Below are positions 1 through 64,000 of a DNA stretch of 64,000 bases, piece after piece. The stretch comes from a virus. Lineage: Duplodnaviria; Caudoviricetes. The notes under the pieces were generated by a model. The model saw nothing but the letters and a program-made list of their open reading frames with translations. It did not search any database and had not been told where the DNA came from. Position numbers and translations under genes: made by a program. The stretch is taken from positions 1 through 64,000 of IMG/VR virus record IMGVR_UViG_3300030117_007612; one strand, given 5' to 3'. Positions within the stretch are counted from its first letter, which is position 1. Every line of letters starts with the position of its first letter.

Positions 1-64
1 GAGATTGAGGGCGAAATCGAGAGGATGAGTGCCCTAATCGTTAAACTTGAGGATGAGGTAAGCC

Positions 65-475
65 ATGAACATTGATTTAACTGAACGCGAGATTGAACTT
101 TTGATGATGTGCATTGAAACCAACATTGAAACTATCAAGCGCCGCCATGACGAGAACGATCCAGAAATTGCTGATTTGATTTTTGAATTGCAGGATTTGG
201 ACACTGACCTTTGGGAGTTGACGGCCCGACCTTGCCAGACTCGGCCCGATCCAGACCTCGATACCACCGATCTGGATTTGGTTGGCCGCACTTTTGAAGT
301 CGCAGAAGAACACTTTATTGACGCAGGCATCCAAGCCCGCGAGAAGATGAAGGCGACCAGCAAGGCAGCGACCAGACGTGCGTTAAACTTTTCCGGTCGC
401 GTCCGGGCTGATGGCGACCTCTCCGAGACTCAGCGCATTGATGTTTGGAACCCTAACGATCCAAGCAACTGGTAG
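65..475 (+). CDS. hypothetical early protein
   Basis: 136-aa ORF, GAGG SD upstream, no recognisable motif. Confidence 0.6.
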   Translation: MNIDLTEREIELLMMCIETNIETIKRRHDENDPEIADLIFELQDLDTDLWELTARPCQTRPDPDLDTTDLDLVGRTFEVAEEHFIDAGIQAREKMKATSKAATRRALNFSGRVRADGDLSETQRIDVWNPNDPSNW

Positions 476-970
476 GTGATTAAAATGAAGGTACGCAACG
501 CAATCAAGAAAGTAAAGACCCATTTTGCCAAGCAAGGCATTGACATTGATGTGCAGCTTGTTGGTCACCGCTGGACATTCGAGCATAATGGATATGTCGG
601 TTCGTTCTTGGCCAATGGTCGGTGCTCTGATGAGGATCAGATGGATGCCGACGCTCACAACTTCCACGTCCGAAGGTGCAACGATCACTCTGATCTGATG
701 TCCGACTATCACGCTGGTTCGTTCCGCGATAACATCACGCAGCTTTGTCACAGCATGTTACCACCACCGCCTAAGTTCCCTGTTGGCTCACTCGTGCGAG
801 GGCGAGATAACAAACGCTCCAGACGGCAGGGTTACGCTGGCCTCGTTGGACTCGTGACTAAAGCGAACCCCGGCGGCTATATCTTTATTGATTGGATTGG
901 CAACGGCCCACCACGAATCGGCACGTACCCAGTTTCTTACCCAGAGCGCGACCTTGAACTCGCCTCTTGA
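476..970 (+). CDS. hypothetical protein with C-terminal SH3/KOW-like barrel
   Basis: Likely start ATG 485 after AGGTG; C-terminal FPVGSLVRG...GLVGLVT pattern shared with other small ORFs. Confidence 0.55.
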   Translation: MIKMKVRNAIKKVKTHFAKQGIDIDVQLVGHRWTFEHNGYVGSFLANGRCSDEDQMDADAHNFHVRRCNDHSDLMSDYHAGSFRDNITQLCHSMLPPPPKFPVGSLVRGRDNKRSRRQGYAGLVGLVTKANPGGYIFIDWIGNGPPRIGTYPVSYPERDLELAS

Positions 971-1021
971 CATTTCCTTGACAATTTAACCCTTGCGATC
1001 CATAGTCACCTGTGTTATATT
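967..1021 (+). promoter_or_regulatory. early promoter cassette 1
   Basis: TTGACA 967 and 978, -35 TTGCGA 993, 17 nt, TG-extended TATATT 1016, then AAAGGA SD. Confidence 0.75.
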
Positions 1022-1046
1022 ATAAGTATAGAAAGGAAAGAACACT

Positions 1047-1178
1047 ATGAAACTTCGCGGACAGTCAGGGCTTCATCCTCTCGCACTTCACGCGGTATCG
1101 CCTGAGTTCGTTCGCCTGCTAATCAAGTTTGATGTGATCATGCTAGTAGGCTTGCTCTTCCTGTGTCAAACTGTCTGA
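1047..1178 (+). CDS. small hypothetical protein (43 aa), hydrophobic C-terminus; not in ORF track
   Basis: ATG 1047 after promoter and AAAGGA SD; MKLRGQSG...VIMLVGLLFLCQTV*. Confidence 0.6.
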   Translation: MKLRGQSGLHPLALHAVSPEFVRLLIKFDVIMLVGLLFLCQTV

Positions 1179-1317
1179 CATTTTAGCGTGTGTTGACGCT
1201 AACCCGGTGCATCGGGTAAACTGAACGGTTGCAAACGGCAGAAAACACTACGGAGAGCGCGGCGCTCTGGAATACACGGGTCTAATGCACTAATAAGATC
1301 AAAGCCGCTACATTTAC

Positions 1318-1372
1318 CTGACATTCTCTTGACAACTTAGTTGTTGACTTTTCCCCATTTTTCAAGTATAAT
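1318..1372 (+). promoter_or_regulatory. early promoter cassette 2
   Basis: CTGACA 1318, TTGACA 1329, -35 TTGACT 1344, 17 nt, TATAAT 1367, AAGGAG SD. Confidence 0.8.
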
Positions 1373-1400
1373 ATAGTATATCAAGTAAGGAGATATATCA

Positions 1401-1781
1401 ATGCCTCAGACACAACTCGACGACACTCTGACCTTCAAGCCCAACCCGATGATCAATAACATTGAGATCGGATCTTCACGCAAGAAAGAATATAAGCCAC
1501 AACCTGCACCGCCAACGCGGAAGCAACTGACAGGCTGGACCGTCGAGCAGGTTGGCCCGAAAATGTGGCGGGTGTTTCGCAACTCGACCACGCAAGGCAA
1601 GCAAGCCATCATCGACTACAACACTCGCGAAGGCGCACAGTCTTTTGCTGATGGCTGCAACGCAGAATACAAGAGCCCCACCAAGATGAGTGCGGCTAGC
1701 CTGCGTCGTAAGAACGCGGAGCACTTGACTGACGAAGAGAAGGCTGATCTGGCTGCAATCATGGAAGGGGAGGGCCTCTAA
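1401..1781 (+). CDS. hypothetical early protein
   Basis: 126 aa directly downstream of promoter and AAGGAG. Confidence 0.75.
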   Translation: MPQTQLDDTLTFKPNPMINNIEIGSSRKKEYKPQPAPPTRKQLTGWTVEQVGPKMWRVFRNSTTQGKQAIIDYNTREGAQSFADGCNAEYKSPTKMSAASLRRKNAEHLTDEEKADLAAIMEGEGL

Positions 1782-1865
1782 ATGTATTCAATCGAAGATA
1801 GGTTCGTTGATGCTGTTGGATCGCTAATTGTGGTCGCATTTTTTATCGGATTGATGGCACTATGA
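1782..1865 (+). CDS. membrane micro-peptide (27 aa); not in ORF track
   Basis: MYSIEDRFVDAVGSLIVVAFFIGLMAL*; TAA-ATG abutment upstream, ATGA overlap downstream. Confidence 0.55.
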   Translation: MYSIEDRFVDAVGSLIVVAFFIGLMAL

Positions 1866-1954
1866 CATTCATTGAGCAAAAGATTTTAGTGGCTGTCCTG
1901 TCTGTCGTCGTCTTCTGCATTCTTACGCAGGTAGTCAAAGCGAGACAAGCATGA
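1862..1954 (+). CDS. membrane micro-peptide (30 aa); not in ORF track
   Basis: MTFIEQKILVAVLSVVVFCILTQVVKARQA*; ATGA overlaps at both ends. Confidence 0.55.
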   Translation: MTFIEQKILVAVLSVVVFCILTQVVKARQA

Positions 1955-2160
1955 GCGCATTTGTGCCCGGTGATCTGGTGACATACCACTTTCAACGCGC
2001 CCGATGGCGTAAAGGTTTATCTGTTCATGTTGGCTTGATTGTCGAGACTGGTAAGTATACCGGTAACCGTGACGTTAAAGTTTTGTGGAAGGGCAAAACA
2101 GAGCCAGCAACCGAAGCAAGCCAGCACCTTTCACCAGTTGACATTTCCTTGACAACTTAA
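1951..2160 (+). CDS. small SH3/KOW-like protein
   Basis: FVPGDLVTY...VGLIVE...VKVLW. Confidence 0.65.
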   Translation: MSAFVPGDLVTYHFQRARWRKGLSVHVGLIVETGKYTGNRDVKVLWKGKTEPATEASQHLSPVDISLTT

Positions 2161-2192
2161 TCCTTGCGTTTCAGTGTCCCCTATGTTATATT
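2138..2192 (+). promoter_or_regulatory. early promoter cassette 3
   Basis: TTGACA 2138 and 2149, -35 TTGCGT 2164, 17 nt, TATATT 2187. Confidence 0.8.
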
Positions 2193-2214
2193 ATATGTAT
2201 AGAAAGGAGAAAGC
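2184..2214 (+). repeat. 31-nt direct repeat, copy 1 (identical copy at 2472-2502)
   Basis: TGTTATATTATATGTATAGAAAGGAGAAAGC at both positions; near-copy at ~1013-1038. Confidence 0.9.
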
Positions 2215-2215
2215 T

Positions 2216-2440
2216 ATGAACCACGATCTTCAACCCGGTGACCTCGTTCGCAGCAACGCCACTGTATACAATCGCGCAGGCAAGATCCGCAAGCCCACCG
2301 TTGGGCTTGTTCTCAAGAAGCTGATGACGCGAGATCACGGATCTGGATCGGGACTCGTTAAAGTATTGTGGCCGCACACTGGCAACACTGGCGTTTGTTC
2401 AGTGCAGGATCTTGACAAAGTGGACTTGACAACTCCTTGA
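2216..2440 (+). CDS. small SH3/KOW-like protein
   Basis: Start moved to ATG 2216 after AAAGGAG; LQPGDLVRS...VGLVLK...VKVLW. Confidence 0.7.
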   Translation: MNHDLQPGDLVRSNATVYNRAGKIRKPTVGLVLKKLMTRDHGSGSGLVKVLWPHTGNTGVCSVQDLDKVDLTTP

Positions 2441-2480
2441 CAACTCAACCCTTGACTTTTGCCCCTGTGGGTGTTATATT
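2426..2480 (+). promoter_or_regulatory. early promoter cassette 4
   Basis: TTGACA 2426 and 2437 (extra copy 2412), -35 TTGACT 2452, 17 nt, TATATT 2475. Confidence 0.8.
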
Positions 2481-2502
2481 ATATGTATAGAAAGGAGAAA
2501 GC
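2472..2502 (+). repeat. 31-nt direct repeat, copy 2
   Basis: Identical to 2184-2214. Confidence 0.9.
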
Positions 2503-2504
2503 AA

Positions 2505-2681
2505 ATGCTTCGCACTCAAGACCTGCCCACCAAGACCTTCCGCGTCACCTTCACCCTTCGCGAGCCAATGCGCCCGCGTCAAACTCGCATTGTCAAGGCG
2601 CGCGATGAGTACGAAGCTGCTCGCCTCGTTGTACTTCCGGCTAACGCCATGCGAACCCTGAACATCAAAGAGATCAAGTAG
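2505..2681 (+). CDS. small hypothetical protein (58 aa); not in ORF track
   Basis: ATG after cassette 4 SD; MLRTQDLPTKTFRVTF...NIKEIK*. Confidence 0.7.
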   Translation: MLRTQDLPTKTFRVTFTLREPMRPRQTRIVKARDEYEAARLVVLPANAMRTLNIKEIK

Positions 2682-2692
2682 GAGATATATTT

Positions 2693-2863
2693 ATGTTCGC
2701 AATCGGTAACATAGTTAAAGTACACACCAAGCTCAACGGCTGGAAAACTGGCACCATCATCGGCAAAGCCGACTGGGACAGCAGCATGTGGCTTGTGAAG
2801 ATCCCCGGCCATTGGTCTAAGCAGACCGCCGCCCTTGAGATTGACATGAAGAATGTGGCTTAA
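2693..2863 (+). CDS. small SH3/KOW-like protein (56 aa); not in ORF track
   Basis: AGGAG SD; MFAIGNIVKVHTKLNGWKTGTIIG...MWLVKI. Confidence 0.65.
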   Translation: MFAIGNIVKVHTKLNGWKTGTIIGKADWDSSMWLVKIPGHWSKQTAALEIDMKNVA

Positions 2864-3101
2864 TCCACCCAACCCGAACAGCGCCCATCGCCGCGAGAGG
2901 TCAAGATAATGAAAACCCCCAACTACATAGCGCCGGACTGTGGCGGGCTTGGATAAGTCACAGAGGGATCCTGTTCAACCCTAATCAAGAGAACAATATA
3001 ATGCGATAGCGTTACCTCCACTGCTCAGTGAGGTTAAGAGAGCAAATAACAATAGAGCCGAGAGGGAGCGCGGGCATAAATAAAGACTCTCCCATTTTCC
3101 T

Positions 3102-3377
3102 ATGAAATACTACGTTACCAAAATCGAATTGCAATTAGCTGACAGCAAATTGATCAGCACCGAGACAATTCTAACTAAGCCCAGCGACAAAGCCGCCGCC
3201 GTGGAGGGTAAGCGCAGATATTCAGCCCTTGGTATTGATAACCTGTGTGTTGTCAAGTACAAGAAGAAGCACTATAACAAAGTTCTCCGCGCTCAAAACA
3301 AGCGCCGCAAGGAGAAGGCTTTGACGGTTGCTGATATTGCTAAAATGACAGAAGAAGCCCGCGAGGAAGGAATATAA
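3102..3377 (+). CDS. hypothetical basic protein
   Basis: 91-aa ORF in operon order. Confidence 0.55.
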   Translation: MKYYVTKIELQLADSKLISTETILTKPSDKAAAVEGKRRYSALGIDNLCVVKYKKKHYNKVLRAQNKRRKEKALTVADIAKMTEEAREEGI

Positions 3378-3378
3378 T

Positions 3379-3705
3379 ATGATTACAGGACCAAGAGTGA
3401 CAAACGATAAAGTTATTGTTGCATGGACGCACGGACTGAGCGCCCAAAATCATAACGGCACGTTGGGGAGCATATCATATCCGAACGGTCGGGCCGAATT
3501 GTTCAGCTATGAATTGAAGATCGGAGAGCGAACACCTGCCGGTGTGTTGGTGCTTGCCGACTACACCGCGCCCGCTAACGGCTTCAAGACAATGACCACT
3601 TCTCAACATGTTTGTTTAGTAAAGCATACCATCCGTGAGAAGCTGGTGGTTATGAACCCGCGAGTTTGGCAGTGCTCACCACTAAGCGAGGATAAGCCTT
3701 TTTAA
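3379..3705 (+). CDS. hypothetical phage protein
   Basis: GAGG SD, 108 aa, stop overlaps next ATG. Confidence 0.65.
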   Translation: MITGPRVTNDKVIVAWTHGLSAQNHNGTLGSISYPNGRAELFSYELKIGERTPAGVLVLADYTAPANGFKTMTTSQHVCLVKHTIREKLVVMNPRVWQCSPLSEDKPF

Positions 3706-3911
3706 TGCCAGTGTTTCGCCCCGGTGATCTTGTACGAGTTAAGGATGGTACGCACGATCCTTTGATGCCCGATCATCGCGTCGGCGTAATCATTGAGGAC
3801 TCAGCAAGTCCGAGAGCACTAACAAAAACATTTAAGATTCTTTTCCTTGGCACTTATGAAGTGCTGCACTTCCATGAAATGTTTTTAGAACACTTCAGCA
3901 CAGGACCATAA
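3705..3911 (+). CDS. small SH3/KOW-like protein
   Basis: FRPGDLVRVK...VGVIIE. Confidence 0.65.
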   Translation: MPVFRPGDLVRVKDGTHDPLMPDHRVGVIIEDSASPRALTKTFKILFLGTYEVLHFHEMFLEHFSTGP

Positions 3912-3915
3912 CACT

Positions 3916-4248
3916 TTGCCTATTCATGTAACCATGCCGCCGCTGCTCTATAACCGTTATGACGGTAAGCGGTTCGCTGTATCTGGTCAGCATTGGGTTG
4001 AGGTTCCCAAGAACACAACGCTGGAGGATATAGATAAATATATGGTAGTTGAGAGTCGACCCGAGCCTAAGAATTCGGAGGGTGATCACAATTGGATTGT
4101 AGAGGGTAGTAAAGGAAATAAATATACAGTAACCCTTAGTGATAACCAATGGTCATGTACTTGTGTAGGGTTTAACTATCGTCGTAAGTGTAAGCACATC
4201 CAGTTAAAGAAAGATAATATATACAATGTGGGGGAGAATGGTAGTTAG
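3916..4248 (+). CDS. SWIM zinc-finger protein
   Basis: WSCTCVGFNYRRKCKHI (CxC...CxH) preceded by KYTVT strand. Confidence 0.75.
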   Translation: MPIHVTMPPLLYNRYDGKRFAVSGQHWVEVPKNTTLEDIDKYMVVESRPEPKNSEGDHNWIVEGSKGNKYTVTLSDNQWSCTCVGFNYRRKCKHIQLKKDNIYNVGENGS

Positions 4249-4521
4249 TGGGACATAGTGGATCGCTATGTAATGTTTAAGGAGCGTTATTATATGCTTG
4301 CATTACATTAGGTAATTGATTTAATTGTTTATGCGTGATTGTCTTAGTATATACACGATGCACAACTTGTCAAGTGTCAAGTCAATTATTGTCCGCTTCG
4401 GTGTTAATTTGCATGCGACAAGAAAGCTCAATGTATCCGACCACTTACAATGCCGTGTATCATCAACAATTTCAACTACTTAGCGCATGCAATTGTCGCA
4501 CACATGCGACAGCGAGAACAC

Positions 4522-4575
4522 TTAACATATACTTTACACAATGCCCTTGCCTTTTAGCGCGAGAGTGGTTATAAT
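4522..4575 (+). promoter_or_regulatory. degenerate early promoter cassette 5
   Basis: TTAACA 4522, TTTACA 4533, -35 TTGCCT 4547, 17 nt, TATAAT 4570. Confidence 0.6.
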
Positions 4576-4608
4576 ATATGTATAAACTAGTTACTACAGG
4601 AGTGACAT

Positions 4609-4857
4609 ATGGAACTGACTCAGCTATCCGGCTCATCACTAACACCCTTCGAGCGCTCTGCCTTCAATGCGCTCTGCTTGTCCGATGGACTTACGCAGCT
4701 AGCGCACATGGAGAAGCTCGTCGACATCATGCAAGGCATTGACGTGCAACTTGCGGAGGCCCGCGAAGCAGGTGATGATGAACTGGCCGAGCAGATTGAC
4801 AAAACCTTTACGCTGTTGTTCGCGAGCTACGTCGACGGCTATGCATCGGACTCGTAA
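4609..4857 (+). CDS. hypothetical acidic helical protein
   Basis: AGGAG SD, downstream of cassette 5. Confidence 0.7.
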   Translation: MELTQLSGSSLTPFERSAFNALCLSDGLTQLAHMEKLVDIMQGIDVQLAEAREAGDDELAEQIDKTFTLLFASYVDGYASDS

Positions 4858-4911
4858 TCTATGCGAGAGTAGTAATAATAATTAACATATCTTTAACAGT
4901 TGACTATAGAG

Positions 4912-4952
4912 TTGACAAACAATTGACAGTTGTAAAAGATATGTGATATAGT
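4912..4952 (+). promoter_or_regulatory. putative promoter with tandem TTGACA
   Basis: TTGACA 4912 and 4923, 18 nt, TATAGT 4947; further TTAACA pair at 4882/4893. Confidence 0.45.
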
Positions 4953-5074
4953 AGAGGGGGGACCACTACCCCCCTACCCCCCCACCGGAATCTATGTCTC
5001 TATAAACGGATGTGCTGTGTGAGGGGTGCTAGATACATTCGCGCTGCGCGCCTAATTTTTTGAGATATGGAAAT

Positions 5075-5281
5075 ATGTGGAAATTATACAAATACGATGG
5101 CCATTACATTCAGGGAAAACTAGTTAGCAAACACTCAACAGAAAAGGCCGCATTAAACAAAGCGGAAAAAGAATTGAAGTACACATACACAGAGAAGATT
5201 AAGAGAAATAAAGAAATCATTATATGGCTAGATGACGAAAACCATAGCCCAATTGGCATGATCGTCAAAAAGACCAAATAA
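5075..5281 (+). CDS. hypothetical protein
   Basis: MWKLYKYDG...; start chosen at second Met of track ORF 5060. Confidence 0.55.
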   Translation: MWKLYKYDGHYIQGKLVSKHSTEKAALNKAEKELKYTYTEKIKRNKEIIIWLDDENHSPIGMIVKKTK

Positions 5282-5331
5282 TAGCAAGGTTAAAAAAATC
5301 CACAGAACAAATTTTAGGAATTGGAGTATTA

Positions 5332-5775
5332 ATGAAGAATAAAAGATATACATGTTGGCATTGTAGGACGGGAATTGTGCATAGACTGCCGGCTACATGT
5401 CCAGAATGTGATAGAAGATTGGAGAAGGAAGTGAAAAAGGGCGAGAGAAAAAAGCGCCGGCGCATGGCAGCTAGCGCAATTACCGCGCTTCTAGTAGGCT
5501 GTGGGCAGCCCTACGCTGAAGATACGGCTGTGGGTACCTATAGGGTCAACGAGGTCTGTATACAGCAATTAGACGGGGCCCTGTATACACTACAGGCATA
5601 TGCTTCTAATAAATATACGGGGGTTACAGCGGCCATCTCCGCGCGCGGGGAACTCGGCGCGGTATATATCGACTTGGCGCCAACGAATATATCGACATAT
5701 TACACAGCAGATATAAAATTTGTCAACATGAGCTGTGAATCTGATATGCTCTTTAGGTATAGACCAATGATATAG
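5332..5775 (+). CDS. Zn-ribbon plus lipobox-containing protein
   Basis: CWHC...CPEC, then KKRRRMAASAITALLVGC. Confidence 0.55.
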   Translation: MKNKRYTCWHCRTGIVHRLPATCPECDRRLEKEVKKGERKKRRRMAASAITALLVGCGQPYAEDTAVGTYRVNEVCIQQLDGALYTLQAYASNKYTGVTAAISARGELGAVYIDLAPTNISTYYTADIKFVNMSCESDMLFRYRPMI

Positions 5776-5798
5776 TCATCTAAGCACCTAATTACTAT

Positions 5799-6077
5799 GT
5801 GGTGCTAGACTATAACGTTAATATTGTTTTAGAGCGCGGTGATATGATCGTCGACATGGTTAGCAATGAAGTTGGCTTGCTAATCGAAAGATATAAGGTA
5901 TTATCCGAAAACACATTCACCAATGGATTCGTTACTGAACCTGTTTGGGGCTGGCGTATATCGTGGTCAGGCGCTAATATGCATGATGTTAATCGATTTG
6001 CCGCGTTTACTGAAAACGGATTAAAAAATCAAATTATCGAAGGCCGCGTTAAATTGATAAAAGTAGATGATACTTAG
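5799..6077 (+). CDS. small SH3/KOW-like protein
   Basis: LERGDMIVD...VGLLIE. Confidence 0.55.
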   Translation: MVLDYNVNIVLERGDMIVDMVSNEVGLLIERYKVLSENTFTNGFVTEPVWGWRISWSGANMHDVNRFAAFTENGLKNQIIEGRVKLIKVDDT

Positions 6078-6080
6078 GGT

Positions 6081-6395
6081 ATGCACTCTTTTAACGGCCG
6101 GTTCAAAAACATTAATTTGAACATTGGGGATCTGGTTGTAGATCCTTCGACAAATCACCGAGCTTTTCTTATTTCATATGAACGTCATATCGATATGTTT
6201 GATGACGATATATGGCTATGGGAGCTTTACTGGTTTACGCATGGCTCTAAGAGTGCGCTTAAAAATCCCATCAATTCTGTTACAATATTAGAAGAAGATA
6301 GTCTTAAGTTCTCAATATTAGTAGGTAGACTTGAGTGGTATTCAATCAAAGGAGATACATGGAATGCCGAAACAGCACAACTGGAATGCATATAA
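6081..6395 (+). CDS. small SH3/KOW-like protein
   Basis: LNIGDLVVD; paralogue of previous ORF. Confidence 0.55.
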   Translation: MHSFNGRFKNINLNIGDLVVDPSTNHRAFLISYERHIDMFDDDIWLWELYWFTHGSKSALKNPINSVTILEEDSLKFSILVGRLEWYSIKGDTWNAETAQLECI

Positions 6396-6801
6396 AATAT
6401 TCAAAAATGGTCGTCGCGCTAAGCAACCTATATGCAAAATAAGAGCTATTAATGCGATAGAAGCAGAAAAAAATTTTTTAAACGAAATTTTGCCGAAATT
6501 ATCGGAGAGTTTTGCCAACTACAAGTGGGTCTTTATTCATGAAAACGTAAAACCACGACGTATAACAAAAAAGGATATTGCATCGTTTGCGCGCAATAGA
6601 GAAAAGAGAAAAAAAATTTTCGTTGACATTTTTTCGGGAGTGGAAGATGGTCAAGTTTTACTCCGCAACAATTCTGGATCAAGCTGGGAGTGGGCCGTGT
6701 GCCAACCTACGACTCTAGAGAAACTTAAAAGCTTGTCGCCACAATTTAAAGAAAAACACGATGCGTTTAAATGGTTAGATAATTATTTATATAATGAATG
6801 A
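6364..6801 (+). CDS. hypothetical protein
   Basis: Start moved to ATG 6364 after GGAG. Confidence 0.55.
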   Translation: MPKQHNWNAYKIFKNGRRAKQPICKIRAINAIEAEKNFLNEILPKLSESFANYKWVFIHENVKPRRITKKDIASFARNREKRKKIFVDIFSGVEDGQVLLRNNSGSSWEWAVCQPTTLEKLKSLSPQFKEKHDAFKWLDNYLYNE

Positions 6802-6823
6802 CTAATTAATTTGAGGATATTTT

Positions 6824-7978
6824 ATGGGTATTGTAAAGGTTGACGGAATTGAATGGGATAGTGTTGTAAAAGTAAGCGGAGTGGCCAAGGCGTCTATTGT
6901 GAAATTTGGAGGCGTTGAAGGTGGGCCGGCCGCAGCGACTCGCTGGGTGACCGTTCATGCTGATACAATTGTTGCTCACGCAGGGGCTAGCGCCAGAAAT
7001 CCATGGACATCATACGATTCCATTACCGGAAGTAAACCCGGCAGTTCCGTCGATCAAATATTTGTTGCATACGGAAAAGATGGAGACGGCAACGGTAGAT
7101 GGGTTCAAAGCCACGCCGCAGACAACGCTGAGCTTTCTTGGACAGACGATCCAACTGCCGGCGCTGACCCCGGATGGAACCCTTTAACTCAGATATCCGG
7201 CGCGAACGAATCTGCCGGCCCCGAGGTTACGATACCAAATCGTCAATTTGCCATTCAGTGGGGCGCAGACTATTGGGTTGCCGTCGGTACAATGAGGTCT
7301 GGAAAGCAGTCTGTTATGAGATCTCAAGATGGCAACAACTGGTTTACATCCAGTCTAGCCGGCCTCGTTACTGACGGCTCAATAAACACTCAATCTTGCT
7401 ATGGATTGGCAAGTGATGGCGCCGGAACTTGGTGGTTCGCTCAACAGAATAGAATTTTCAAAAGTACAAATCATGGTGAAACATGGTCATTAAATCACAC
7501 ATTAGTAGATGATGCCAACAACGACCCGGGCGATATTCGCGCTTTAACTTTTACAAACAATACTCTTGTGTGTTATATCAAAGGCGGGAACGGCGCGATA
7601 TATGCCGCGGCCGCAGCTGATACAACTGATTGGGCATCCGCTTCATGGAATGGCGCCGGCAACGTCAACAATCAAATGAGAGTGTGCAGCGCCAACGGCA
7701 GAGTGTTTATGGCATATAGCGGAAAATATTGGGCTGCTGATGTTGATGGCAAGAGCATCACTATTGTGCATGACAATCAAACCATAACGACCGGCAGCCA
7801 TGGTACTGCTAATGCTTGCGCGACAGATGGTACTACGTTTGTTATTGCCTGTGATACAGGCGACATCATCGTAAACGAAAATAACCTTGCCACCGACGGG
7901 TGGTACATCGAAGCCGAGAACGTTGGTTCGAAAAATATTGAACATATTGCACATGATGTGTACCTGCCAATTGGATAG
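6824..7978 (+). CDS. BNR/Asp-box beta-propeller protein, probable virion fibre or adhesin
   Basis: Asp-box-like SQDGNNW and STNHGETW; G/W/T-rich; N-terminal repeated VKVxGV. Confidence 0.55.
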   Translation: MGIVKVDGIEWDSVVKVSGVAKASIVKFGGVEGGPAAATRWVTVHADTIVAHAGASARNPWTSYDSITGSKPGSSVDQIFVAYGKDGDGNGRWVQSHAADNAELSWTDDPTAGADPGWNPLTQISGANESAGPEVTIPNRQFAIQWGADYWVAVGTMRSGKQSVMRSQDGNNWFTSSLAGLVTDGSINTQSCYGLASDGAGTWWFAQQNRIFKSTNHGETWSLNHTLVDDANNDPGDIRALTFTNNTLVCYIKGGNGAIYAAAAADTTDWASASWNGAGNVNNQMRVCSANGRVFMAYSGKYWAADVDGKSITIVHDNQTITTGSHGTANACATDGTTFVIACDTGDIIVNENNLATDGWYIEAENVGSKNIEHIAHDVYLPIG

Positions 7979-7980
7979 AT

Positions 7981-8211
7981 GTGGTAACCAATAGCAATGT
8001 ATGTCGTGGCGATATTGTTTTCCAAGCATGGAGCGGAAGACTTGGAATTATTTTGGAATCAAGCGCTAAAATAGACGGAGACGACACCCCGCAGCAGCAA
8101 TTTGACTGGCATGCCAAAGTTGTGTGGTTTTCCAATAAGATAAATAATGGACACCCACTTGGTCAAGAATATGCACTATTGAATTCGCTTAATTTGATTT
8201 CTAGGGCATAA
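7981..8211 (+). CDS. small SH3/KOW-like protein
   Basis: VCRGDIVFQ...LGIILE...AKVVW. Confidence 0.5.
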   Translation: MVTNSNVCRGDIVFQAWSGRLGIILESSAKIDGDDTPQQQFDWHAKVVWFSNKINNGHPLGQEYALLNSLNLISRA

Positions 8212-8252
8212 AACATGTTGAGCGACCTATAATACTATAGGTGCGTTTTTAA

Positions 8253-8429
8253 ATGTCAAAATTGCGAAAATTTTTAAAATACACATTTGCTGTTGCCTTT
8301 ATGACCAATGTGTGTGTCTTTTGTATCGGTTTAGCATTAGGTCAGCTTGAGATTCTTGTCATGCCGGCATTGTGCATGCCCCTGTGTTTGTGGGGTGTGG
8401 AATTACACAGCGAAAAAGAACAACTATAA
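8253..8429 (+). CDS. small two-TM membrane protein, holin-like (58 aa); not in ORF track
   Basis: MSKLRKFLK, then two hydrophobic stretches and charged tail SEKEQL*; AGGTG SD 9 nt upstream. Confidence 0.55.
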   Translation: MSKLRKFLKYTFAVAFMTNVCVFCIGLALGQLEILVMPALCMPLCLWGVELHSEKEQL

Positions 8430-8451
8430 GATATGACAACTATTTACATCT

Positions 8452-8655
8452 ATGGAACAATTTTCGGTAACAGATGTTGAATTGTCTATTTTAGAAAAAC
8501 TATATGATTCATGGGCCGTGTCTCATAAATCAGACAACAAGCACGACTCCTTAAAAGCTAGGGAGATATCGTATATTATATGTTCTATGTTGCCAAGATT
8601 AATAAATGAAATTAGATCTCATAAAAAACAAAATGTTAACAAAAATAATCAATAA
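8452..8655 (+). CDS. hypothetical protein
   Basis: 67 aa after CTATTTA motif. Confidence 0.55.
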   Translation: MEQFSVTDVELSILEKLYDSWAVSHKSDNKHDSLKAREISYIICSMLPRLINEIRSHKKQNVNKNNQ

Positions 8656-9220
8656 ACTTTATATACTTCTTTTTATAGTGTCTTGTACAACACTGGCTGC
8701 TGCTGCGGAATATAAAATCAATAAAGTGTTACAATCAGCCGTAAAGATTGATGTGCATAAAAAGGGTCCCGCTAAAAATGGCCACTGGACAGTTGCGCCA
8801 AATATTTATGTATGCGTACATGCCCCTGTTTCTCAACATCGCCTTGAACGAGCGTTAGATTTCTGGAAAAAGCTTGGGTATTCATTTGGTGACGTTTATT
8901 ATAATGATGAATCGTTTGGGTGTGTTAATGAAAGATTGGGTTATGGTGGAATTACAATTGATTTGATAGGTCAAAAATTCAAAGAACCCAATATTGGAAT
9001 GACGTGGAATTGGAAAGACAACAAAACCAACGAAATCGTTAAATCAAGAATTGAAATGAAAAATAGCTGGGGTAGATCTCCTCGGGTGCTTGAACATGAA
9101 ATTGGTCACGCACTGGGGTGGCTTGATTTTAAAAAACGCAACCATATAATGAATCATAGCTGGATTGATGGCGGCATTGACACCCATGGACTGAGGCATA
9201 CCGATGAATGCGCTGAATGA
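8633..9220 (+). CDS. secreted metzincin-like (matrixin/snapalysin-type) metallopeptidase
   Basis: Signal peptide ending TLAAAA; HEIGHALGWLD and Met-turn HIMN. Confidence 0.7.
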   Translation: MLTKIINKLYILLFIVSCTTLAAAAEYKINKVLQSAVKIDVHKKGPAKNGHWTVAPNIYVCVHAPVSQHRLERALDFWKKLGYSFGDVYYNDESFGCVNERLGYGGITIDLIGQKFKEPNIGMTWNWKDNKTNEIVKSRIEMKNSWGRSPRVLEHEIGHALGWLDFKKRNHIMNHSWIDGGIDTHGLRHTDECAE

Positions 9221-10424
9221 AAACATATCACCCAACGAGGCCAAATGTTTAAGCTTGCTAAGTTTTGAATTTTTAAATTATATGAGATTAATGACTACTG
9301 AAAAGGGAAAATATTTTCATAGCGTTGAAAATGAGTTATTAGCATTAGTGCGAGATGAGGCGCCCAATGTCGACGCAGAGTATTCCAAATTTGAAAAATT
9401 ATCTCAAAAAAAAGAATTTTTAAAAGAATTGCTGTTGGAATATCTTGTGGGAGCTTTTGTTGATAATTATAAGAAGAGAAATAGAACAATTGACGACTTT
9501 ATAGCGGATCATGAAAAATCAGCAAAAAAATACTCTGAGGGCACTCCCGACGTGGCTAAGAAAATTAAAAAATGTTTAGAAAATCCAAAACAATTTGAAC
9601 CATCATTTCATTACGATGTTGAATCAGCTAGCACAAGTGTACGATCGCCCCCTCCCCCTGTTGACACGACAGCAGCACTTCAGGAAAAAAGAAAATTAAC
9701 AAAAAAACCAAGTTCAGAGACATCGCTTAGAGACTGGTTTGGAAGAAAGGGCGCCCCGGGCAAAAAAGGTGGCTGGGTAGACTGTAATACATGTCGCAAG
9801 GGAAAATGTAAACCTTGCGGCAGATCGAAGGGAGAAAAAAGATCTAAATATCCCAAATGTCGACCAACGCCGGCTGCATGCAAGGGATTTAAAAAACCAA
9901 AAAAAGCAAAAAAAGAGGAATTATCAATGGACCTTGATCAGATAATAATGCAGGAGCTTTCTTCTGTTATTGACGAGAAGAAGAAAAAGAAAAAGAAAGG
10001 CAAAAAGGATGCTTGCTATCATAAAGTAAAGGCGCGCTATAAAGTGTGGCCGAGTGCATATGCCTCCGGTGCTTTAAGCAAATGCCGCAAAGTTGGTGCT
10101 AAAAATTGGGGTAACTCTAAAAAAGAGTCTCTGCAGATCATGATCGAAGATGAGTTATCTCAGGTCTTAAGCGAAAAGAAAAAGAAGCCATGCAAGCCAT
10201 CCAAGGGTAAGCGTTTTGCCAAGCGCGTTAATGGCAAATGTCGCTCATTTGGGCAGGCAGGAAAGGCAAAAAGTGGTGGTGATCGAATTCGGCCGGGCAC
10301 AAAGAAGGGTGACGCGTACTGTGCGCGTTCAGCAAAGATTAAAAAATGTAAAAATCCGCCATGTGCTAATGATTTATCGCGCAAAAAATGGAAATGCCGC
10401 GGATCTAAATCGATGAAGGAGTAA
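9204..10424 (+). CDS. modular Lys/Cys-rich phage protein
   Basis: Three Cys-rich basic modules separated by acidic ELSxV(I/L)xE-polyK linkers. Confidence 0.6.
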   Translation: MNALNENISPNEAKCLSLLSFEFLNYMRLMTTEKGKYFHSVENELLALVRDEAPNVDAEYSKFEKLSQKKEFLKELLLEYLVGAFVDNYKKRNRTIDDFIADHEKSAKKYSEGTPDVAKKIKKCLENPKQFEPSFHYDVESASTSVRSPPPPVDTTAALQEKRKLTKKPSSETSLRDWFGRKGAPGKKGGWVDCNTCRKGKCKPCGRSKGEKRSKYPKCRPTPAACKGFKKPKKAKKEELSMDLDQIIMQELSSVIDEKKKKKKKGKKDACYHKVKARYKVWPSAYASGALSKCRKVGAKNWGNSKKESLQIMIEDELSQVLSEKKKKPCKPSKGKRFAKRVNGKCRSFGQAGKAKSGGDRIRPGTKKGDAYCARSAKIKKCKNPPCANDLSRKKWKCRGSKSMKE

Positions 10425-10426
10425 AA

Positions 10427-12811
10427 ATGCGCTCAGATGAACAAATTCTATATGAAACGAGGGATTTTCTTCAAAAAATTGAAGAAAATTTGACAAAAAA
10501 TCATAAAAAGCCTGAAAAAGTGCTCCGAGAAGTCACCGAAGACGAAATGCGAGTGCTTGAAGACGTGTTGGATGACTTAAATCCAGCAAATTTGCCTCTA
10601 AATGACCTTTTTAGCGGCAAAATGCGTGTTGTTATACCATTTCCGACCATAGATACTGGTTCAGAGCTTGGAAAGTTCTCAGAATTCTTCAGATCTCAAG
10701 AATATGACGTAGACTGGGAGAAAGGTATGGTGTATGCCGAGCGTGATCTGCGCACATCCGACGAATTTCTTGATACTTTGATGGGCGGACCTCAACCAAA
10801 GAAGAAAATTAAGAAGATTCAGATGAAAATCGGCAAACTTTTCTCTAAATTAGCTGATTTAAGCAGAAGAAAAGACGCATTGTACCAAAAAGTCTATGAT
10901 TACTTATCTGATAAATATATCGGGCCAGATGGCAAAAAAGTTAACACACCACGAAGAGTTACCGGAAAAATGCTGAAAGCAGCACTCGATGAGAAAGAAT
11001 ATGAGAATTTTCAGAGAATTAACACTCAAATTTACTTATATGTCGTAAATCCGGGTGTTGCAGGCCCAGCAGGCTATGATTTAACCGATTTAGCGACTGA
11101 ATACGGTGAATATTGGAAAAAGAACGCTGGATTCATCAAAAAAGAGATTAATAGAATTGATAATGACAAATATTCTATTATTATTACTCGACATCCGATA
11201 GATGTGCTCAGAATGAGTGATTTTGAGACTATTTTCTCTTGTCACTCTCCAGCTAGTCGCCAAAGTGCTTATCAATCGTTCTATAAGTGCGCTGTAGCCG
11301 AAGCTCAGGGACACGGAGCGGTAGCATACGTGGTAAAGACAGAAGACCTTCTGAGCACCACCAACACGGGGAATATTGATAGTGCAGAGCAAGAAATTCA
11401 AGAGGGCGAGATATTTTATGACGATAAGCGCCCATTTGCTGGGGATATTGACCCAATTTCTCGCACACGTATACGTCATGTTAGATATTACCGAGGAATA
11501 AGCCCTCCGAAGCGTTGGGATGACGGACAAGACGTTGGAATGCCTGAAATACGTGTTTACGGCATGGATATTCCCGGTTTAGCTAATAAAGTTGGAGATT
11601 GGGCCAGATCAAATCAAGAAGAAGTCATTGCCAACATGCCAAAAGAGGACGGTAAGCTTGATTTAAGTAGATTTATACAATTTGGTGGTTCTTACGAAGA
11701 TCATGGTGGAGGACCGAGTGTTCGAGCAATGCTTATGTCCAAATTTTTAAAAATTCCAACTTCAGATATGGTCGGCGCAATGAAACAAAATACAGAAACT
11801 GAAGATAACTTGGATGCTAATTTGGTTGGTGATATTATCGCACAATACGAAGGAGAGTGTGAACAAATAATGAATGAGTTCAACAACAAGATGGCTCAAA
11901 CATACTCTGATTATGAAGTTCAAGATGATGGCGGTGAGGGTGCTTATATTGCTCCTTTCGCAGCATTTATTGCAAAGTGGCCGGTTGATGAATGGAAAAG
12001 GCTTCCCGGCAACCAAGAAGAAGTTGTGTGGAACTCTGTTGACGAAATAATTGCCATATATGGTGATATATTTGTTGATTCTAACAACTATACTCCCATT
12101 ATTCGTCGAATTCGTGAAGAAATACACTTAACTATGAAGATTAACTTTGAACACCCTGACATTCATGGCAGTAGCTATCTTGTTATGCCAGAAGAATACC
12201 GAGAGGCACTTGAAAACATTAATGCCATAATTGATGATAGAAGAGATCAGTTTGAAGCTGTCCTCACAGAGTACTTCAAGCGTGAAGGTCAGATGGAAGG
12301 TGGTAAATATATGAATCTTGCCATGGCAATCGAAGATGGAGATTTCACTTCATATGAATGGGATCTCGAAACTGATGGGGATTACTCCGAATCATATGAA
12401 TCCACGGCGCGCTACTCATTCTATTATGATCCAGAGGAATTTGGTCTAGACATTCGTGTATTGGCTCAGATTCTTGATTCTCGCGACTTTAAGATTGAAT
12501 TGAGGAAACAGCTGCTTGAAGAGCCCAGAAAAGAGCAAAACACCGAATATTACCTGCAAATGAACGCTACAACGGTAGAGGTTGGTGGTGAGATTAAATA
12601 TACTTCTATATTCTCGATTAATGCTGACGAGCCTGATATTATGGCTGGATTGTTCCAAGAGCTTGTAGAGGGCGAGATGGACGATGAAGACAACCTTAAC
12701 GTGGTATTCAATAGAGTATTAGCTCAATTTGTAAAATCACGTCAGCCTGCATTTATGCAAACAAACGAAAACCTCGTAAAAACGTGGAAAGGATTTTTAG
12801 AAAAAAAATGA
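10427..12811 (+). CDS. large hypothetical protein, probably virion-associated
   Basis: 794 aa; TRHPIDVLRMSD...SCHS block; C-terminal ENLVKTWKGFLE. Confidence 0.65.
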   Translation: MRSDEQILYETRDFLQKIEENLTKNHKKPEKVLREVTEDEMRVLEDVLDDLNPANLPLNDLFSGKMRVVIPFPTIDTGSELGKFSEFFRSQEYDVDWEKGMVYAERDLRTSDEFLDTLMGGPQPKKKIKKIQMKIGKLFSKLADLSRRKDALYQKVYDYLSDKYIGPDGKKVNTPRRVTGKMLKAALDEKEYENFQRINTQIYLYVVNPGVAGPAGYDLTDLATEYGEYWKKNAGFIKKEINRIDNDKYSIIITRHPIDVLRMSDFETIFSCHSPASRQSAYQSFYKCAVAEAQGHGAVAYVVKTEDLLSTTNTGNIDSAEQEIQEGEIFYDDKRPFAGDIDPISRTRIRHVRYYRGISPPKRWDDGQDVGMPEIRVYGMDIPGLANKVGDWARSNQEEVIANMPKEDGKLDLSRFIQFGGSYEDHGGGPSVRAMLMSKFLKIPTSDMVGAMKQNTETEDNLDANLVGDIIAQYEGECEQIMNEFNNKMAQTYSDYEVQDDGGEGAYIAPFAAFIAKWPVDEWKRLPGNQEEVVWNSVDEIIAIYGDIFVDSNNYTPIIRRIREEIHLTMKINFEHPDIHGSSYLVMPEEYREALENINAIIDDRRDQFEAVLTEYFKREGQMEGGKYMNLAMAIEDGDFTSYEWDLETDGDYSESYESTARYSFYYDPEEFGLDIRVLAQILDSRDFKIELRKQLLEEPRKEQNTEYYLQMNATTVEVGGEIKYTSIFSINADEPDIMAGLFQELVEGEMDDEDNLNVVFNRVLAQFVKSRQPAFMQTNENLVKTWKGFLEKK

Positions 12812-13056
12812 GTAAATTTTTGAGCGATCCCGAGTATCTTTTTAGTATTATAACAATGCTAGTAAAGAAAAATGGTGGTAAAATAGTCATAACTGAAGAA
12901 GAAATAAAAGATGTATCAAAGGGCGATCTAATTGGCATGTATTACGAGCCAAAAACTGGAAGTATTGTACTTAAAGAAGTCGAACCTCAAGACATGTTAC
13001 AGGCGACAACAATTGTACGAGACAAAAAGAAAGATGATGAGGCATACGAAAATTAA
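12808..13056 (+). CDS. hypothetical protein
   Basis: Start moved to ATG 12808 (ATGA-type overlap). Confidence 0.55.
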   Translation: MSKFLSDPEYLFSIITMLVKKNGGKIVITEEEIKDVSKGDLIGMYYEPKTGSIVLKEVEPQDMLQATTIVRDKKKDDEAYEN

Positions 13057-13488
13057 ATGGAACATATTTCTACACACATCTGCAAAGGTCAGAACATTGG
13101 TGTGCACGGGAATCTTTTCGGGGGAATAATGCTGTCGTGGCTTGATGAAGCCGGCGGCGCATTTGCCGGCCAATGTTGTGATACCCCTCGCATGGTAACC
13201 CTTAAGCTGTCGGAAACAGTTTTTAAAAAGCCTGTTAGGCCCGGGCATCTTATAAAAATATATGGCAAAGTTGTGAAGATGGGGAATACCACGGTTACGA
13301 TTAAGCTCGAAGCTAGGAGACACAGCGTATACAACGGCACTCAAAAATCTGTATGTGAGACTGAAATTACATATGTGCGTGTTGATGGGGACGGAGATGC
13401 TATACCACTAAGCAACAAAGTAAAAGAAAAGTTCAAAAACGATGGTAAAAAAGAAGACGACCTTTATGAGGTGTATGGTGGCGATTGA
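13057..13488 (+). CDS. acyl-CoA thioesterase, HotDog fold (YciA-like)
   Basis: NxHGNLFGGIMLSWLDEAG, VTLK...FKKPV..G, VGxT-like strand. Confidence 0.85.
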   Translation: MEHISTHICKGQNIGVHGNLFGGIMLSWLDEAGGAFAGQCCDTPRMVTLKLSETVFKKPVRPGHLIKIYGKVVKMGNTTVTIKLEARRHSVYNGTQKSVCETEITYVRVDGDGDAIPLSNKVKEKFKNDGKKEDDLYEVYGGD

Positions 13489-13612
13489 TCTATTTATAAT
13501 ATGGTTTGCTTGTGCTAGTGTGATTGCATTTACAACCAGCAATAAGCAAAATAAAGCTAAAAAAGCTTGTGAAGTTGAAAATTGTGAAGAAACAGAGGAG
13601 AATGCGGAATGA
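13475..13612 (+). CDS. small membrane peptide (45 aa); not in ORF track
   Basis: MVAIDLFIIWFACASVIAF plus charged tail; ATGA overlap with next gene. Confidence 0.45.
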   Translation: MVAIDLFIIWFACASVIAFTTSNKQNKAKKACEVENCEETEENAE

Positions 13613-13854
13613 AATATTTATTATTATTTTTACTTTCTGGGGTCGTGCATGCCAATGAACCAAAAGAAGAACCCCGTGTGGTTTACAAACAAAAAACTGA
13701 GATTGACTTTGAGGGCGTTGAGGTTTCTGGCGAATTAGTCAGGCCGCAAGGTTCGCTTGTTTTAGAGCGAAAGCGCGCACAATTTAATTCAATGATTAAG
13801 TTGCGTACTGATTTCGATGATTTGATGGAAGATTCTGTCGAGGAAATAAAATGA
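13609..13854 (+). CDS. cglF: CglF/GltF-like adventurous gliding motility protein
   Basis: Signal peptide (VHA/NE), then YKQKTEIDFEG...GELVRPQG...RK...SMIKLRTDF.D...SVEEI, matching the myxobacterial CglF pattern as recalled. Confidence 0.7.
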   Translation: MKYLLLFLLSGVVHANEPKEEPRVVYKQKTEIDFEGVEVSGELVRPQGSLVLERKRAQFNSMIKLRTDFDDLMEDSVEEIK

Positions 13855-14003
13855 GCACACCAAGAGATTTAATAAAAAGCACATGGGCAAGGTATAAAGA
13901 ATATATGTTACTAAATGGTCGCTTAGAAGACTATGTGTTATTTACAATTGCAAAACTTCTATCTTTTAGTGCAGGAATAGGAATAGGATATTATTATTTA
14001 TGA
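13851..14003 (+). CDS. small membrane protein (50 aa); not in ORF track
   Basis: ATGA overlaps both neighbours; C-terminal hydrophobic helix. Confidence 0.5.
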   Translation: MSTPRDLIKSTWARYKEYMLLNGRLEDYVLFTIAKLLSFSAGIGIGYYYL

Positions 14004-14506
14004 AACTTATAATGGAAAATTGGAACAATTATTTGCAAGAAGAAGAAAGTTTGAATGAAGGAATTGGACAAAAATTTGCCATGGCTGCGGCATTGATTGC
14101 ATCGATGGTCGGTGGTTCACCCGACGCTAATGCCGCAATACAAGTTAGCCAAGATACAATTGAAGATGCCGGCAAAGTGCCGATCGCCAACGCGGCTGGT
14201 CTTCTAACAGACACTACAGCTAGAGTTATCTACGGTGGATTATTGGCCTTAGACCCGGTAGAATTTCCGGGAGCTAAACAGGCAGCAGATATATTTGCGA
14301 AAGCTCACAAATCTAAAGATATTCAACAATTTGAAAATATGCCGCCATTGGCACAAAAAGCTTTACAAATAATAGTAACTCAAATGCATACCGCTGCAGC
14401 GTCGGGTGATCCTGAAAAAGTTAAACAAACAATAGACACATATAGAGGCTTTGAGGCATCGGCGCCGAAAGGAATGAAATTAAAGAAAAAGTTTAGAGAC
14501 AAATGA
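14000..14506 (+). CDS. MKLxxENW-leader protein with internal Sec-like signal
   Basis: MKLIMENWNNYLQE...SLNE, then KFAMAAALIASMVGGSPDANA. Confidence 0.7.
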   Translation: MKLIMENWNNYLQEEESLNEGIGQKFAMAAALIASMVGGSPDANAAIQVSQDTIEDAGKVPIANAAGLLTDTTARVIYGGLLALDPVEFPGAKQAADIFAKAHKSKDIQQFENMPPLAQKALQIIVTQMHTAAASGDPEKVKQTIDTYRGFEASAPKGMKLKKKFRDK

Positions 14507-15522
14507 AATTATTATTTGAAAATTGGCGAAAATTTATAGATGAAGAGATTGAGATCCCTGCGCACCTTAAAAGAACTGTATATCGATTAGATGATGATCT
14601 TGACAAGGCTGAATATCAAGAAATAAAGGATGCTGTAAGTTATTTTATTGATTTAGCAAATGAATCCGCGCCATTAAAAAAGTACGAAGAGCTTACCGGT
14701 GCTCAACAAAAAATTGTGCAAGCTATGGGACTATGGACCGGAGGATATTACAGTGTATTAAGAAATCTGGATAGCCCTGAAGAAAGGATGTTTATGACTC
14801 AATCTCCCACGATTAGCAAAAGAAAAATGCAAAGAATGCAAGACGAAACACAACAGGTGCCTGTTCAATTTGGTAATTTCTCGGTTCAACAATCAGCGAA
14901 ATTTAAAATTACGCCGAGGTCACTAGATCAATCTTTTAAATTATTATACATTATTGCTCAATTAGAAATTCCAGAATCATTTCGAAAGCCATTATATAGA
15001 GGGCTAAGCCTTAATAAAAAACAATTTCGTAATTTCATTAACAGCAAAAAACCAATATTTCACGGTAACCTTCAATCGTGGACAACCGAGGGCAAAAGAG
15101 CCATTGATTATTCGAACCCTAAAGTAGCCGCCGAACACAATCGTGTTGCTGTGGTGCTTGAAATTGAAAGTCCAATCACCGGTACGCCAATAATGGGAGT
15201 TTCACATTTTAAAAGAGAAGCTGAAATTTTAAAAGCCGGTTCATTAAGTGTTTTAAGCTATAGTGAAGAAAAAAATAAAGATGGGCTTCCCTATTATCGT
15301 GTTAAAGTAAAGGAGGTTAATATACCTCCTGAAAAAACTATCTTAGATAAAATAAAAACAACAGCGAAGAATCTCTTTACCTCTAAAAGAAAATTTGGTG
15401 GGGGCGCAGGCGCTGAAGAGTATATTGCACCAAAATACGGAATGCAGATAAGTAACATTCTTAGTCCTAAATATTTAAAAGAGCTAAATACTGGAGATTG
15501 TACAAATGAAACTTATAATTGA
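14503..15522 (+). CDS. MKLxxENW-leader ADP-ribosyltransferase (R-S-E class)
   Basis: LYRG, LQSWT, REAEIL motifs in the C-terminal half. Confidence 0.75.
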   Translation: MKLLFENWRKFIDEEIEIPAHLKRTVYRLDDDLDKAEYQEIKDAVSYFIDLANESAPLKKYEELTGAQQKIVQAMGLWTGGYYSVLRNLDSPEERMFMTQSPTISKRKMQRMQDETQQVPVQFGNFSVQQSAKFKITPRSLDQSFKLLYIIAQLEIPESFRKPLYRGLSLNKKQFRNFINSKKPIFHGNLQSWTTEGKRAIDYSNPKVAAEHNRVAVVLEIESPITGTPIMGVSHFKREAEILKAGSLSVLSYSEEKNKDGLPYYRVKVKEVNIPPEKTILDKIKTTAKNLFTSKRKFGGGAGAEEYIAPKYGMQISNILSPKYLKELNTGDCTNETYN

Positions 15523-16639
15523 AAACTGGCGAACGTTCGCAAATAACCGATCGGGCGACGATCAAATTATTAACGAAGCCATGGAATTATGTAGAACGTA
15601 TAAAAAAGGTCTACTGATCCCTAAAAACAAAAATCAAAGAATGTTTTTAGAACAATTGCAGGAAATGTTAACTCTTCTTGAGCAAGGCGAAATTACGCGT
15701 CGTCAATTTGCTAAAGGTATGGCCGGCGGTGCTGCTATTGGTTTAGGAGGTTCCGCCATGGCAGGACTTGCCCGGGCAGGCGGAAAGGAAAAAACAAAAG
15801 CAGCCCCGGCCGCTAGCGGCGATATAGGGAGCACCGGAGCGAAAGTCGCCAAAGGCGCAGTTGGACTAGCCATTCAAGGAATCGTTGGAGCATTTGATCT
15901 TATTACAATGGGCGTTGAAAATTTTGTAACTCAATGTTACATTGATTTTTTGAGACGAAGAAAGGCCCCGCTTACTAAGTCAGACTTAGATCAAGATTTA
16001 ATCGACTGTCTTAAAATTATTGCGGAAGACTTTAAAAGATCTAGGAAATCCCGAAGAGACCAGTGGGGATCTGACAGGGATTACGCGAGGGTTGCTAAAT
16101 CTAAAATGTATATTGAAAGATTTGGTGAGGAAAGCCCGGGCACCTATAACATGCAAAAAAATATGGAAGGAGCTTGGTCGATTGCGGATAGCTTGACGTC
16201 TACCGATCCTTTAAATAACATTTTTAATACCCTCACTCACGTTAATATTACTCTAAAAGGAGAAACGGTCCAGTTTAGAGATATATACGATTTTAATCCA
16301 GCTGTTAACATACTGGGTGCCGACCAAGCAAAAAAAACCCGGGGCGCCCGTGAAAATAAAGCTTTTTTTCAAAATCCTGATAATTTCGTCGAATTTGCAA
16401 AAAGCGCTGTTAAGGGGAATTTGAGAGTTTATCGTGGTAGAAGACAAGGATGGATTGAGGTGGGTTTTTTCTCGCGCGCCGCAATTGAGAATTTGTCAAG
16501 ATTTTATATTGGCTTGTTTAATTATCCCGGATATAAAGTAAATATTGAAATACCAACTCTACAAGCTGAGCCATTCAGGGGTCGCGGCATGGTAGCGAAA
16601 GCGATGGACTGGTGGCAGGATGAAGGCGGAAAAATTTAA
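15506..16639 (+). CDS. MKLxxENW-leader protein with internal twin-arginine motif
   Basis: MKLIIENWRTF; TRRQFAK at aa 64-70, G/A-rich h-region, LARA. Confidence 0.7.
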   Translation: MKLIIENWRTFANNRSGDDQIINEAMELCRTYKKGLLIPKNKNQRMFLEQLQEMLTLLEQGEITRRQFAKGMAGGAAIGLGGSAMAGLARAGGKEKTKAAPAASGDIGSTGAKVAKGAVGLAIQGIVGAFDLITMGVENFVTQCYIDFLRRRKAPLTKSDLDQDLIDCLKIIAEDFKRSRKSRRDQWGSDRDYARVAKSKMYIERFGEESPGTYNMQKNMEGAWSIADSLTSTDPLNNIFNTLTHVNITLKGETVQFRDIYDFNPAVNILGADQAKKTRGARENKAFFQNPDNFVEFAKSAVKGNLRVYRGRRQGWIEVGFFSRAAIENLSRFYIGLFNYPGYKVNIEIPTLQAEPFRGRGMVAKAMDWWQDEGGKI

Positions 16640-16646
16640 ATATTTG

Positions 16647-16675
16647 TTGCACTTTATCTAATACAGTGTTATAAT
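16647..16675 (+). promoter_or_regulatory. sigma70-type promoter
   Basis: TTGCAC-N17-TATAAT. Confidence 0.7.
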
Positions 16676-16703
16676 GATTGTATAGCTATACAGGGAGGCT
16701 ATT

Positions 16704-17513
16704 ATGATCAAAAAATGCATGTTTTTTCTAGCTCTAGGTTTTGCAGCGCTAGCGGCTAGTTCACCATTTATTGTGCACGATTTGGCACAGTTGGGACATA
16801 AAAGCAGATGGTCGACTTTTGACAAAGTCAGAGTTAAATCTTATTTTGAACCTCTTGGACTTGCAGGGTCACTTGTTCCTCCGATTGGGCCGGCCAAGGG
16901 TATTCACCATGTTTCAAGCTTGGGTGACGCATACTTTGATGGTGACTTACCAAAAAAATCAACCATGAATTTTCTTCGAGAAGTGGTCATGACATCGCCG
17001 GGAAACGGAAAAGCCGGCAACGACTTCAAAAGTCGATTTATGCGCCACGAACAAATTGCCGTTTCATCTGGGAAAAAAGTACACATCAGCAATATTACAC
17101 AAGCGGTACCTTTTCATAGATATGGTCTTCCGTTTGTCGATCATTTTGCTATTACAATGAGAACTGACATCATCGATGGCAAACCAAAGAGTTCATTTAT
17201 AGTGTGGGGTCTGGGTGTGATTGCCGATCATCGCAACCCTAGCAATCTGGGGCCGCAATATGATCATGTTGCTAAAATTTTAAACCTTGAAGGCGGAGAT
17301 CTTATTAGGTGGACATGTAATCTTGAGCGCGAGGGTCTCGCTAAGCCTTATTGGGTTTTAATTACAGAAAACGATGAGACCTCCAAATTCAGTCACGAAG
17401 CAGTTCGAAAAAGGCCTAGTCAACGAAAAGGTGAATGGCACACCACGACTCGTTTGTTACACAAATCAGGCAAAGGCATGTCCGTAAGTCAGCTTTATAA
17501 TACGCTCTTTTAG
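16704..17513 (+). CDS. exported hypothetical protein (moron-like insertion)
   Basis: Own promoter, GGGAGG SD, N-terminal signal peptide. Confidence 0.7.
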   Translation: MIKKCMFFLALGFAALAASSPFIVHDLAQLGHKSRWSTFDKVRVKSYFEPLGLAGSLVPPIGPAKGIHHVSSLGDAYFDGDLPKKSTMNFLREVVMTSPGNGKAGNDFKSRFMRHEQIAVSSGKKVHISNITQAVPFHRYGLPFVDHFAITMRTDIIDGKPKSSFIVWGLGVIADHRNPSNLGPQYDHVAKILNLEGGDLIRWTCNLEREGLAKPYWVLITENDETSKFSHEAVRKRPSQRKGEWHTTTRLLHKSGKGMSVSQLYNTLF

Positions 17514-17535
17514 TATTTAAAAACTATATATTATC

Positions 17536-18306
17536 ATGAAACTCTTATTTGAAAATTGGCGAGAGTTCTTGGTAGAACGAGCCACATATATATCAAGTCT
17601 TCAACAAGCTTATCAAGTTTTAGGTCTTGAACCCGGATCTTCAGAATCTGAAGTTAAGAAAGCGTATCGTAAGTTAGCCATGGCCAATCATCCGGATCTC
17701 AATCCTTCACCAGAAGCAAGGGAGACCTTCGAAAAAGCATCAGAGGCTTATGAGGCAATTACATTTAAGGGCCCCGGTAGCTTTCCGTACAAGAGGGGTG
17801 GCGCTGGTGGCCCTGCCGGCGGAACAGATATAGCTAGCATGTGGAAAAACACAGGGCCCGAAGGAATATCAGTGCTAGCTAGTATCAGACAAATAATGAA
17901 CATTGTTTCTCAAGCAATTGAAACTAATCAATCTGTTAAAGTTGCAGGTATTAGTGTACCAGCTAAATTAATAATTGATCGTAATGACTATAGCAATCTT
18001 CTAAACTTTATGCGAAATTATCAATATGAATATTTAAGGGGTATGATGGGCGCTCAAGATTTTGTCAATAATAAAATACTAAATACCCTTAAAACTGTTT
18101 CAATAAGCCCAAAATTTGGATCAGGAAAGCAAGATTTACAAAATTTTGTGGACGTGATGAAAAGAATTGTCCCAGCAGAAGAAACAAAGAAAGAGCCAAC
18201 AGCTGCAGATACTCCCAAACCAAAAACGACAACTTCTCAAAAAACTAAAAGTGCTGATATACCGCCCGAAGACATTGAAATGATGAGAAATATGGGAATT
18301 CTTTAA
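17536..18306 (+). CDS. MKLxxENW-leader J-domain protein
   Basis: YQVLGL...[18 protein letters not shown]...FEKASEAYE. Confidence 0.85.
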
Positions 18307-18312
18307 TGTCTT

Positions 18313-18795
18313 ATGAAGCTATTACTTGAAAATTGGCGAAAGTATTTAGACGAAGTTGAGAGATTTCCAGATATCGCTACAGCGCAAGACGAGATCCAGC
18401 AAAGTCTAGACTATTTTTATCAAGATCACGCACCAAGTAAAGGTCAGCGAAGAGAGTTAGGCGAGTGGAAAGGGCACCAAATGGTAGCCTTTGATTTGCC
18501 GGGAGATACTATACTTTTCTTTGCAGTTGACAAACAAGACAGGGCAAGAGCCTATGTCGGCGTAGATCCCTTTCAGGATAGTTATTCTGTGGGCAATGTT
18601 CGTAAAACCAAGGGTGGTGGATTTTACACAACCGATCTGTACAAATGGTTAGTCGAACAGTTTGGAACATTATACAGTGATAATAAACAAACCACCGCCG
18701 GTGAAGGTATTTGGCGAAGACTGCAACAAGATCCAGAGGTAAATGTTGAAGAACCAAGCGAAGAAACTGGCGGGCGGTGGAGATTAACCAAATGA
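18313..18795 (+). CDS. MKLxxENW-leader GNAT-like protein
   Basis: VGNVRKTKGGGFYTTDLYKWL...LYSD..QT..G..IW. Confidence 0.5.
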   Translation: MKLLLENWRKYLDEVERFPDIATAQDEIQQSLDYFYQDHAPSKGQRRELGEWKGHQMVAFDLPGDTILFFAVDKQDRARAYVGVDPFQDSYSVGNVRKTKGGGFYTTDLYKWLVEQFGTLYSDNKQTTAGEGIWRRLQQDPEVNVEEPSEETGGRWRLTK

Positions 18796-19481
18796 AACTC
18801 CTATTTGAAAATTGGAGAAAGTTTATTACGGAGGTGGAAGAACCCATCACAACCCTTCGTATATTCGACTTCGATGAAACAATAGCCCATACGAGGTCAG
18901 AAACGCGCGTTACAGCGCCTAATGGCTCAAGTGCCACCCTACGTGACCAAAAAGAATTTGAAAGCTACATGCAGGCTGCAGCAAAGAAAGAGGGGATATC
19001 TACTTTTGACCCCGTTTCTGAACTACAAAGAGTTGGCTATCAAATAGATTTAAGTGATTTTGCAATTGTTAAAGATCCGGATGAAATCACTGTTGTTACA
19101 AGCATTATTAAAGATTTTCCGGCTGATTCTAAAACATATATTATGACAGCAAGACGAGGACAATCGCTTGGTCCAATTATGGAGTATCTTGATGAAATTG
19201 GTATTGATTCGTCAAACGTTAGACCAATTGCAACACAAGGGGAGTCTAAGGGCGATGTAATGGTAACGATGCTTAGACAAAAAATTATGCCCGATGGCAA
19301 ATCAAACATTAATCGAATTGAATACTATGAAGATTCTCAAAAAAATATTGATGATGTTTTACAAAAAGTTTGTTCAAATAAAGATATCGACCATCTTAAG
19401 CCTGACAATTTTGAATTAATAATTTATAAAGTCAAAAATGTTGCTGGTCAATATGTGCTGCAAAAGATTGAATGCGAATAA
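18792..19481 (+). CDS. MKLxxENW-leader HAD-family hydrolase
   Basis: Start ATG 18792; IFDFDETI motif I, IMTAR motif II, YYEDS motif IV. Confidence 0.75.
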   Translation: MKLLFENWRKFITEVEEPITTLRIFDFDETIAHTRSETRVTAPNGSSATLRDQKEFESYMQAAAKKEGISTFDPVSELQRVGYQIDLSDFAIVKDPDEITVVTSIIKDFPADSKTYIMTARRGQSLGPIMEYLDEIGIDSSNVRPIATQGESKGDVMVTMLRQKIMPDGKSNINRIEYYEDSQKNIDDVLQKVCSNKDIDHLKPDNFELIIYKVKNVAGQYVLQKIECE

Positions 19482-19498
19482 AGAAACTAATTATTGTT

Positions 19499-19945
19499 AT
19501 GCACTACATCTCCAAGTGGAAACAATTTTTAATGGTTGAAGACGACATGGATAGCCACGAGGTCGCAAAAGCTGTTATCATTACTTCGGATAACAAAGTA
19601 TTGATACTTAAAAGATCCGAATATATGGCTGAGTATGCAGAGGAGTGGGATTTGCCCGGAGGGCATCTAAAAGAATCAGAAAAGATGGAAATTGGTCTAG
19701 ACCGCGAAGTTGAAGAAGAGACTGGGTTAAAGATTGGACCCTTCGATCATGAAAAAATAATTACAATAGATAATTTACATTTTTATTTAATACGTTATAA
19801 TAAATCCAGCGATCAAATTAATATTGAAATTAGCGATGAGCACACTGATTTTGCCTTTATAAGTCAAGAAGAATTACAAAATTTCAACATTTCAGACAAA
19901 TTTATGGGAGTGATAAATAAATCAATGGGCTTTGATGATGAATGA
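19499..19945 (+). CDS. Nudix hydrolase with degenerate leader
   Basis: Start moved to ATG 19499 (MHYISKWKQFLMVE); LPGGHLKESE..EIGLDREVEEETGL Nudix box. Confidence 0.85.
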   Translation: MHYISKWKQFLMVEDDMDSHEVAKAVIITSDNKVLILKRSEYMAEYAEEWDLPGGHLKESEKMEIGLDREVEEETGLKIGPFDHEKIITIDNLHFYLIRYNKSSDQINIEISDEHTDFAFISQEELQNFNISDKFMGVINKSMGFDDE

Positions 19946-19991
19946 TGTCTGATATCACTATTTAATATTAGTTTATTGGAGGACATATACC

Positions 19992-20321
19992 ATGCCGAAC
20001 AATTCAAATAATGGATGGAATGAATATTCCAGACTCGTTCTTGAACAACTCGAAGCTTTAAGTATGGGAATTGATTCAATTAGGCTTGAACTTCAGGCTG
20101 TAAATCAAGAGTTAATAATCATAAAAGCCAAAGAAGATAAGGTAACTGAATTGAGAATATGGAAAGATAAGATTGACGAAGTGACTTCGCCGTCACAATT
20201 AAAGTCTTATCTCGATGACATTCAAGAACTAAAGGATTTTAAAACAAGGGCCATAACTATTTTCGCAGCTGCGCAAGCAGGGATGTTAGCCATACTCTCC
20301 TTGATGAAATACATGGGATAG
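19992..20321 (+). CDS. coiled-coil protein with C-terminal TM helix
   Basis: GGAGG SD; heptad-rich body; hydrophobic C-terminus. Confidence 0.6.
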   Translation: MPNNSNNGWNEYSRLVLEQLEALSMGIDSIRLELQAVNQELIIIKAKEDKVTELRIWKDKIDEVTSPSQLKSYLDDIQELKDFKTRAITIFAAAQAGMLAILSLMKYMG

Positions 20322-20325
20322 CTCT

Positions 20326-20619
20326 ATGTCATCAAGAAAAAAAAAGTACGACTCTAAAAGGTTGCAACAAATTATTAATCAAATATCCGGAGATATTGAT
20401 CCTGATGCCGAAGAAATATTCCCAACTTATATCGTCAAAGGCACTGGCTATATGTGGTGCTATTCTCCTACTGCAAAAACAATGGTGAGAATACTTCGCG
20501 GCAGCAAAGCATACTTATTGCATGATTCATTGGATGATGAGGCACAAGCCATGGTCTTCGTCCCGTACGAAATTGTTAAAATTGATTTGGAAGATTTAGA
20601 AGAAATAGGATATAACTAA
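20326..20619 (+). CDS. hypothetical protein
   Basis: 97-aa ORF in operon order. Confidence 0.55.
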   Translation: MSSRKKKYDSKRLQQIINQISGDIDPDAEEIFPTYIVKGTGYMWCYSPTAKTMVRILRGSKAYLLHDSLDDEAQAMVFVPYEIVKIDLEDLEEIGYN

Positions 20620-20747
20620 TGTTTTTTTCATTAAATGATTATTGGAAAGGAATTGCTCTTTTCTTATCGGCTTGGGTTTTTTATAACTTTACCGGTTTTG
20701 AGTTTACGGTTATAACGTTGTTAACGTTAATCTGGCTTAAAAAATAA
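20619..20747 (+). CDS. small membrane protein (42 aa); not in ORF track
   Basis: MFFSLNDYWKGIALFLSAWVFY...LIWLKK*; TAATG overlap. Confidence 0.55.
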   Translation: MFFSLNDYWKGIALFLSAWVFYNFTGFEFTVITLLTLIWLKK

Positions 20748-20750
20748 AAA

Positions 20751-20900
20751 ATGGCTAAAAAAAGAAAAAAGAGTAAAGAGAGAAACAATAAAGTCATTGT
20801 TGTGAACGTCACTAAAAACAAAACAAGAAAAATAAGAATCCTTGATTTTGACGAAAAAAAAAGTGAACCAAAACATGACAAAACAAATATTAATCAATAA
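20751..20900 (+). CDS. small basic protein (49 aa); not in ORF track
   Basis: MAKKRKKSKE...; fills gap in operon. Confidence 0.4.
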   Translation: MAKKRKKSKERNNKVIVVNVTKNKTRKIRILDFDEKKSEPKHDKTNINQ

Positions 20901-20938
20901 TCACGCCTAGTTATATAGCTTAATTAAGGTTTCTGGTT

Positions 20939-21205
20939 TTGATAAAGAAAGAATCATTTGGTAACGTCGCGGCGAAAGATATCGATCCCGGCGACTTGGT
21001 GCAGTGGTCTAAGTGGGATGATGATAAAAAGACTTACGATGAAAAATTTGGAATTGTCGTTTCTATTAACGAGCAAGTCCGCGGCAGTAGAATGGTTTCT
21101 GTTGCACGTGTTGTTCCACTTAATAACCCGAACGTTGAGCAAGATTTTTTTACTATGAGCCTTAAACTTGTATCAAAAGGTTCAAAAGGCACCAAAAAGA
21201 ACTAA
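20939..21205 (+). CDS. small SH3/KOW-like protein
   Basis: IDPGDLVQW...FGIVVS. Confidence 0.55.
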   Translation: MIKKESFGNVAAKDIDPGDLVQWSKWDDDKKTYDEKFGIVVSINEQVRGSRMVSVARVVPLNNPNVEQDFFTMSLKLVSKGSKGTKKN

Positions 21206-21230
21206 TTATATTTGAATTTGAGGACAATTC

Positions 21231-21725
21231 ATGACCACTGATAAACATAATGACCTAAAGGAATTGATAAAGGATTTTTTACCATATGCACAAAAACGAA
21301 TGGGCTTTACAAAGAAGCCACGCGTACTCTTTAGAAGAGATAAAGAAAATGCGCAAAATGTACTTGGAAAAACCGCACACTATGATCCTCAATCTTTTAC
21401 TGTTGTTCTATACGTTCATGGTCGTCATCCAAAAGATATAATGAGGTCACTATCTCATGAATTAGTGCATCATGCACAAAATTGCCGCGGAGAGTTTGAT
21501 AAGCCCTCTATAGCCGGCGAACAAGGCTACGCACAGAAAGATCCACACTTGCGAGAAATGGAACGAGAAGCATACGAAGTAGGAAATATGTGTTTTAGAG
21601 ACTGGGAAGATAATTATAAGGTATCAGTGACTAATTATAGTGTTACTCAAGTGTCTTTATCTGAGTGGCGAAATCTGGAATTGAACAAACTAGTTACAGA
21701 AAGATTAGTAAAAGGAGTAAAATAA
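21231..21725 (+). CDS. zinc metallopeptidase-like protein (HExxH+E)
   Basis: RSLSHELVHHAQ ... MEREAY. Confidence 0.7.
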   Translation: MTTDKHNDLKELIKDFLPYAQKRMGFTKKPRVLFRRDKENAQNVLGKTAHYDPQSFTVVLYVHGRHPKDIMRSLSHELVHHAQNCRGEFDKPSIAGEQGYAQKDPHLREMEREAYEVGNMCFRDWEDNYKVSVTNYSVTQVSLSEWRNLELNKLVTERLVKGVK

Positions 21726-22324
21726 TGAGTAACTTTGAGGATTGGAAAAATAAAGAGAGGGGTCAAATTTTAGCCAAAAAATTTGGATTAAAATTTGATT
21801 TAGACGCTCTTAGTGAAAACAAAAAGGAGTATGATTTAGATGAAAATGCAACAGATCGCGTTTTTGCACCTAATCATTATTGCGCGCATCATGTTAGATA
21901 TGAAGGGCGCGCCGGTCAAACTGTTGACCATAATTGGAATGAAGAACTCCAAGAAGTTACTCAATATGATATTAAATTTGAAGATGGGACTGTTGTCAGA
22001 GACGTGCCGGTTTCGGAGCTTGAAATCGTAGAGGCTAATTTGCCAGAGGGCCACGGAGGTGGTGGTCACCCACCCGCCAAGAGAGATTCCAAAAAGAAAA
22101 AGCCAATGGTTCAGGACAAGGATGATGTCGATGGCGATGGAGATACAGATGAAAAGGTTCCAGCATACGTCAAAAAAGGCGATGACAAAAAGAAGAAAAA
22201 GAAAAGTGGCAAGGTACCACCACAGTTTCAAAAACATGTAAAAGAAGAAACCGAATTAAAAGATTTAATCAGACAGCAAATTAAAATTGCTTTAGAGGAG
22301 ATAAAAAATGAACCCCAGACGTAG
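21725..22324 (+). CDS. hypothetical protein, probably virion-associated
   Basis: Start moved to ATG 21725 after AAGGAG; DxDxDG motif, poly-K, C-terminal EETELKDLIRQQI. Confidence 0.6.
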   Translation: MSNFEDWKNKERGQILAKKFGLKFDLDALSENKKEYDLDENATDRVFAPNHYCAHHVRYEGRAGQTVDHNWNEELQEVTQYDIKFEDGTVVRDVPVSELEIVEANLPEGHGGGGHPPAKRDSKKKKPMVQDKDDVDGDGDTDEKVPAYVKKGDDKKKKKKSGKVPPQFQKHVKEETELKDLIRQQIKIALEEIKNEPQT

Positions 22325-22541
22325 ACTATGGCTGCGTAGAAGAGCAGCAGAAAACAGAAGGAAACAGGAAGAGGCCTCAGTCACAACGTTGGCTAAGGAC
22401 GTGGATGTCAAAGAACAGCCCGCAAAAGAAACCGCCGTGCCGGAGCTTAAGCAGACTACTCCCAAGACATCAAATTCAAAAGTTACCACAAAGAAGAAAT
22501 TAGCTAACAAAAAATCTAAAACAACAAAAAAAGGCAAGTAA
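22308..22541 (+). CDS. small basic low-complexity protein
   Basis: GAGGAG SD; Arg/Lys-rich. Confidence 0.55.
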   Translation: MNPRRRLWLRRRAAENRRKQEEASVTTLAKDVDVKEQPAKETAVPELKQTTPKTSNSKVTTKKKLANKKSKTTKKGK

Positions 22542-22544
22542 TCC

Positions 22545-22808
22545 GTGTCAGTTGATTTGGACAAAATAACCAGACAATTTTTGTTGGGTGAAGAAAAAAC
22601 ACCAGAGGATGTTTTTACGTTCATTCAAGGCCTTGGTGATGTTTTAGAAAATTTTGCTCCAAGAACAATGGCAGAAAAAAGACGCATTAACGTGGCAAGA
22701 AAACAATTGAAAGAAATTAAACGTCACGCTAGAAAGATGTATAATAAGATATCAATTCTAGAAGAAAAGATAAATGTTTTAGAAGAAAACTTACAAGAAG
22801 GTAACTAA
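22545..22808 (+). CDS. hypothetical coiled-coil protein
   Basis: 87-aa ORF. Confidence 0.55.
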   Translation: MSVDLDKITRQFLLGEEKTPEDVFTFIQGLGDVLENFAPRTMAEKRRINVARKQLKEIKRHARKMYNKISILEEKINVLEENLQEGN

Positions 22809-22812
22809 AATA

Positions 22813-25134
22813 ATGTTGTTGTTGGAAGGACCTGTTGGCCACATGGCCCACCCATATGAAAGTCACGATTTAACTTTCCGCGAGCTAATTGAAATATTTA
22901 AAGTGGCCTCTCAGGGCTTTCCCAAGCTAAAAGTAACAGAGAAGCTTGATGGTCAAAATATTCTTATTACTTATGATCCTGAGCGTCGACAAGCGCTAGC
23001 TGTTAGGGCAATGAGTGCGCACGCTGCTGTCGGCGGTATAAATAAGGAACAGCTTAAAAGCTATTTTACTATCGATCGTGAAAGAAAGAAATATGAGTCG
23101 ATGTTGAAAAAGGGCGCCTCTAAACAAGAGGCGGCGCGCGAAGCTAAATTGGCGCGCTTAGATTCATCGAAACAAGGCGCCGGCGTAGTTGCGGCGTTTT
23201 TTGATGCAATGCAAAATTTTGAAGAAGTCGCTCAGGGTCTACCTAGTGACATGTTTATATCTCCAGATGGAAATAAAATATTTTATAATGGAGAGGTTAT
23301 GGACCCAAGAAGCCCCAATGTCGTTGATTATGACACTAGAGTTTTAGCACTCCATCGTACTGGCCTCCAAGAACTGGTCGACGACAAACTAGTGCCCTAT
23401 AAAAGCGAACAGGCTGAAGAACTAGCAGGAAGACTCGAAACCGAACTCAGCAACATACAAAGGGACGACTTACCGCCAATCTCTGTTAATGCAATAACAG
23501 ATTTTACAGACTTTATTGAAAATCGTGAAGCCTACCAAACCGCCATTCGCAAATTAAGATTGCTTGGGCGACCCGGTGAAACAATTGGTGAGTTTTTAAG
23601 AAAAAGAATTACTGAATATCTTTCACAAAGACTGAACACTTATATGGGTGAGGATACAATAGCGGCAATTGTTGATGCTGCTTTATATGTTTCGAAAACA
23701 AATAGAAATCCTAGAAAAACGAAAGAAATTGCGAGAGTTCTAGCAACAATTCCAGAGCATGAAGTTGAAAATAAAAATTTGGCTATTGAGTTATTGACAA
23801 ACGTCAAAGAAGTTAAAAACATTCTTCGATTTGCAATTAACCCTTTAGAGCAAGTTATACATGATTTCGCAGTATCGATACTTGATAATATGAGTAGTGC
23901 TTATATTGTACAATCGGGAATTGCAGTAAGTCGACTTAAAGGAAAGGTTGCCCAACAAATTTCAAGAGTCCGCAAGGGTGCCACTAAGGCAGATTTGGAA
24001 GTGTTAAAGAGAAGTATCAAAAAGATCTTAGGAGGTGAAGAAGTTGGGGATGTTCTTTCTGATGAAAACCTGCAAGCTGCTGTCGAACGAATAACCACGG
24101 CTGTCGAAGGCCTTGTGTTTGACTTTAACGGGAAAACCTATAAGCTTACCGGTAACTTTGCACCCATTAATCAAATTATGGGCTTAGGGCGATATTCTAG
24201 GGGTGGCGACGACTCAAAACCAACTATGGGCGAAAGCGATATTGACGTTGAGGAACCAATATACGAAGAAGAAGACAGCAACATCAGGCAAATTGTTGTA
24301 ATTTATCCCGGACGGTTTCAACCCATGGGCCGACACCACTTGGCAACATTTGAAAGCCTACAAGCATTTTTTGGTGATGCTAATGTTTATATAGCCACTT
24401 CGAATCCAGCCGAAAAGGAGCGCCAAGATAAAAAAGTTAACCGTTCTCAAAATCCTTTAGACTTTGATGAAAAGAAAGCGATCATGATGAGACACGGCAT
24501 TGACCCTGAGCATATTGTGGAAACTGACAACCCCTACAAACCAATTGAAATTTTGCAGAATTACGATCCCGACACAACAGCAGCCATTTTTGTTTATGGC
24601 GCCAAAGATGCCGGCCGATTACCCTACACTAAGGTCGACGGAACTCCCGGCTATTTTCAGAAATATGATCAGAACGAAGATAATCTCAGAGGATTTGAGC
24701 AGCATGGATATGTCTATGTTGCGCCGCATGTCTCTCTTGGAATTCCGGGCTTTGATGAGATGTCAGGCACAACCATTAGAGCTGTTTTGGGTACTGGAAA
24801 CCGTGAACATTTTGAAAATATAATGGGATGGTATGATGAGGATATCTTTAACATGTTAGTTGCTAAATTACGCTCTCTTTCGGAGTCCAAAGACAATGAA
24901 CTTGTCGATTTTATCCTTAAGACCGTTGAAGACAATTTAGATGAAATTACTGTTGCCGGCAACGTTGCTGGATACGGCGGAGGATTTGGTGATTCAAAAA
25001 CTGTTAGGCGATTTAACAAGAAACAAGAAAAAGATTCTAGACTCAAAAAGAAGAAAAAAACAAAAAAGAAGGTGAACGAAGAAATCGTTGACTCCATTAT
25101 GGACTATTTAGTTAATAAAGGTATGGCCCAATGA
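22813..25134 (+). CDS. RNA-ligase-like nucleotidyltransferase fused to HxGH-type cytidyltransferase-like domain
   Basis: TEKLDGQN (I), YNGE (III), EGLVF (IV), YKL (V); C-terminal YPGRFQPMGRHH...SGTTIR. Confidence 0.6.
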   Translation: MLLLEGPVGHMAHPYESHDLTFRELIEIFKVASQGFPKLKVTEKLDGQNILITYDPERRQALAVRAMSAHAAVGGINKEQLKSYFTIDRERKKYESMLKKGASKQEAAREAKLARLDSSKQGAGVVAAFFDAMQNFEEVAQGLPSDMFISPDGNKIFYNGEVMDPRSPNVVDYDTRVLALHRTGLQELVDDKLVPYKSEQAEELAGRLETELSNIQRDDLPPISVNAITDFTDFIENREAYQTAIRKLRLLGRPGETIGEFLRKRITEYLSQRLNTYMGEDTIAAIVDAALYVSKTNRNPRKTKEIARVLATIPEHEVENKNLAIELLTNVKEVKNILRFAINPLEQVIHDFAVSILDNMSSAYIVQSGIAVSRLKGKVAQQISRVRKGATKADLEVLKRSIKKILGGEEVGDVLSDENLQAAVERITTAVEGLVFDFNGKTYKLTGNFAPINQIMGLGRYSRGGDDSKPTMGESDIDVEEPIYEEEDSNIRQIVVIYPGRFQPMGRHHLATFESLQAFFGDANVYIATSNPAEKERQDKKVNRSQNPLDFDEKKAIMMRHGIDPEHIVETDNPYKPIEILQNYDPDTTAAIFVYGAKDAGRLPYTKVDGTPGYFQKYDQNEDNLRGFEQHGYVYVAPHVSLGIPGFDEMSGTTIRAVLGTGNREHFENIMGWYDEDIFNMLVAKLRSLSESKDNELVDFILKTVEDNLDEITVAGNVAGYGGGFGDSKTVRRFNKKQEKDSRLKKKKKTKKKVNEEIVDSIMDYLVNKGMAQ

Positions 25135-25937
25135 ACCAAATTGATAGAATAAAATATTTTGAACAAATTGAAGAAGAAAAAACTCTTAGAGAGAATATAC
25201 GACAAATTATAAGATTTGTCAAGCAAAAAAGATTAGATGAAGCCAATAAAAATGAGGAAGAAATTGAGCAATTACGAAATATAATTCGTGATATTGTTAT
25301 CGATGAAAAAACCAATTTACAAGAAGTCTCAACTCCTGATAACGATCCGGCGCCAAATAAAACAACCGGGATTAATGTACTTGAAGATTTGCTCAAAAAG
25401 ATAATACCAATTTTAGAAGACGATTACAAGCTTTTAACGACAAGCCCAGAACAGAGAGAGTCGTTCCGGGCGCACATTATTAACGGTGTTGTTAGCTCTC
25501 TAGCTCCCGCTAAAGCAAACGATAGCGCGGAGATGTCAGAAGCCGTTGAAATTGATATCGAGGATGAGGGCGATCCACCTGAGTTTATTGATATCAACAA
25601 AGATGATCCTGCACCAGAAGACAACGTTAGTCCTGAAGAAGAATTTGGCGCTGGCCTTGAAGGGCAAGATGAAACTGGCAGAAACATGGCTTTTCAATCA
25701 TTTAAGAAAATTGAAAAAGGCGTTCTTGATGCTTATGAATTACTGCAAAATATGGATGATAAGAAGCTTTTTTACGATTATCTCTTGGCCAATTTAAAGC
25801 TATACTTTGATAGATTCGAATCAGAATTATCACCTGATGTAAGCGAACCTGAAAGCGAGGAGTATAATCAAGCAAAAGAAATGACACCGCCGCCCGGTGA
25901 TGAAGATCCTGCAGGTGATCTAGACTTGGGAATTTAA
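25131..25937 (+). CDS. acidic hypothetical protein, probably structural
   Basis: 268 aa, E/D-rich, repeated LRxxIRxI(I/V) helices. Confidence 0.6.
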   Translation: MNQIDRIKYFEQIEEEKTLRENIRQIIRFVKQKRLDEANKNEEEIEQLRNIIRDIVIDEKTNLQEVSTPDNDPAPNKTTGINVLEDLLKKIIPILEDDYKLLTTSPEQRESFRAHIINGVVSSLAPAKANDSAEMSEAVEIDIEDEGDPPEFIDINKDDPAPEDNVSPEEEFGAGLEGQDETGRNMAFQSFKKIEKGVLDAYELLQNMDDKKLFYDYLLANLKLYFDRFESELSPDVSEPESEEYNQAKEMTPPPGDEDPAGDLDLGI

Positions 25938-25947
25938 TAAATTTTAC

Positions 25948-25976
25948 TTGACAACAGTGTAATCTTGTATTATGCT
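25948..25976 (+). promoter_or_regulatory. sigma70-type promoter
   Basis: TTGACA-N17-TATGCT. Confidence 0.55.
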
Positions 25977-26011
25977 AAAGCTGTGACAGCGATTGCTAGC
26001 TAAATAATATT

Positions 26012-26362
26012 ATGAATAGTAAATATAAGTCATATTCTATATCTAATCACTTAAGAAGTAATAATAGATCATCAGATGAATTTGAGATCGCTTTAAATGC
26101 TTTATCGTTAGAAGAAGTAATAGCTTTAAAACTAGAACTATCTTCTAGGATACTTAACTCTAAAATGTATGGATTCAATTTATGGAAAAACGTTCCGACA
26201 ATCATCAGAGATGCAGTATTAAAATACGCTCTGAGTGCTACAAAATCTAAAAAAGACGCTAGCAGATATTTAGGAATTAACCTAAGAACTCTGAATAATT
26301 TGATAAAAAAACATAAAATCGATAATTATTTTGAGAATAAATTTGACAATCTTATAGATTAG
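26012..26362 (+). CDS. Fis-type helix-turn-helix DNA-binding protein
   Basis: VLKYALSATKSKKDASRYLGINLRTLNNLIKKHKI. Confidence 0.65.
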   Translation: MNSKYKSYSISNHLRSNNRSSDEFEIALNALSLEEVIALKLELSSRILNSKMYGFNLWKNVPTIIRDAVLKYALSATKSKKDASRYLGINLRTLNNLIKKHKIDNYFENKFDNLID

Positions 26363-26370
26363 TGTATAGT
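26343..26370 (+). promoter_or_regulatory. promoter upstream of tmRNA
   Basis: TTGACA-N16-TATAGT. Confidence 0.55.
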
Positions 26371-26532
26371 GATAATAGATCTTTAAAATATAAAACGTCA
26401 TGCGAAATATGTAATTTATTTATAACACGTGCTCCATTTCTCTCATTGAGCGCAAACACATCGCAACCAAAAATAAACTGGAGAATAGCAGGGTGTGAGC
26501 AAAAGATCACCAACGCATGACAACATTAAAAT

Positions 26533-26865
26533 GGGGATGATATGGATTCGACAGGGCAAAAAAGAGGAAAAGTGCAAGCAGGTTAGATACGACCATAACA
26601 GTTCAACAAACTTAGTTGCAAATAACAACTTACATTTCGAACAGCGCTTAGCCGCTTAGTAGGGAGGCCGCTCAAAGCCTTCTATCCAATTTGAGCAAAA
26701 CAACAGATAAGTTGTAAAAATCAAACCATTTATCGTTCGCGTGATGGGGGCGATATCTTATTTCCATCTATCTTTGTCAGTATGTGATAGTAAACTGACT
26801 AAGCTTGTGAATGACTACAATTGGATTTGTTTTGGACGCGGGTTCGACTCCCGCCATCTCCACCA
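26533..26865 (+). ncRNA. ssrA: tmRNA; tag ANNNLHFEQRLAA*
   Basis: 5' GGGGATG...GGATTCGACAG; 3' GGTTCGACTCCCGCCATCTCCACCA; G3-U70 pair; resume GCA 26618 after TAGTT; stop TAG 26657-26659. Confidence 0.95.
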
Positions 26866-26875
26866 TTCAAAAAAT

Positions 26876-26904
26876 TTTACATTTAATAAAAAAGAGAGTA
26901 TAAT
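26876..26904 (+). promoter_or_regulatory. sigma70-type promoter for Hsp20
   Basis: TTTACA-N17-TATAAT. Confidence 0.7.
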
Positions 26905-26968
26905 TATTATGTGAGCAGAGCACTGTGCCTGTTCACTGACTTAAACTTAACTGATAAGGAGAAATAAA

Positions 26969-27454
26969 ATGGCTAGTTTAATTCGCAGAGGTGCGCATCC
27001 CGCTCGCACAATTTCAAAGCGGGAATTCCTGACACCATTTGATGAGTTGTTTAATACTTTTATGGGAGATATGTTTCCCACATTTCATCAAGAGTTTGGA
27101 CAGGATTTTTTTGTACAGGGATCATATCCAAAGTGCAACGTTGTTAATTTCGACGATCGTATTGAAATTGAGGCGGCGATTCCGGGTCTCACGAAGGAAG
27201 ACGTCAACGTTGAAATAGCTGATGGAGTCTTGACAATCAAAGCAGAGAGCAATCAGCGTGATGACGTTGAGGATTCTCAATACGTCAAGCGTGAGGTGAA
27301 ACGTTCGGCATTCGCGCGCTCTTTCAGGCTTGGTGAAAATCTTGATGAATCAAGAATTGCTGGCGCGCACAAAAACGGTGTATTAACAATTAGTATTCCA
27401 AAGGTGTTGCCAACCACCGCGGAGCCCGTTGTACGCAAAATAGAAATCAAATAA
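26969..27454 (+). CDS. hsp20: small heat-shock protein Hsp20
   Basis: Alpha-crystallin motifs: IPGLTKEDVNV, GVLTIK, F.RSF.L, NGVLTISIPK. Confidence 0.95.
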   Translation: MASLIRRGAHPARTISKREFLTPFDELFNTFMGDMFPTFHQEFGQDFFVQGSYPKCNVVNFDDRIEIEAAIPGLTKEDVNVEIADGVLTIKAESNQRDDVEDSQYVKREVKRSAFARSFRLGENLDESRIAGAHKNGVLTISIPKVLPTTAEPVVRKIEIK

Positions 27455-27463
27455 AGGATAATT

Positions 27464-27661
27464 ATGGGACACTTAACAGACATTATCGATTGGATTCGCA
27501 ACAAGACTACATCCGACGCATGTTCCACCGATTCCGCAGAGAGTATCACTGATTTTAGTGCTTATACTGTCAGCGAATTGAAGGATATTGCAAAGGACCG
27601 TGGCCTTAAGGGATATTCATCGTTAAGAAAAGCTGATTTAGTTAAATTACTAAGCAGTTAA
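27464..27661 (+). CDS. Rho N-terminal-like (HeH) domain protein
   Basis: TVSELKDIAKDRGLKGYSSLRKADLV. Confidence 0.75.
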   Translation: MGHLTDIIDWIRNKTTSDACSTDSAESITDFSAYTVSELKDIAKDRGLKGYSSLRKADLVKLLSS

Positions 27662-27675
27662 AATAAATACAACAC

Positions 27676-27701
27676 CATATGGCCCGAAAGCGGGCCATAT
27701 G
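27676..27701 (+). terminator. 11-bp perfect hairpin, terminator-like
   Basis: CATATGGCCCG-AAAG-CGGGCCATATG; AT-rich tail but no U-run. Confidence 0.55.
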
Positions 27702-27719
27702 CATATATATTAATGTAGT

Positions 27720-28268
27720 ATGATGGTAAAGATAGCATTTTATAAGGGCGAAGGTACTTTAATTAATCGGATTGTACGCCGATGGACCAGCAGTCCATAT
27801 AGTCATGCTGAATTAGTGATGCCTGACAATAAAACATGGATTGGAATTAGTCCATTTTTAAACTCAGAAGTATCGGCCAGAAATGTTTTGAAAGATCCCA
27901 ATCTTAATTTAGAAGATTGGGATTTTCTTAATTTTGATGTAACTGACGAACAAGCTTCCATTATAATGGAGTTTTACGAGCAAACAAAAGGCAATAGATA
28001 TGATTGGATAGGCATGCTTTTATCACAGGTGGGCCCCTTCGTTATCAAACAAGAAAAGAAATGGTATTGTAGCGAATGGATAGCATATGCCTTAAGGATT
28101 GCGGGCGTGTTTGATTGGAGAACAATTAAAATTTACGATCAACACGATCTTTCGCCGGCGACTCTTTACCGCATTGCAAGAGAAGCTCAAGCTTATAATG
28201 AAAATAAGAAATTAATCGATGATAATACCAACCAACAAACTCTTCGTGGCCAATATACAAAGACTTGA
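27720..28268 (+). CDS. permuted papain-like NlpC/P60 hydrolase (YaeF/YiiX-like)
   Basis: YSHAELV ... YDWIG ... WYCSEWIA (His before Cys). Confidence 0.75.
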   Translation: MMVKIAFYKGEGTLINRIVRRWTSSPYSHAELVMPDNKTWIGISPFLNSEVSARNVLKDPNLNLEDWDFLNFDVTDEQASIIMEFYEQTKGNRYDWIGMLLSQVGPFVIKQEKKWYCSEWIAYALRIAGVFDWRTIKIYDQHDLSPATLYRIAREAQAYNENKKLIDDNTNQQTLRGQYTKT

Positions 28269-28764
28269 TATAGTTGTTGGTATGCTGTTTATCGAGCATT
28301 ATTATAAAAAAAATGATTATGGGTATAGATTATATGAATTATCAAAACAACATGGGCCATCAAAATTCATTAGATTAATTAAGAGCTTTGAACACGAAAT
28401 TCGCTCCAATGAGCGTGGATTTAAAAAAAACTACCTTCCAATAACTAAAGATTATTATTTGAATGGAGACGGTGCACACAGGTTGGCATGTTGTTTACAT
28501 TTCAATATCAAAACTGTTCCTGTCAAAATTATAGAAAAACAATATAAGTATATGGCTCACCGTGGTTTGAAATGGTTACAGGACACATATTGTGAAAAGG
28601 ATATTGAAAGAATAGTTGATTTCTATTGCAAGTTATATTTTGCTGAATCAGAAAAAGTAAAAAATAGAATAAATTATCTATTATATAATCACTACGATGA
28701 CACAAAAATCAACAGTGTAGATAAATATGTTAATCTAATTTTTACAACCAATAATGACGATTAA
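28219..28764 (+). CDS. ParB/sulfiredoxin-like domain protein
   Basis: PIT...NGDGAHRL. Confidence 0.5.
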   Translation: MIIPTNKLFVANIQRLDIVVGMLFIEHYYKKNDYGYRLYELSKQHGPSKFIRLIKSFEHEIRSNERGFKKNYLPITKDYYLNGDGAHRLACCLHFNIKTVPVKIIEKQYKYMAHRGLKWLQDTYCEKDIERIVDFYCKLYFAESEKVKNRINYLLYNHYDDTKINSVDKYVNLIFTTNNDD

Positions 28765-28799
28765 TCAAGAAAGAATCTAATTAATAAGAGGTTCAAGTT

Positions 28800-29309
28800 A
28801 TGAAAATTGTTATTCGTAAAAAAATGAGCACATGTGAAGATCTTGATGAGCAAAGCAGAAGCAAGCTTTTTTCACGTCCAAGCGGCGAAGTGCCAGAGGT
28901 TCCACCACAAAGAAAAAGAAGAGCCCCCGGAACAGCAACATCAGATAGAGTAACCTCAAGCGTTAAATTATCAGATTTGGAGCAATCGGTCGATGGGCTA
29001 GCAACAGATATCGTCGATAAGATTGGTCCTGCAATACGGTCACTTCGTTCTGCACAATTAAAAAGTAATAAGAGACAACAACAATTTAATCAGCTTATAG
29101 CACAAGAATTAGCAGATATTGTTGGCCAGATTGAGGCAATTAAAGATTCGCCAAGACTACCAGAGCTTGACAGTTTACCACCTTTAGAACTCGATCTTCT
29201 GGAGCCGCTGTCTCCGATGACCGACCCGCGCGCGCCCCGATCGGCTTCACCGGCGACACAAGCTAGAATAAATGAAATTAGGATTAGAATAGAAAAAAAT
29301 AAAAATTAA
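28800..29309 (+). CDS. hypothetical protein
   Basis: AAGAGG SD after CTAATTA motif. Confidence 0.6.
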   Translation: MKIVIRKKMSTCEDLDEQSRSKLFSRPSGEVPEVPPQRKRRAPGTATSDRVTSSVKLSDLEQSVDGLATDIVDKIGPAIRSLRSAQLKSNKRQQQFNQLIAQELADIVGQIEAIKDSPRLPELDSLPPLELDLLEPLSPMTDPRAPRSASPATQARINEIRIRIEKNKN

Positions 29310-29350
29310 TAATTTATTGCATAGTTACTTATAGAAGGAATCAATATGTA

Positions 29351-30106
29351 ATGTTTAAAAAAATGACATTTTTGATGACAGCCCTGTTCTTTTTAACAGG
29401 TGCTCAGACTCTTCAAAACCCTGTCGTTGATTTAAGCACAAACATCAAATCAGAATCAGCAGAAACTTTAAAAGTATCCGAGACCACACTTAAAACGAAT
29501 AAATCAAGAAACAAGGTCAGGAACGCTGCTGTTTCGGTAGTTACACAATATGGCTCTGGATCTGGAACATATTTTAAAATTGGTGAATATCACATTGTTA
29601 TTACCGCTTACCATGTTGTTGAGGGCGAGCAGGTTGTAATTGTGGTAGGTAGAAACAGCGAGCAGGTGATGGCCCAGCCAATAATTAAATCAATAAAAGG
29701 AGACATTGCAGTGCTATTGGTACCTAAATTAGCAAGCTGCCAACCCTTGAAATTGAAAAGCTTGCCAAATAGATTAAAAAACAATATCGACAAACTTGTA
29801 GGAACAGTTGTAACGTACACAGGTTTTCCGGCACATCACGAACTTCTGACAGTTGATGGCAAAATAGCGAATATTGAACATAATTTCATTATAATGCACT
29901 CATATGCATGGCCCGGATCATCAGGCTCAGGTGTGTTTGACTCAAAGGGCAGGTTTATAGGGGTTGTTAGTGCTGTTGACGTTGGTAGATGGCACCCATC
30001 AGTCCCGCCGGCGCTTGTCGAAGATATAGTTTGGGTTTCTCCGGGCTGGGATATATCACCAAAAGAAATAGAATTATATCTGCACAATCGAGGATTTAGA
30101 GAATGA
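29351..30106 (+). CDS. secreted trypsin-like serine protease
   Basis: Signal peptide; TAYHVV, GDIAVL, PGSSGSG triad. Confidence 0.85.
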   Translation: MFKKMTFLMTALFFLTGAQTLQNPVVDLSTNIKSESAETLKVSETTLKTNKSRNKVRNAAVSVVTQYGSGSGTYFKIGEYHIVITAYHVVEGEQVVIVVGRNSEQVMAQPIIKSIKGDIAVLLVPKLASCQPLKLKSLPNRLKNNIDKLVGTVVTYTGFPAHHELLTVDGKIANIEHNFIIMHSYAWPGSSGSGVFDSKGRFIGVVSAVDVGRWHPSVPPALVEDIVWVSPGWDISPKEIELYLHNRGFRE

Positions 30107-31158
30107 AAAAAGCACTTATAGCTTTATTGTCTATTATGATGAGCTATTCGTGCACCTATGATTATGCGATTGTAACCGGTAAAACTGAAACAATTGTTGA
30201 AACTGAAACAATCACCGAGACAATAACAGTAACAGAAGAGGTTGAAGTAGAGGTACCAATATATATTGAAGTCGAAGTACCAGTATATATTGACACCGGA
30301 TTTGATGATCCGGGTCTAGTGTGGGTTGATTCTTTTACTCAACCAAACACAGTTGACGGAATAGATATTTTATGGGTAATTGACACCTCTGGTTCAATGG
30401 GTAGATTTGATGCACAATTATTATTAGGTATCGAAGCTATGTTGGCTGCTCTACCGCCTACAAGTTGGAGGTTGGCAATGATGTCAAACGATCCTTCGCG
30501 CGCTGTATTAGAAAATCAGTTCCCTCTTGTACCGGGAGACGACATACTCGATGCTGAGGCAATGTATTCTTCTATGGGCCGCGGCCCCTTTGAGGAGGGT
30601 TTTGATGCTGTATATGAGTATATTATTAACAACTCATATTCTTCCACGTGGATGCGCCCAGACGCCGGATTGTTAGTCGTTTTTGTATCAGATGAGCAAG
30701 AACAAAGCGACGATCATTTCTCAGATTTAGCAGACTTTATATCATGGTACCGCAGCCTCCGCGGAGGTTCGGTATTTTTAGCTAGCATAGTTAATCACGA
30801 TTCTACTGAGACATTGTGCGATTATCCCCCAACTCCAATAGATGTGGGCACTCGTTATATGGACGCAACAAACTCTTTTGGAGGCAACATAATTGATATC
30901 TGTGCTGAAGATTGGTCGCCGGGAGTGGCCGATGCCGCAGCATCAGTTGAACCTCACGAAGCGTGGCTACTTACCCACAGTGCAATTCCCGATTCTGTCC
31001 GCGTGTTCATAAATGGAGAAGTACAGGACTCCAGCATGACAACATGGACCTACTCGGAATCCGACAATACAGTATATTTTCACACCATACCTGCTGGTAG
31101 TACTTTGGTGGAGATAGGATACCGATATTATGAAGCCGAACCTGACACCGGAGCGTAA
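30103..31158 (+). CDS. vWA-domain lipoprotein
   Basis: Lipobox-like SYSC; DILWVIDTSGSMG MIDAS; VVFVSDE. Confidence 0.75.
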   Translation: MKKALIALLSIMMSYSCTYDYAIVTGKTETIVETETITETITVTEEVEVEVPIYIEVEVPVYIDTGFDDPGLVWVDSFTQPNTVDGIDILWVIDTSGSMGRFDAQLLLGIEAMLAALPPTSWRLAMMSNDPSRAVLENQFPLVPGDDILDAEAMYSSMGRGPFEEGFDAVYEYIINNSYSSTWMRPDAGLLVVFVSDEQEQSDDHFSDLADFISWYRSLRGGSVFLASIVNHDSTETLCDYPPTPIDVGTRYMDATNSFGGNIIDICAEDWSPGVADAAASVEPHEAWLLTHSAIPDSVRVFINGEVQDSSMTTWTYSESDNTVYFHTIPAGSTLVEIGYRYYEAEPDTGA

Positions 31159-31327
31159 GCGCACAAAAGTTTATCCCGGCGCCGACCTGCCTTTGCAAAG
31201 CAATTTCTATATTATTAGAAAAATTGACGAAAAGAATATTTCGGTGGGCGCTGTTGTTGTTTCGTCCACTTGTCTTGGGTGGCTTTTACTGCTAGCATAT
31301 GCGGGAATTGCTGCTAGCTTTTCTTGA
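31130..31327 (+). CDS. small protein with C-terminal TM segment
   Basis: GGAG upstream; hydrophobic C-terminus. Confidence 0.35.
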   Translation: MKPNLTPERKRTKVYPGADLPLQSNFYIIRKIDEKNISVGAVVVSSTCLGWLLLLAYAGIAASFS

Positions 31328-31352
31328 CATTATCTATATGTTAAGTTATAAT
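31324..31352 (+). promoter_or_regulatory. consensus sigma70 promoter for tRNA cluster
   Basis: TTGACA-N17-TATAAT, 8 nt before tRNA-Arg. Confidence 0.85.
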
Positions 31353-31360
31353 AGGACGAT

Positions 31361-31437
31361 GCACCCGTAGCTCAGCTGGATAGAGCATCGGCCTTCTAAG
31401 CCGAGGGTCATAGGTTCGAATCCTATCGGGTGTGCCA
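31361..31437 (+). tRNA. trnR: tRNA-Arg(UCU)
   Basis: GCACCCG/CGGGTGT acceptor, TCGGC-CTTCTAA-GCCGA, TTCGAAT, encoded CCA. Confidence 0.95.
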
Positions 31438-31459
31438 TAACAATCAATAGGAAAAAATT

Positions 31460-31894
31460 ATGAAAACCAAAACACCTTATGATACCGTTGTTGTTAGCGG
31501 CGGGTTTGATCCTGTTCATGTTGGACATGTTAGGATGATTACTGAAGCTGCTGAGCATGGAGATGTAATTGTAGTAGCCAATTCTGATGAGTGGCTTTTA
31601 AACAAGAAAGGATACGTATTTATGAAATGGGAGGAAAGGGCTGAGATCTTGTCCTCGTTTAAGGGGGTCATCCGCGTTGAGAGAGTGGATGATAGTGATG
31701 GCACAGTATGCGAAGCTTTAGAAAGAATCGAGCCGACATACTTTGCCAACGGCGGCGACAGAAAAGAGACAAACACACCAGAAATGAAGGTATGCAACGA
31801 TAAGGGTATTGAATTGTTGTGGAATATTGGCGGCGGCAAAATACAAAGCAGTTCCGACTTAGTTAAAAATTATGAAGAAAAAAGATTACAATAA
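31460..31894 (+). CDS. cytidylyltransferase-like protein (HxGH; TagD/RfaE-II-like)
   Basis: SGGFDPVHVGHV, NSDEWL..KKG, NGGDR, SSSDL. Confidence 0.8.
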   Translation: MKTKTPYDTVVVSGGFDPVHVGHVRMITEAAEHGDVIVVANSDEWLLNKKGYVFMKWEERAEILSSFKGVIRVERVDDSDGTVCEALERIEPTYFANGGDRKETNTPEMKVCNDKGIELLWNIGGGKIQSSSDLVKNYEEKRLQ

Positions 31895-31900
31895 AATTAA

Positions 31901-31977
31901 TGGGGCGAAGCGCCACAGGCAGGTGCACCGGGTTGTTACCCCGGCCGTTGCTGGTTCGAGTCCAGCCGCCCCAGCCA
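31901..31977 (+). tRNA. trnN: tRNA-Asn(GUU) with atypical core
   Basis: TGGGGCG/CGCCCCA acceptor, CCGGG-TTGTTAC-CCCGG, GCTGG-TTCGAGT-CCAGC, G73, CCA; A8 and C14. Confidence 0.8.
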
Positions 31978-31981
31978 TTAC

Positions 31982-32056
31982 GCGGGAGTAGCTCAGTGGT
32001 AGAGCCCCACGTTGCCAACGTGGATGTCGCGGGTTCGAATCCCGTCTCCCGCTCCA
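31982..32056 (+). tRNA. trnG: tRNA-Gly(GCC)
   Basis: GCGGGAG/CTCCCGC, CCACG-TTGCCAA-CGTGG, U73, CCA. Confidence 0.95.
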
Positions 32057-32096
32057 TTTTTTTTGTTGAACTTCTATATACTATAGAGAGGTTTTA

Positions 32097-32699
32097 ATGA
32101 AAAATATATTTTTTCTACTTTTTCTTATAGGTTGCAGCAATCCAGCAGAATTAAAAGTAAGTGAGCTTGATACCTCCCAACAGGAGCAAGTAGATCCACC
32201 AGAACCGCCAGTTTTTGGTGTAATTGCAAATGAGGATTGCTCCCATGTAAATGTGGGAGATAAAGCATGCAATTTAAGATTACTTGATCAAAACGGTGAA
32301 ATTTGGGAATTATATGATTTGATTGGAAATGTGGTAGTCTTGGATTTTTCAACTTCGTGGTGCGGGCCATGCCAAACGGTAGGTCATTATTTACAGCCTT
32401 TGCAAGACGATTATCAGTCAATGGATGTTAGTATTGTTACGATTTTAATCGATGGATATGTGCCGGGTACCCCACCTAGCGAATACGACATGAATGATTG
32501 GGTTAGTTCCCACAATGTTACATCGGTCTCTGTTCTACAAGGCGCCCGCGACTTAGTCATGGATCCAACAGGTGTAGAAGGATATATAATATCTTCTTTT
32601 CCTACATTCTTTTATATCGACAGGAATATGAAATTCTATTCTGGGCATTCGGGATACAACGATCAATATGTGAGAGAAAAAATTGATGAAGCTTTATAA
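32097..32699 (+). CDS. TlpA-like thioredoxin-fold lipoprotein
   Basis: Lipobox LIGC; LDFSTSWCGPC; cis-Pro FPTF. Confidence 0.8.
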   Translation: MKNIFFLLFLIGCSNPAELKVSELDTSQQEQVDPPEPPVFGVIANEDCSHVNVGDKACNLRLLDQNGEIWELYDLIGNVVVLDFSTSWCGPCQTVGHYLQPLQDDYQSMDVSIVTILIDGYVPGTPPSEYDMNDWVSSHNVTSVSVLQGARDLVMDPTGVEGYIISSFPTFFYIDRNMKFYSGHSGYNDQYVREKIDEAL

Positions 32700-32791
32700 T
32701 TGATTTTATTGTGATATAGTGTTAATATTATCTATAATTGAGGCTTAAACAAATAATTATATAACTAATTATAACAACCAACTAATGTTTT

Positions 32792-34129
32792 ATGAGAAAG
32801 AAAAATTACGTAATTGACACCAGTGTTTATTTAACAGATTCTGAGTCAATAAAAAGTTTTGGAAACAATGACATCATCATCCCCCTGAAGGTCTTGGAAG
32901 AGATTGATTGTCACAAGAAAAGGCAAGATAATGTTGGCGCGAATGCGCGTCGAATTATAAGGTTTTTGGATAATTTGTGTCAAAAGGGAGACCTTAGCAA
33001 GGGTGTAAGAATTGAAAAAGGAAAGGGAATCGTATCTGTAAAATCCCTAAACGATGTAGAGTTAAAGTTAAATTCTCTGACACCCAACCTTAACCAAGAT
33101 GTACCAGACCATATTATTGTCGCGACGGCACTTACTGTAAAAAGTGAACAGCCAAATCGAAAAACTGTTATGGTGACAAATGATATTAATATGAGAGTTA
33201 TATGCAACTCTTTAGGATTAGAGTGTGAAGAATATAACCCCGCACAAGTTGTTGAAAACATAGAAAGATTATACACAGGATTTTCGTCCATCTTAGTTGA
33301 CGAACAGACAGTTGATCAACTTTATTCGGGTGAAGAATTAATTTTAGATCAGGAATTAAAGAATGTGTGCCCAAATGAATATTTAATGCTGATTTCAAAC
33401 ACAAATGAAAAAAAGACAGCTCTTGCTCGATATTTGGGGCCTGAAACAGCCTTGAGAAGAATTTCAAAGTTCAAAAAAGGAATATGGGGAGTTACGTCTA
33501 GAAACAAAGAGCAATTATTTGCCCTAGATTTGCTTATGGACCCCACTGTGCCAATAGTCACTCTGGTGGGTAAGGCTGGCTCCGGCAAGACGCTCTGCGC
33601 CATAGCAGCCGGCCTTGAGCAGGTAATGAGTAGTGCCGGCGATTCTAAAGCATATAAAAGAATGATTGTGTCCCGACCGGTCCAACCTTTAGGAAAGGAC
33701 ATAGGATTTCTTCCGGGCACTCTCGAAGACAAGATGACCCCATGGTTGACTCCAATTCAAGACAATTTGAAATTTTTAATGGGCGACGATCGTGCAACAT
33801 TAGATATGTATATGCAAAAAGGCATGATAGAAATTGAAGCACTAACATATATTCGAGGAAGATCTATATCAAACGCATTTATTATTATAGATGAGGCTCA
33901 GAATCTATCTAGTCACGAATTAAAAACAATTATTACGCGCGTCGGAGAAGGAACAAAAATTGTCTTAACCGGCGACATCGAACAGATTGATAGTCCATTC
34001 GTTGATGAAACTACGAATGGCTTGACATATGCAATTGAAAAATTTAAAAATCATACGTTAGCTGGTCACGTAACCTTACATAAGGGAGAGCGCTCCAAGG
34101 TTGCATCACTGGCGGCGAGAATACTATAA
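32792..34129 (+). CDS. phoH: PhoH family protein with N-terminal PIN domain
   Basis: VIDTSV PIN start; GKAGSGKT, YIRGRS, IIDEAQN, TGDIEQID. Confidence 0.92.
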   Translation: MRKKNYVIDTSVYLTDSESIKSFGNNDIIIPLKVLEEIDCHKKRQDNVGANARRIIRFLDNLCQKGDLSKGVRIEKGKGIVSVKSLNDVELKLNSLTPNLNQDVPDHIIVATALTVKSEQPNRKTVMVTNDINMRVICNSLGLECEEYNPAQVVENIERLYTGFSSILVDEQTVDQLYSGEELILDQELKNVCPNEYLMLISNTNEKKTALARYLGPETALRRISKFKKGIWGVTSRNKEQLFALDLLMDPTVPIVTLVGKAGSGKTLCAIAAGLEQVMSSAGDSKAYKRMIVSRPVQPLGKDIGFLPGTLEDKMTPWLTPIQDNLKFLMGDDRATLDMYMQKGMIEIEALTYIRGRSISNAFIIIDEAQNLSSHELKTIITRVGEGTKIVLTGDIEQIDSPFVDETTNGLTYAIEKFKNHTLAGHVTLHKGERSKVASLAARIL

Positions 34130-34141
34130 AAAGAGGTTAAT

Positions 34142-34435
34142 ATGGAAAATGATATCACCGAGGAAGAAACTCCTCAAGTTAAAAAAGTGGTCTTTAAAGA
34201 CACAGAATTGAAAAAGCTCATTGTTGATTTTGTCGGAAATTCTCACGATAATGAAAACGTAACAGTTGAGATGATAGTTGAGACAATGGCAAAAGAATTC
34301 CCAGAATTTCTCCTAGCCATTGCTGAGGAAAACTGGATTAGAGGATACCAACAAGCCCTGATTGACGCTGAACAAGACGAACACTTTTTTACAAACGCAG
34401 AAAGCTCACTTGAAAATGAAGAACTACATAGTTGA
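34142..34435 (+). CDS. hypothetical protein
   Basis: GAGG SD, 97 aa. Confidence 0.6.
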   Translation: MENDITEEETPQVKKVVFKDTELKKLIVDFVGNSHDNENVTVEMIVETMAKEFPEFLLAIAEENWIRGYQQALIDAEQDEHFFTNAESSLENEELHS

Positions 34436-35120
34436 AAATCAGAAAAAACTAAACTCCGAACAAAAAGAATTCTATAGCATCAACAACACTCACGTTTATA
34501 TAAAAAACAAAATTGTATCACCAAATGGTACAAAAATAAATATTAAAAATGTTGTAGCAAAAATCGAAGAAATTATACCAGCACACTTATTGATGTATGT
34601 TGAATTTATACTTGTTGGCTGGTTTGAAGAATTTGAAAAAAGGGACATAAATTCTTTCTATCAGGATGGAACACTGTATATAAGCAATTTTCAAGATAAT
34701 GAAGACGACATGATCGATGATATTGTACATGAAATAGCACACTCCTTAGAAACTCCTCTTGGTAGGGAAATTTATGGAGATGGTAAAATTGAACAAGAAT
34801 TTATTGGAAAAAGAACAACTTTATATAGAATAATAGAAGAAGAAGGTTATGACGTAAATATTGTTGATTTTTTAAATACTGAGTACAATGAGGAGCTGGA
34901 TAATTTCTTACACAAAACTGTTGGCTACGAAAGATTATCCAACTACATTGCTGGGCTGATGATAAGCCCTTATTCTGCCACATCCATAAGAGAGTACTTC
35001 GCTGAAGTATTCCAAGAATTTTACCTAAGACCAGAACTAGACTTCACTCAGAGGATATCCCCGGCCGCACATGAAAAAATAACTGAACTTCATGTTGGCT
35101 TTTTTCTTGACGAACAATGA
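34416..35120 (+). CDS. HExxH zinc-peptidase-like protein
   Basis: Start moved to ATG 34416; VHEIAH ... REYFAE. Confidence 0.55.
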   Translation: MKNYIVENQKKLNSEQKEFYSINNTHVYIKNKIVSPNGTKINIKNVVAKIEEIIPAHLLMYVEFILVGWFEEFEKRDINSFYQDGTLYISNFQDNEDDMIDDIVHEIAHSLETPLGREIYGDGKIEQEFIGKRTTLYRIIEEEGYDVNIVDFLNTEYNEELDNFLHKTVGYERLSNYIAGLMISPYSATSIREYFAEVFQEFYLRPELDFTQRISPAAHEKITELHVGFFLDEQ

Positions 35121-35135
35121 TTTTGTTGTTATAAT
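35107..35135 (+). promoter_or_regulatory. sigma70-type promoter, leaderless geometry
   Basis: TTGACG-N17-TATAAT-N6-ATG. Confidence 0.7.
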
Positions 35136-35141
35136 ATAGCT

Positions 35142-35915
35142 ATGACACAAAAATCACATATTTCCTTTTCCGAATTAAAAGAATGGACACAATGCCCGTT
35201 CTACCACAAATTAGTAAGAGTTGACCGTCTCAGCGGATTCAAGGGCAATGAATACACAGCGTTTGGCTCGGCAATTCATTCGGTGTGTGAGAAGAAATTG
35301 CTCTCTGAAGAGGTTGATAATAATTTTTTTATTAAAGAGTTTCAAAAGAATATAGCCGAACTTGATGATGATGTAGAAATCAACAAAAAGATGGTTGTTG
35401 ACATGATGGGGCAAGGAAAGCGCATAATTCCTGAAATTGATGATGCGTTGAAAGATTATTTTGAGTCCTATGAGGTCGTATCCGTAGAAGAATCATTAAT
35501 GGAGCCATTCGATGAAGATTATAATTTTAAAGGATTCATTGATGCTGTTTTGAAAACCCCTGATGGAAAGTATCACATTGTTGATTGGAAGACGTGCTCT
35601 TGGGGTTGGGATGCTCGCCGGCGCTCTGAGCCAATGGTCACTTATCAATTAACCTTTTATAAACATTTTTATGCGAAGAAGCACGGTATTGATCCAAAAA
35701 ATATCGAAACGCACTTCGCACTACTTAAAAGAACTGCAAAATCGGATCGTGTAGAATTTTTTAGGGTCACCTCTGGTCCTCGAAAAACAGAAAATGCAAT
35801 CAAATTATTGCACAAAGCACTATACAATATTAAAAATAAACGATATATTAAGAACCGATTATCTTGCACATCCGGATATGGGTGCAAATTTTATAAGACA
35901 GAACACTGTCCTTGA
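35142..35915 (+). CDS. Cas4-like PD-(D/E)XK exonuclease
   Basis: GFIDAV...IVDWKT; one N-terminal Cys plus C-terminal C-x5-C-x7-C (Fe-S staple). Confidence 0.85.
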   Translation: MTQKSHISFSELKEWTQCPFYHKLVRVDRLSGFKGNEYTAFGSAIHSVCEKKLLSEEVDNNFFIKEFQKNIAELDDDVEINKKMVVDMMGQGKRIIPEIDDALKDYFESYEVVSVEESLMEPFDEDYNFKGFIDAVLKTPDGKYHIVDWKTCSWGWDARRRSEPMVTYQLTFYKHFYAKKHGIDPKNIETHFALLKRTAKSDRVEFFRVTSGPRKTENAIKLLHKALYNIKNKRYIKNRLSCTSGYGCKFYKTEHCP

Positions 35916-35924
35916 GGAACATAT

Positions 35925-37214
35925 ATGGAAAATAAAAAACTTAAGATTCTAACAATTTCTGATCATCCGCTATCTCCATCTGGCGTAGGGACACAGACAA
36001 AATATTTTATTGAATCTTTAATTAAAACTGGAAATTATAGATTTATCTGCCTAGGCGGCGCTATTAAACATCATGACTATACCCCTGTTAAAGTGGCGCC
36101 ATACAATGAAGATTGGCTTATTTACCCTGTTGATGGATATGGTGATCACGAAAAAATTCGTTCTATTATTAGAAATGAAAAACCAGACGTATTGTGGTTT
36201 ATGACTGACCCAAGATTTTTTACGTGGCTGTGGGAAATTGAAGATGAAATTAGAGCCTTGATGCCAATGGTATACTATCACGTGTGGGATAATTACCCTG
36301 CTCCACATTTTAACAGGCAGTTTTACGAATCAAACGATGTTATCGTGACAATCTCCAAAGTAACAGATGATATTGTTTCAAAAGTTGCTCCGGATGTTGA
36401 TCGCGTATACATACCTCACGCGGTTGATCCTTCAATCTTTAGACCAACCGATGGTACTGACGAGCTTTTTAAGAACAGCATAACCGTAAGAGAAAGAGTA
36501 TTTAATGCCAGCTATGAAGAAACCAAAGATAAATTGCTTTTCTTCTGGAACAATAGAAACGCTAGACGAAAACAAAGTGGATCACTAATTTGGTGGTTTA
36601 AGAAATATCTAGACGTTGTTGGTCATGACAAAGCATCACTCTTGATGCACACAGACCCCAAAGATCCAAATGGGCAAGACTTGACGCATATAATGGAGCA
36701 TCTTGGGTTAAATAAGGGTCAAGTGATGATTTCCAACAACAAAATCTCGCCCCATGACCTAGCAGCTATGTATAATGCTGCAGATTGTACGCTTAACATT
36801 TCCGACGCTGAAGGATTTGGGTTGGCAACGCTTGAGTCTCTGTCATGTGAAACACCGATTATCGTGTGCATGACGGGCGGATTGCAAGAGCAGGTTACTG
36901 ATGGTGAAAATTGGTTTGGTTTTGGTATTGAACCAACATCAAAAGCAGTTATCGGCTCGCAACAAGTACCTTATATTTGCGAAGACAGAATATCAGAGCA
37001 AGACTTTGTCGACACGCTTGTTAAACTTACAAATCTGACAAGCGAGCAGCGAAAAGAATTAGGCCAAGCCGGCCGTCAGCATGTAATGAAAAATTATAGC
37101 TTTGAGGAATTTGAAAAAAGTTGGGTAAACACCATGAGTTCAATTGTTGAAAAGTATGGCTCATGGGAAGATAGACAAAATTATGAACGTTGGAGGCTTC
37201 TGGAGGTAGCATGA
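35925..37214 (+). CDS. glycosyltransferase, GT4-like
   Basis: SGVGTQ; SDAEGFGLATLESLSCETPII. Confidence 0.85.
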   Translation: MENKKLKILTISDHPLSPSGVGTQTKYFIESLIKTGNYRFICLGGAIKHHDYTPVKVAPYNEDWLIYPVDGYGDHEKIRSIIRNEKPDVLWFMTDPRFFTWLWEIEDEIRALMPMVYYHVWDNYPAPHFNRQFYESNDVIVTISKVTDDIVSKVAPDVDRVYIPHAVDPSIFRPTDGTDELFKNSITVRERVFNASYEETKDKLLFFWNNRNARRKQSGSLIWWFKKYLDVVGHDKASLLMHTDPKDPNGQDLTHIMEHLGLNKGQVMISNNKISPHDLAAMYNAADCTLNISDAEGFGLATLESLSCETPIIVCMTGGLQEQVTDGENWFGFGIEPTSKAVIGSQQVPYICEDRISEQDFVDTLVKLTNLTSEQRKELGQAGRQHVMKNYSFEEFEKSWVNTMSSIVEKYGSWEDRQNYERWRLLEVA

Positions 37215-38476
37215 AAAAGAAGATATTAGTTAAGGCGCCCGTTTTAACACGAAGTGGATATGGCGAGCATTCTAGATTTATATTACAAGCACTTCGCTCG
37301 CGTGAAGATTTGTTTGATATATATGTTGTTCCCTTGAACTGGGGCCAAACAAGCTGGATTATTGAATCTGATGAAGATCGAGAATGGGTTGATAAAGCAA
37401 TTCTGGAGACCACCAAATACCTGCATGAATTCAACAACGATCATGGCAATCAAGGAAAAAAGCCATTCGATATATCCCTTCAGGTAACAATTCCAAACGA
37501 ATGGGAAGACTTAGCCACAAAAAATATTGGTGTTACTGCTGGAATTGAGACCACCAAAGTTGCGCCGGCTTGGATTGAAAAAGCAAAAATGATGGACAAG
37601 ATTATTGTTCCCTCGAAACACTCTAGAGATATTTACAACAACACAGCATACCAAGCGACCAATAATATCACTAAAGAAACTTTATTGTTTAAAAACGATA
37701 CCGAGATTTCAGTAGTGCCATACTCTTCTAGAAAATTTAAACCAGCTAAGATTAATCTAGACTTCGAAACAGATTTTAATTTTTTCACAGTATCACAGTG
37801 GTCTCCTAGAAAGAATATTGAAAACACTATTAAATGGTTTATTGAAGAATTTTATGACAACTCAAATGTTGGTCTTGTTGTTAAGACCAATCTGGCGAAA
37901 AATTGCTTGATGGACAGAGAGGTTTGTTTTGAGAGGATTAAATCCTTATTGTCAGAATATAAGGAACGTGAATGTAAGGTTTATTTATTACATGGTCACA
38001 TGTCTGACGAAGAATTGGCGGCTGTTTATAAACACCCGAAAGTTAAATCCTATTACACCTTAACTCATGGAGAGGGATTTGGTTTACCAATCTTTGAAGC
38101 TGCGTGTCAAGGCTTACCGGTAATAGCACCATCTTGGAGCGGGCACTGTGATTTCTTATTTGCACCATCATCGAGAGGCAAGAATAGCAGAGCAAAATCA
38201 CACTTCTTGAAAGTCGAGTATGATCTTGAGGTCATTCCCGAACATGTGGCGTGGGATGGTGTCATAGAGAAGGATTCAATGTGGTGCGTTCCGCGCCAAG
38301 GTAGTGCGAAGATGGCACTGAGAAACATGTACAAGAATCACGAAAAGCACAAAACTGCAGCAAAGAAACTGCAAAAGTGGGCATTGAAGGAATTTTCTCC
38401 TGAAAAGCTCTATAAAGAAGTTATAAACATTTTGGAGGTTGAGGACAATGACGACGACCTTGTTGTTGTCCAGTAA
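37211..38476 (+). CDS. glycosyltransferase, GT4-like
   Basis: Start ATG 37211; SGYGEHSR; HGEGFGLPIFEAACQGLPVI. Confidence 0.85.
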   Translation: MKKKILVKAPVLTRSGYGEHSRFILQALRSREDLFDIYVVPLNWGQTSWIIESDEDREWVDKAILETTKYLHEFNNDHGNQGKKPFDISLQVTIPNEWEDLATKNIGVTAGIETTKVAPAWIEKAKMMDKIIVPSKHSRDIYNNTAYQATNNITKETLLFKNDTEISVVPYSSRKFKPAKINLDFETDFNFFTVSQWSPRKNIENTIKWFIEEFYDNSNVGLVVKTNLAKNCLMDREVCFERIKSLLSEYKERECKVYLLHGHMSDEELAAVYKHPKVKSYYTLTHGEGFGLPIFEAACQGLPVIAPSWSGHCDFLFAPSSRGKNSRAKSHFLKVEYDLEVIPEHVAWDGVIEKDSMWCVPRQGSAKMALRNMYKNHEKHKTAAKKLQKWALKEFSPEKLYKEVINILEVEDNDDDLVVVQ

Positions 38477-38481
38477 TTATT

Positions 38482-39522
38482 ATGCAAGAATATTTTACAT
38501 GCAACATGTTCTCCGAGCAGAACATAGATTTTAACGGCAAATTCAAAGTAGTTCAAAAAGAACTAACGCCAGTTAATGAAAGCGAGTTAGGACCCCGCGA
38601 TATCACATATGATTGTGTGTGGGCCGGCTCAAAACAAATTGATAACACGAAGCCTTTTGTTGTTGTACCAATTAGGGATAATTCGAAATTGTTAAAATTT
38701 ACATTAAACAATTTTAAGAAAGCAAACTTTTTCAATTATGTTAATGTGATTATAGTCGATGATAGATCAGAAGAAGATCTGCATTCAATTTGTAAAGAAT
38801 ACAACACCAGCTATCTCAAGATGGATAACGATAAGGGATTTAGCTTTTCAATGCTCAACAATGTTGCTGCATACATCGCAAAGCGTTTGGGTGGCGAAAA
38901 GGTTATTTTTTGGAACAGCGATTTGTGGATTGACAAGATTTCTTATTTTAAGAAGCTTATCTCAAAACACGATTCATCCGGAGCTACAATATCAGGCTCC
39001 AAACTCCTATATCCACACAAGAGTTTACATGACGACGAACATAGTGTAAACATTAAGACACACTTTCCAAACAAGACAGACGGAAGCTATAAGGGCACTG
39101 TACAGTTTGGAAACTGTCGCTGGCTGCCAATGCAGATGCAAGCACAAGATGGAGCTTACAACGCATTTATTCCGATTCACTACAAACGATTTGCAGATAA
39201 AAGTGATCCATGTGTAAATTGTGACACCGGAACAGAATTTGTGACTGGAGCCTTGCAGGTGGTTGATTTGAATTGGTTTATTGAGAATGGCGGATACAAC
39301 CCCTCGTTGCCAAAGGTTTTTCAAGATGTTGACTTATGCTTGCGCGCAGTTACTCAAGGTAAAAAGGTAATGTATTTTGGCAAAGATATTCATTTCTTTC
39401 ACGATGAGTCATATAATCATTTCTCAAATAAAAATCAAGAAAAAATCGACACCCAGTTTCACGCCGACAGTACTTTGTTTGGTAGAATCTGGCGCGGCCG
39501 CATCGAAGCCTTAATTTTATAG
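38482..39522 (+). CDS. glycosyltransferase, GT2-like
   Basis: VVVP, VDDRS, GFSFSMLNN, WNSD, VTGA, QDVDLCLR. Confidence 0.75.
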   Translation: MQEYFTCNMFSEQNIDFNGKFKVVQKELTPVNESELGPRDITYDCVWAGSKQIDNTKPFVVVPIRDNSKLLKFTLNNFKKANFFNYVNVIIVDDRSEEDLHSICKEYNTSYLKMDNDKGFSFSMLNNVAAYIAKRLGGEKVIFWNSDLWIDKISYFKKLISKHDSSGATISGSKLLYPHKSLHDDEHSVNIKTHFPNKTDGSYKGTVQFGNCRWLPMQMQAQDGAYNAFIPIHYKRFADKSDPCVNCDTGTEFVTGALQVVDLNWFIENGGYNPSLPKVFQDVDLCLRAVTQGKKVMYFGKDIHFFHDESYNHFSNKNQEKIDTQFHADSTLFGRIWRGRIEALIL

Positions 39523-39530
39523 GTTACAGA

Positions 39531-40115
39531 ATGCAGAAATTTACTATTGAAGACACCAAGTTTGACGATGTCATTATAATTACTCCGCGAATTTTCACTG
39601 ATGAAAGAGGATATTTTTGTGAAACATACAATGTCGACAATCTAAAAGAGTTAGGGTTTGCTGTAGATATGGTCCAAGATAATCAATCCAAATCACAAAA
39701 AAATGTTATAAGAGGATTACATTATCAGTGGGACGAGCCCATGGGCAAATTAGTCAGAGTAATCAAAGGCTCAGTAAGAGATGTGATTGTTGATATTAGG
39801 AAATATTCCCCTACGTATGGTGAGTCTGCCTCGTTTCTACTAACAGAGGAAAACAACAAACAACTATGGGTGCCATCGGGCTTTGCCCACGGTATTTTAT
39901 CCCTTGAAGACAATACGATAGTTTCATATAAGTGTTCTAGTGTATATAATTCAAGCGGAGAATCAGGAATCAATCCTTTTGATGAATATTTGAATGTAGA
40001 TTGGGGTATTGATAAGGCAGAAGCAATTGTGTCCGAAAAGGATGCAGTTGCAAAATCATTTTTAGACTATGATCGAGATCCAAAATTCTTTAGCAAAAGA
40101 GAGGCCTCCAAATGA
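39531..40115 (+). CDS. rmlC: dTDP-4-dehydrorhamnose 3,5-epimerase
   Basis: DERGYF, QDNQS.S..NVIRGLHYQ, GFAHG, YKCS. Confidence 0.92.
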   Translation: MQKFTIEDTKFDDVIIITPRIFTDERGYFCETYNVDNLKELGFAVDMVQDNQSKSQKNVIRGLHYQWDEPMGKLVRVIKGSVRDVIVDIRKYSPTYGESASFLLTEENNKQLWVPSGFAHGILSLEDNTIVSYKCSSVYNSSGESGINPFDEYLNVDWGIDKAEAIVSEKDAVAKSFLDYDRDPKFFSKREASK

Positions 40116-41068
40116 AGAAGGTGTTACTGGCTGGAGGCGCCGGATTTATTGGATCGCTGCTGACCAAAGAGTTGATGAAAAGAAGATACGATGTCACTGT
40201 TGCTGATTTGTTTTGGTTTGGTGATTATCTTCCAAAAAATACAAAGGTTATAAAGAAAAACGTTATTGATCTCAATGAAGATGAATTAAAAAATTACGAC
40301 GTTGTGGTTTTTATGGGAGGCGTATCTAATGATCCCATGGCTGATTATAGCCCATCTGTTAACTTTATAGAAAACTGCGCAGTGCCATCATATCTTGCAT
40401 ATATGACAAAGCGCGCCGGCGTCAAAAGATTTATATACGCATCATCGTGTAGTGTTTATGGATACACAGCCAATAAATTAATGGATGAAACTGCGCCCGT
40501 ATCTCCAAAGTATCCTTATGGAATTTCTAAATTAGCTGTTGAGAATTCTATTATGAACATGGAGGATGAAAATTTTAGACCCATCTCCTTGCGCAAAGGA
40601 ACAGTTGGTGGCTTCTCTCCAAGGATGAGATATGATTTAGTTGTTAACGCAATGACAAAGACAGCATTGACAAAGGGCAAGATTGTAGTAAACAATCCTT
40701 CTTTGTGGCGGCCGATTATTGATATTAGAGATGTGGTGACTGCGTATATTCGTTCTATTGAGGCGAACCTAGACATCACAGGAATATATAACATCTCATA
40801 TGATAATTACACTATTGGCAGATTAGCCGATGAGATTAAAGATGAGTTATTTAATTTTGGATATGAAATCAACATTGAAACAAAAAATGTACAAGATGTC
40901 AGAAATTATAAAGTTTCAAATGAAAAAGCTAGAATAGAATTGGATTTTGTTGCGAAATATTCTCCAAAAGATTCTGTTCGTGAAATACTGACAAATATTG
41001 ATTTAGAAAATGTTGACTTTTCTGATCAGAAGTATTATAATATTCAAGTGTTCAAGGAGCTGTTTTAA
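40112..41068 (+). CDS. NAD-dependent epimerase/dehydratase
   Basis: GGAGFIG, SSCSVYG, YGISK. Confidence 0.88.
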   Translation: MKKVLLAGGAGFIGSLLTKELMKRRYDVTVADLFWFGDYLPKNTKVIKKNVIDLNEDELKNYDVVVFMGGVSNDPMADYSPSVNFIENCAVPSYLAYMTKRAGVKRFIYASSCSVYGYTANKLMDETAPVSPKYPYGISKLAVENSIMNMEDENFRPISLRKGTVGGFSPRMRYDLVVNAMTKTALTKGKIVVNNPSLWRPIIDIRDVVTAYIRSIEANLDITGIYNISYDNYTIGRLADEIKDELFNFGYEINIETKNVQDVRNYKVSNEKARIELDFVAKYSPKDSVREILTNIDLENVDFSDQKYYNIQVFKELF

Positions 41069-41070
41069 TA

Positions 41071-41766
41071 GTGAAAATACTGCTCACTGGTGGTAGCGGC
41101 CTTTTGGGTGGCGAATTGCAAAAACTAGACAGCGCTATCGTTGCGCCCGGTAGGGCTTTGATGGATATCAACGATAAAGAATCTTGCCGGCACTGGATTG
41201 AAAAAGAAAAGCCTGATGTCTTGGTTCATGCCGCGGCATTTACCTCTCCCCCGATTTGCGAACAGGAGCCATCAAAGGCGCGCCAAACAAATATAACTGG
41301 CACCACAAATTTAGTAGATCTGTGCGAAGAGAAAAATATTAAATTTGTGTATGTCTCAACTGACTATGTTTTTGATGGCGCCCGTGGCTTATATAACACA
41401 GATGATGCCATTAATCCAATTAACAAGTATGCGTTAACGAAAGCAGCAGGAGAATTAGCCGCCAGAACTTATGAGAACAGCCTTGTCGTTAGGACTAGTT
41501 TTTGTCAAAGAGAATTTCCGTATGAGAAAGCCTTTACCGATCAATATACTAGTCGCGACTATGTTGATATTATTGCTCCAAAGATTTTAAATTGTATTAA
41601 GTCTGATTCTGTTGGAATCGTTCACATTGGCACTGAAAGAAAAACCGTTTTTGAATTAGCCAAGCGCCGAAAGCCAGACGTTGGCGAATTGAGCATAAAA
41701 GACGTCTCATTTAATCCGCCGAGAGATACATCATTTTCTGATAAGGATATGTACTGTGAACAATAA
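41071..41766 (+). CDS. rmlD: dTDP-4-dehydrorhamnose reductase-like SDR
   Basis: TGGSGLLG, HAAAFT, STDYVFDG, YALTK. Confidence 0.8.
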   Translation: MKILLTGGSGLLGGELQKLDSAIVAPGRALMDINDKESCRHWIEKEKPDVLVHAAAFTSPPICEQEPSKARQTNITGTTNLVDLCEEKNIKFVYVSTDYVFDGARGLYNTDDAINPINKYALTKAAGELAARTYENSLVVRTSFCQREFPYEKAFTDQYTSRDYVDIIAPKILNCIKSDSVGIVHIGTERKTVFELAKRRKPDVGELSIKDVSFNPPRDTSFSDKDMYCEQ

Positions 41767-42445
41767 AGTAGTATATACAGCACTATATGGCAACAAGGAT
41801 GTATTGAAAGAACCTTTAGTGATAAGTGAAGGCTTCGATTATGTTTGTTTTACTGACGATAAAGAATTGAAATCTAATGTTTGGGAATGTAGGTATACTC
41901 CGCCGGAACATACAGATCCTGTTCGTAGTGCTAAGATATTTAAAGCCAAACCGCACGAATATTTTCCAGATCACGAAGTAAGTTTGTGGGTAGATGCTAA
42001 TTTTCTTATTAAATCGGATTTAAATTTGTTTCTAGAAATAACAAATAATCTTGAAGGTGCAAACATGTCGCTGTTTCAGCACGATCAGGGGCGCAATTGC
42101 ATCTATGACGAAGCAGAGATAATTATACACGACAAAAAAGACGATCCTGAGATAGTCAACAGCCAAATGGAAAAATATAAGTCAGAAAATTATCCCAAAA
42201 ATTATGGACTTACTGCAAATTCAATTTTACTTCGGCGCCATAATTCTGATGATATTACCGAATTATCTGATTTATGGTGGGAAGAGATTGACAACTACAG
42301 TAGACGAGATCAATTGAGTTTTTGCTATTGTTTGTGGAAAAAATCAGTGAAATATTACTTATTAAGATATCCAGATATAGATATCCGTAATAATGAATGG
42401 TTTCATTGGCTCCCTCACAATTACGAATTACAAAAATGGAGTTAA
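41756..42445 (+). CDS. DUF616/TOD1-like glycosyltransferase
   Basis: VYTALYG.KD.L, CFTD, SLWVDAN, RRDQLSF. Confidence 0.75.
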   Translation: MNNKVVYTALYGNKDVLKEPLVISEGFDYVCFTDDKELKSNVWECRYTPPEHTDPVRSAKIFKAKPHEYFPDHEVSLWVDANFLIKSDLNLFLEITNNLEGANMSLFQHDQGRNCIYDEAEIIIHDKKDDPEIVNSQMEKYKSENYPKNYGLTANSILLRRHNSDDITELSDLWWEEIDNYSRRDQLSFCYCLWKKSVKYYLLRYPDIDIRNNEWFHWLPHNYELQKWS

Positions 42446-42446
42446 A

Positions 42447-43157
42447 ATGCTATCAGTAGTAATAGCAACATATAACAGGGCTGAAGTCCTTAGACAAAAT
42501 TTAGAGAAATTTAATGAACAAACAGATAAAGATTTCGAAGTTGTTGTCGCGATGGATGGCTCTACTGATAATACAGTAGAAATGCTGGAAAATTTCAAAT
42601 CAGATTTCTCAATCAAGTGGGTTGACACCGAAGAGACTGAAAAGTATTGTTTAGCAAAAGCTAGAAACATGGGATTAGTAGAGTGCTCCGGTGAAGCCGT
42701 TGTTGTACTGGATGACGATAGTTTTCCGACGCCCGATTTTGTTAAGGCACACAAACAATCGGTACGCCAACGAGTACTAACCGGAGGATATAGAAACTCT
42801 CACGATCCCAACGATCCGATGCACTCTAAGATGCAAAATCTTTTAAACAAATACGGCAATTGCAATCCGCACCCTATCACTGAGCTGTTGGTAGAAAATA
42901 ACTGTTGCATGTTGAGAAAAGATTGGATAGGGTGCGGAATGTTCTCTGAGAGGTTTGAGGGGTACGGCGGTTGTGGACAAGAGTTTTTTCACAGATTAGC
43001 TTACCTTGGATATGGTTATCAGTTCAACCCTAGCGCAATGATTTACCATCACAAGGAATTTGAGGGCGATAACGGATTAACAAGAGAAATGAAAACAGAA
43101 CAGGCAAGGCAGATGTCTGAATTAATTTACAAACATGCATGGAGTTATAATAAATAA
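42447..43157 (+). CDS. glycosyltransferase, GT2
   Basis: Start ATG 42447; SVVIATYNR, DGSTD, ARN.G, LDDD. Confidence 0.85.
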   Translation: MLSVVIATYNRAEVLRQNLEKFNEQTDKDFEVVVAMDGSTDNTVEMLENFKSDFSIKWVDTEETEKYCLAKARNMGLVECSGEAVVVLDDDSFPTPDFVKAHKQSVRQRVLTGGYRNSHDPNDPMHSKMQNLLNKYGNCNPHPITELLVENNCCMLRKDWIGCGMFSERFEGYGGCGQEFFHRLAYLGYGYQFNPSAMIYHHKEFEGDNGLTREMKTEQARQMSELIYKHAWSYNK

Positions 43158-43874
43158 ATGAGCAATGTAGACATATTTGATATGATAGGTGAAAAACTGG
43201 AAAATGTTATTCTACCTGAAGAATACCAACAATTGTGGGACGATATTAATCTCCCAATTCAATTAGAGAAAGCCCAAAGAATGGCTCCCTTGTGGGGCCC
43301 AGATATTAAGCAATCTATGGGGAGTGTTGAATATCTTTCCGAACGCGACAAAATTTTAGAAAAACTTTCCAAGAGAGCTTATTATTTAACTCAAATTGCA
43401 CAAAAATTTAATGCCAAGAATATTGTCGAAATCGGCACCGCCCAAGGCTGGCAGTTTTACAGCTTCGCAGAGTACTGCCAACAGAATGATGGACATGTTT
43501 GGAGTTGCGATATTGAAGATAAACATAGCAAAACACACGCAGAAATATACTCCAATTCAGCCACCTTTGTACATGGGGATAGTGCCAAGTTGGCAGATCA
43601 CATTGAAAGCCTTGGGGTTAAAATTGATATGTTTTATATCGATGGCTCACATGAGGAGGGCGCCGTTTTGCAAGACGTAAAGAATCTAAAGAAAATACAA
43701 ACCGATGAAAAAACACCAGTCTGGATTTTTGATGATTACGATGAAAGATTTGGCTGTTATAATGACATTCATAAAATTGCTAAAATGGCAGAACAATACA
43801 TGGTATACTCTCCGGGTAGGACAGCCAGCAACAACCCAACGCATCAAATGCTACTTTTAGGAAGGTTTAAGTGA
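43158..43874 (+). CDS. class I SAM methyltransferase (Methyltransf_24-like)
   Basis: VEIGTAQG, HGDS, FYIDGSH, IFDDY. Confidence 0.8.
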   Translation: MSNVDIFDMIGEKLENVILPEEYQQLWDDINLPIQLEKAQRMAPLWGPDIKQSMGSVEYLSERDKILEKLSKRAYYLTQIAQKFNAKNIVEIGTAQGWQFYSFAEYCQQNDGHVWSCDIEDKHSKTHAEIYSNSATFVHGDSAKLADHIESLGVKIDMFYIDGSHEEGAVLQDVKNLKKIQTDEKTPVWIFDDYDERFGCYNDIHKIAKMAEQYMVYSPGRTASNNPTHQMLLLGRFK

Positions 43875-44821
43875 GAATTTTATATCTTGAACGAAATCAC
43901 GGCAACTCTTACTCTTATTATAATGAAATACTGGCATCGCTCCAGAGACACGATAAGGTTGAAGGAGTGGCAAAATATTCAGATTGGCACCCTCAAGACC
44001 CCAACCCGCTGGATATAAGACAGGTAATTGAGAATTGCCCCGAAACGCCAGATGCTATTGTGGTTGGCTTTGGGTGGACCGACTGCAGCGAAGCACACCC
44101 AAAGCCAATCATTGGCGTTAAGGAGTCGTCTATTCCGACGTCAATAATCCTAAACAAAGAATATTCTGCACTTGATAAAAAGCTTTCATGGATCCGGGAT
44201 ATTGACCCGGTCGCAGCATTTACAGTACACCATGATTATAAGCTCTATGAAAAGGAGACTGGCGTACCGTTTTATAAGATACCGTTTGCTGTAAATGAAA
44301 CAGTGTTTAAAAACTATGGACAAAACTATAGTCACGACTTTGGATTTTCGGGTGTTATAAGACCCGAACAAGCCAACAATTGGAGATCTAAAATCCTAGA
44401 AAGCAGCAAAGAATGGCAAGACATCAAGTTCTTTTTCACAGAACACCGACACGATAGTTTGGAATCTTATGCAAAAAGAATCAATTCAACAAAAATCTGG
44501 CTCAGCACAACAGGTCCAGCCGACCTTGTTGGCACTAGGTATTATGAAGTAATGGCGTGCAACACAACTCTTTTAGCATGCAATCGTTTTAAGAATGTTT
44601 ATGATGGTCTTTTCGAAGAGGATAAACACTGCTTTATGTTTGACACGATACAGGAGCTAGAAGACAAAATCCACTACTATATCAACAACGATGATGAAAG
44701 GAACGCAATGATTGAACGCGCGTATAACCACGTGTTAGAAAATCACACATGGAACAATCGCGGCCAAGAAATGATAAAAGTATTAACCACAAAAACGGAG
44801 GAATCAAATGGGAAAGCATAA
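43871..44821 (+). CDS. GT-B glycosyltransferase (CgeB/Glyco_trans_1_2-like)
   Basis: RYYEVMAC, I.YY...DDER..MIERAY..V...HTW..R. Confidence 0.75.
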   Translation: MRILYLERNHGNSYSYYNEILASLQRHDKVEGVAKYSDWHPQDPNPLDIRQVIENCPETPDAIVVGFGWTDCSEAHPKPIIGVKESSIPTSIILNKEYSALDKKLSWIRDIDPVAAFTVHHDYKLYEKETGVPFYKIPFAVNETVFKNYGQNYSHDFGFSGVIRPEQANNWRSKILESSKEWQDIKFFFTEHRHDSLESYAKRINSTKIWLSTTGPADLVGTRYYEVMACNTTLLACNRFKNVYDGLFEEDKHCFMFDTIQELEDKIHYYINNDDERNAMIERAYNHVLENHTWNNRGQEMIKVLTTKTEESNGKA

Positions 44822-45713
44822 CGCAGCAGTATATATTTTATCTTCTAGGACAGACTCGCTAAAGAAGGCCCTAGAATTATTTTATGAGAATTGGAATAAT
44901 GAGTATCAATATCCAGTTTACATCTACCACTTTGACGACATTTACTCTGATGAGTTTATTAATGATGTCAAAAATACTGTAAACGAGAATATTGAATTTA
45001 TTCAAATTGATTATGGTGTGCCCTCTCATATCGATGAGAGCGAATTATTTTACAACAGGCGCTACCTAAGATATGTCCAAACTTCCTTTCCTAAGTCCAG
45101 ATTAGGATATCTGCACATGGAGCATTTTTCATCTAATTTTCATAAATATGGTGAGAAAGGTTGCGTAGGTCGAGAATTAGAACAATACGATTATATCGCT
45201 AGAATCGATGATGATTCTTGGTTTAAAGAAAAGATCGATTTTGATTTCTTCGATTATGCTGAGGATTATCCGCTAGCCACCGGATTTACTTGGAATCACG
45301 TTGATTTGAACCATCTTGAAACAAGAGAGAATCTGTGGCAATTTTATAAAGATTATTTAGATAAGTATGATCTAGCGGCAGACAACATTAAAGATGAACA
45401 GTTAAGAACAGCAATTACAGACAACAACGAAATGCTAATGCACAGTCTTAAGTGGTCGTGCGGTAATTTTAATATCTATAATGTTAAAAAGTTTTTGGAG
45501 CACGGCTGGGAAGAATGGATGGAGGAGATTAATGAATATGGTGGCCTTTATAAACATCGATGGGGAGATCTTGAAGCCCTAGGTTTGTTTGCCTATACTC
45601 ATTTTGACAACCCACTATGTGATTTAGACTTAAGAAACAAAGAACTGTACGAACCCAAGCTGCCAGAGTGCCATTATGCGCCGTCAGTGCAAGATGAAAC
45701 AAAAAGAATTTGA
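44808..45713 (+). CDS. GT15/KRE2-like mannosyltransferase, paralogue A
   Basis: GYLHM, YDYIARIDDDS, NFNI, YKHRWGD. Confidence 0.7.
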   Translation: MGKHNAAVYILSSRTDSLKKALELFYENWNNEYQYPVYIYHFDDIYSDEFINDVKNTVNENIEFIQIDYGVPSHIDESELFYNRRYLRYVQTSFPKSRLGYLHMEHFSSNFHKYGEKGCVGRELEQYDYIARIDDDSWFKEKIDFDFFDYAEDYPLATGFTWNHVDLNHLETRENLWQFYKDYLDKYDLAADNIKDEQLRTAITDNNEMLMHSLKWSCGNFNIYNVKKFLEHGWEEWMEEINEYGGLYKHRWGDLEALGLFAYTHFDNPLCDLDLRNKELYEPKLPECHYAPSVQDETKRI

Positions 45714-45720
45714 GGTATAA

Positions 45721-46449
45721 ATGTCAAAAGCTTATATAACATATTTGTGTAACGACACCTTTATTCCGGGCGCCGTCGCTCTTGTGAAATCAGGTAAGTT
45801 TTTTGAAATTGAAGAGCCTTTTGTGTGCATGATAACTGAAGATGTAACGGAAGAGGGTCGTAAAATTTTATTAGAAAGCGGGTATTCTGATTTGCCGGTT
45901 GTTGACAAAATTGTACCTGAGCGGACTGACGGCATCAAAGATCGCTATAAAGATAACAGTTGGATGATGTACACTAAGCTAAATTTATGGAGCTTAACTC
46001 AATATGAAAAATTAGCGTTTCTTGACGCTGACTGTTTGATAGTTAGTCCCGAAATGGACATGCTTGATATGCCGGCAGTCTCGGCTGTTAAAGATATTGG
46101 ATATGGCGGAATCAGTGCCGGCGTTTTAGTGTTAGATCCGAACGAGGACATCTATAAAGACATGCTTGTCGAAATCAACAACACAGAATACGACAACACA
46201 TATAGCGATCAAAGTTTCTTAGACTGGTATCTTAAAAAGAACGAAATGTGGAATGAAATACCAATTCACTATAATGCACTACAAAAAAGAATTCAATTAA
46301 CTCATGAGTTGAAAGTGTATCACTATAACGGACAAAAGCCTTGGATCACTGATCAAAGCAACAGTTGCCACTGGCAACAGGGCGATAACAAAGAGTATAT
46401 CGCTTGGATGCATTTTTATAATTTAGAGGAAAACAATGAAAAAACATAA
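45721..46449 (+). CDS. glycosyltransferase, GT8
   Basis: YTKL.LW.LTQYEK..FLDAD, DQSFL, HYNG.KPW. Confidence 0.85.
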   Translation: MSKAYITYLCNDTFIPGAVALVKSGKFFEIEEPFVCMITEDVTEEGRKILLESGYSDLPVVDKIVPERTDGIKDRYKDNSWMMYTKLNLWSLTQYEKLAFLDADCLIVSPEMDMLDMPAVSAVKDIGYGGISAGVLVLDPNEDIYKDMLVEINNTEYDNTYSDQSFLDWYLKKNEMWNEIPIHYNALQKRIQLTHELKVYHYNGQKPWITDQSNSCHWQQGDNKEYIAWMHFYNLEENNEKT

Positions 46450-47521
46450 CGCAGCAATTTATATCCTATCATCAAGGGTTTGGGCTTTAAAATTCTCCCT
46501 GAAACACCTATATTGGGCATTTAACAAATATCACGATTACCCTATCTATATTTACCATTTTGATGATATTTACAGTGAAGAATACATTGCCGACATACAC
46601 AACACCGTAAGCAAAAATATCCACTTCATTCAAGTTGATTATGGTGTACCTATGCACATACCAGAGGAAGATCTTTTTTATAATAAAACTGATTTATTAT
46701 ATGTAAAATCACAAAGCTTTGGTAAAAACCGAATTGGTTTTTTACATATGTGTGATTTTGTTAGCAATATTCACAAACATGAAGAATTAAAACAATATGA
46801 TTATGTTATGAGATTAGATGACGATTCTCTTTTCATAAAGGAAATTAATGAATCAGATTTGTTTGACTCATTAGATCCTAGCCAAGCCGGCTCGGGTCCA
46901 TTTGCAACCGGCATCACGTGGTCCAGCACGGCACTGGAGACGCTTGAAACTAGAGTCGGCCTGTTTTCTTTAGTTAAGGAATATGTTAAAAAATACAATA
47001 TTCAAGTTAAAAACGACCAACTCCGCGAGGCTATTGAAGAAGACAACGAAAGAAAGATGCACAAACTGATATGGTCTTGCGGCAACTTAAATTTGTATAA
47101 TGTCCGACAGTTTCTTGATCACGGCTGGCTTAATTGGATTGACATGGTTAATGAATGTGGAGGCTGCTATAAACATAGATGGGGAGATATCGAGGTAATT
47201 GGATTGTTTGCTTATATGCACTTCGATGTTCCTCTTATTGATCTTGATTTAAAGAATTCCGGAAAATATCTTGATAAATGCAACAACACTTTTGGAGATA
47301 TGAGTCATATTTTGACATACTTTGTTCAAAACACTGATCCAGTAGTAGTGTATCAATATATGAAATTTATTGGCGCCCTTGATTGCCTGAAAGAAGATGA
47401 AGATGGTAAGTATTGGGATCTCGAAGAGGTCATTATGCCACGCGCAGCAATTTTTGCGTGGGCACCCCCTCCCGTTAAGTGGTCATCAGACAATGTATAC
47501 AAAGAGGAGAAAGAATTGTGA
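46436..47521 (+). CDS. GT15/KRE2-like mannosyltransferase, paralogue B
   Basis: GFLHM, YDYVMRLDDDS, YKHRWGD; N-terminus nearly identical to paralogue A. Confidence 0.7.
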   Translation: MKKHNAAIYILSSRVWALKFSLKHLYWAFNKYHDYPIYIYHFDDIYSEEYIADIHNTVSKNIHFIQVDYGVPMHIPEEDLFYNKTDLLYVKSQSFGKNRIGFLHMCDFVSNIHKHEELKQYDYVMRLDDDSLFIKEINESDLFDSLDPSQAGSGPFATGITWSSTALETLETRVGLFSLVKEYVKKYNIQVKNDQLREAIEEDNERKMHKLIWSCGNLNLYNVRQFLDHGWLNWIDMVNECGGCYKHRWGDIEVIGLFAYMHFDVPLIDLDLKNSGKYLDKCNNTFGDMSHILTYFVQNTDPVVVYQYMKFIGALDCLKEDEDGKYWDLEEVIMPRAAIFAWAPPPVKWSSDNVYKEEKEL

Positions 47522-48486
47522 AAAAAGCATTAGTATGTGGAGCCGGCGGATTTATCGGCGGCCATCTTGTAAAATTTTTAAAAGAGAAGGGATATTGGGT
47601 CCGCGGAGTAGATTTAAAATTAAATGAGTTTGCTCCGATTAGCGATATTGCCGATGATTTTGTCGTTGGTGATTTGCGCGACATAGAAGTCATCAGAGCA
47701 GTTATTGATGAAGATATGGATGAAGTATATCAACTGGCCGCTGACATGGGAGGAGCCGGTTTTGTATTTACTGGCGACAATGATGCTGATATTATGCATA
47801 ATTCTGCACTCATTAACTTGAATGTTGCTCATGAAGCAGTTAAAAAGAACGTCAAAAGAGTGTTCTATTCGTCATCGGCATGCATGTATCCAGAGCACAA
47901 TCAGTTGGACCCTGATAATCCCAATTGTACAGAAGACTCAGCATATCCAGCAGATCCGGACTCAGAATATGGTTGGGAGAAGTTGTTCAGTGAAAGAGTA
48001 TTCTTGGCGTTTATGAGAAACCATGATTTAGAAGTCCGTGTTGCTCGCTATCACAACATCTTTGGCCCAGAAGGCACATGGCAGGGAGGCCGCGAGAAAG
48101 CCCCTGCAGCGCTCTGTAGGAAGGTTGCCAACTGTGAAGACGGCGGAGAGATAGAAGTCTGGGGTGACGGAACACAGACGCGTTCTTTCTTATATGTCAG
48201 CGAGTGTGTTGAGGCCACATATCGCCTAATGCAATCAGAATTTACAGGCCCGGTAAATATTGGCTCTGAAGAAATGATTAGTATTAATGATTTTATTGAT
48301 ATGATTGCAGATATCGCCGGCAAAGAAGTAGTGAAAAAGCACATCCCCGGCCCAATTGGTGTTCGTGGTAGAAATTCCGACAACAAGCTATACGAAGAGA
48401 AAGTTGGCTGGGTTGTTTCTCAACCGTTGAGAGAAGGTATAGAAAAAACATACGCTTGGATACAAAAACAGATTGACAATTCATAG
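47518..48486 (+). CDS. GDP-mannose 3,5-epimerase-like SDR
   Basis: Start GTG 47518; GAGGFIG, QLAADMGG.GF, SSACMYP, YGWEKL, EKAPAA.CRK, GVRGRNSDN. Confidence 0.85.
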   Translation: MKKALVCGAGGFIGGHLVKFLKEKGYWVRGVDLKLNEFAPISDIADDFVVGDLRDIEVIRAVIDEDMDEVYQLAADMGGAGFVFTGDNDADIMHNSALINLNVAHEAVKKNVKRVFYSSSACMYPEHNQLDPDNPNCTEDSAYPADPDSEYGWEKLFSERVFLAFMRNHDLEVRVARYHNIFGPEGTWQGGREKAPAALCRKVANCEDGGEIEVWGDGTQTRSFLYVSECVEATYRLMQSEFTGPVNIGSEEMISINDFIDMIADIAGKEVVKKHIPGPIGVRGRNSDNKLYEEKVGWVVSQPLREGIEKTYAWIQKQIDNS

Positions 48487-48501
48487 AATTGTTATTATAA
48501 T
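48473..48501 (+). promoter_or_regulatory. consensus sigma70 promoter inside glycan island
   Basis: TTGACA-N17-TATAAT, then AAGGAG SD. Confidence 0.8.
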
Positions 48502-48519
48502 ATATAAAAAGGAGATGTT

Positions 48520-49143
48520 ATGTCTAATGTATTAGTGTGTGGTCGTGGAGAATCTTTAAACACAATCGGAGAACTAAAGGGCGATTATGATTGTGTCATA
48601 TTGCTTAATGAATTTAATCGTTTCGCCCGAGAGAGCCCCCAGATAGCCGAATTTCTACAAGGTAAAAAAATTATCCAGTTCCTGAACATAACCGAGGGAG
48701 GTCTTGATCAAGAATTTATTAATTATTTTAATATTCGTGACGTGTATGTAACGCGCTTAGGTCCAGATGGTAAAGATTTTGCGTCGTGGTGGCGTCAGCC
48801 TAGGCACCACCGGGTACCCGAATCATTCGGAATACAGTGCAGGTACCAACCACCGGAACTGGAACCTTATATGAATATTGTTGAAAATTCCTCTGATGTT
48901 GCTTTGTTGTTTTCTTTGTTGTCTTTAAATGCTAAAAACATTGATATTATCGGTGTTGATTTCTATGAAGCAGAGTATTTCCTAGGACATAGCGAGCCAG
49001 ACATACAGGACGAAGACGATACAAAGCGCATCATGGGTGCTCACAAGAAGATAGTTTCTTTATTCCCAGAGACAAATTTTAGGTATTATACAAGATCTTC
49101 TTTTGATGCTGAAAAGGAAAATTGCGTTTCTGTGAGAGTGTGA
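48520..49143 (+). CDS. GT42/MAF-like (sialyltransferase-fold) protein
   Basis: VLVCGRGESL, N after first strands, SSD.A, IDIIGVDFY; resembles Cst-type GNGPSL...SGIDFY. Confidence 0.45.
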   Translation: MSNVLVCGRGESLNTIGELKGDYDCVILLNEFNRFARESPQIAEFLQGKKIIQFLNITEGGLDQEFINYFNIRDVYVTRLGPDGKDFASWWRQPRHHRVPESFGIQCRYQPPELEPYMNIVENSSDVALLFSLLSLNAKNIDIIGVDFYEAEYFLGHSEPDIQDEDDTKRIMGAHKKIVSLFPETNFRYYTRSSFDAEKENCVSVRV

Positions 49144-49754
49144 TGTCATTTGTCGATGAAGATCATAAATTGTGCTTCATACACGTCCCAAAGGCTGCTG
49201 GCACCAGTGTGTCTTCGGCGTTAAAAAAAAATTTACTGGCTGTGCATCGATGCAGCGCTGATCGGTGGTCGGGCAGCGGATGTAGTACATTATTAGACTA
49301 TCAGAAAGATTTCAACAGACTCCCTGACTGGTCGTTTGCGATAATTAGGAATCCTTACGAGAGGTGCTTGTCTGACTGGACTTTCACACGATGCGCCGTT
49401 CTTCCCGAACTTCGGTACCGAGATGACTGGAGAGAATATTTGGATAATTGTCAAAGTTTGAATTGGAGCGCTTTACATCTCGCCGGCGATGATTCCGCAT
49501 ATGTCGGTGCGTGCCCGTCTCATTGTTTTGTTTCTATTAATGGTGAAATAAAGGTTGACACATTAATCAAAATGGAAAATATAAACAAAGTGCCACAAAC
49601 TATATGGGAAAAAACTGGTATCAGATTAGGCAAGATTCCTAGTCTAAATATAACCAACTCAATTAGGTTTATGGAACTATTAATGGACGAGGAATCAAAA
49701 AGAATTATACGAGAGATATATGCAAAAGACTTTGAATTATATGAGGGCGTGTGA
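49143..49754 (+). CDS. sulfotransferase family 2, paralogue A
   Basis: FIHVPKAAGTS (5'-PSB); RNPYERCLS (3'-PB). Confidence 0.8.
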   Translation: MSFVDEDHKLCFIHVPKAAGTSVSSALKKNLLAVHRCSADRWSGSGCSTLLDYQKDFNRLPDWSFAIIRNPYERCLSDWTFTRCAVLPELRYRDDWREYLDNCQSLNWSALHLAGDDSAYVGACPSHCFVSINGEIKVDTLIKMENINKVPQTIWEKTGIRLGKIPSLNITNSIRFMELLMDEESKRIIREIYAKDFELYEGV

Positions 49755-50485
49755 TGTCATTTGTTTCCGAAGACCATAAATTGTGTTTTATTCACATTCC
49801 AAAGTCTGCCGGCACAAGTATATCTAATAGTTTAGTTTCATTGCTGCGGTGCCTTCCCGGACAATCCCCCCCATGGGGAAGCCGCGGAATTGATGCCATC
49901 TTTGCCGGTCGCGGCCATGCTACAATCGCCGATTATTATACCATGTTTGATTCGTTGCCCGGCTGGTCCTTTTCAATGATTAGAGATCCGCACAAAAGAT
50001 GTATCTCAGCCTTCATGGTGCATCCGGATTATGGCAGGAAAATGATGACGAAAAGTTTTGCAAATAATGAATCTATGCTGTATTTTGCATGGGAAAAGTA
50101 TCTAGACTATTGCGACGTGATCTGCAAAGGGGATCCCCTTCTCGGGGGTGTCAGTACTCAGCCGGAATTGCTTATGAAAAATAGCCTACTTAATCGCAAT
50201 GGTAACAGGGTGTCTAATTTGGGCCCCGCAATACATGCTTTGCCTTGCTCATATTTTCTTTCAATTGATAATAAGGTGGTTGTAAATAATCTTATTAAAA
50301 TGAAGAATATTGAAAAAGTACCAAAAATTATTTCGAAAAATACCGGCATTAAAATAGGCGATATTTCTCATGAAAATAAATCCAATTCAAGTGATTTTGT
50401 GAAACTTCTTTTGGATAAAAAATCTAAACAACGCATACAAGAAATATATGCAAAAGACTTTGAATTATACGAGGGGGCCGAATGA
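49754..50485 (+). CDS. sulfotransferase family 2, paralogue B
   Basis: FIHIPKSAGTS; RDPHKRCIS. Confidence 0.8.
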   Translation: MSFVSEDHKLCFIHIPKSAGTSISNSLVSLLRCLPGQSPPWGSRGIDAIFAGRGHATIADYYTMFDSLPGWSFSMIRDPHKRCISAFMVHPDYGRKMMTKSFANNESMLYFAWEKYLDYCDVICKGDPLLGGVSTQPELLMKNSLLNRNGNRVSNLGPAIHALPCSYFLSIDNKVVVNNLIKMKNIEKVPKIISKNTGIKIGDISHENKSNSSDFVKLLLDKKSKQRIQEIYAKDFELYEGAE

Positions 50486-52179
50486 GTAATAGAATTTTAC
50501 ATCCAAATGAATACATAAAGGATTTTCCATATGATTCCTTTGATGGAATGAAGATCACGTTTATTAACATGCCGCTGCGAGAAACAGCGCTTCCAAATGT
50601 TCCGCCTGAAGGGCCGGGAATCTTGGCTGCAATTGCAAGACGCTACGGCGCCGAACCCCACATCCTCGATTTAAATGGATACAGAATCAAAGATGAGTTA
50701 GCCAAAAAGCGCGGCTTACCAAATGGTCGACATATGACCTATGCTGAAGCAGAGGCGCTGATTGTTAAGCATTTAAACAATGTGGGAGATCAAGATGTCA
50801 TTGCCTTCTCGGGCAAAATTACAACACTGAGATGGCAAGAAGAAGTTGCAAAGATTGTTAAGAGGCATCAGCCAGATTGCTTCTTGGTTTCCGGCAACGG
50901 CTTGGCAACAGAAATTAAAACAGGTCTTTTCAAATGGATTCCTGAACTCGATGCCATTGGCAGATCAGAGGGCGATGACATTATTTTGCTCATTCTAAAT
51001 GATGCCATGGCAATTAAGAAGTATGGATTCGCGAAGGCGCTGAATTCAGATAAGCTCAGTCCATATTATCTCGGCGAGATTGACGGCAAGCATCGATTTA
51101 GGTATGAAGGAAATAGGCCTATAAACCTAGATAGTTTGCCGTCTGCTGCATTAGATTTGCTGGAATCGGATCCTTATGGCCATAACGTTTTAGAAGATTA
51201 TATTAATGTTCCGGTATGGGGCTTGGGAGCAAATAATAGCTCGGCAACACCATTTACTATGAAGAGAAGCCTAACCACCGTAAGCAGTCGTGGCTGTCCA
51301 TACGCGTGTGCATTCTGCTATCGAGGCTCGCAGGGTGAAAGAAACTATGGCGTAAGAGCAGTGGAAGATATTGCAACACAAGTACTGGGATACGTTGATA
51401 AGTACAACCTTGATTTCATAGGATTTCCAGATGACAACTTCGCAGTTAGCAAAAGGCGAGTTGCACAATTTCCAAAAGTGTTTAAAGAGTACGGATTAGA
51501 AAACATGCGCTGGGGTACTCATACTCGAATGGATGAAGCCGATGCGCGCATATTTGATATGTCTGAGTCTGGCTGCATTTACATTGGCTTCGGCGCCGAG
51601 TCTGCATCTGAACATACCCTGACGCTGATGAAGAAGGGTGGGTTTATTCTTAAGAACGGCCTTGTAACAAAAAACGTTAATGGCCGAAATTACGAGTTTC
51701 CGAAGACAATGGTTGATGCAATTGTAAATTGTAAAGAAGCAAATATTCACCCGAACTGCACTTGGATCATGGCATACCCCGGAGAGGATCTACAACATTT
51801 CCAAACCAGTGCTGCTTTCATACTTTGGCAAAGAGAATTCTGGACCAAGGGTCTGGCGCCGGGAACTGCTGAATACGACAATGCCTTCGCGGCAGTCAAC
51901 AGTAAAATGTTCACAGCAACAGCATACCCCGGCACTGAAATGTGGAATGTAGTCAAGCCCCAACTACAGAAACACTTTGAGATATCCTTTGACTTTTTAG
52001 GTAATCCTGTTTGTGATGATAACTTTCATCGTTACGTTTTGGAACTAGATGATGCCACAAAAGTCTTGAACGATAAAGACGGCAATCCAGTGAATTTTGG
52101 AGAAATGCCGATGGACACTTTCTTGCAGGCCCGGGAATATGTTGATAATGATCAAATTGAAAAGGTATTAGACTTATGA
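50482..52179 (+). CDS. cobalamin-dependent radical SAM enzyme (class B methyltransferase-like)
   Basis: N-terminal B12-binding-like domain; SSRGCPYACAFC; DDNF; GAESAS; YPGT. Confidence 0.85.
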   Translation: MSNRILHPNEYIKDFPYDSFDGMKITFINMPLRETALPNVPPEGPGILAAIARRYGAEPHILDLNGYRIKDELAKKRGLPNGRHMTYAEAEALIVKHLNNVGDQDVIAFSGKITTLRWQEEVAKIVKRHQPDCFLVSGNGLATEIKTGLFKWIPELDAIGRSEGDDIILLILNDAMAIKKYGFAKALNSDKLSPYYLGEIDGKHRFRYEGNRPINLDSLPSAALDLLESDPYGHNVLEDYINVPVWGLGANNSSATPFTMKRSLTTVSSRGCPYACAFCYRGSQGERNYGVRAVEDIATQVLGYVDKYNLDFIGFPDDNFAVSKRRVAQFPKVFKEYGLENMRWGTHTRMDEADARIFDMSESGCIYIGFGAESASEHTLTLMKKGGFILKNGLVTKNVNGRNYEFPKTMVDAIVNCKEANIHPNCTWIMAYPGEDLQHFQTSAAFILWQREFWTKGLAPGTAEYDNAFAAVNSKMFTATAYPGTEMWNVVKPQLQKHFEISFDFLGNPVCDDNFHRYVLELDDATKVLNDKDGNPVNFGEMPMDTFLQAREYVDNDQIEKVLDL

Positions 52180-52961
52180 AAAAAGGTATTTTTATAACTG
52201 TGCGCACAAATTCTTCTCGACTGCCCAACAAAGCTTTGATGAAGATATGTGGCAAGCCTACAATTCAATATGCAATTGATCGAGCAAAACAATCCTCATG
52301 TGCGGATGTAATCGTGTTGTGCACCAGTACATCAAACAATGATGACGCATTGTGCGAAATAGCCCACAAGAATGGAATTGAATGTTTTCGCGGAAGCCTG
52401 ATTGATAAGATTGATCGTTGGCTTCAGGCGGCACTTGAATACAAAGTGGATTACTTTGTTAACATCGATGGCGACGATCTTTTTTGCGAACCAGAATTGA
52501 TTGATATGGCATTCGAGCAGCACGATAAAGAAGATCACGACTTTGTAAAGTGCGACGAAGAGAATCTTGTAGTGGGGGCATTCACCCTTGGCGCCAAGAC
52601 AACTGCAATACAGAAAGTGTGTGATATAAAAGACACTGAGGACACCGAGGCCGCGTGGCTTTATTTTTCTGACATGGATATTTTTAAAACTTCCTTGCTA
52701 GAGAACGTTCCAGAATCCTACAACAGACCAGACATCAGAGCAACGTTGGATTATTATGATGACTTTCTTTTCTTTAGTAATATAATTGAATACTTTGGCG
52801 CGCAAAAAAAATCTAGATTTTCTTTATTAGATGTGGTAAAATATGTTGACGAAAACCCAAGAGTGTTGGATATCAACCGAAATTGCCAGCAAGAATATTT
52901 AAACAATCAACAAAAATTAACAAAGCTAATTGTAAAAAAGGAGTATAATGAACGAGCATAA
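52176..52961 (+). CDS. sugar cytidylyltransferase (SpsF/NeuA/KdsB-like)
   Basis: VRTNSSRLPNKAL, IDGDD. Confidence 0.8.
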   Translation: MKKGIFITVRTNSSRLPNKALMKICGKPTIQYAIDRAKQSSCADVIVLCTSTSNNDDALCEIAHKNGIECFRGSLIDKIDRWLQAALEYKVDYFVNIDGDDLFCEPELIDMAFEQHDKEDHDFVKCDEENLVVGAFTLGAKTTAIQKVCDIKDTEDTEAAWLYFSDMDIFKTSLLENVPESYNRPDIRATLDYYDDFLFFSNIIEYFGAQKKSRFSLLDVVKYVDENPRVLDINRNCQQEYLNNQQKLTKLIVKKEYNERA

Positions 52962-53934
52962 ATTGAAAGAAAGGGTGACGTACCAGTCCGGAGAATGGGT
53001 TCCGGAATCGCAAGCTTCCCTCCATATTTATGATTCACAGTTCATGTTTGGTGACGGTGTCTTTGAGATGGCAAGAACTTTTAACCACAAGTTTTTCATT
53101 CTTGATGAACATATCGACAGACTATTTCGCAGCATGCGATATCTGCAGATCCCGATTACCAAGACCAAACAGGAAGTTCGAGATTTGTGTGAAGAGGCCC
53201 TTGAAAGAAACATAGAACATTTCAAGCAATCTGGCGGTGGATTTACCGAAGAGTGTCGTATATTAATAAATGTATCTAGAGGACCTTTATCGATTTATCG
53301 CGAAGTGTTTGAATTAACTAAGGGTGAGAAATGGAATGAACCAAATTGGATTATCAATGTTTGGCCACTTAGCCGAACTTCCAAGACTCTATCACATTAT
53401 TTCGAAACAGGGGCAAATGCAATTATACCCTCACAAAGACAGATCCCTTCGCGACTGCTTGAGAACAAAGTAAAAAATAGAAGTAGAATGCACTATCAAA
53501 TGGCAAACTTACAAGTTAAACCCTTCGGAAAAGATGCAATACCTCTGCTTTTAGATGAAGACGGCTTTGTAACTGAGAGCACCGGAGCAAACTTTTTGAT
53601 GATCAAGGACGGTAAGCTAATCGCACCTGAGTTAAGAAACATGTTGCGAGGCTCTAGTATGATGTATATTTTGGAAACGATCGCACCTCAAATTAATTTG
53701 GAGGTTGTGCACAAGAATTTTGAGCCTTACGATGTCATGCAGTGTGACGAGGCAATGTTTACAGGTACGTTCGTCAATTTGCTCCCTTGTAACCGTTTAA
53801 ACGGCGAATATTTCAATAATAACGTAAAAAACAGCCCAATTGGGCCAATAACACGCCAAATTTGCGACACTTGGTCAGAAAATGTGGGTCTAAATTTCAT
53901 CGAACAAATGCAATATTGGGCTAATAATTGGTAA
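52948..53934 (+). CDS. PLP-dependent aminotransferase class IV
   Basis: GDGVFEM.R, HIDRL, catalytic K in VKN, ESTGAN, LRG, EAMFTGT. Confidence 0.85.
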   Translation: MNEHKLKERVTYQSGEWVPESQASLHIYDSQFMFGDGVFEMARTFNHKFFILDEHIDRLFRSMRYLQIPITKTKQEVRDLCEEALERNIEHFKQSGGGFTEECRILINVSRGPLSIYREVFELTKGEKWNEPNWIINVWPLSRTSKTLSHYFETGANAIIPSQRQIPSRLLENKVKNRSRMHYQMANLQVKPFGKDAIPLLLDEDGFVTESTGANFLMIKDGKLIAPELRNMLRGSSMMYILETIAPQINLEVVHKNFEPYDVMQCDEAMFTGTFVNLLPCNRLNGEYFNNNVKNSPIGPITRQICDTWSENVGLNFIEQMQYWANNW

Positions 53935-53938
53935 ATTT

Positions 53939-54622
53939 ATGAATAAAAGAATCATCATTACAGGCTCAGAGGGCCTTTTAGGAACAGAAATAAGCAGATA
54001 TTTGGAAGAATCGGGCAACACTGTGATTCGGTGCGACCTACAATTGGGTCATGATCTAACTGATGAGCAATTTGTTAAAGATTTTTTTGAAAAAAACAAG
54101 GCAGACTGCCTAGTAAACACTTATGCTATTAATCCACATGTTGGTACTGAGGACGAATCGACAAATATGTTCAATATCGACCTAGAATCTTTGAATCAAT
54201 ACCTTCAAGTTAACCTACTTAGCTTGTTTTCTGTATGCAGGGAGTTTGCCAAGAGCAATGAGAATGGTTCGATAGTTAATTTTTCATCCACTTATGGTGT
54301 TGTTTCCCCCAATCCTGCGTTATATGATGAAGGAAAGGAAAAACACATCGGCTATTGCATATCAAAATCAGGTGTAATCCAAATGACACGATACCTAGCG
54401 GTGCATCTGGCGCCCAAGTTCCGTGTAAATTGTGTTGCGCCCGGAGGATGTGGCATGAACACTGGCGAAGAATTTGTAAAGTTGTATGCTGATAAGACGC
54501 CAATGAAAAGAATGATGAACGTCGATGAACTAAACGGAATAATTGAATATCTTTGCTCTGATAAATCAACCTATACCACGGGTGCAAACATTAACGTCGA
54601 CGGAGGCTGGACGATATGGTAA
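53939..54622 (+). CDS. short-chain dehydrogenase/reductase
   Basis: TGSEGLLG, SSTYG, YCISK, RVNCVAPGG, VDGGW. Confidence 0.88.
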   Translation: MNKRIIITGSEGLLGTEISRYLEESGNTVIRCDLQLGHDLTDEQFVKDFFEKNKADCLVNTYAINPHVGTEDESTNMFNIDLESLNQYLQVNLLSLFSVCREFAKSNENGSIVNFSSTYGVVSPNPALYDEGKEKHIGYCISKSGVIQMTRYLAVHLAPKFRVNCVAPGGCGMNTGEEFVKLYADKTPMKRMMNVDELNGIIEYLCSDKSTYTTGANINVDGGWTIW

Positions 54623-55464
54623 ACTTTAAGGACATTCAAAAACCCTATTTTATTGGTGAGATTGGAATCAACCACAATGGAGATTTACAAATTGCAAAGA
54701 AGCTGATTGACGCTGTTTGCGCGTGTAGTTGGGATTGTGCAAAATTTCAAAAAAGAAATCCTGATGTTTGCGTACCAGAACATCAAAAGAGCGTACCGAG
54801 GGAAACACCTTGGGGCACAATGACATATCTGGATTATAAACATCGTATTGAATTTGAGAAAAAGGAATATGATTATATTGATAATTACTCAAAGCAAAAA
54901 CCAATTGACTGGACCGCGTCAGTGTGGGATTTAGATAGTCTAGATTTTATGACTCAATATGACGTACCCTTCTTAAAAATTCCATCTGCTAAGATCACAA
55001 GCTTGGATTTGTTGGCCGAGTCGGCAAAGTCTGGTATACCAATTATTATGTCTACTGGAATGTCAGAGCTTCGCGAGGTAGACACTGCCGTCAATGAAGT
55101 TTTAAAACACACCGACAACCTTGTCCTGATGCACACTAATTCAAGCTATCCTTCTCCAGAAAGTGAATTAAACTTGAGCTTGATCCCATTTTATAAAGAA
55201 AGATATGATTGTGTTATTGGTTATTCGGGCCACGAAATGGACCTAGAGCCAACAGTAGTGGCAGTAGTTTTGGGAGCAAAGGTGATTGAGCGACACATTA
55301 CACTGTCACATGACATGTGGGGAACAGATCAAAAATCAAGTTTGGAGGTTATTGCAATGGATATGCTATACAAAAGAATCAAAAACATTGATATAATGAT
55401 AGGTGAACCAATTAAGCATGTCACAAAAAGTGAAGTTCCAATCAAGAAAAAATTAAGAGGATAG
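54616..55464 (+). CDS. neuB: nonulosonate (N-acetylneuraminate-family) synthase, short form
   Basis: EIGINHNG, AKFQKR, KIPSA, MSTGM, GYSGHE, IERHITL. Confidence 0.88.
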   Translation: MVNFKDIQKPYFIGEIGINHNGDLQIAKKLIDAVCACSWDCAKFQKRNPDVCVPEHQKSVPRETPWGTMTYLDYKHRIEFEKKEYDYIDNYSKQKPIDWTASVWDLDSLDFMTQYDVPFLKIPSAKITSLDLLAESAKSGIPIIMSTGMSELREVDTAVNEVLKHTDNLVLMHTNSSYPSPESELNLSLIPFYKERYDCVIGYSGHEMDLEPTVVAVVLGAKVIERHITLSHDMWGTDQKSSLEVIAMDMLYKRIKNIDIMIGEPIKHVTKSEVPIKKKLRG

Positions 55465-55465
55465 C

Positions 55466-55801
55466 ATGGTAATTTACGTAGATATTGATGAAACAATTTG
55501 CAATACCCCTGAGAGTAGGGACTATTCTGAAGCAAAACCAATTAAAGAAAACATCAACAAAATTAATGATTTATATGATGAAGGGCATGAAATTGTCTAT
55601 TGGACTGCTCGTGGCACGTTAACCGGGAAAGATTGGACAGAAGTAACCAAAAAGCAATTTAAAGAGTGGGGAGTTAAGTATCACGATTTAAAGCTCAAGA
55701 AGCCTTTCTACGATCTTTTTATTGATGACCGGGCAATTAATTCTGATATGTATTTTCAAAATAATAACAGAAAGGGAGACGTAAATTGGCAATGGACTTG
55801 A
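55466..55801 (+). CDS. small HAD phosphatase-like protein
   Basis: VDIDETIC, WTARG, KP..D.FIDDRA. Confidence 0.8.
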   Translation: MVIYVDIDETICNTPESRDYSEAKPIKENINKINDLYDEGHEIVYWTARGTLTGKDWTEVTKKQFKEWGVKYHDLKLKKPFYDLFIDDRAINSDMYFQNNNRKGDVNWQWT

Positions 55802-56082
55802 GACAATACTACAAATATTATCTTACCCTCCACCAAAACATAAATTGCCGGCGACTTCACTTTGCGGGTCAATGGGTTACACTGTTCTTTTTATTTTGGG
55901 TATTGTATACAAATACTCTATACTTGTTGCCCTTGGCGTTGTTTGTGATATATCCATTTGCATGGACCGGTCATTTCTTTTTTGAAAAAAATGAGCCCGC
56001 TGCTTTTAAGGCGCCAGTCAAGGCCAAGATATGCGATTGGATTATGTTTAAAGATATCATCTTGGGGAGAATTAAAATATGA
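55786..56082 (+). CDS. DUF962/Mpo1-like membrane protein
   Basis: Y...HQ....RRLHF.G, W.GHFFFEKN.PA.F. Confidence 0.7.
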   Translation: MAMDLRQYYKYYLTLHQNINCRRLHFAGQWVTLFFLFWVLYTNTLYLLPLALFVIYPFAWTGHFFFEKNEPAAFKAPVKAKICDWIMFKDIILGRIKI

Positions 56083-56999
56083 TTAACCTGATGCACGTTA
56101 ACGATTACATCATCGACACCAGCAAATTCCGCCCGCTACTACATGATAAGATCGTTGATGAGTTTGAACAAAATATAGCGGACTTTGTTGGGGCTAAGTA
56201 TGCATGCTCATTTCACAGCGCCACAATGGCAATATTCTTAGCGTTGGTTGAAAAGTCTCGGGAGACAATTATAATCCCCAGTGTTATACCACCCGTTGTA
56301 GCAAACGCCATCCTGTGTTCTGGTCATGGTCTAGGCTATCGTGACGATGTAAATTGGGTCGGAAACTCCTACATCCTTCACCAATTTGAGGATCATAAAA
56401 TTATTGATTCTGCCCAGCAGCTTACAGAGAACCAGTTTAAAGAACAGGCTAATGATGAGGACTTAATGATTTTTAGTTTTTATCCTACAAAGCCTGTAGG
56501 TAGTAGCGATGGTGGCCTAATTGTGTCTAATGACAAGGAAAAGATTGACCGGTTGAGAATTTTATCTAGAAATGGAATGTCTCTTGAAAAGAATAGCTGG
56601 GAAAGAAACATACTTTTGCCCGGCTGGAAGATGTATATGAATTCAATTCAGGCTTATATTGCTTATGAAAACTTTAAGAAACTTGAATCAAAAACAAAAA
56701 GGTATAATGAAATTAGAGAAGAGTATAATAGCGCCTTTGACAAAAACAATACAAGTCTCCATCTTTATAGATTAAATGTTGAAGATAACGATTCCTTTGT
56801 TTTAGATATGAAAGAGAAAGGAATCCAGTGTGGAATTCATTATAAAGCAATTCACTTAATGGGCGCATACTCTCGGGCCGGCCTAGATTTGCCAAAATCC
56901 GAGCAAGAAAGTAGAACAACGATCAGTATTCCATACCATGAGATGCTCACGGATGAACAGGTGGAGACTGTTATTAAGGAGATTAAAAATGTTATCTGA
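56079..56999 (+). CDS. DegT/DnrJ/EryC1/StrS sugar aminotransferase
   Basis: SAT.A, IDSAQ, FSFYPTK...DGG. Confidence 0.85.
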   Translation: MINLMHVNDYIIDTSKFRPLLHDKIVDEFEQNIADFVGAKYACSFHSATMAIFLALVEKSRETIIIPSVIPPVVANAILCSGHGLGYRDDVNWVGNSYILHQFEDHKIIDSAQQLTENQFKEQANDEDLMIFSFYPTKPVGSSDGGLIVSNDKEKIDRLRILSRNGMSLEKNSWERNILLPGWKMYMNSIQAYIAYENFKKLESKTKRYNEIREEYNSAFDKNNTSLHLYRLNVEDNDSFVLDMKEKGIQCGIHYKAIHLMGAYSRAGLDLPKSEQESRTTISIPYHEMLTDEQVETVIKEIKNVI

Positions 57000-57360
57000 G
57001 AACGGAACAAAAGAAACAGGCATCCTACGCTATATGGAACTGACCGATTTGAAATTTATCCCTAGAAGAATGTATTATATTACTGATACACCAAAGGGAG
57101 AAATTAGAGGAAAACATGGCCACTACGACGATCAGCAATATCTATTCTGCCTTCAAGGCGAGATAAAAGTAGAACTACACTCTATTAAAGAAGTGCGCAC
57201 GGTCTGGATGCGCGCCGGCGATGTTGTGTTTCTTGATAGAATGGTGTGGTCACAACAGCAGTATTTAACCGGCAACGACATTTTGTTGGTACTGTGTTCT
57301 ACGGCATTCGACAAAAAAGACTATATCACAGATATCAATGAGATAACGGGTGATAAATAA
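56989..57360 (+). CDS. FdtA/WxcM-like sugar 3,4-ketoisomerase
   Basis: Start ATG 56989; F..RR.YY, RG.HGH, LLVL.S..FD..DY. Confidence 0.75.
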   Translation: MLSENGTKETGILRYMELTDLKFIPRRMYYITDTPKGEIRGKHGHYDDQQYLFCLQGEIKVELHSIKEVRTVWMRAGDVVFLDRMVWSQQQYLTGNDILLVLCSTAFDKKDYITDINEITGDK

Positions 57361-58244
57361 TGGCGAGATGCATGGTCACAGGCCATAAAGGCTATATAGG
57401 TTCGAAATTATATCAAGCATTGCTGGATGATGGTCATGATGTAATAGGCATTGATTTAAAAAGTGAAATTCCTCATGACATCTTGGTGGACTTAAAAGAA
57501 GGATCCGACGGAAAATTTCATCCTTATTGGTATAATTTTAAACCAGAGTATATTTTTCATTTAGCTTGTTGGCCAAGAGTTGCATTTAGTATAGAGAAGC
57601 CAGTTGCAACAGCAATAAATAACATTCTTTCCAACTCTATAATGTTAAATTTTGCTAGAAAAGTTGGTTCGGTTAAAAGGTTTATTTATTCTAGCTCTTC
57701 TTCCGTTGTTGGGAATGGTTCTGGCCCCGAGAGTCCGTATGCATTACAAAAATATACAGCCGAGGTGGAGTGCACATTGTATTCTAAGCTTTACGATTTG
57801 GACACTGTCGCTCTTAGGTATTTCAACGTATACTCCCCTGATCAGAAGGTCGACGGGGCATATGCTACGGCTGTTGCGAATTGGATGAAGTTTATTAGAG
57901 AAGGCGAAGATCCCTATATTACCGGAGATGGGGAACAACGAAGAGATATGGTAAATGTTGCGGACGTTGTTTCCGCAAATATATTTGCCATGAATTACCC
58001 AGAGAGCCTTAATGGTCAAGTTTTTGACGTTGGTACAGGCGAGAATATATCGTTAAATGAGCTAAAAGATATCGTAGAAGAACTGCAGCCACATGTTAAT
58101 TTTGAATATAAACCTGAACGCCCGGGCGATGTGCAATTAACTAGGGCAAATACGGAGCCCTTAAAAAAAATAGGATGGCGTGCTAATATTAGTATACGTG
58201 ATGGCATGGTTGAATGCTTCAAGGATTTAGTGAAAGATGTCTGA
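57360..58244 (+). CDS. NAD-dependent epimerase/dehydratase
   Basis: TGHKGYIG, SSSS, SPYALQK, LRYFNVY, RPGD. Confidence 0.85.
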   Translation: MARCMVTGHKGYIGSKLYQALLDDGHDVIGIDLKSEIPHDILVDLKEGSDGKFHPYWYNFKPEYIFHLACWPRVAFSIEKPVATAINNILSNSIMLNFARKVGSVKRFIYSSSSSVVGNGSGPESPYALQKYTAEVECTLYSKLYDLDTVALRYFNVYSPDQKVDGAYATAVANWMKFIREGEDPYITGDGEQRRDMVNVADVVSANIFAMNYPESLNGQVFDVGTGENISLNELKDIVEELQPHVNFEYKPERPGDVQLTRANTEPLKKIGWRANISIRDGMVECFKDLVKDV

Positions 58245-59079
58245 TGTTGTTGGTATTGTTGGTCAAGGTTTTGTTGGCACAGCTATAAGAGAAGGCTTGT
58301 GTCACTTGTTCCAAATTGAAACTTATGATAAGTTCAAGAAAGAAGCGTCTACCTCTTATAGTGTAGAGGAGCTGTGCACGAAAACGAAAATCATATTTGT
58401 ATGCTTACCAACGCCAATGAAAAAAGACGGAACGTGTGATTTATCCCTTATACAAAACACAATTGAAAAAATAGACAAAGTATCAAACAAGCACGTAGCT
58501 GTTATAAAATCAACAGTGCCGCCGGGGACAACCAAGAAATTAAACAAGATGTGCAATGATTTGCAGGTAGTCTTTAATCCTGAATTTTTGACGGAAGCAA
58601 ATTACATTGATGATTTTAAGAATCAGAATAGAATTATTATAGGTGGACCCCGGCCGGCCTCAACAATTGTCAAGAATCTATACAGAAAAGCCTTCCAACA
58701 AACGCCAATAGTAAAAACAGGCTCAGATACTGCTGAGATGGTAAAGTACTTTACAAACTGTTTTCTTGCAATGAAGGTTAGTTTTGCTAATGAAATCAAA
58801 CAAGTATGTGATGCACACAGAATTGATTTTGACAAAGTGGTAGAATACGCTCTTTATGATCAAAGAATAGGAAATACACACTTATCAGTTCCCGGTCCTG
58901 ATGGCAAAAATGGATTTGGCGGCTCTTGTTTCCCCAAAGATTTAAACGCGTTGATACAGTTTGCGCTCGCTAGCGAGATTGATCCGAAAGTTTTGTCTGC
59001 AATTTGGAATAAAAATTTGGAAGTTAGACCCGAAAAAGATTGGGAATTGTTAAAGGGGAGGGCGGTATCTGATGCCTGA
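58237..59079 (+). CDS. UDP-glucose/GDP-mannose dehydrogenase family (lacks C-terminal domain)
   Basis: GQGFVG, VCLPTP, KSTVPPG, NPEFL, AE..KY..N, GGSCFPKD. Confidence 0.88.
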   Translation: MSDVVGIVGQGFVGTAIREGLCHLFQIETYDKFKKEASTSYSVEELCTKTKIIFVCLPTPMKKDGTCDLSLIQNTIEKIDKVSNKHVAVIKSTVPPGTTKKLNKMCNDLQVVFNPEFLTEANYIDDFKNQNRIIIGGPRPASTIVKNLYRKAFQQTPIVKTGSDTAEMVKYFTNCFLAMKVSFANEIKQVCDAHRIDFDKVVEYALYDQRIGNTHLSVPGPDGKNGFGGSCFPKDLNALIQFALASEIDPKVLSAIWNKNLEVRPEKDWELLKGRAVSDA

Positions 59080-59428
59080 ATTGCCAATGAAGCACGTAGA
59101 TAAAGGTTGGGGCTGGGAACGCTGGATTGTCAATAATGAGGAATATTGTGGAAAGCTCCTGTTTTTTAATTCTGGCAAAAGATGCTCATGGCATTATCAT
59201 GTTTTAAAAGATGAGGTCTTTTACTTGCAATCCGGAAAAATGATGATTTATTATTCAGAACAGGATGATATTACAAAAGCAAAACAATTGATTTTGAAAG
59301 CCGGCGATAATTTTCATATATATCGCGGCTTGAGACACCAAATGGTAGCATTAGAAGACTCAGAATTATTTGAATTTTCAACACAACACTTTGATAGTGA
59401 TAGCCACAGAATATTAAAAGGAGATTAA
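59072..59428 (+). CDS. cupin-fold protein (sugar isomerase-like)
   Basis: KGWG.E, SWHYH..KDE.F, RHQM. Confidence 0.7.
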   Translation: MPELPMKHVDKGWGWERWIVNNEEYCGKLLFFNSGKRCSWHYHVLKDEVFYLQSGKMMIYYSEQDDITKAKQLILKAGDNFHIYRGLRHQMVALEDSELFEFSTQHFDSDSHRILKGD

Positions 59429-59432
59429 TAAA

Positions 59433-59636
59433 ATGGCAGAAACAATAGTATACAACCTTTCAGATCAGGCCCTTGGCGCCGTCATGATGGCGCTGCAAAA
59501 ATCTTTGTTAGATCAATCTGACATCGTGCCGGTTTTAAAGAACTTTAAGTTTAGATTGTCGGATACGGGCCTCATGGTCATGAATCCTCCGATTGTCAAG
59601 TTTGAAGACGAAGAGCCAGACAGCGAGAGCGAGTGA
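59433..59636 (+). CDS. hypothetical protein
   Basis: 67 aa, AAGGAG SD. Confidence 0.55.
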   Translation: MAETIVYNLSDQALGAVMMALQKSLLDQSDIVPVLKNFKFRLSDTGLMVMNPPIVKFEDEEPDSESE

Positions 59637-59641
59637 AGTAT

Positions 59642-59896
59642 ATGCCAAATTACACTTACAGATGTGATCACTGCGAAGTGCAATTTAGTATATTCCACAG
59701 CATTAATGATATTTTGGTAAAATGTCAGGAGTGCAATGAAGAATCTTTGGTGCGTGTGCCACAATCGATTATTAACACCACCAGTACAAAAAAACAAAAA
59801 ACAGGAACGATTGTTAAAGATTACATTAAAGATGCCAAGCTTGATCTTGAGCATCAAAAAAACGAAATGAAAAACGAAATTTATAAAGATGACTAG
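59642..59896 (+). CDS. FmdB-type zinc-ribbon protein
   Basis: MP.Y.YRC..C ... C.EC. Confidence 0.75.
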   Translation: MPNYTYRCDHCEVQFSIFHSINDILVKCQECNEESLVRVPQSIINTTSTKKQKTGTIVKDYIKDAKLDLEHQKNEMKNEIYKDD

Positions 59897-60236
59897 ACTA
59901 GAAATAACATTGACATTAATAATGTCAGCTTCTTTGTTGGCAAACATAGGGCTGGTTTTATATTTACGCAGCGCTTTGGTAAGACTATTAAGCTTTTCTG
60001 ATGAATTGTATGATTTACAGGGAATGATAGATAATTTTTCCGATCATGTTAACAGTATTTACGAAATGGAGATGTTTTATGGAGATGAAACACTACAGTT
60101 TTTAATGGAACACGCAAAAGATTTTAAAGCGCAGTTATCTAATTTCGATTACATATACACCCTAGTAGAGAAAGAAGATGACGGAGAATCAGAGCAAGCC
60201 GAAACCGAAGAGAAGGAAGAGGCGGTCCAAGAATAA
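59889..60236 (+). CDS. membrane-anchored coiled-coil protein
   Basis: N-terminal TM helix. Confidence 0.5.
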   Translation: MTRLEITLTLIMSASLLANIGLVLYLRSALVRLLSFSDELYDLQGMIDNFSDHVNSIYEMEMFYGDETLQFLMEHAKDFKAQLSNFDYIYTLVEKEDDGESEQAETEEKEEAVQE

Positions 60237-60900
60237 AAAGCATTATTTTACCCAAGATCATGAAGATGCGATAGTTCAATATACAAAAACAAATTGCGTA
60301 AGAGAAAGAACGGAATTGTATGTAAAATGGATTGAACCAGCGTTTAATGAGATGGTGGATAAGATTGTTTTTACTTACAAATTTACAACCTTGCCAAATA
60401 TTCACGACTTGAGGTGTGAATGCAAGGTGTGGCTTACCACCATTCTTGATAAATATGATCCCAACAAGGGATCAAAGGCGTTTTCTTACTTTAGCGTTAT
60501 AACTAAAAATTGGTTTATTCATAAAGTTAAAAAACAGCAAAAACAAAACAAAAGAGAAGTTGACTTAGACAACATTTCTAAAGATTACGAAGAGCGGTAT
60601 CTCTCGACCACCATGCCTTATCTTGAGGATCGAGAGAAAGAGGAGTTTTGGAGACATTTATACAAAGAGATGGCATCATGGGATCCCGATATGATGAAGG
60701 AGAATGAAAGAAAAGTATACGAAGCCATAAAAATTCTTTTTGATAATAGCGAAAGCATAGAAATTTTTAACAAAAAAGCTATTTATTTATACCTGAGAGA
60801 GATCACGGGACTTAACACCAAGCAGGTTGTTAATAATTTAAACAAACTTAGAAAAAAATATAAAACTTTTAAAAGAAATTGGGACAAAGGCGACACATGA
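60178..60900 (+). CDS. phage sigma-factor-like protein
   Basis: KYDPNKGSKAFSYF resembles sigma region 2.3; C-terminal HTH-like LREITGLNTKQV. Confidence 0.55.
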   Translation: MTENQSKPKPKRRKRRSKNKKHYFTQDHEDAIVQYTKTNCVRERTELYVKWIEPAFNEMVDKIVFTYKFTTLPNIHDLRCECKVWLTTILDKYDPNKGSKAFSYFSVITKNWFIHKVKKQQKQNKREVDLDNISKDYEERYLSTTMPYLEDREKEEFWRHLYKEMASWDPDMMKENERKVYEAIKILFDNSESIEIFNKKAIYLYLREITGLNTKQVVNNLNKLRKKYKTFKRNWDKGDT

Positions 60901-61199
60901 AAAAAACAGATATGGAAACATTGATGGACGAAGCTCTTGTTAATATTCGAGATGATCGAAAATTAGCACGTGAGCTTTTAAATGATGTTGCCAATCTGCT
61001 AGCTGACACGCCCAGCGAGAGTAAGTATTTGAGCCCCGTGGCTGCCAAACATATAGAAACCCTGCAACGTTCAAATGAACAACTGGTGAAGTTAATATCA
61101 ATTCGTCAAAAAGAAGTAAACGTGGATCAAAACCTTAGCGACAATGATAAAAATGAATTGTTTGAGCTAATAAAAGGCGATAAAACGGAGGAACTATAG
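60879..61199 (+). CDS. hypothetical helical protein
   Basis: 106-aa ORF; likely start at internal Met. Confidence 0.5.
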   Translation: MGQRRHMKKTDMETLMDEALVNIRDDRKLARELLNDVANLLADTPSESKYLSPVAAKHIETLQRSNEQLVKLISIRQKEVNVDQNLSDNDKNELFELIKGDKTEEL

Positions 61200-62336
61200 A
61201 TGTCGTGGCAAAAAAGACTTATCAATCACACAGAACTCGGCGGTCCCGAAGGCATACTGGACATATTAGCAGAGACCATAAAGGGCGTATTCAACCCAAA
61301 TACGAATGCAGGTAGAACTCAATTTAGGGCTTTAGTACTCGACGATTCGGTAAGCCTAAATATTTCTGATGTTGCGCAACTCGGCGGATTAAATATCGAC
61401 GGCGCCGAAGTTGAAAGTGTGTATGCAAATACTTTTCGTCAAGGCGTCCGCGTTAGAATTGTTGAAGAGGATTCGCCCCATGGATGCTTACCTTCACCAA
61501 AATCTATATTGCGACCAGATCAGGCCGACTTAAATTCAATTGCAATGCATCCATTGGCCATATCGCAAGTTGTTTATGAAGATTCACTTCAAAGCACTCT
61601 GCGACCCGGCGACATTGTTTGGTGCACCTACGAGCGCGGCCCTGACGGCTCGAAAACACGAAATTTACAGATTATGCCAAAGGAATATATTCAAAAAGCT
61701 GACAGCAGAGTAACAGGTTTATCTCACAGGCCGATGGCTATTACTGCGATGAGGGGTCCGTCTAAATCATTAGATGAAATGTATGGTGATCGCAGCGCCT
61801 TTACGACCCCCACTGCTCAAGAAACTTTAGACCACTTAAGATCAATTTATCCCGGCGCCTCAGAAGAATTTTTATTTGGACTTATGGGCAACATCAACTC
61901 TGAAAGTGCATTTGATAATATGATCGCCGGCGATCCGCCCAGAACCGAGTACGGCAGAGAAAGAGCCCTCCTCGGCCGCGGCCTACACGGTGTCGAAGGA
62001 GATTACTGTTCACATGGTCACTATCAAATGAATATCTGCGGCAAGACCTACGCCGGCAGCGAGTACATCAGGTGGGCTAGCAATGGCACAGTTGATCCTG
62101 CAAAGGATAAGGTTGAAACAGCTAAGCTAATGTGGAATTGGAAAGGTCAGAGTGAATATGTTAAATACTGGATGGAATCGCAAGGCGCAGATCCGACGAG
62201 CAGCCGACCCCCTCGCTATGGCAGCTGGACAGAATTTATTATGAGAGACTTTGAAAATTGCCTGACATGCGACCACGACGGCCATATTGCTAAACGGGAA
62301 GCCGCATCCAGACAATTACGAAATCAATTAAATTAG
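61200..62336 (+). CDS. probable baseplate hub protein with tail-lysozyme-like domain
   Basis: N-terminal beta-rich domain; GLMGNINSES...G..Q lysozyme-like motif. Confidence 0.5.
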   Translation: MSWQKRLINHTELGGPEGILDILAETIKGVFNPNTNAGRTQFRALVLDDSVSLNISDVAQLGGLNIDGAEVESVYANTFRQGVRVRIVEEDSPHGCLPSPKSILRPDQADLNSIAMHPLAISQVVYEDSLQSTLRPGDIVWCTYERGPDGSKTRNLQIMPKEYIQKADSRVTGLSHRPMAITAMRGPSKSLDEMYGDRSAFTTPTAQETLDHLRSIYPGASEEFLFGLMGNINSESAFDNMIAGDPPRTEYGRERALLGRGLHGVEGDYCSHGHYQMNICGKTYAGSEYIRWASNGTVDPAKDKVETAKLMWNWKGQSEYVKYWMESQGADPTSSRPPRYGSWTEFIMRDFENCLTCDHDGHIAKREAASRQLRNQLN

Positions 62337-62354
62337 AATAATAAGGAGTAAATT

Positions 62355-63365
62355 ATGAGCATTATTGGAGGAGACAAGCGCCCGATGCACGACGTCGGAG
62401 ACGCTAGCAAACTTCAACAAGAAAACCTTGCCATGGCCAAAACGGCAATGCAGAAAATGAATGCTGTGCCGGCAGGCTCTGGCCTCTTTCACACGAAGGG
62501 GGTAGAACCAACTTGCAACCCTGTGAGAGCACCGGCAGAGAAATGGCTGACGTCTCCCGGTGCACCAAATGCTGCAGTTAGAATAGGTAAAGACCGCCCA
62601 CACCATATTACATCGGGCTACGGCGCCAAGGGCGCCACTGGCTGTAGTACTATTGATATTGTTGCCGGCATGGGCGCTAAACATAACACAGCATCAGGCA
62701 CCGGCCCTAGAGACGGGGAGTATCTTAATCCTAGCCCGCATGGCGATGCAGCACGAATATTGTGTACTGCGATGACTGATGTTGATACAAACTTTAGATT
62801 AGATCCCGGCACAATTGGTAGTTCTGTAGCAAGATCAGCATGCGCCATGAAGGCGGACGCAATTAGGCTTATGGGCGCCGACGGCGGTATTAAACTTGTT
62901 ACTGGTAAAGATGATGGAGTTGAGGGTGCTGGATATAACGCCCGCGGCGGCAAGATTAAACAACCCGCCCCCGGTATTGAATTGATTGCTGGGAACAACT
63001 CAGAGCCTAAAAAAGCATACATTAGGATACCAGAGTTTAAAGTTGAAACAATCAGGTCTTTGCAGCCAGTAGCCATGGCTGACAACGTAAGGGATTGCCT
63101 TCAAGAATTATGCACCAATTTACAACAGTTTCAGAGTCATGTTTATTTGTTTATGACAAATCAAATAATTTACAATGCTAACAACAATATCGACCTTTTA
63201 AGACCATGGGTAGCTGCAGTTGGAACACCAGCGACTGTAGGACAAATTGTTAATGCTTGGGTGCCTGATGTCCCTACAAGATATAATTGGTTTGCTTGGG
63301 AGGCTAACTATTTAGTCGCCGGTTCATACAAATATGTTGGGAGCCATAATGTACGCGTTACGTAA
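62355..63365 (+). CDS. probable baseplate/spike protein
   Basis: G/A-rich beta pattern; follows lysozyme-like gene. Confidence 0.35.
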   Translation: MSIIGGDKRPMHDVGDASKLQQENLAMAKTAMQKMNAVPAGSGLFHTKGVEPTCNPVRAPAEKWLTSPGAPNAAVRIGKDRPHHITSGYGAKGATGCSTIDIVAGMGAKHNTASGTGPRDGEYLNPSPHGDAARILCTAMTDVDTNFRLDPGTIGSSVARSACAMKADAIRLMGADGGIKLVTGKDDGVEGAGYNARGGKIKQPAPGIELIAGNNSEPKKAYIRIPEFKVETIRSLQPVAMADNVRDCLQELCTNLQQFQSHVYLFMTNQIIYNANNNIDLLRPWVAAVGTPATVGQIVNAWVPDVPTRYNWFAWEANYLVAGSYKYVGSHNVRVT

Positions 63366-63379
63366 GCCCAGAGGAAGAA

Positions 63380-64000
63380 ATGGCAAAATTTTCTGATTTT
63401 CAAGATTTAAACAACGATGGATTAGTAGATAAATGCGTGGTGGAGCTTCCAATAAAGCAGGATCCATGCCCTACGTGTATTCCAAACCCGCATGCCATAA
63501 GGCCAGATTGGACTAAAAAATCACATCTTGAATCGTATTTAAACCAAAGAACATGTGAATATACGATTATTTTTAGGAGTAACTACAAAGATACCGGCGG
63601 TACCGGCAACTCAGTAAAAGACGAGCAAACTATAGTCGATCGCTGGGAGGAATACAAAGAAGATGCAGTAAAGGAGATACTGGAAGCATATGCAAAAGAC
63701 ACATCTCCCACATATGTGTCGACAACATCGTCGAGTGTAAAATACGATAAAAAAGATTGGTACCTATCCGTAATACCAAACTCTAGAATAAAGTTTAAAT
63801 ATAGAATACCCGCAGAAGTCCTCAATTCAATTCCGGAGGCCCCCCAGCATGCTGAGGCCCCGACAGCACCAATAGAGGTGGAATACGATGTCAATGAATT
63901 AAGATTGGCCTTAATAAGAATAAGCAAAGGTCTGCATCTGTATTCGAGATACATAAGAGTATTTCAGGCCGTTGAGGGAGGTAGGGTTACGTGGGCCCGC
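63380..64000 (+). CDS. large protein, partial (open at window end); not in ORF track
   Basis: GAGGA SD; MAKFSDFQDLNNDGLVDKC...; no stop in 207 codons. Confidence 0.7.
   Translation, partial: MAKFSDFQDLNNDGLVDKCVVELPIKQDPCPTCIPNPHAIRPDWTKKSHLESYLNQRTCEYTIIFRSNYKDTGGTGNSVKDEQTIVDRWEEYKEDAVKEILEAYAKDTSPTYVSTTSSSVKYDKKDWYLSVIPNSRIKFKYRIPAEVLNSIPEAPQHAEAPTAPIEVEYDVNELRLALIRISKGLHLYSRYIRVFQAVEGGRVTWAR

Follow-up and report, generated by a model that had tools for sequence, protein, structure and literature searches.

A GltF-family gene in a large phage genome, with its nearest cellular relatives in marine Myxococcota

The locus and its 81-residue product

The window analyzed here comprises the first 64 kb (64,000 nucleotides) of a virus record of 203,368 bp (IMG/VR IMGVR_UViG_3300030117_007612; Caudoviricetes). 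Coding in the window lies almost wholly on one strand, and a tmRNA and three tRNAs are encoded there as well; elsewhere the phage genome encodes a large terminase, a portal protein, and a fused SbcCD-like nuclease. The features relevant to this report are a set of short overlapping ORFs around a gene of the GltF/CglF family, and the tmRNA, which is not part of that unit:

13475..13612, plus strand: small single-pass membrane ORF of 45 aa with one hydrophobic helix; its stop overlaps the GltF start
13595..13600, plus strand: Shine-Dalgarno-like GAGGAG, 8 nt before the ATG, as read from the sequence
13609..13854, plus strand: GltF/CglF-family gene of 81 aa, assigned by its match to NF033764, its relatives, and dN/dS
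13609-13653, plus strand: predicted signal peptide, approximately residues 1-15; the mature protein is residues 16-81
13851..14003, plus strand: 50-aa ORF with a hydrophobic C-terminus, joined by ATGA to the GltF stop and to the gene at 14000
26533..26865, plus strand: phage tmRNA with the tag ANNNLHFEQRLAA (ARAGORN; RF00023, 114.6 bits)

The ORF at 13609..13854 was confirmed as a genuine gene. The preliminary description of this DNA had reported an exported protein of 81 residues coupled by ATGA overlaps on both sides, and the coordinates and the leader agree with it: the stop of the upstream ORF (13610-13612) overlaps the GltF start (13609-13611), and the start of the downstream ORF (13851-13853) overlaps the GltF stop (13852-13854). 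The leader consists of MK, an 11-residue hydrophobic core (YLLLFLLSGVV), and V-H-A, followed by NE. Residues 1-15 thus look like a Sec-type signal peptide, a prediction made by eye and by alignment to cellular homologs whose leaders end in A-x-A; comparable leaders were found by inspection in all 45 viral homologs and in the cellular homologs.

A search with the NCBIfam model for CglF (NF033764), which had been proposed as a check on the assignment, returned a significant match for the ORF (E 4e-15, 55.6 bits), with protein residues 15-80 aligned to profile positions 23-88 of 88; a six-frame search of the phage genome with the same model gave E 1.9e-15. CglF and GltF are one protein (PMC4488436), and we use the latter name here. 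With this match, in a virus record that carries terminase, portal, and SbcCD-like genes, the earlier claim of a CglF/GltF-like gene in a phage is borne out. The sequence pattern that had been given for CglF fared less evenly: the family resemblance stands on the profile match, whereas the exact pattern does not hold, as YKQKT misfits "Y.K.T".

It should be noted that the score of 55.6 bits lies below the equivalog cut-off of the model, which is set at 90 bits. Among the Myxococcota genomes sampled, however, the model matches 113 of 151, mostly at 40-70 bits, and only 3 of the 151 exceed 90 bits; the cut-off therefore marks the close kin of Myxococcus and not the family as a whole. Aligned with the three GltF proteins that pass it, the phage protein is 37-48% identical, ungapped, to the extreme C-terminus. 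The phage ORF is a homolog within the GltF family, and its equivalence to the GltF of Myxococcus xanthus (MXAN_4868; NF033764) is putative: the two share a small size, Sec export (predicted in the phage), and a collinear mature part. Neither Pfam nor PHROGs returned a match for the 81-residue ORF, the ESM Atlas matches were viral "hypothetical protein" clusters only, and the phage records of INPHARED, a collection that may omit near relatives, gave neither a DNA nor a tblastn match.

The upstream ORF, whose longest frame opens at 13442, has its likely start at 13475 (MVAIDLF...), and is of a type that combines an IDLFIIGFAC.S helix with an acidic tail. A mini membrane ORF with the same 4-nt overlap precedes the gene in the loci of 12 close relatives, and two more loci have one nearby elsewhere; in one search of the protein database it had only eight relatives, all of them short unnamed metagenome proteins. 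The ATGA joins continue downstream through 13851..14003 to 14000..14506, but the 50-aa ORF at 13851..14003 has a relative in only one of the fetched loci (L002), so that the support for it as a gene is weak. The GltF stop in most relatives directly overlaps the start of a gene with an MKL(L/I)xENW leader, so GltF is probably cotranscribed with genes of that kind. A spanin pair, formed by the small membrane ORF and the exported ORF, was considered and rejected, since a lipobox cysteine is missing, the membrane ORF spans just ~45 residues, and the homology to GltF is explicit. Just upstream of the unit, 13057-13488 encodes a hotdog-fold acyl-CoA thioesterase (4HBT, E 3.6e-14; YciA-like), which is missing at that position in related phage loci. 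The T4 late-promoter motif TATAAATA shows no enrichment in the window (5 found vs. 5.9 expected), and sigma-70-like sites in the window are in no excess over shuffled sequences. No RNA run with the sequence was among the sequencing runs listed.

Distribution among phages and cells

Proteins matching the phage GltF form 742 clusters (at 90% identity) in a database of 5.8 billion proteins, and a HMMER search against 1.84 billion representatives returned 555 at E<=1e-3. The best 120 of the 742 clusters are 74-85% identical and lie on contigs of up to ~200 kb, and many of these 120 come from Tara or other marine sources. A survey of related phages, which the preliminary description had suggested, recovered the gene in 45 other viral loci of IMG/VR, with identities of 48-83%, on contigs of up to 316 kb and from 33 to 57% G+C. 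In 26 of these the position of the gene is syntenic, with homologs of 10427 and 12784 upstream and of 18777, 19992, and 20326 downstream; the 19 more distant phage contigs carry it in other, unrelated contexts. The signal peptide and the conserved core are retained in every viral copy (45/45). The median dN/dS is 0.09 (53 pairs from 16 distinct orthologs), a rough value as dS is near saturation, and argues that the phage gene is under strong purifying selection.

These observations bear on the trivial explanation that the ORF is miscalled or is a passenger gene useless to the phage, for which the small size of the ORF and its place in a variable region might be cited. We consider this very improbable given the dN/dS value, the 742 clusters, the intact signal peptides, the position conserved in 26 relatives, and at least two independent captures that were retained (see below).

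Among cells, the nearest relatives are encoded by metagenome-assembled genomes (MAGs) of 3.5-4.2 Mb that belong to one order of Myxococcota. Identities to the phage protein are 71% for G525 (UBA2957), 68% for G127 (XB_MAG53), 68% for G524 (SAT32), 64% for G534, and 63% for G526; the marine MAG proteins, at 63-71% identity, fall in the same length class as the phage protein and share with it a short acidic linker after the signal peptide. In the order of G127, 53 of 61 genomes match the phage protein at E<=1e-10, and across the phylum 65 of 401 genomes match at E<=1e-14 with the phage protein as query.

The genomic setting of the cellular genes is that of a Glt-type machinery. The two cellular GltF genes that were scanned both lie just before GltG (NF033760, 345-359 bits), the GltG proteins there having an FHA domain and an AgmX/PglI C-terminal domain; one has a large TPR protein upstream, and one has CglE after GltG. 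The preliminary description had named homologs mainly in taxa without Glt as the outcome that would speak against it; instead, a GltG C-terminal domain is encoded downstream in 62 of the 68 cellular loci. The phage gene, on the other hand, is solitary: it lies outside a glt G1 cluster (gltD-gltE-gltF-gltG-gltH), its neighbors are phage ORFs, and the phage genome has no match to GltG, to the AgmX/PglI (GltG/GltJ) C-terminal domain, or to CglE at E<=1, so that genomic context gives no help on the phage side.

To cover phyla beyond the samples labeled Myxococcota and Bdellovibrionota, we used 14 control genomes and a pattern scan in which 185,579 species were represented by one genome each. The scan returned 66 loci, a set biased to one subtype as its patterns were taken from P0126-like sequences (alignment A3). 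All informative titles among the 66 name Myxococcota, Deltaproteobacteria, Oligoflexia, or Bdellovibrionota, and two oddly titled genomes (G003, "Enterobacterales", and G004, "Rickettsiales") belong to the GTDB phylum sample that also contains the Myxococcota genomes. None of the 14 control genomes match.

Several further observations were made on the cellular genes. In many Myxococcota (20 cellular loci) a second, far more divergent GltF-like gene lies ~0.6 kb from the first, for example, at G001:C11:94462-94710 and 95083-95319; these second copies form long branches in the tree described below. The GltF-like core also occurs inside long proteins (P0193, P0242, P0145, and P0214), namely VIT+VWA proteins (segment ~600-657), a VWA protein, and a DUF4140/DUF4139 protein, and in open frames of 985-1413 aa in G533, G535, G536, G537, and G540. 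It may be that the core is a portable docking peptide and tethers other envelope proteins to the Glt machine. Many Myxococcota loci also have, 5-7 kb from gltF, a gene that on our own reading of the sequence is IMP-dehydrogenase/GMP-reductase-like and that resembles the phage ORF 170722-171759; we attribute this to housekeeping coincidence and not to linkage.

Phylogeny and the host of the phage

A tree of 114 distinct cores was calculated from 62 columns, and its resolution is poor as so few columns have to resolve so many cores. It needs ~6 switches between phage and cell, at least two of which are forced by well-supported branches. With weak support (86/74), the clade of the phage under study (20 phage rows) adjoins two marine MAGs, L076 (= G127) and L077 (SAT32). 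Phages with 51-57% G+C, together with L111, form another clade, which nests with other Myxococcota MAGs with strong support (100/95). This pattern fits a repeated capture of the host gene.

The preliminary description had placed the host in the Myxococcota or the Bdellovibrionota. The first of these finds support in the nearest relatives and their glt context; the second was dropped, as none of 120 other genomes in the phylum labeled Bdellovibrionota match the phage protein or the family model, and the single match there, L111, is a phage-like contig. L111 (contig JBBAUR010000108.1, 8.9 kb), found in a "Bdellovibrionota" MAG, has dense small ORFs on one strand and a GltF-like gene, the neighbor of which is 45% identical to the phage ORF 27720-28268; it is therefore probably binned phage DNA, and could mislead surveys of hosts or taxa. 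The ORF 27720-28268 itself encodes a protein of 182 aa that belongs to no Pfam family and that, besides the 45% identical homolog on L111, has a homolog in the viral locus L035; its SHAE...WYCSEW motifs recall, in what we take from our own reading, papain-like or NlpC/P60-type peptidases.

The tmRNA offers a further clue. Four of the genomes with the nearest GltF yielded a tag (ANNNNHFAAAAVA, ANNNNHFAATAVA, ANNNKHFALAA, and ANNNDNFAAAAVA), and the start ANNNxHF is common to the phage and three of these four; among 30 other sampled Myxococcota, ANNN opens four tags, and HF is found at positions 6-7 in none. The tag peptide alone is informative, since the DNA of the phage tmRNA resembles Myxococcota tmRNAs solely in the universal 3' end. 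Cyanobacterial tags, too, start with ANN...F, and a resemblance over seven residues is suggestive only. Regarding the cellular tmRNAs themselves, those of G127, G524, and G525 score only ~80 bits on RF00023 and their tags have AVA at the end in place of LAA; of 52 tmRNAs from other genomes of the phylum, 51 score 115-203 bits and one scores 64.

The base composition counts somewhat against a Myxococcota host: the phage has 42% G+C overall and ~38% around gltF, where the gene lies among small phage ORFs, whereas the loci of the candidate hosts, in which gltF precedes GltG with a TPR protein and CglE nearby, have 52-65%. Phages of the T4 type tolerate such gaps. Taken together, we infer that the evidence points to marine myxobacteria, from one order of small-genome Myxococcota, as the hosts.

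An explanation with another host and target would have the phage infect a nonmyxobacterial cell, the peptide docking on a different TonB- or TolA-like C-terminal domain or TPR protein, such as those of the Tol-Pal or ExbBD-TonB systems of another marine phylum. It would draw on the large G+C gap, the frequency of these phages in marine plankton metagenomes, the portability of a core that is also found inside VIT-VWA and DUF4139/4140 proteins, and the derivation of Agl-Glt from Tol/Exb-type systems (PMC3169522). We nevertheless regard it as improbable: the informative titles of the 66 loci from 185,579 species stay within the Myxococcota, Deltaproteobacteria, Oligoflexia, and Bdellovibrionota, GltG lies downstream in 62 of 68 cellular loci while 0 of 14 control and 0 of 120 Bdellovibrionota-labeled genomes match, and one order of Myxococcota is indicated both by the nearest relatives and by the tmRNA tag.

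Docking on the host machine and possible roles in infection

In M. xanthus, GltF-mCherry localizes to focal-adhesion clusters, and clusters of GltD need gltF (PMC3169522). A published AlphaFold model shows M. xanthus GltF as a largely disordered protein that bridges GltC, GltD, and GltG, with strand addition to the TonB-like C-terminal domain of GltG and a groove of GltC occupied by the C-terminal helix (PMC11761067). The AlphaFold2 monomer of the phage protein is likewise predicted as an extended chain, with no strands and a helix at residues 69-80 (pTM 0.20, mean pLDDT 78); by collinear alignment, the modeled helix corresponds to the GltC-binding helix. The phage protein would thus share with M. 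xanthus GltF the conserved core and the arrangement of an extended chain and a C-terminal helix, and differs from it in its solitary gene, a much shorter N-terminal linker, and a score below the equivalog cut-off. Positions that are invariant or nearly invariant in the family (Y26, T30, F34, P46, F59, R66, F69, and S76) are all present, so that neither modeled interface looks degraded.

Co-folding of the mature phage GltF with the C-terminal domain of GltG from G127 scored 0.50, against 0.00 for the best control, a result that is weak at that score. In these runs the pLDDT of the partner was at least 52 and contact agreement was at least 89%. Of 80 solved complexes, 58 attained the mark used for a pass, as did 2 of 110 mismatched pairs. 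Scores <=0.60 were, however, given to only 7 of those 80 and to both mismatched passes, and in that range wrong passes outnumber correct ones unless the pairing was already likely before the run. Solved strand-addition complexes of the TonB-box-like kind may also have helped this pair to pass, through recall by the model. Together with the homology, the models suggest that phage GltF most likely binds the host machine in the manner of host GltF. The effects on motility, predation, or a Glt-based receptor (exclusion) that the preliminary description had put forward are hypothetical.

The M. xanthus genome encodes a paralog of GltF, NfsF, in the Nfs spore-coat machine, where it is the same kind of small linker. 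We liken the phage protein to NfsF by description only, and the cluster of the candidate hosts may be of either the Glt or the Nfs type.

The best explanation in our view, offered tentatively and at somewhat less than an even chance, is that gltF was captured from marine Myxococcota and that its product docks on GltG and GltC and supplies the linker to the host machine. The phage protein would be exported by Sec into the periplasm of the infected cell; its central strand (~TEIDFEGVEVSGELVRPQG) would pair, by strand addition, with the TonB-like C-terminal domain of host GltG, and its C-terminal helix (~DFDDLMEDSVEEIK) would occupy the TPR groove of host GltC. By replacing a linker that is probably short-lived, the phage copy would allow the host machine to keep working after host expression has been shut off. 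Phage auxiliary genes that copy a host subunit have a precedent in cyanophage psbA.

The same homology, export signal, and selection would equally be expected if the phage protein interferes with the machine. In excess, it may saturate GltG and GltC separately, or compete with host GltF, and so uncouple the motor from the outer-membrane complex; gliding would then stop, or the structure that rival phages use as a receptor would be hidden or disabled. Tip, Aqs1, and Zip are examples of phage proteins that shut down the pili of the host and so exclude rivals, and their genes, like psbA, act on a host machine during infection. As GltF is modeled as a bridge between GltC, GltD, and GltG, stoichiometry should matter (PMC11761067), and the small membrane ORF to which the gene is coupled, and which many relatives from this phage clade also have, suggests a phage-specific twist. 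However, the known exclusion proteins are usually small and novel rather than faithful copies of a host subunit, whereas the phage protein retains every conserved position of the family and is up to 71% identical to a cellular protein. We therefore see interference as possible and on balance unlikely. Supply of the linker agrees slightly better than jamming with a copy that is faithful and full-length, has been captured repeatedly, and is strongly conserved; the two readings are inseparable here because too much of a bivalent linker would in itself uncouple the proteins it joins.

A broader proposal, which we put forward as a doubtful one, is that several lineages of large, uncultured aquatic phages captured gltF independently because a Glt- or Nfs-type machine is a general point of phage control in Myxococcota, with GltF and the mini membrane protein retuning force transmission across the envelope so as to prevent superinfection, for instance, or to set the time of lysis. 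If this were true, gltF would be a marker by which abundant, hostless, T4-like marine phages could be assigned to planktonic small-genome myxobacteria.

The GltF family was already known; a copy carried by a phage is unreported in the literature searched, in which we found no report of a phage gene for the gliding-type Agl-Glt machine, and a 2026 preprint on the auxiliary genes of myxophages does not mention a phage-borne GltF. This would be the first phage gene aimed at an envelope machine of the Agl-Glt type. For the widespread, uncultured marine phages of ~100-300 kb without a cultured host, it would provide a host assignment, to one order of small-genome marine Myxococcota. The phage variants of GltF would also be natural probes of the least understood step of myxobacterial gliding, that is, of the periplasmic linker that couples the output of the GltG/GltJ motor to the outer-membrane GltC-GltABHK-CglB complex, and the presence of a phage copy suggests that this machine is kept, or retuned, during infection.

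Follow-up and report, generated by a model that had tools for sequence, protein, structure and literature searches.

A common 14-residue N-terminal leader on unrelated enzymes of an uncultured marine T4-like phage, a candidate capsid targeting sequence

We find that six genes in the window (the stretch of 64,000 nucleotides of viral DNA that was analysed), all on the + strand and all starting with ATG, open with the leader MKL[LI]xENW. They begin at 14000, 14503, 15506, 17536, 18313 and 18792 (Table 1), and the genome from which the window was taken, that of an uncultured marine T4 relative, is 203,368 bp long. The initial annotation had noticed the common leader on these near-adjacent genes, and over the whole 203,368-bp genome it is confined to them: a degenerate DNA pattern for the leader had six matches on the forward strand and none on the reverse strand, a reversed control pattern had none, and a leader HMM trained on 127 leaders, all from other contigs, found exactly the six genes at 22–31 bits, with the runner-up at 8 bits. 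The (L/I)xE with which the leader ends is present in five of the six, the exception being gene 15506, which has no LxE at residues 12–14; the next is I-N-E at residues 22–24, followed by a Gly/Ala-rich hydrophobic stretch. In the first leader gene (14000), which is coupled to the 50-aa hydrophobic ORF in front of it through an ATGA overlap, the leader is followed by an acidic linker and then by an Ala/Gly-rich hydrophobic stretch. A degenerate seventh leader had also been read on the Nudix hydrolase gene 19499, and this reading is not confirmed. The N-terminus of that protein (MHYISKWKQFLMVE) has only a loose likeness to the leader and scores 4.6 bits with the leader HMM, which is noise and not a detectable seventh leader. 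A true leader is present on Nudix proteins of related phages.

Table 1. Features of the leader cluster and its flanks.
Feature	Position	Strand	Basis or remarks
Conserved upstream flank gene, 794 aa	10427..12811	+	homologues in 23 leader loci
CTATTTA motif	13490..13496	+	directly 3' of thioesterase gene; 5' of the coupled string 13609-16639 that opens the leader cluster
Two small ORFs	13609..14003	+	81 aa, exported-looking; 50 aa, hydrophobic
Leader gene 1, 168 aa	14000..14506	+	leader MKLIMENWNNYLQE; leader HMM 26.9 bits
Leader gene 2, 339 aa, predicted ADP-ribosyltransferase of R-S-E type	14503..15522	+	invariant residues and fold matches
Leader gene 3, 377 aa	15506..16639	+	leader HMM 21.9 bits
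Interposed leaderless gene, 269 aa	16704..17513	+	signal-peptide-like N-terminus
Leader gene 4, 256 aa, J-domain, then uncharacterised C-terminal part	17536..18306	+	PF00226
Leader gene 5, 160 aa, predicted GNAT-fold protein	18313..18795	+	structure model and Foldseek
Leader gene 6, 229 aa, putative HAD-like protein, DFDET motif	18792..19481	+	motif and 12-member blastp cluster
Nudix hydrolase	19499..19945	+	PF00293, E 2.8e-13
Second CTATTTA motif	19958..19964	+	34 nt 5' of conserved downstream gene 19992
Conserved downstream flank	19992..21725	+	genes 19992, 20326, 20939 and HExxH metallopeptidase-like 21231; kept in 10-21 loci

The domains that had been assigned to this cluster from the letters of the sequence are supported for the ADP-ribosyltransferase (ART), J-domain, GNAT-like and Nudix proteins, by residues and fold, PF00226, Foldseek and PF00293, respectively. 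Gene 14503 has no Pfam match and no detectable sequence relative in the PDB. Its residues R166, S192-W-T194 and E239-A-E241 are invariant across six homologues, and in a fold search with its structure model (pLDDT 70–88 in the core, 47 overall) the best 11 matches over residues 153–277 are all ARTs, with HopU1 in first place (Z 8.6, rmsd 3.0, 92 aligned), and with 6drh (8.3), SidE (7.7) and Vis (7.4) also among the matches. A catalytic Arg, S-x-S/T and E-x-E on this predicted ART fold support an assignment to the R-S-E class. In gene 17536 a DnaJ domain (PF00226, E 5.9e-16) covers residues 25–75, with its HPD in ...MANHPDLNP.... Gene 18313 has no Pfam match; with its AlphaFold model (pLDDT 85.9 overall) the top 50 Foldseek matches in the PDB are all of the GNAT fold (E 3.6e-4 to 1.8e-2, TM about 0.4–0.5), which supports a predicted GNAT fold for this protein. 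In the same model, leader residues 1–17 are below pLDDT 50 and are not packed on the domain. The claim that gene 18792 encodes a HAD protein is supported indirectly: D-F-D-E-T fits the DxDxT motif I, the protein is a member of a 12-protein blastp cluster, and HAD_SAK_1 (Pfam) was found on 6 of 135 scanned leader proteins (best E 1.8e-5), which presumably belong to that cluster, while gene 18792 has no Pfam match of its own at E<0.1 and is called putative here. Its family is the most widespread cargo, with homologues in 15 loci.

Across IMG/VR the leader has the consensus MKL[LI][LMF]ENW[RNK]x[YF][LIV]xE and is carried by at least 135 distinct full-length proteins, which form 87 sequence clusters, 63 of them singletons. 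Residues 9–14 were left free by the DNA search pattern, and conservation there, scored over 149 distinct proteins, follows [RNK] x [YF] [LIV] x E, with L, I or V at position 12 in 89% and E at position 14 in 78%. From position 15 on, the information content in these 149 proteins is below 1 bit, and the conserved unit is residues 1–14; the last residue of [LI]xE is residue 14 in 105 of them, and that of [LIVMF]xE in 113. A few relatives have 2–4 extra residues in front of the leader, e.g. MSDMKLIMENW. Codons differ even within the six window genes (Lys AAA/AAG, Leu3 CTT/TTA/CTC/CTA, Asn AAT/AAC), and in the whole family six codons are used for Leu3 and five for Arg9, and no upstream nucleotide is conserved. 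As fixed residues are encoded by a wide range of codons, selection acts on the leader peptide and not on the DNA, which is what the initial annotation had deduced from the synonymous variation at this locus. Similarity is higher among leaders of one contig than among those of different contigs (0.49 vs. 0.29; 1 of 5000 shuffles). The family is virus-only. Cellular genomes, which bear on the earlier concern that the motif might be equally common outside viruses, gave 122 pattern matches with only five canonical leaders, on three small MAG contigs, and two of these three contigs carry homologues of the window's flanking genes. Among the cultured phages in a collection of 50,697 records there is no carrier of the leader and none of the HAD cargo.

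The cargo proteins of this family range from 66 to 894 aa and are mostly acidic, the pI of the mature form having a median of 4.9 and being below 6 in 101 of 133 and above 8.5 in only 16. They include a 5'-3' deoxyribonucleotidase, a polynucleotide kinase and an exonuclease, which are ordinary-looking cytoplasmic enzymes, and other families that carry the leader are an M23 peptidase and a zeta-toxin-like kinase. The leader cluster is a hypervariable locus between conserved flanks: the flanking genes are kept in 10–23 of 118 leader loci, and four of the six window cargos have no homologue in any of these 118. The 794-aa flank protein has homologues both with and without the leader; it shares 20–25% identity over about 720 aa with proteins of 809–822 aa from the loci L036, L044 and L049, and these carry an N-terminal ENW leader. 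On the other flank, the HExxH gene 21231 matches DUF6647 (E 8.6e-5) and, weakly, Peptidase_M91/M76.

Outside the window, at genome position 119071–119721, lies a gene for a Peptidase_S77, the gp21-type prohead protease (E 5.2e-34; Pfam 5.7e-33). Co-occurrence of the leader with such a protease had been proposed as a check, and Peptidase_S77 was found in all eight of the other records with the leader whose completeness is 90% or more. The nine complete leader genomes (this one and the eight others) are T4-like and 180–203 kb long, and the shorter leader contigs represent 12–68% of genomes whose estimated size is about 180 kb. This co-occurrence is a property of the lineage and not a specific linkage. 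The genome also encodes a T4-type portal, TerL and gp23 major capsid protein (MCP; Gp23, E 2.9e-62), with an acidic 362-aa scaffold-like protein directly 5' of the MCP gene, and the MCP propeptide has L-R-E where T4 has its L-T-E cut. A tubulin-like gene is located in the head module, and small head-module proteins carry a second leader, MK[IL]T[KE]xxLxxI[IV]xEE. The HMM comparison gave no statistically significant similarity between the ENW leader and the head-module leaders, and the second leader is an equal or better candidate for a core-binding signal.

The CTATTTA motif that precedes the cluster is also found 5' of the scaffold/MCP, tail-sheath and head-module genes of the same genome, and in related contigs 5' of portal, scaffold and sheath orthologues. 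Its sites in this genome are concentrated in the structural module and near the leader genes, and the replication module has one. Within 60 nt upstream it is present at 23 of 123 leader ORFs and at 160 of 2190 other ORFs, where about 1% is expected by chance, and the 160 include portal, scaffold, sheath and head-module orthologues. Two related contigs have it ahead of PIN-PhoH orthologues as well. Enrichment was not seen for the T4 late promoter TATAAATA. We suggest that CTATTTA is a candidate late-type promoter element, the name late coming only from its association with structural genes.

In T4, the internal proteins are small and basic, and the ADP-ribosyltransferase Alt is cut at its two ends and enters the host together with the DNA. 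The leader proteins described here differ from these internal proteins in being mostly acidic enzymes of 66–894 aa from at least 87 cargo clusters. The internal-protein loci of T-even phages encode diverse proteins that have only the conserved capsid targeting sequence (CTS) in common (PMC3012670), and Alt is packaged in the head and processed by gp21 (PMC9026906). Like the T4 CTS, the leader is N-terminal, starts with MK, ends with (L/I)-x-E and is common to unrelated proteins, and it belongs to hypervariable loci of a phage with a gp21-family protease, a scaffold and a propeptide-bearing gp23-type capsid protein. Short (L/I)xE peptides also open the T4 proteins that gp21 processes, and the N-terminus of T4 gp21 itself reads MNEPQLLIETW. 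The leader is, however, 14 residues long against 10 in T4, its invariant E-N-W core is absent from T4, and it has no significant similarity to the T4 CTS MKTYQEFIAE, with which it has only MK...E...[FY][IL]xE in common. Furthermore, the T4 CTS has an experimentally established function, whereas that of the leader is a predicted one. Alt, which begins MELITELFDE, and the putative ART 14503 both come from T4-type phages and have a short (L/I)xE peptide at the N-terminus, but Alt has 682 aa against 339 aa here, the fold matches of ART 14503 are bacterial effector ARTs (HopU1, Tre1-type, SidE), and the N-terminus of Alt is unlike the internal-protein CTS whereas ART 14503 has the common leader. 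In the giant phages phiKZ, 201phi2-1 and SPN3US, the propeptides of ejection or inner-body proteins are cut at (S/A/G)-x-E by a gp21-related protease (PMC5694885). The likeness lies in the many head-packaged proteins, in a homologous protease that cuts after Glu and in paralogues that can have an identical N-terminal 15-mer (PMC5694885), and the difference in propeptides that are mostly longer than 100 residues, with a small residue at P3, and that include no single short leader common to dozens of unrelated families.

We suggest that the 14-residue leader is a lineage-specific T4-type capsid targeting sequence, a reading to which we give even chances. At the N-terminus the leader would form a short and flexible helix with affinity for the scaffolding core, and by binding there during prohead assembly it would cause any protein behind it to be enclosed in the head. 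The gp21-type protease would then cleave behind the Glu with which the leader's (L/I/V)xE ends and free the mature enzyme within the head, from where it would exit with the DNA at the next infection. In this way, the counterpart of the locus at 13.6–19.9 kb would be the hypervariable internal-protein loci found in T-even phages, and that of the leader-tagged ADP-ribosyltransferase would be Alt. Core binding, cleavage, packaging and injection are steps that we infer. Loading into the capsid was also what the initial annotation had proposed, and each of its predictions that could be checked by computation came out in its favor, namely the protease, the LxE end, the restriction to viruses, the unrelated and hypervariable cargo with its Alt-like ART, the leader unpacked in the model of gene 18313 and the shared, promoter-like CTATTTA motif; the acidic cargo, the lack of similarity to MKTYQEFIAE and the second leader in the head module speak against it. 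Points that we counted against the capsid are acidic cargo of up to 894 aa, gene 15506 without LxE, CTATTTA before PIN-PhoH and homologues of the 794-aa protein without leader.

Alternatively, the leader could be a docking helix for a partner other than the capsid, such as a phage or host hub protein, a chaperone, a membrane or a phage-built intracellular structure, and the enzymes would then act unpackaged in the producing cell. This would suit a mostly acidic cargo that resembles metabolic and RNA-repair enzymes of the cytoplasm, the free N-terminal leader in the model of gene 18313 and the tubulin-like protein encoded in the head module, and also the within-contig likeness of the leaders, since co-adaptation to any genome-encoded receptor would give such a likeness. 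We nonetheless regard a docking helix as unlikely, as it leaves unexplained both that conservation ends precisely at (L/I/V)xE and that the upstream motif is common with structural genes. It is improbable that the leader, with no role in sorting, is recognized in a RiPP-like manner by a nearby processing or modifying enzyme. The HExxH gene 21231 could encode such an enzyme, being 1.3 kb downstream of the cluster and recurring in 21 of 118 leader loci, but at 18% of loci this linkage is loose, leader genes are also found in other genome neighbourhoods, the radical-SAM gene of the window is 30 kb off in a glycan cluster, and the cargos are large folded enzymes and not peptide precursors. Quite improbable, too, is a tag for degradation or timing, that is, a common N-terminal degron that would give the enzymes a short programmed lifetime via a host or phage protease: the leader is predicted to be exposed and unstructured in the gene 18313 model, a trypsin-like peptidase is encoded in the window (29351–30106), and the cargo consists of accessory enzymes whose activity might need a time limit, but the leader resembles no known degron, and the restriction to a T4-like lineage, the LxE ending and the structural-gene motif would go unexplained. 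Very little credence is left for a 5' segment kept mainly as a homology patch for the recombination that shuffles cassettes, its peptide having little function, for although five adjacent leader genes of one complete relative have an identical 24-nt start, leaders are more alike within contigs and the locus is hypervariable between conserved flanks, the diverse codons behind fixed residues indicate selection on the peptide and 42 nt is short for homologous exchange, and such a patch may well account for the spread of the tag but not for its retention.

To take the capsid-targeting reading further, we propose, tentatively and with less than even confidence, that the ENW leader acts as an address which is portable and can be searched for by sequence, and with which an uncultured clade of marine T4-like phages of 180–203 kb may load an open-ended, mostly acidic set of enzymes (at least 87 families) into the head for co-injection. 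Since the 1990s, the T4 CTS has served as a programmable protein-delivery signal (PMC9026906, PMC8442874), and the idea of programmable delivery, which had been put forward for this leader as well, is therefore not new. As the packaging of leader-fusion proteins is already established for T4, the gain would be biological rather than technical. If the tag is a capsid address, a search for 14 residues would show which proteins are brought into their hosts by abundant ocean phages before gene expression, and these would likely be host-takeover and counter-defence enzymes, mostly from families of uncharacterised function. The principle of capsid targeting known from T4 would then be general, fast-evolving in sequence and able to carry large acidic enzymes. 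If the address reading is true, the set of injected enzymes would be far larger than, and chemically unlike, the basic internal proteins of T4, and effectors would be readable directly from metagenomes.

We find that six neighboring genes of this phage begin with one and the same 14-residue N-terminal peptide, the ENW leader MKL[LI][LMF]ENW[RNK]x[YF][LIV]xE. The 203,368-bp source record, whose first 64 kb are the window, is graded complete by CheckV, and nearly all genes are coded on the + strand. A degenerate DNA pattern for MKLxxENW matches the whole genome six times, always on the + strand and always at the start of an open reading frame, and the reversed control pattern matches nowhere in it. 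A leader HMM trained on 127 leaders, all from other contigs, recovers exactly these six genes at 22–31 bits, the next best match in this genome scoring 8 bits, and a broadened HMM left the outcome unchanged. The pattern counts and the gap in HMM score rule out a chance or low-complexity origin, and the shared leader proposed in the initial annotation, which had called for such a genome-wide search, thus stands for six genes. The degenerate seventh leader that it saw on the Nudix gene at 19499 does not, as it scores 4.6 bits, which is noise. Since Nudix proteins of related phages do carry a genuine ENW leader, the start of the 19499 protein is possibly a decayed former one. Translation is coupled by ATGA overlaps at 13851/14000, 14000/14503 and 18313/18792.

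Features of the leader locus, of the phage genome and of prokaryotic bins carrying leader genes
Feature	Position	Strand	Basis or remark
Six leader ORFs	ATG 14000, 14503, 15506, 17536, 18313, 18792	+	MKLxxENW-type start
J-domain protein	17536	+	PF00226, E 5.9e-16
Nudix protein	19499	+	PF00293, E 2.8e-13
CTATTTA sites in window	8440, 13490, 19958, 25104
T4-type portal			PF07230, E 9.5e-79
T4-type large terminase			encoded in genome
gp21-family prohead protease	genome 119071-119721		Peptidase_S77, E 5.2e-34; ELDHP and SSRG motifs; a 138-aa protein follows
Scaffold-like protein			genome 127162-128250; 362 aa, very acidic; precedes gp23 capsid gene
gp23 capsid protein			E 2.9e-62
Tail sheath			encoded in genome
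Head-module leader MK[IL]T[KE]xxLxxI[IV]xEE	genome 107341-109685, 118268-118735		five or six small acidic proteins
Head-module leader genes in L010, a piece of this genome	3341, 4210, 4751, 5010, 5410, 14268		around terminase, portal, protease
MAG contigs L177 (Woesearchaeota), L209 (Opitutia), L217			one or two canonical leader genes each

A scan of IMG/VR with a 24-nt degenerate pattern, which constrained residues 1–8 only, gave at least 165 matches on at least 118 contigs. Among the matches listed, 149 distinct proteins extend as [RNK]-x-[YF]-[LIV]-x-E, with L, I or V at position 12 in 89% and E at position 14 in 78%; residue 14 is the exact end of [LI]xE in 105 of these 149 proteins, and their information content is below 1 bit from position 15 onward. 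All six codons are used for Leu3 and five for Arg9 in the matches listed, and no base is conserved in the 30 nt upstream of their leader genes. This synonymous diversity and the unconserved upstream sequence argue for selection on the peptide, as first suggested, and rule out that the leader is an RNA or DNA element. The sole Phage_portal match (contig L078, MKFIVENW) was rejected as a leader-bearing portal protein, being a chance match that falls inside a longer frame and does not continue as a leader beyond these residues. Variants of the leader include MQKLFENW, MKKLLESW and MKxxMKDW.

In prokaryote genomes the pattern has 122 matches, mostly an internal glucose-6-phosphate-dehydrogenase-like motif or short chance ORFs. 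Only five of them are canonical leaders, spread over three small contigs from MAGs. As two of these contigs, L177 and L217, hold homologues of the genes flanking the leaders in the window, they are probably phage contigs mis-binned into prokaryote MAGs. A motif common in cellular proteins is ruled out by these counts, and the leader family is restricted to viruses. A tblastn search with the HAD cargo plus a 21-aa leader query found no match in 50,697 phage records; neither is present in any cultured phage of that collection, and a DNA search with the locus returned nothing either.

What follows the leader, here called the cargo, is highly diverse. At least 135 full-length leader proteins fall into at least 87 blastp clusters, with 63 singletons among those listed, and the families matched include HAD, Nudix, GNAT, M23 peptidase, DnaJ, RNase T-like exonuclease, zeta-toxin-like kinase, 5′-3′ deoxyribonucleotidase and polynucleotide kinase. 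The J-domain and Nudix assignments made earlier for the window are borne out by their Pfam matches. We also accept the 14503 protein as a predicted ADP-ribosyltransferase (ART) of the R-S-E class from its residues and modeled fold: R166, S192-W-T194 and E239-A-E241 are invariant in its six homologues, the only ones among 5.8 billion proteins, and the top 11 rows of an exhaustive structural search are all ARTs, matched over residues 153–277 (fold matches HopU1, Z 8.6; Tre1-type toxin, 8.3; SidE, 7.7; Vis, 7.4). Its AlphaFold model has a pLDDT of 47 overall and 70–88 in the core, residues 160–272, and a PDB sequence search with its ART profile found no relative. For the 18313 protein, whose model reaches a pLDDT of 85.9, the top 50 Foldseek matches are all of GNAT fold (best E 3.6e-4), in agreement with its description as GNAT-like. 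A HAD identity for the 18792 protein, which belongs to a 12-member blastp cluster, is supported indirectly, by its DFDET motif and by Pfam HAD_SAK_1 matches on 6 of 135 scanned leader proteins, because the protein itself has no Pfam match. In the 14000 and 15506 proteins, the leader gives way to a hydrophobic stretch rich in Ala and Gly. A word-limited protein search with leader residues 1–40 returned only orthologues of the 160-aa protein encoded at 18313.

The genome encodes T4-type head components and a tail sheath. Among isolates, Microcystis phage Mel-JY01 and Flavobacterium phage immuto come nearest to it by portal, with 38–39% identity. Co-occurrence with a gp21-like protease, which the initial annotation had proposed to check, was found here and in eight of eight other leader records listed that are at least 90% complete, all of 180–203 kb. 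No leader was seen in small genomes of podovirus size, every listed contig below 130 kb being an estimated 12–68% fragment. Complete relatives have one to eight leader genes each, mostly clustered. Aligned with the T4 gp23 propeptide, that of the capsid protein has L-R-E at the position of the T4 L-T-E cut. Between portal and prohead protease the head module also holds a tubulin/FtsZ-family GTPase gene (genome 117204-118253; L010 13204-14253), whose PF00091 match (E 9.4e-8) is at the cut-off.

The 7-mer CTATTTA occurs genome-wide at 19 coding-strand and 6 other-strand sites. Sites immediately precede the scaffold/major capsid protein pair, several head-module genes and the tail-sheath gene; another, at 13490, directly precedes the leader cluster, and the replication region (helicase 159 kb, ribonucleotide reductase 162 kb) has a single one. 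Here and in related phages, the 7-mer sits 11–40 nt 5′ of structural and leader genes. In the related loci listed, 23 of 123 leader ORFs and 160 of 2190 others have it no more than 60 nt upstream (about 1% expected by chance), the others including portal, scaffold, sheath and head-module orthologues. By this association we infer a candidate late-type promoter element, unlike the T4 late promoter TATAAATA, for which there is no enrichment (3 coding-strand, 12 other-strand sites). Sigma-70 and terminator scans of 12.5–21.5 kb gave sites no more numerous than in shuffled sequence. CTATTTA also precedes orthologues, in related contigs L110 and L120, of a PIN-PhoH fusion protein (window 32792-34129), as well as two large proteins with leader-like starts and no Pfam family, one of 1177 aa in this genome (181639-185172; L253 140-3673; MDISTASWFNYLHEE) and one of 1134 aa in related contig L095 (9857-13258; MKKFMKDWRSYLNED).

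In T4, internal proteins and core components carry N-terminal propeptides of 10–19 residues that bind the scaffolding core and are cut off by gp21 after (L/I)xE; residues 1–10 of IPIII (MKTYQEFIAE) are enough to bring foreign proteins into the head, and the ADP-ribosyltransferase Alt is packaged and processed likewise (PMC9026906, PMC3012670, PMC8442874, PMC5694885). By analogy, we give an even chance to the prediction that the ENW leader is the T4-type capsid targeting sequence (CTS) of this lineage. It would bind the scaffolding core, as the T4 propeptides do, so that the cargo is loaded into the head, and the gp21-type protease would cut after the terminal (L/I/V)xE; changing its Glu to Asp, which is reported to block cleavage of the T4 CTS, would be predicted to do so here. 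Like a T4 CTS, the leader is short and N-terminal, its conservation stops exactly at the cut motif, and it is limited, among the matches listed, to T4-type, protease-encoding genomes; its hypervariable cargo set has an Alt-like enzyme among its members. In the 18313 model the leader is of low confidence, partly helical and unpacked against the domain. Its likeness to the starts of gp21-processed T4 proteins (gp24 MAKINELLRE, gp22 MLKEQLIAE, Alt MELITELFDE, gp21 MNEPQLLIETW) and to the protease N-termini of this lineage (M[GS]K[KV]LLRE[YF]YELCEGG) is qualitative only, and no HMM signal links it to the protease N-terminus or to the head-module leader.

That head-module leader, a second shared N-terminal peptide, argues against the CTS reading, as it is a widespread rival on small head-module proteins; related contigs commonly encode orthologues (such as MKITKTQLKQIIKEEL), often with CTATTTA upstream. 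The core-binding signal proper may be this leader, or both leaders may act as one. The cargo, too, speaks against a CTS, being mostly acidic (median pI 4.9), large (up to 894 aa, leader proteins among the matches listed) and in part made up of ordinary-looking cytoplasmic enzymes, and the co-occurrence with the protease is a property of the lineage. The leader could instead be a docking helix for a partner outside the capsid, which we consider unlikely.

The leader locus is a hypervariable cassette site bounded by conserved flanks. Genes at 10427 (794 aa), 12811, 19992, 20326, 20939 and 21231 (HExxH) recur in 10–23 of the 118 related loci listed. Four of the six window cargos, by contrast, are without homologues across these loci. 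A role as recognition tag for a linked enzyme is distinctly improbable, the HExxH neighbor being present in just 21 of the 118 loci listed, and one as degron is less probable still. Within 21231-22324 of the window, that conserved HExxH metallopeptidase-like gene (164 aa, weak DUF6647/Peptidase_M91 match) overlaps an ORF of 219 aa that is read in a different frame. Its counterpart in relatives is a single gene of 280–400 aa; the arrangement here could stem from a frameshift, from gene splitting or from faulty assembly. The 794-aa flank protein has leader-bearing homologues of 809–822 aa in three other contigs; its own C-terminus (window 12770-12811), ...NENLVKTWKGFLEKK, has a leader-like W-x-x-F-L-E, unconserved in aligned homologues. 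Further along, at 29351-31158, a vWA-like protein comes after a serine peptidase of trypsin-like type (PF13365, E 7e-14), and the window also has a phage-encoded tmRNA (tag ANNNLHFEQRLAA) with three tRNAs, Arg-TCT, Asn-GTT and Gly-GCC (26533-26865, 31361-32056).

Leader positions 4–5 are more alike within a contig than between contigs (0.49 vs 0.29; 1 of 5000 shuffles), and five adjacent genes of one relative have an identical 24-nt start, so the tag also spreads or is homogenized by recombination. That it is mainly a recombination patch is the least probable reading, given the selection on the peptide.

As to the predicted CTS, the principle is already known from T4, and in the literature searched no paper was found that connects a CTS with genomes of marine phages or cyanophages. 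This lineage differs from T4 in leader sequence, in its acidic, enzyme-rich cargo and in scale, across an uncultured marine clade.

Follow-up and report, generated by a model that had tools for sequence, protein, structure and literature searches.

Why should two proteins of a phage carry what look like bacterial export signals behind, and not at, their N-termini? This question is raised by two genes in the window analysed here, a 64,000-nucleotide stretch from the 203-kb genome of an uncultured, marine, T4-like phage. In the product of the first gene (P0001), a Sec-type signal-like segment is preceded by a 20-residue leader, and in that of the second (P0002), the arginine pair of a Tat-type segment occupies residues 65-66 of the precursor. 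The sequence-only reading of the locus had interpreted both segments as hidden signals that are unmasked by proteolytic maturation and re-export injected proteins to the periplasm, an interpretation that our analysis partly supports. The comparisons described below establish conserved and portable signal-like segments in a fixed order behind a leader, and nothing beyond this. We consider the chances about even that these segments belong to bipartite address labels on head-carried proteins, each consisting of a capsid leader followed by a Sec or Tat signal.

Both genes lie in a run of six whose products share the leader MKLxxENWRxF..[LI]xE, with the C-terminal ends LQE, IDE, INE, LVE, LDE and ITE (Table 1). 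Within the genome, this leader is confined to these six adjacent and mutually unrelated proteins, and 203 different proteins with the leader were found in 119 related viral loci. The [LI]-x-E motif is the cleavage motif of T4 gp21 (PMC9026906). The phage encodes a Peptidase_S77/gp21-type head protease (G000:C1:119185-119661; 114.3 bits, E 5e-34, over cut-off) and a gp23 capsid protein (E 3e-62), the nearest cultured capsid proteins being merely 36-45% identical to those of the phage. A second leader type, MKxxxxxLxxIIxEE, is present on homologues of both cargos (P0016, P0010, P0011, P0028, P0031 and P0038) and also next to the head genes of this phage; judged by this distribution, the two leader types are interchangeable. 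The leader appears to act like a capsid-loading tag, by which its carriers would be packaged. Since J-domain, ADP-ribosyltransferase (ART)-like and HAD-like proteins carry the leader but lack an export signal, the leader is separate from that signal.

Table 1. Positions of the leader genes and of their parts in the window
Feature	Position	Strand	Remarks
P0001 gene: leader, Sec-type signal, small helical cargo with basic tail	14000..14506	+	168 aa
P0001 leader, aa 1-20	14000..14059	+	MKLIMENWNNYLQE EESLNE; net charge -4
P0001 Sec-type signal-like segment, aa 21-45	14060..14134	+	GIGQK n-region, FAMAAALIASMVGG h-region, SPDANA c-region, then AIQ
ADP-ribosyltransferase-like leader protein, no export signal	14503..15522	+	YRG, SWT, EAE motifs
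P0002 gene: leader, helical spacer, Tat-type signal, conserved cargo domain	15506..16639	+	377 aa
P0002 leader, aa 1-24, and conserved two-helix spacer, aa 25-59	15506..15682	+	leader end I-N-E; spacer end L-L-E
P0002 Tat-type signal-like segment, aa 60-91	15683..15778	+	QGEI-TRRQFAK, h-region, ARA
P0002 cargo domain, aa 92-377	15779..16636	+	C144 invariant, C168 nearly so
J-domain (DnaJ) leader protein, no export signal	17536..18306	+	PF00226, E 5.9e-16
Leader protein, no export signal	18313..18795	+
Leader protein with HAD-like FDFDET motif, no export signal	18792..19481	+	motif from sequence

The closest known counterparts of the leader proteins are the T4 internal proteins IPI, IPII, IPIII and Alt, which carry a capsid-targeting sequence (CTS) and are processed by the gp21 prohead protease (PMC9026906, PMC3012670). 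As in T4, a short N-terminal peptide with an L/I-x-E end is attached to unrelated proteins, a gp21-family protease is encoded, the genes are clustered and hypervariable, and the ART-like partner recalls Alt; like their T4 counterparts, the proteins would be expected to be packaged, trimmed and then ejected into the cytoplasm of the host. However, the CTS of T4 has 10 residues and another sequence, whereas the leader found here is 14-24 aa long and is followed by a second address. To our knowledge, no Sec or Tat signal stands behind the CTS in any T4 internal protein.

As for the remaining members of the run, the product of the ART-like gene gave no Pfam match and no PDB sequence match, and its language-model features scored 0.93 to ADPrib_exo_Tox clusters. 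Family searches with the HAD-like protein were also without match. The two ORFs at 13609-13854 and 16704-17513, which neighbour the two signal-bearing genes, have N-terminal signals and encode ordinary exported proteins. A search of the 203-kb genome found no gene for TatA or TatC. The T4 late promoter TATAAATA was not enriched in a scan, and scans for sigma-70-type promoters and terminators gave chance-level results. Cultured phages yielded no match to the locus or to P0002 in searches at the DNA and protein levels.

The Sec-type segment of P0001, which had been noticed behind SLNE, was confirmed. P0001 reads MKLIMENWNNYLQEEESLNE / GIGQK-FAMAAALIASMVGG-SPDANA / AIQ, where the slashes mark the end of the leader and the predicted end of the signal. 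The leader contains two L-x-E motifs (LQE, aa 12-14; LNE, aa 18-20), and residue 21 begins at base 14060. Assessed by eye, the segment has the basic n-region, the h-region of 10-15 residues (14 in P0001) and the small-x-small end of a Sec signal, and this pattern is kept in 10 homologues. Nine homologues share 44-88% identity with P0001; E20 and G21 stay unchanged across 10 homologues, and P0016 retains V-I-E-E|G in spite of its other leader type. K25, A31-L32-I33, D42 and A46-I47-Q48 vary little or not at all within the family, with A or S at position -3 and A, S or G at position -1 in all homologues. The signal would become N-terminal only after the predicted cut at L-N-E. Thus, both the segment and the cut motif are conserved, but a signal of this type appears less diagnostic than one of the Tat type. 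Sec-like segments directly behind [LIV]xE are also present in leader ORFs with unrelated cargos in loci L058, L010 and L085. A rough tally of uncharged hydrophobic stretches (42 of the 203 leader proteins versus 64 of 177 other ORFs) did not separate the two groups. The AF2 model of P0001 contains helices between residues 71 and 153 (pLDDT 60-76) and is of low confidence overall (pLDDT 56); it gave no informative fold match in the Atlas search. Searches of Pfam and PHROGs assigned no family to either P0001 or P0002.

P0002 reads ...MLTLLE / QGEI-TRRQFAK-GMAGGAAIGLGGSAMAGLA-RA / GGKEK. The AF2 model places helices at residues 4-14, 18-33 and 42-59 of the leader and spacer (pLDDT 64-86). TRRQFAK comprises aa 64-70, the codons of R65 and R66 lie at 15698-15703, and a 19-residue, Gly/Ala-containing h-region (mean Kyte-Doolittle hydropathy 1.22) leads to ARA|G, with A91 ending at 15778. 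The Tat-type segment with its arginine pair at 15698, as earlier described, therefore stands, but the cleavage point has to be moved, in that a T4-type cut fits L-L-E (aa 59) and not Q-G-E (aa 62). Either cut would leave a short n-region before the arginines. The segment would be N-terminal only once the predicted cut at L-L-E had been made.

Could the P0002 segment be a chance product, that is, a low-complexity Gly/Ala-rich linker that follows a leader and plays no part in targeting? Gly/Ala-rich stretches are common, and the segment falls short of the curated cut-offs: it scored 7.6 bits against TIGR01409 (P0002:58-100; cut-off 16.7; the full protein gave no hit) and 7.0 bits against PF10518 (cut-off 22.7), and A replaces the consensus L in its motif. 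However, among all open six-frame segments of 60 aa or more in the 203-kb genome, 952 in number, a loose Tat-type motif occurs only twice, and an uncharged stretch follows only the occurrence at 15695. Because this is the sole combination of motif and uncharged stretch in the genome, and because it is conserved in homologues, the segment is beyond what chance would produce. The invariance of the motif over 17 proteins with six cargo families and the fact that all weak family hits of the segments are to Tat-signal models argue in the same direction, and we regard a fortuitous origin as very improbable.

Conservation of RRxF among homologues, on which the earlier proposal hinged, was borne out. 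[ST]-R-R-x-[FL]-[LAVI]-K is present in all 17 relatives that carry the leader-spacer-Tat module, with the arginine pair at residues 61-69, behind the leader and the folded spacer, and with L-x-E 1-6 residues upstream of the motif in every case. The h-regions of these proteins are 13-25 residues long and have mean hydropathies of 0.8-1.6. In 13 aligned modules (23-68% identity), E6, W8, R9, R65, R66 and K70 are the sole invariant columns, the first three belonging to the leader and the last three to the Tat motif. TIGR01409 scores exceed 16.7 bits in 10 relatives (17.7-30.7 bits), namely P0006 (17.8), P0008 (22.0), P0009 (19.3), P0021 (25.9; segment alone, 30.7), P0024 (21.1), P0026 (29.5), P0033 (21.5), P0034 (19.0), P0035 (18.4) and P0037 (17.7); the homologous segments aligned to that of P0002 score 17.8-22.0 bits. 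In a homologue of P0034 (L090:996-1640, minus strand), V-R-K replaces T-R-R. A search of viral contigs with a narrower module alignment found one locus.

According to BLAST, the module is joined to six unrelated cargo families, including a TseH-like cell-wall hydrolase (PF25218, E 2.5e-20) and an SAA-like protein (PF00277, E 6e-18), and by this measure it is a portable element. In the cytosol, TseH does no harm; it becomes toxic once a Tat signal routes it to the periplasm (PMC4453574). The segments resemble bacterial Tat signals (TIGR01409, PF10518 and PF10399) in the S/T-R-R-x-F-L-K motif, in the weakly hydrophobic, Gly/Ala-rich h-region, in the basic or small-x-small c-region and in the scores of the 10 relatives above the curated cut-off. 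Unlike bacterial Tat signals, they are internal in the gene product, encoded by a phage and fused to phage cargos. Hence, the claim that maturation unmasks export signals gains from the conserved RRxF, the L-x-E just upstream, the portability of the module and the presence of a cargo from the periplasm-acting TseH family, whereas the score of P0002 itself against TIGR01409 and the poor conservation of the AxA end in the Tat family speak against it.

The AxA end bears on a different reading, in which the hydrophobic segments would serve ejected proteins as membrane anchors or insertion helices, with no use of Tat or Sec and with the arginines as mere flanking positive charge; such proteins would come to rest in the inner membrane while the DNA enters, like the ejection proteins of T7 and P22. 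This alternative was already raised in the sequence-only reading and applies above all to the Sec-type segment. The AxA end varies within the P0002 family and is lost in several Tat-family homologues (e.g. VARGAMSK), so that cleavage by signal peptidase is doubtful in those homologues. Similarity to the Rieske Tat signal-anchor, which is not cleaved (PF10399; cut-off 24 bits), is seen in the segments of P0008 (22.1 bits) and P0009 (18.6 bits), both below the cut-off, and leader ORFs in L096, L061, L079, L059 and L110 contain transmembrane helices at residues 120-145 with hydropathies of 2.3-3.1. Nevertheless, an anchor leaves unexplained why T/S-R-R-x-F/L-L/A/V-K is conserved over six cargo families while its surroundings are mostly variable, and it does not account for the scores above the curated Tat cut-off. 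Moreover, the length and hydropathy of the h-regions are Tat-like rather than membrane-spanning, and the h-region of P0001 is too short for a membrane span. We therefore hold pure anchoring to be unlikely, although a Tat-type signal may remain uncleaved as an anchor.

The known ejection proteins offer a partial precedent for such a destination. Those of T7 (gp14, gp15 and gp16) enter the envelope during infection. Like the proteins discussed here would be, they are head-internal, leave through the tail and reach the host envelope, and some ejection proteins have cell-wall hydrolase domains. In contrast to our proposal, the ejection proteins of T7 and P22, which are podoviruses, are thought to be inserted directly from the tail channel, and we know of no Tat or Sec consensus signals in them. 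Envelope entry during infection is also described for gp7, gp16 and gp20 of P22 (PMC8402733).

If the segments are indeed the second half of a bipartite label, delivery might proceed as follows. By analogy with T4, the N-terminal leader would load the protein into the prohead core, where the gp21-type protease would cut behind [L/I]-x-E and remove the acidic leader. In the Tat type, the two-helix spacer, which may hide the signal, would be removed as well, and either a Sec-type or a Tat-type signal would then stand at the new N-terminus. The processed protein would be ejected with the DNA into the cytoplasm of the next host, as in T4, and the SecA/SecYEG or TatABC machinery of that host would deliver the cargo to the periplasm or the inner membrane, where signal peptidase would set it free (ANA|A, ARA|G) unless it stayed anchored. 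The gain would be that pre-made, envelope-acting proteins are in place at time zero, ahead of phage gene expression. The layout is reminiscent of thylakoid-lumen proteins, in which a stromal transit peptide is followed by a cpSec or cpTat signal and the two are removed by two successive peptidases. There, too, removal of the first address exposes a Sec or Tat signal for a second translocation up to an AxA site, and Sec and Tat versions coexist. In the phage proteins, however, the first compartment would be the capsid and the first transport would be injection; the resemblance is an analogy without homology.

The same signals might instead work in the producer cell, where the full-length or partly processed proteins would be exported late in infection through Tat or Sec, for instance for envelope remodelling, lysis or superinfection exclusion, and where the leader would have another role or mark a parallel fate. 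Natural Tat substrates with long N-terminal extensions before the arginines exist (TIGR04519 is among the weak hits), the phage has ordinary exported proteins encoded alongside, and a cell-wall hydrolase cargo of the TseH-like kind would also fit lysis. In P0033, P0034 and P0035, a Met directly before TRR could mark an internal start; however, AGGAG abuts the ATG in P0035 and is too near to be a ribosome-binding site. An internal start before the arginines of P0002 was rejected, since the codons between the cut motif and the arginines in the window gene include ATT (Ile) and none for Met. Furthermore, the L-x-E before the n-region in all 17 module proteins would be purposeless if an uncut precursor were exported, and the occurrence of the leader on proteins without export signals, which sets it apart from the export signal, also counts against this alternative. 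Export in the producer cell thus seems improbable to us.

Ejected phage proteins are usually assumed to function in the cytoplasm, like T4 Alt and IPI, or to form an entry channel, like those of T7 and P22. Should head maturation indeed expose a conserved Tat or Sec address, ejected proteins would have a third destination, and phages would be hijacking host export machines for proteins synthesized in the preceding host. Cell-wall hydrolases and other envelope effectors could then be active in the new host seconds after injection, and the module would be a cassette of natural origin with which phage particles could deliver proteins to the periplasm. That ocean T4-like phages possess such a general route from capsid through host cytoplasm to periplasm or inner membrane, with a cassette of capsid leader, masking spacer, protease site and Tat or Sec signal that fits any cargo, we consider slightly less probable than an even chance. 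In literature searches on Tat and signal peptides, on ejection and virion proteins and on capsid targeting in phages, we did not find this layout described. Because the gene products do not begin with these signals, annotation pipelines miss them.

The P0002 cargo is not strictly dependent on export, because its relatives P0010, P0011 and P0028, which have the other leader type, are without the Tat segment. With the AF2 model of P0002 (pLDDT 64), a Foldseek search of the PDB returned nothing under E 0.88, a profile search of PDB sequences gave no match, and in a wide fold search residues 1-79 matched generic helical bundles only (Z at most 6.8). The Atlas search returned only viral hypothetical clusters. 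Weak leads to the nature of the cargo came from folds and features, namely a LysM-containing viral cluster (TM 0.44) and Colicin_M in 11% of a single cluster.

The stretch analysed covers the opening 64 kb of an IMG/VR virus record that consists of one contig of 203,368 bp and was rated complete by CheckV. The genome encodes a prohead protease of the T4 gp21 type (Peptidase_S77, 114 bits), and its major capsid protein is of the gp23 type (207 bits). Because the nearest cultured capsid proteins, those of Flavobacterium phage vB_FspM_immuto, Microcystis phage Mel-JY01 and Rhodothermus phage RM378, are just 36-45% identical, the virus is a distant uncultured T4-like phage. The internal proteins IPI-III and Alt of T4 enter the prohead by means of a capsid-targeting sequence of 10 residues and are later ejected into the cytoplasm; the T4 head protease gp21 cuts after a short [LI]-x-E motif (PMC9026906, PMC3012670).

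The leader MKL[LI]xENW[RN]xx..[LI]xE opens six adjacent ORFs encoding proteins that are mutually unrelated outside the leader (see the table), and no further ORF with MKL[LI]xENW[RN] was found in the whole genome. An exact DNA pattern scan detected leader matches in at least 119 viral loci, giving at least 203 different leader proteins, and [LI]-x-E ends every leader. By analogy with T4, we infer that the leader proteins are packaged into the head. A second leader type, MKxxxxxLxxIIxEE, is present on homologues (P0016, P0010, P0011, P0028, P0031 and P0038) of P0001 and P0002, the proteins with the Sec-type and Tat-type segments, and on small ORFs adjoining head genes of this genome (at 108210 and 108751). 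Such swappable leaders on one cargo fit a common loading function. The leader-tagged ADP-ribosyltransferase-like, J-domain and HAD-like partners resemble host-takeover enzymes. The leader proteins of five related loci (L096, L061, L079, L059 and L110) have, at residues 120-145, a helix of the transmembrane type with strong hydrophobicity; several share an FLENWE box, and they resemble integral membrane proteins despite the capsid leader.

Features of the leader-gene cluster and of other parts of the window
Feature	Position in window	Strand	Basis or remark
Two small ORFs: 81 aa with ordinary signal peptide; 50 aa with C-terminal hydrophobic helix	13609-14003		reach first leader gene via overlapping stop/start codons
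Leader protein P0001 (168 aa), Sec-type segment	14000-14506	+	classical signal-peptide rules read off sequence
ADP-ribosyltransferase-like leader protein	14503-15522	+	language-model features 0.93 to ADPrib_exo_Tox clusters; YRG, SWT and EAE motifs in sequence
Leader protein P0002 (377 aa), Tat-type segment	15506-16639	+	homology and motif
ORF without leader (269 aa), within leader-gene cluster	16704-17513		ordinary N-terminal signal MIKKCMFFLALGFAALAASS
J-domain leader protein	17536-18306	+	PF00226
Leader protein	start 18313	+	
Leader protein with HAD-like DxDxT motif (FDFDET)	18792-19481	+	motif in sequence
tmRNA (tag ANNNLHFEQRLAA) and three tRNAs (Arg-TCT, Asn-GTT, Gly-GCC)	26533-26865, 31361-32056		ARAGORN

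The sequence-only reading had placed hidden export signals behind the leaders of P0001 and P0002, and both signal-like segments sit exactly at the positions claimed. In P0001, the leader (aa 1-20) is followed by GIGQK-FAMAAALIASMVGG-SPDANA/AIQ. The cut motif and the next residue, [LIV]-x-E-G, are invariant in ten P0001 homologues and survive both a leader-type swap and a 47-residue insert behind the leader; K25, A-L-I, D42 and small-x-small/A-I-Q are also kept. Similar segments lie directly behind [LIV]xE in unrelated leader proteins of other contigs, such as AMPGWVKK-MVGAGMLIATAAGALV-PNPAHA/D in L010.

In P0002, leader and spacer (aa 1-59) end in L-L-E and are followed by QGEI-TRRQFAK-GMAGGAAIGLGGSAMAGLA-RA/GG. 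A loose Tat-type motif occurs twice in the 952 open six-frame segments of the whole genome, and only the P0002 copy is followed by an uncharged stretch; we consider chance resemblance very unlikely. Conservation of RRxF in homologues was a check set by the sequence-only reading, and the motif proved to be conserved: TRRQFAK, SRRGFVK, TRRDLLK or TRRDILK is present in eight of the ten P0002 homologues, and the Tat-type motif is kept in all 17 proteins carrying the module of leader, helical spacer, L-x-E and Tat-type signal. When 1.8 billion representatives were searched with a profile, further proteins matched over the first ~90 residues only and then continued into other domains. P0021 occupies the syntenic place in a related contig and carries LSRRSFLKKAATAAGAVAASQMIPSVARA; its N-terminal 110 residues are 27% identical to P0002 (E 2e-5), and its body, with an HEFEH motif, is unrelated. 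In the P0021 family (42% overall identity), S65-R66-R67, F69-L70-K71-K72 and A73-A74 are invariant, and P0026 has the module alone in common with this family. In an alignment of 13 modules (23-68% identity), the sole invariant columns are E6, W8, R9, R65, R66 and K70. L-x-E lies 1-6 residues upstream of [ST]RR in 17/17 module proteins, whose h-regions are Tat-like (13-25 residues, mean hydropathy 0.8-1.6). Ten module proteins pass the curated Tat signal model TIGR01409 (17.7-30.7 bits; cut-off, 16.7 bits). P0002 itself scores 7.6 bits, below this cut-off, and it is homology and the motif, rather than this score, that class its segment as Tat-like.

That the segments are plain membrane anchors draws support from the true transmembrane helices of other leader proteins, but it leaves the full Tat consensus unexplained and appears improbable, though less so for the Sec-type segment. 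Since the AxA end is not kept across the P0002 family, its Tat-type signal may be retained as an anchor in the Rieske style; the Rieske-type model PF10399 is near its cut-off for the relatives P0008 and P0009. The Tat-type protein P0034 has a homologue at L090:996-1640 on the minus strand (34% identity, E 8e-35) in which V-R-K replaces T-R-R and the core is more hydrophobic; either its signal has changed from Tat to Sec, or RR is dispensable.

BLAST comparisons showed the module fused to six unrelated cargo families. Two have Pfam names, TseH-like (PF25218, E 2.5e-20) in P0035 and serum-amyloid-A-like (PF00277, E 6e-18) in P0037; family and fold searches with the P0002 cargo gave no recognisable match. 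TseH is a type VI effector aimed at the cell wall; it kills if a Tat signal delivers it to the periplasm but does no harm in the cytosol (PMC4453574). The P0035 gene lies among phage replication genes (RecA-like, DnaB-like helicase, ribonucleotide reductase) and is followed by a gene for a 213-aa Peptidase_C92 lipoprotein (signal LCITAC), with which it may form an envelope-acting or an enzyme-and-immunity pair (L123:1832-3478). In P0037, a metagenomic phage protein, the domain behind the leader-Tat module is cysteine-rich.

The best-supported reading, to which we give about even odds, is that capsid leader, head-protease site and export signal would together form a bipartite address. The acidic P0001 leader (net charge -4) should block the Sec n-region until removed. 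A conserved two-helix spacer is present only in Tat-type modules and, because in an AF2 model it forms a helical bundle together with the leader and the first part of the signal (pLDDT 64-86), it could hide the Tat signal inside the producer cell. After trimming and ejection, the ready-made protein could use only a post-translational route, such as Tat if it is folded or SecA-dependent export if it is unfolded. That the proteins are instead exported from the producer cell itself seems unlikely, given that the same leader is also found on cytoplasm-type enzymes and that L-x-E is invariant immediately ahead of the n-region. The bipartite-address reading is weakened by the tolerance of natural Tat signals for long N-terminal extensions, by the lack of conservation of the AxA end in the P0002 family, by the cargo relatives without any Tat segment (P0010, P0011 and P0028) and by the phage's lack of its own TatA and TatC; neither was found in searches of this genome, and the same searches found both in 11 of 14 control genomes, including one cyanobacterium and one Bacteroides. 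On this reading, P0001 and P0002 would be internal proteins of the T4 type that bear a second, cryptic address in addition.

Full-text literature searches found no description tying capsid-targeted or ejected phage proteins to Tat or Sec signals. New here are the adjacent Sec-type and Tat-type versions within a single gene cluster, the invariant columns of the module, the TseH-like and serum-amyloid-A-like cargos behind it, the leader swaps on the same cargo and the possible Tat-to-Sec swap inside one cargo family.

Within the 64-base gap upstream of the leaderless ORF of the cluster (region 16640-17513) lies a sigma-70-like promoter of its own, with TTGCAC and TATAAT separated by a spacer, and the ordinary signal of this ORF indicates that a conventional export route is also used next door. 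The octamer ACTATTTA has 14 plus-strand occurrences, including seven in the head and tail module at 107-137 kb (107597, 114587, 118929, 120372, 127119, 134063 and 137230), with T or C next in the head-module copies. Because at least four of these seven lie in gaps upstream of genes, the octamer may be a late promoter. A near copy, CTATTTATA, is located at window position 13490, in the gap ahead of the operon with leader genes 14000-16639, and position 19957 is also among the octamer positions.
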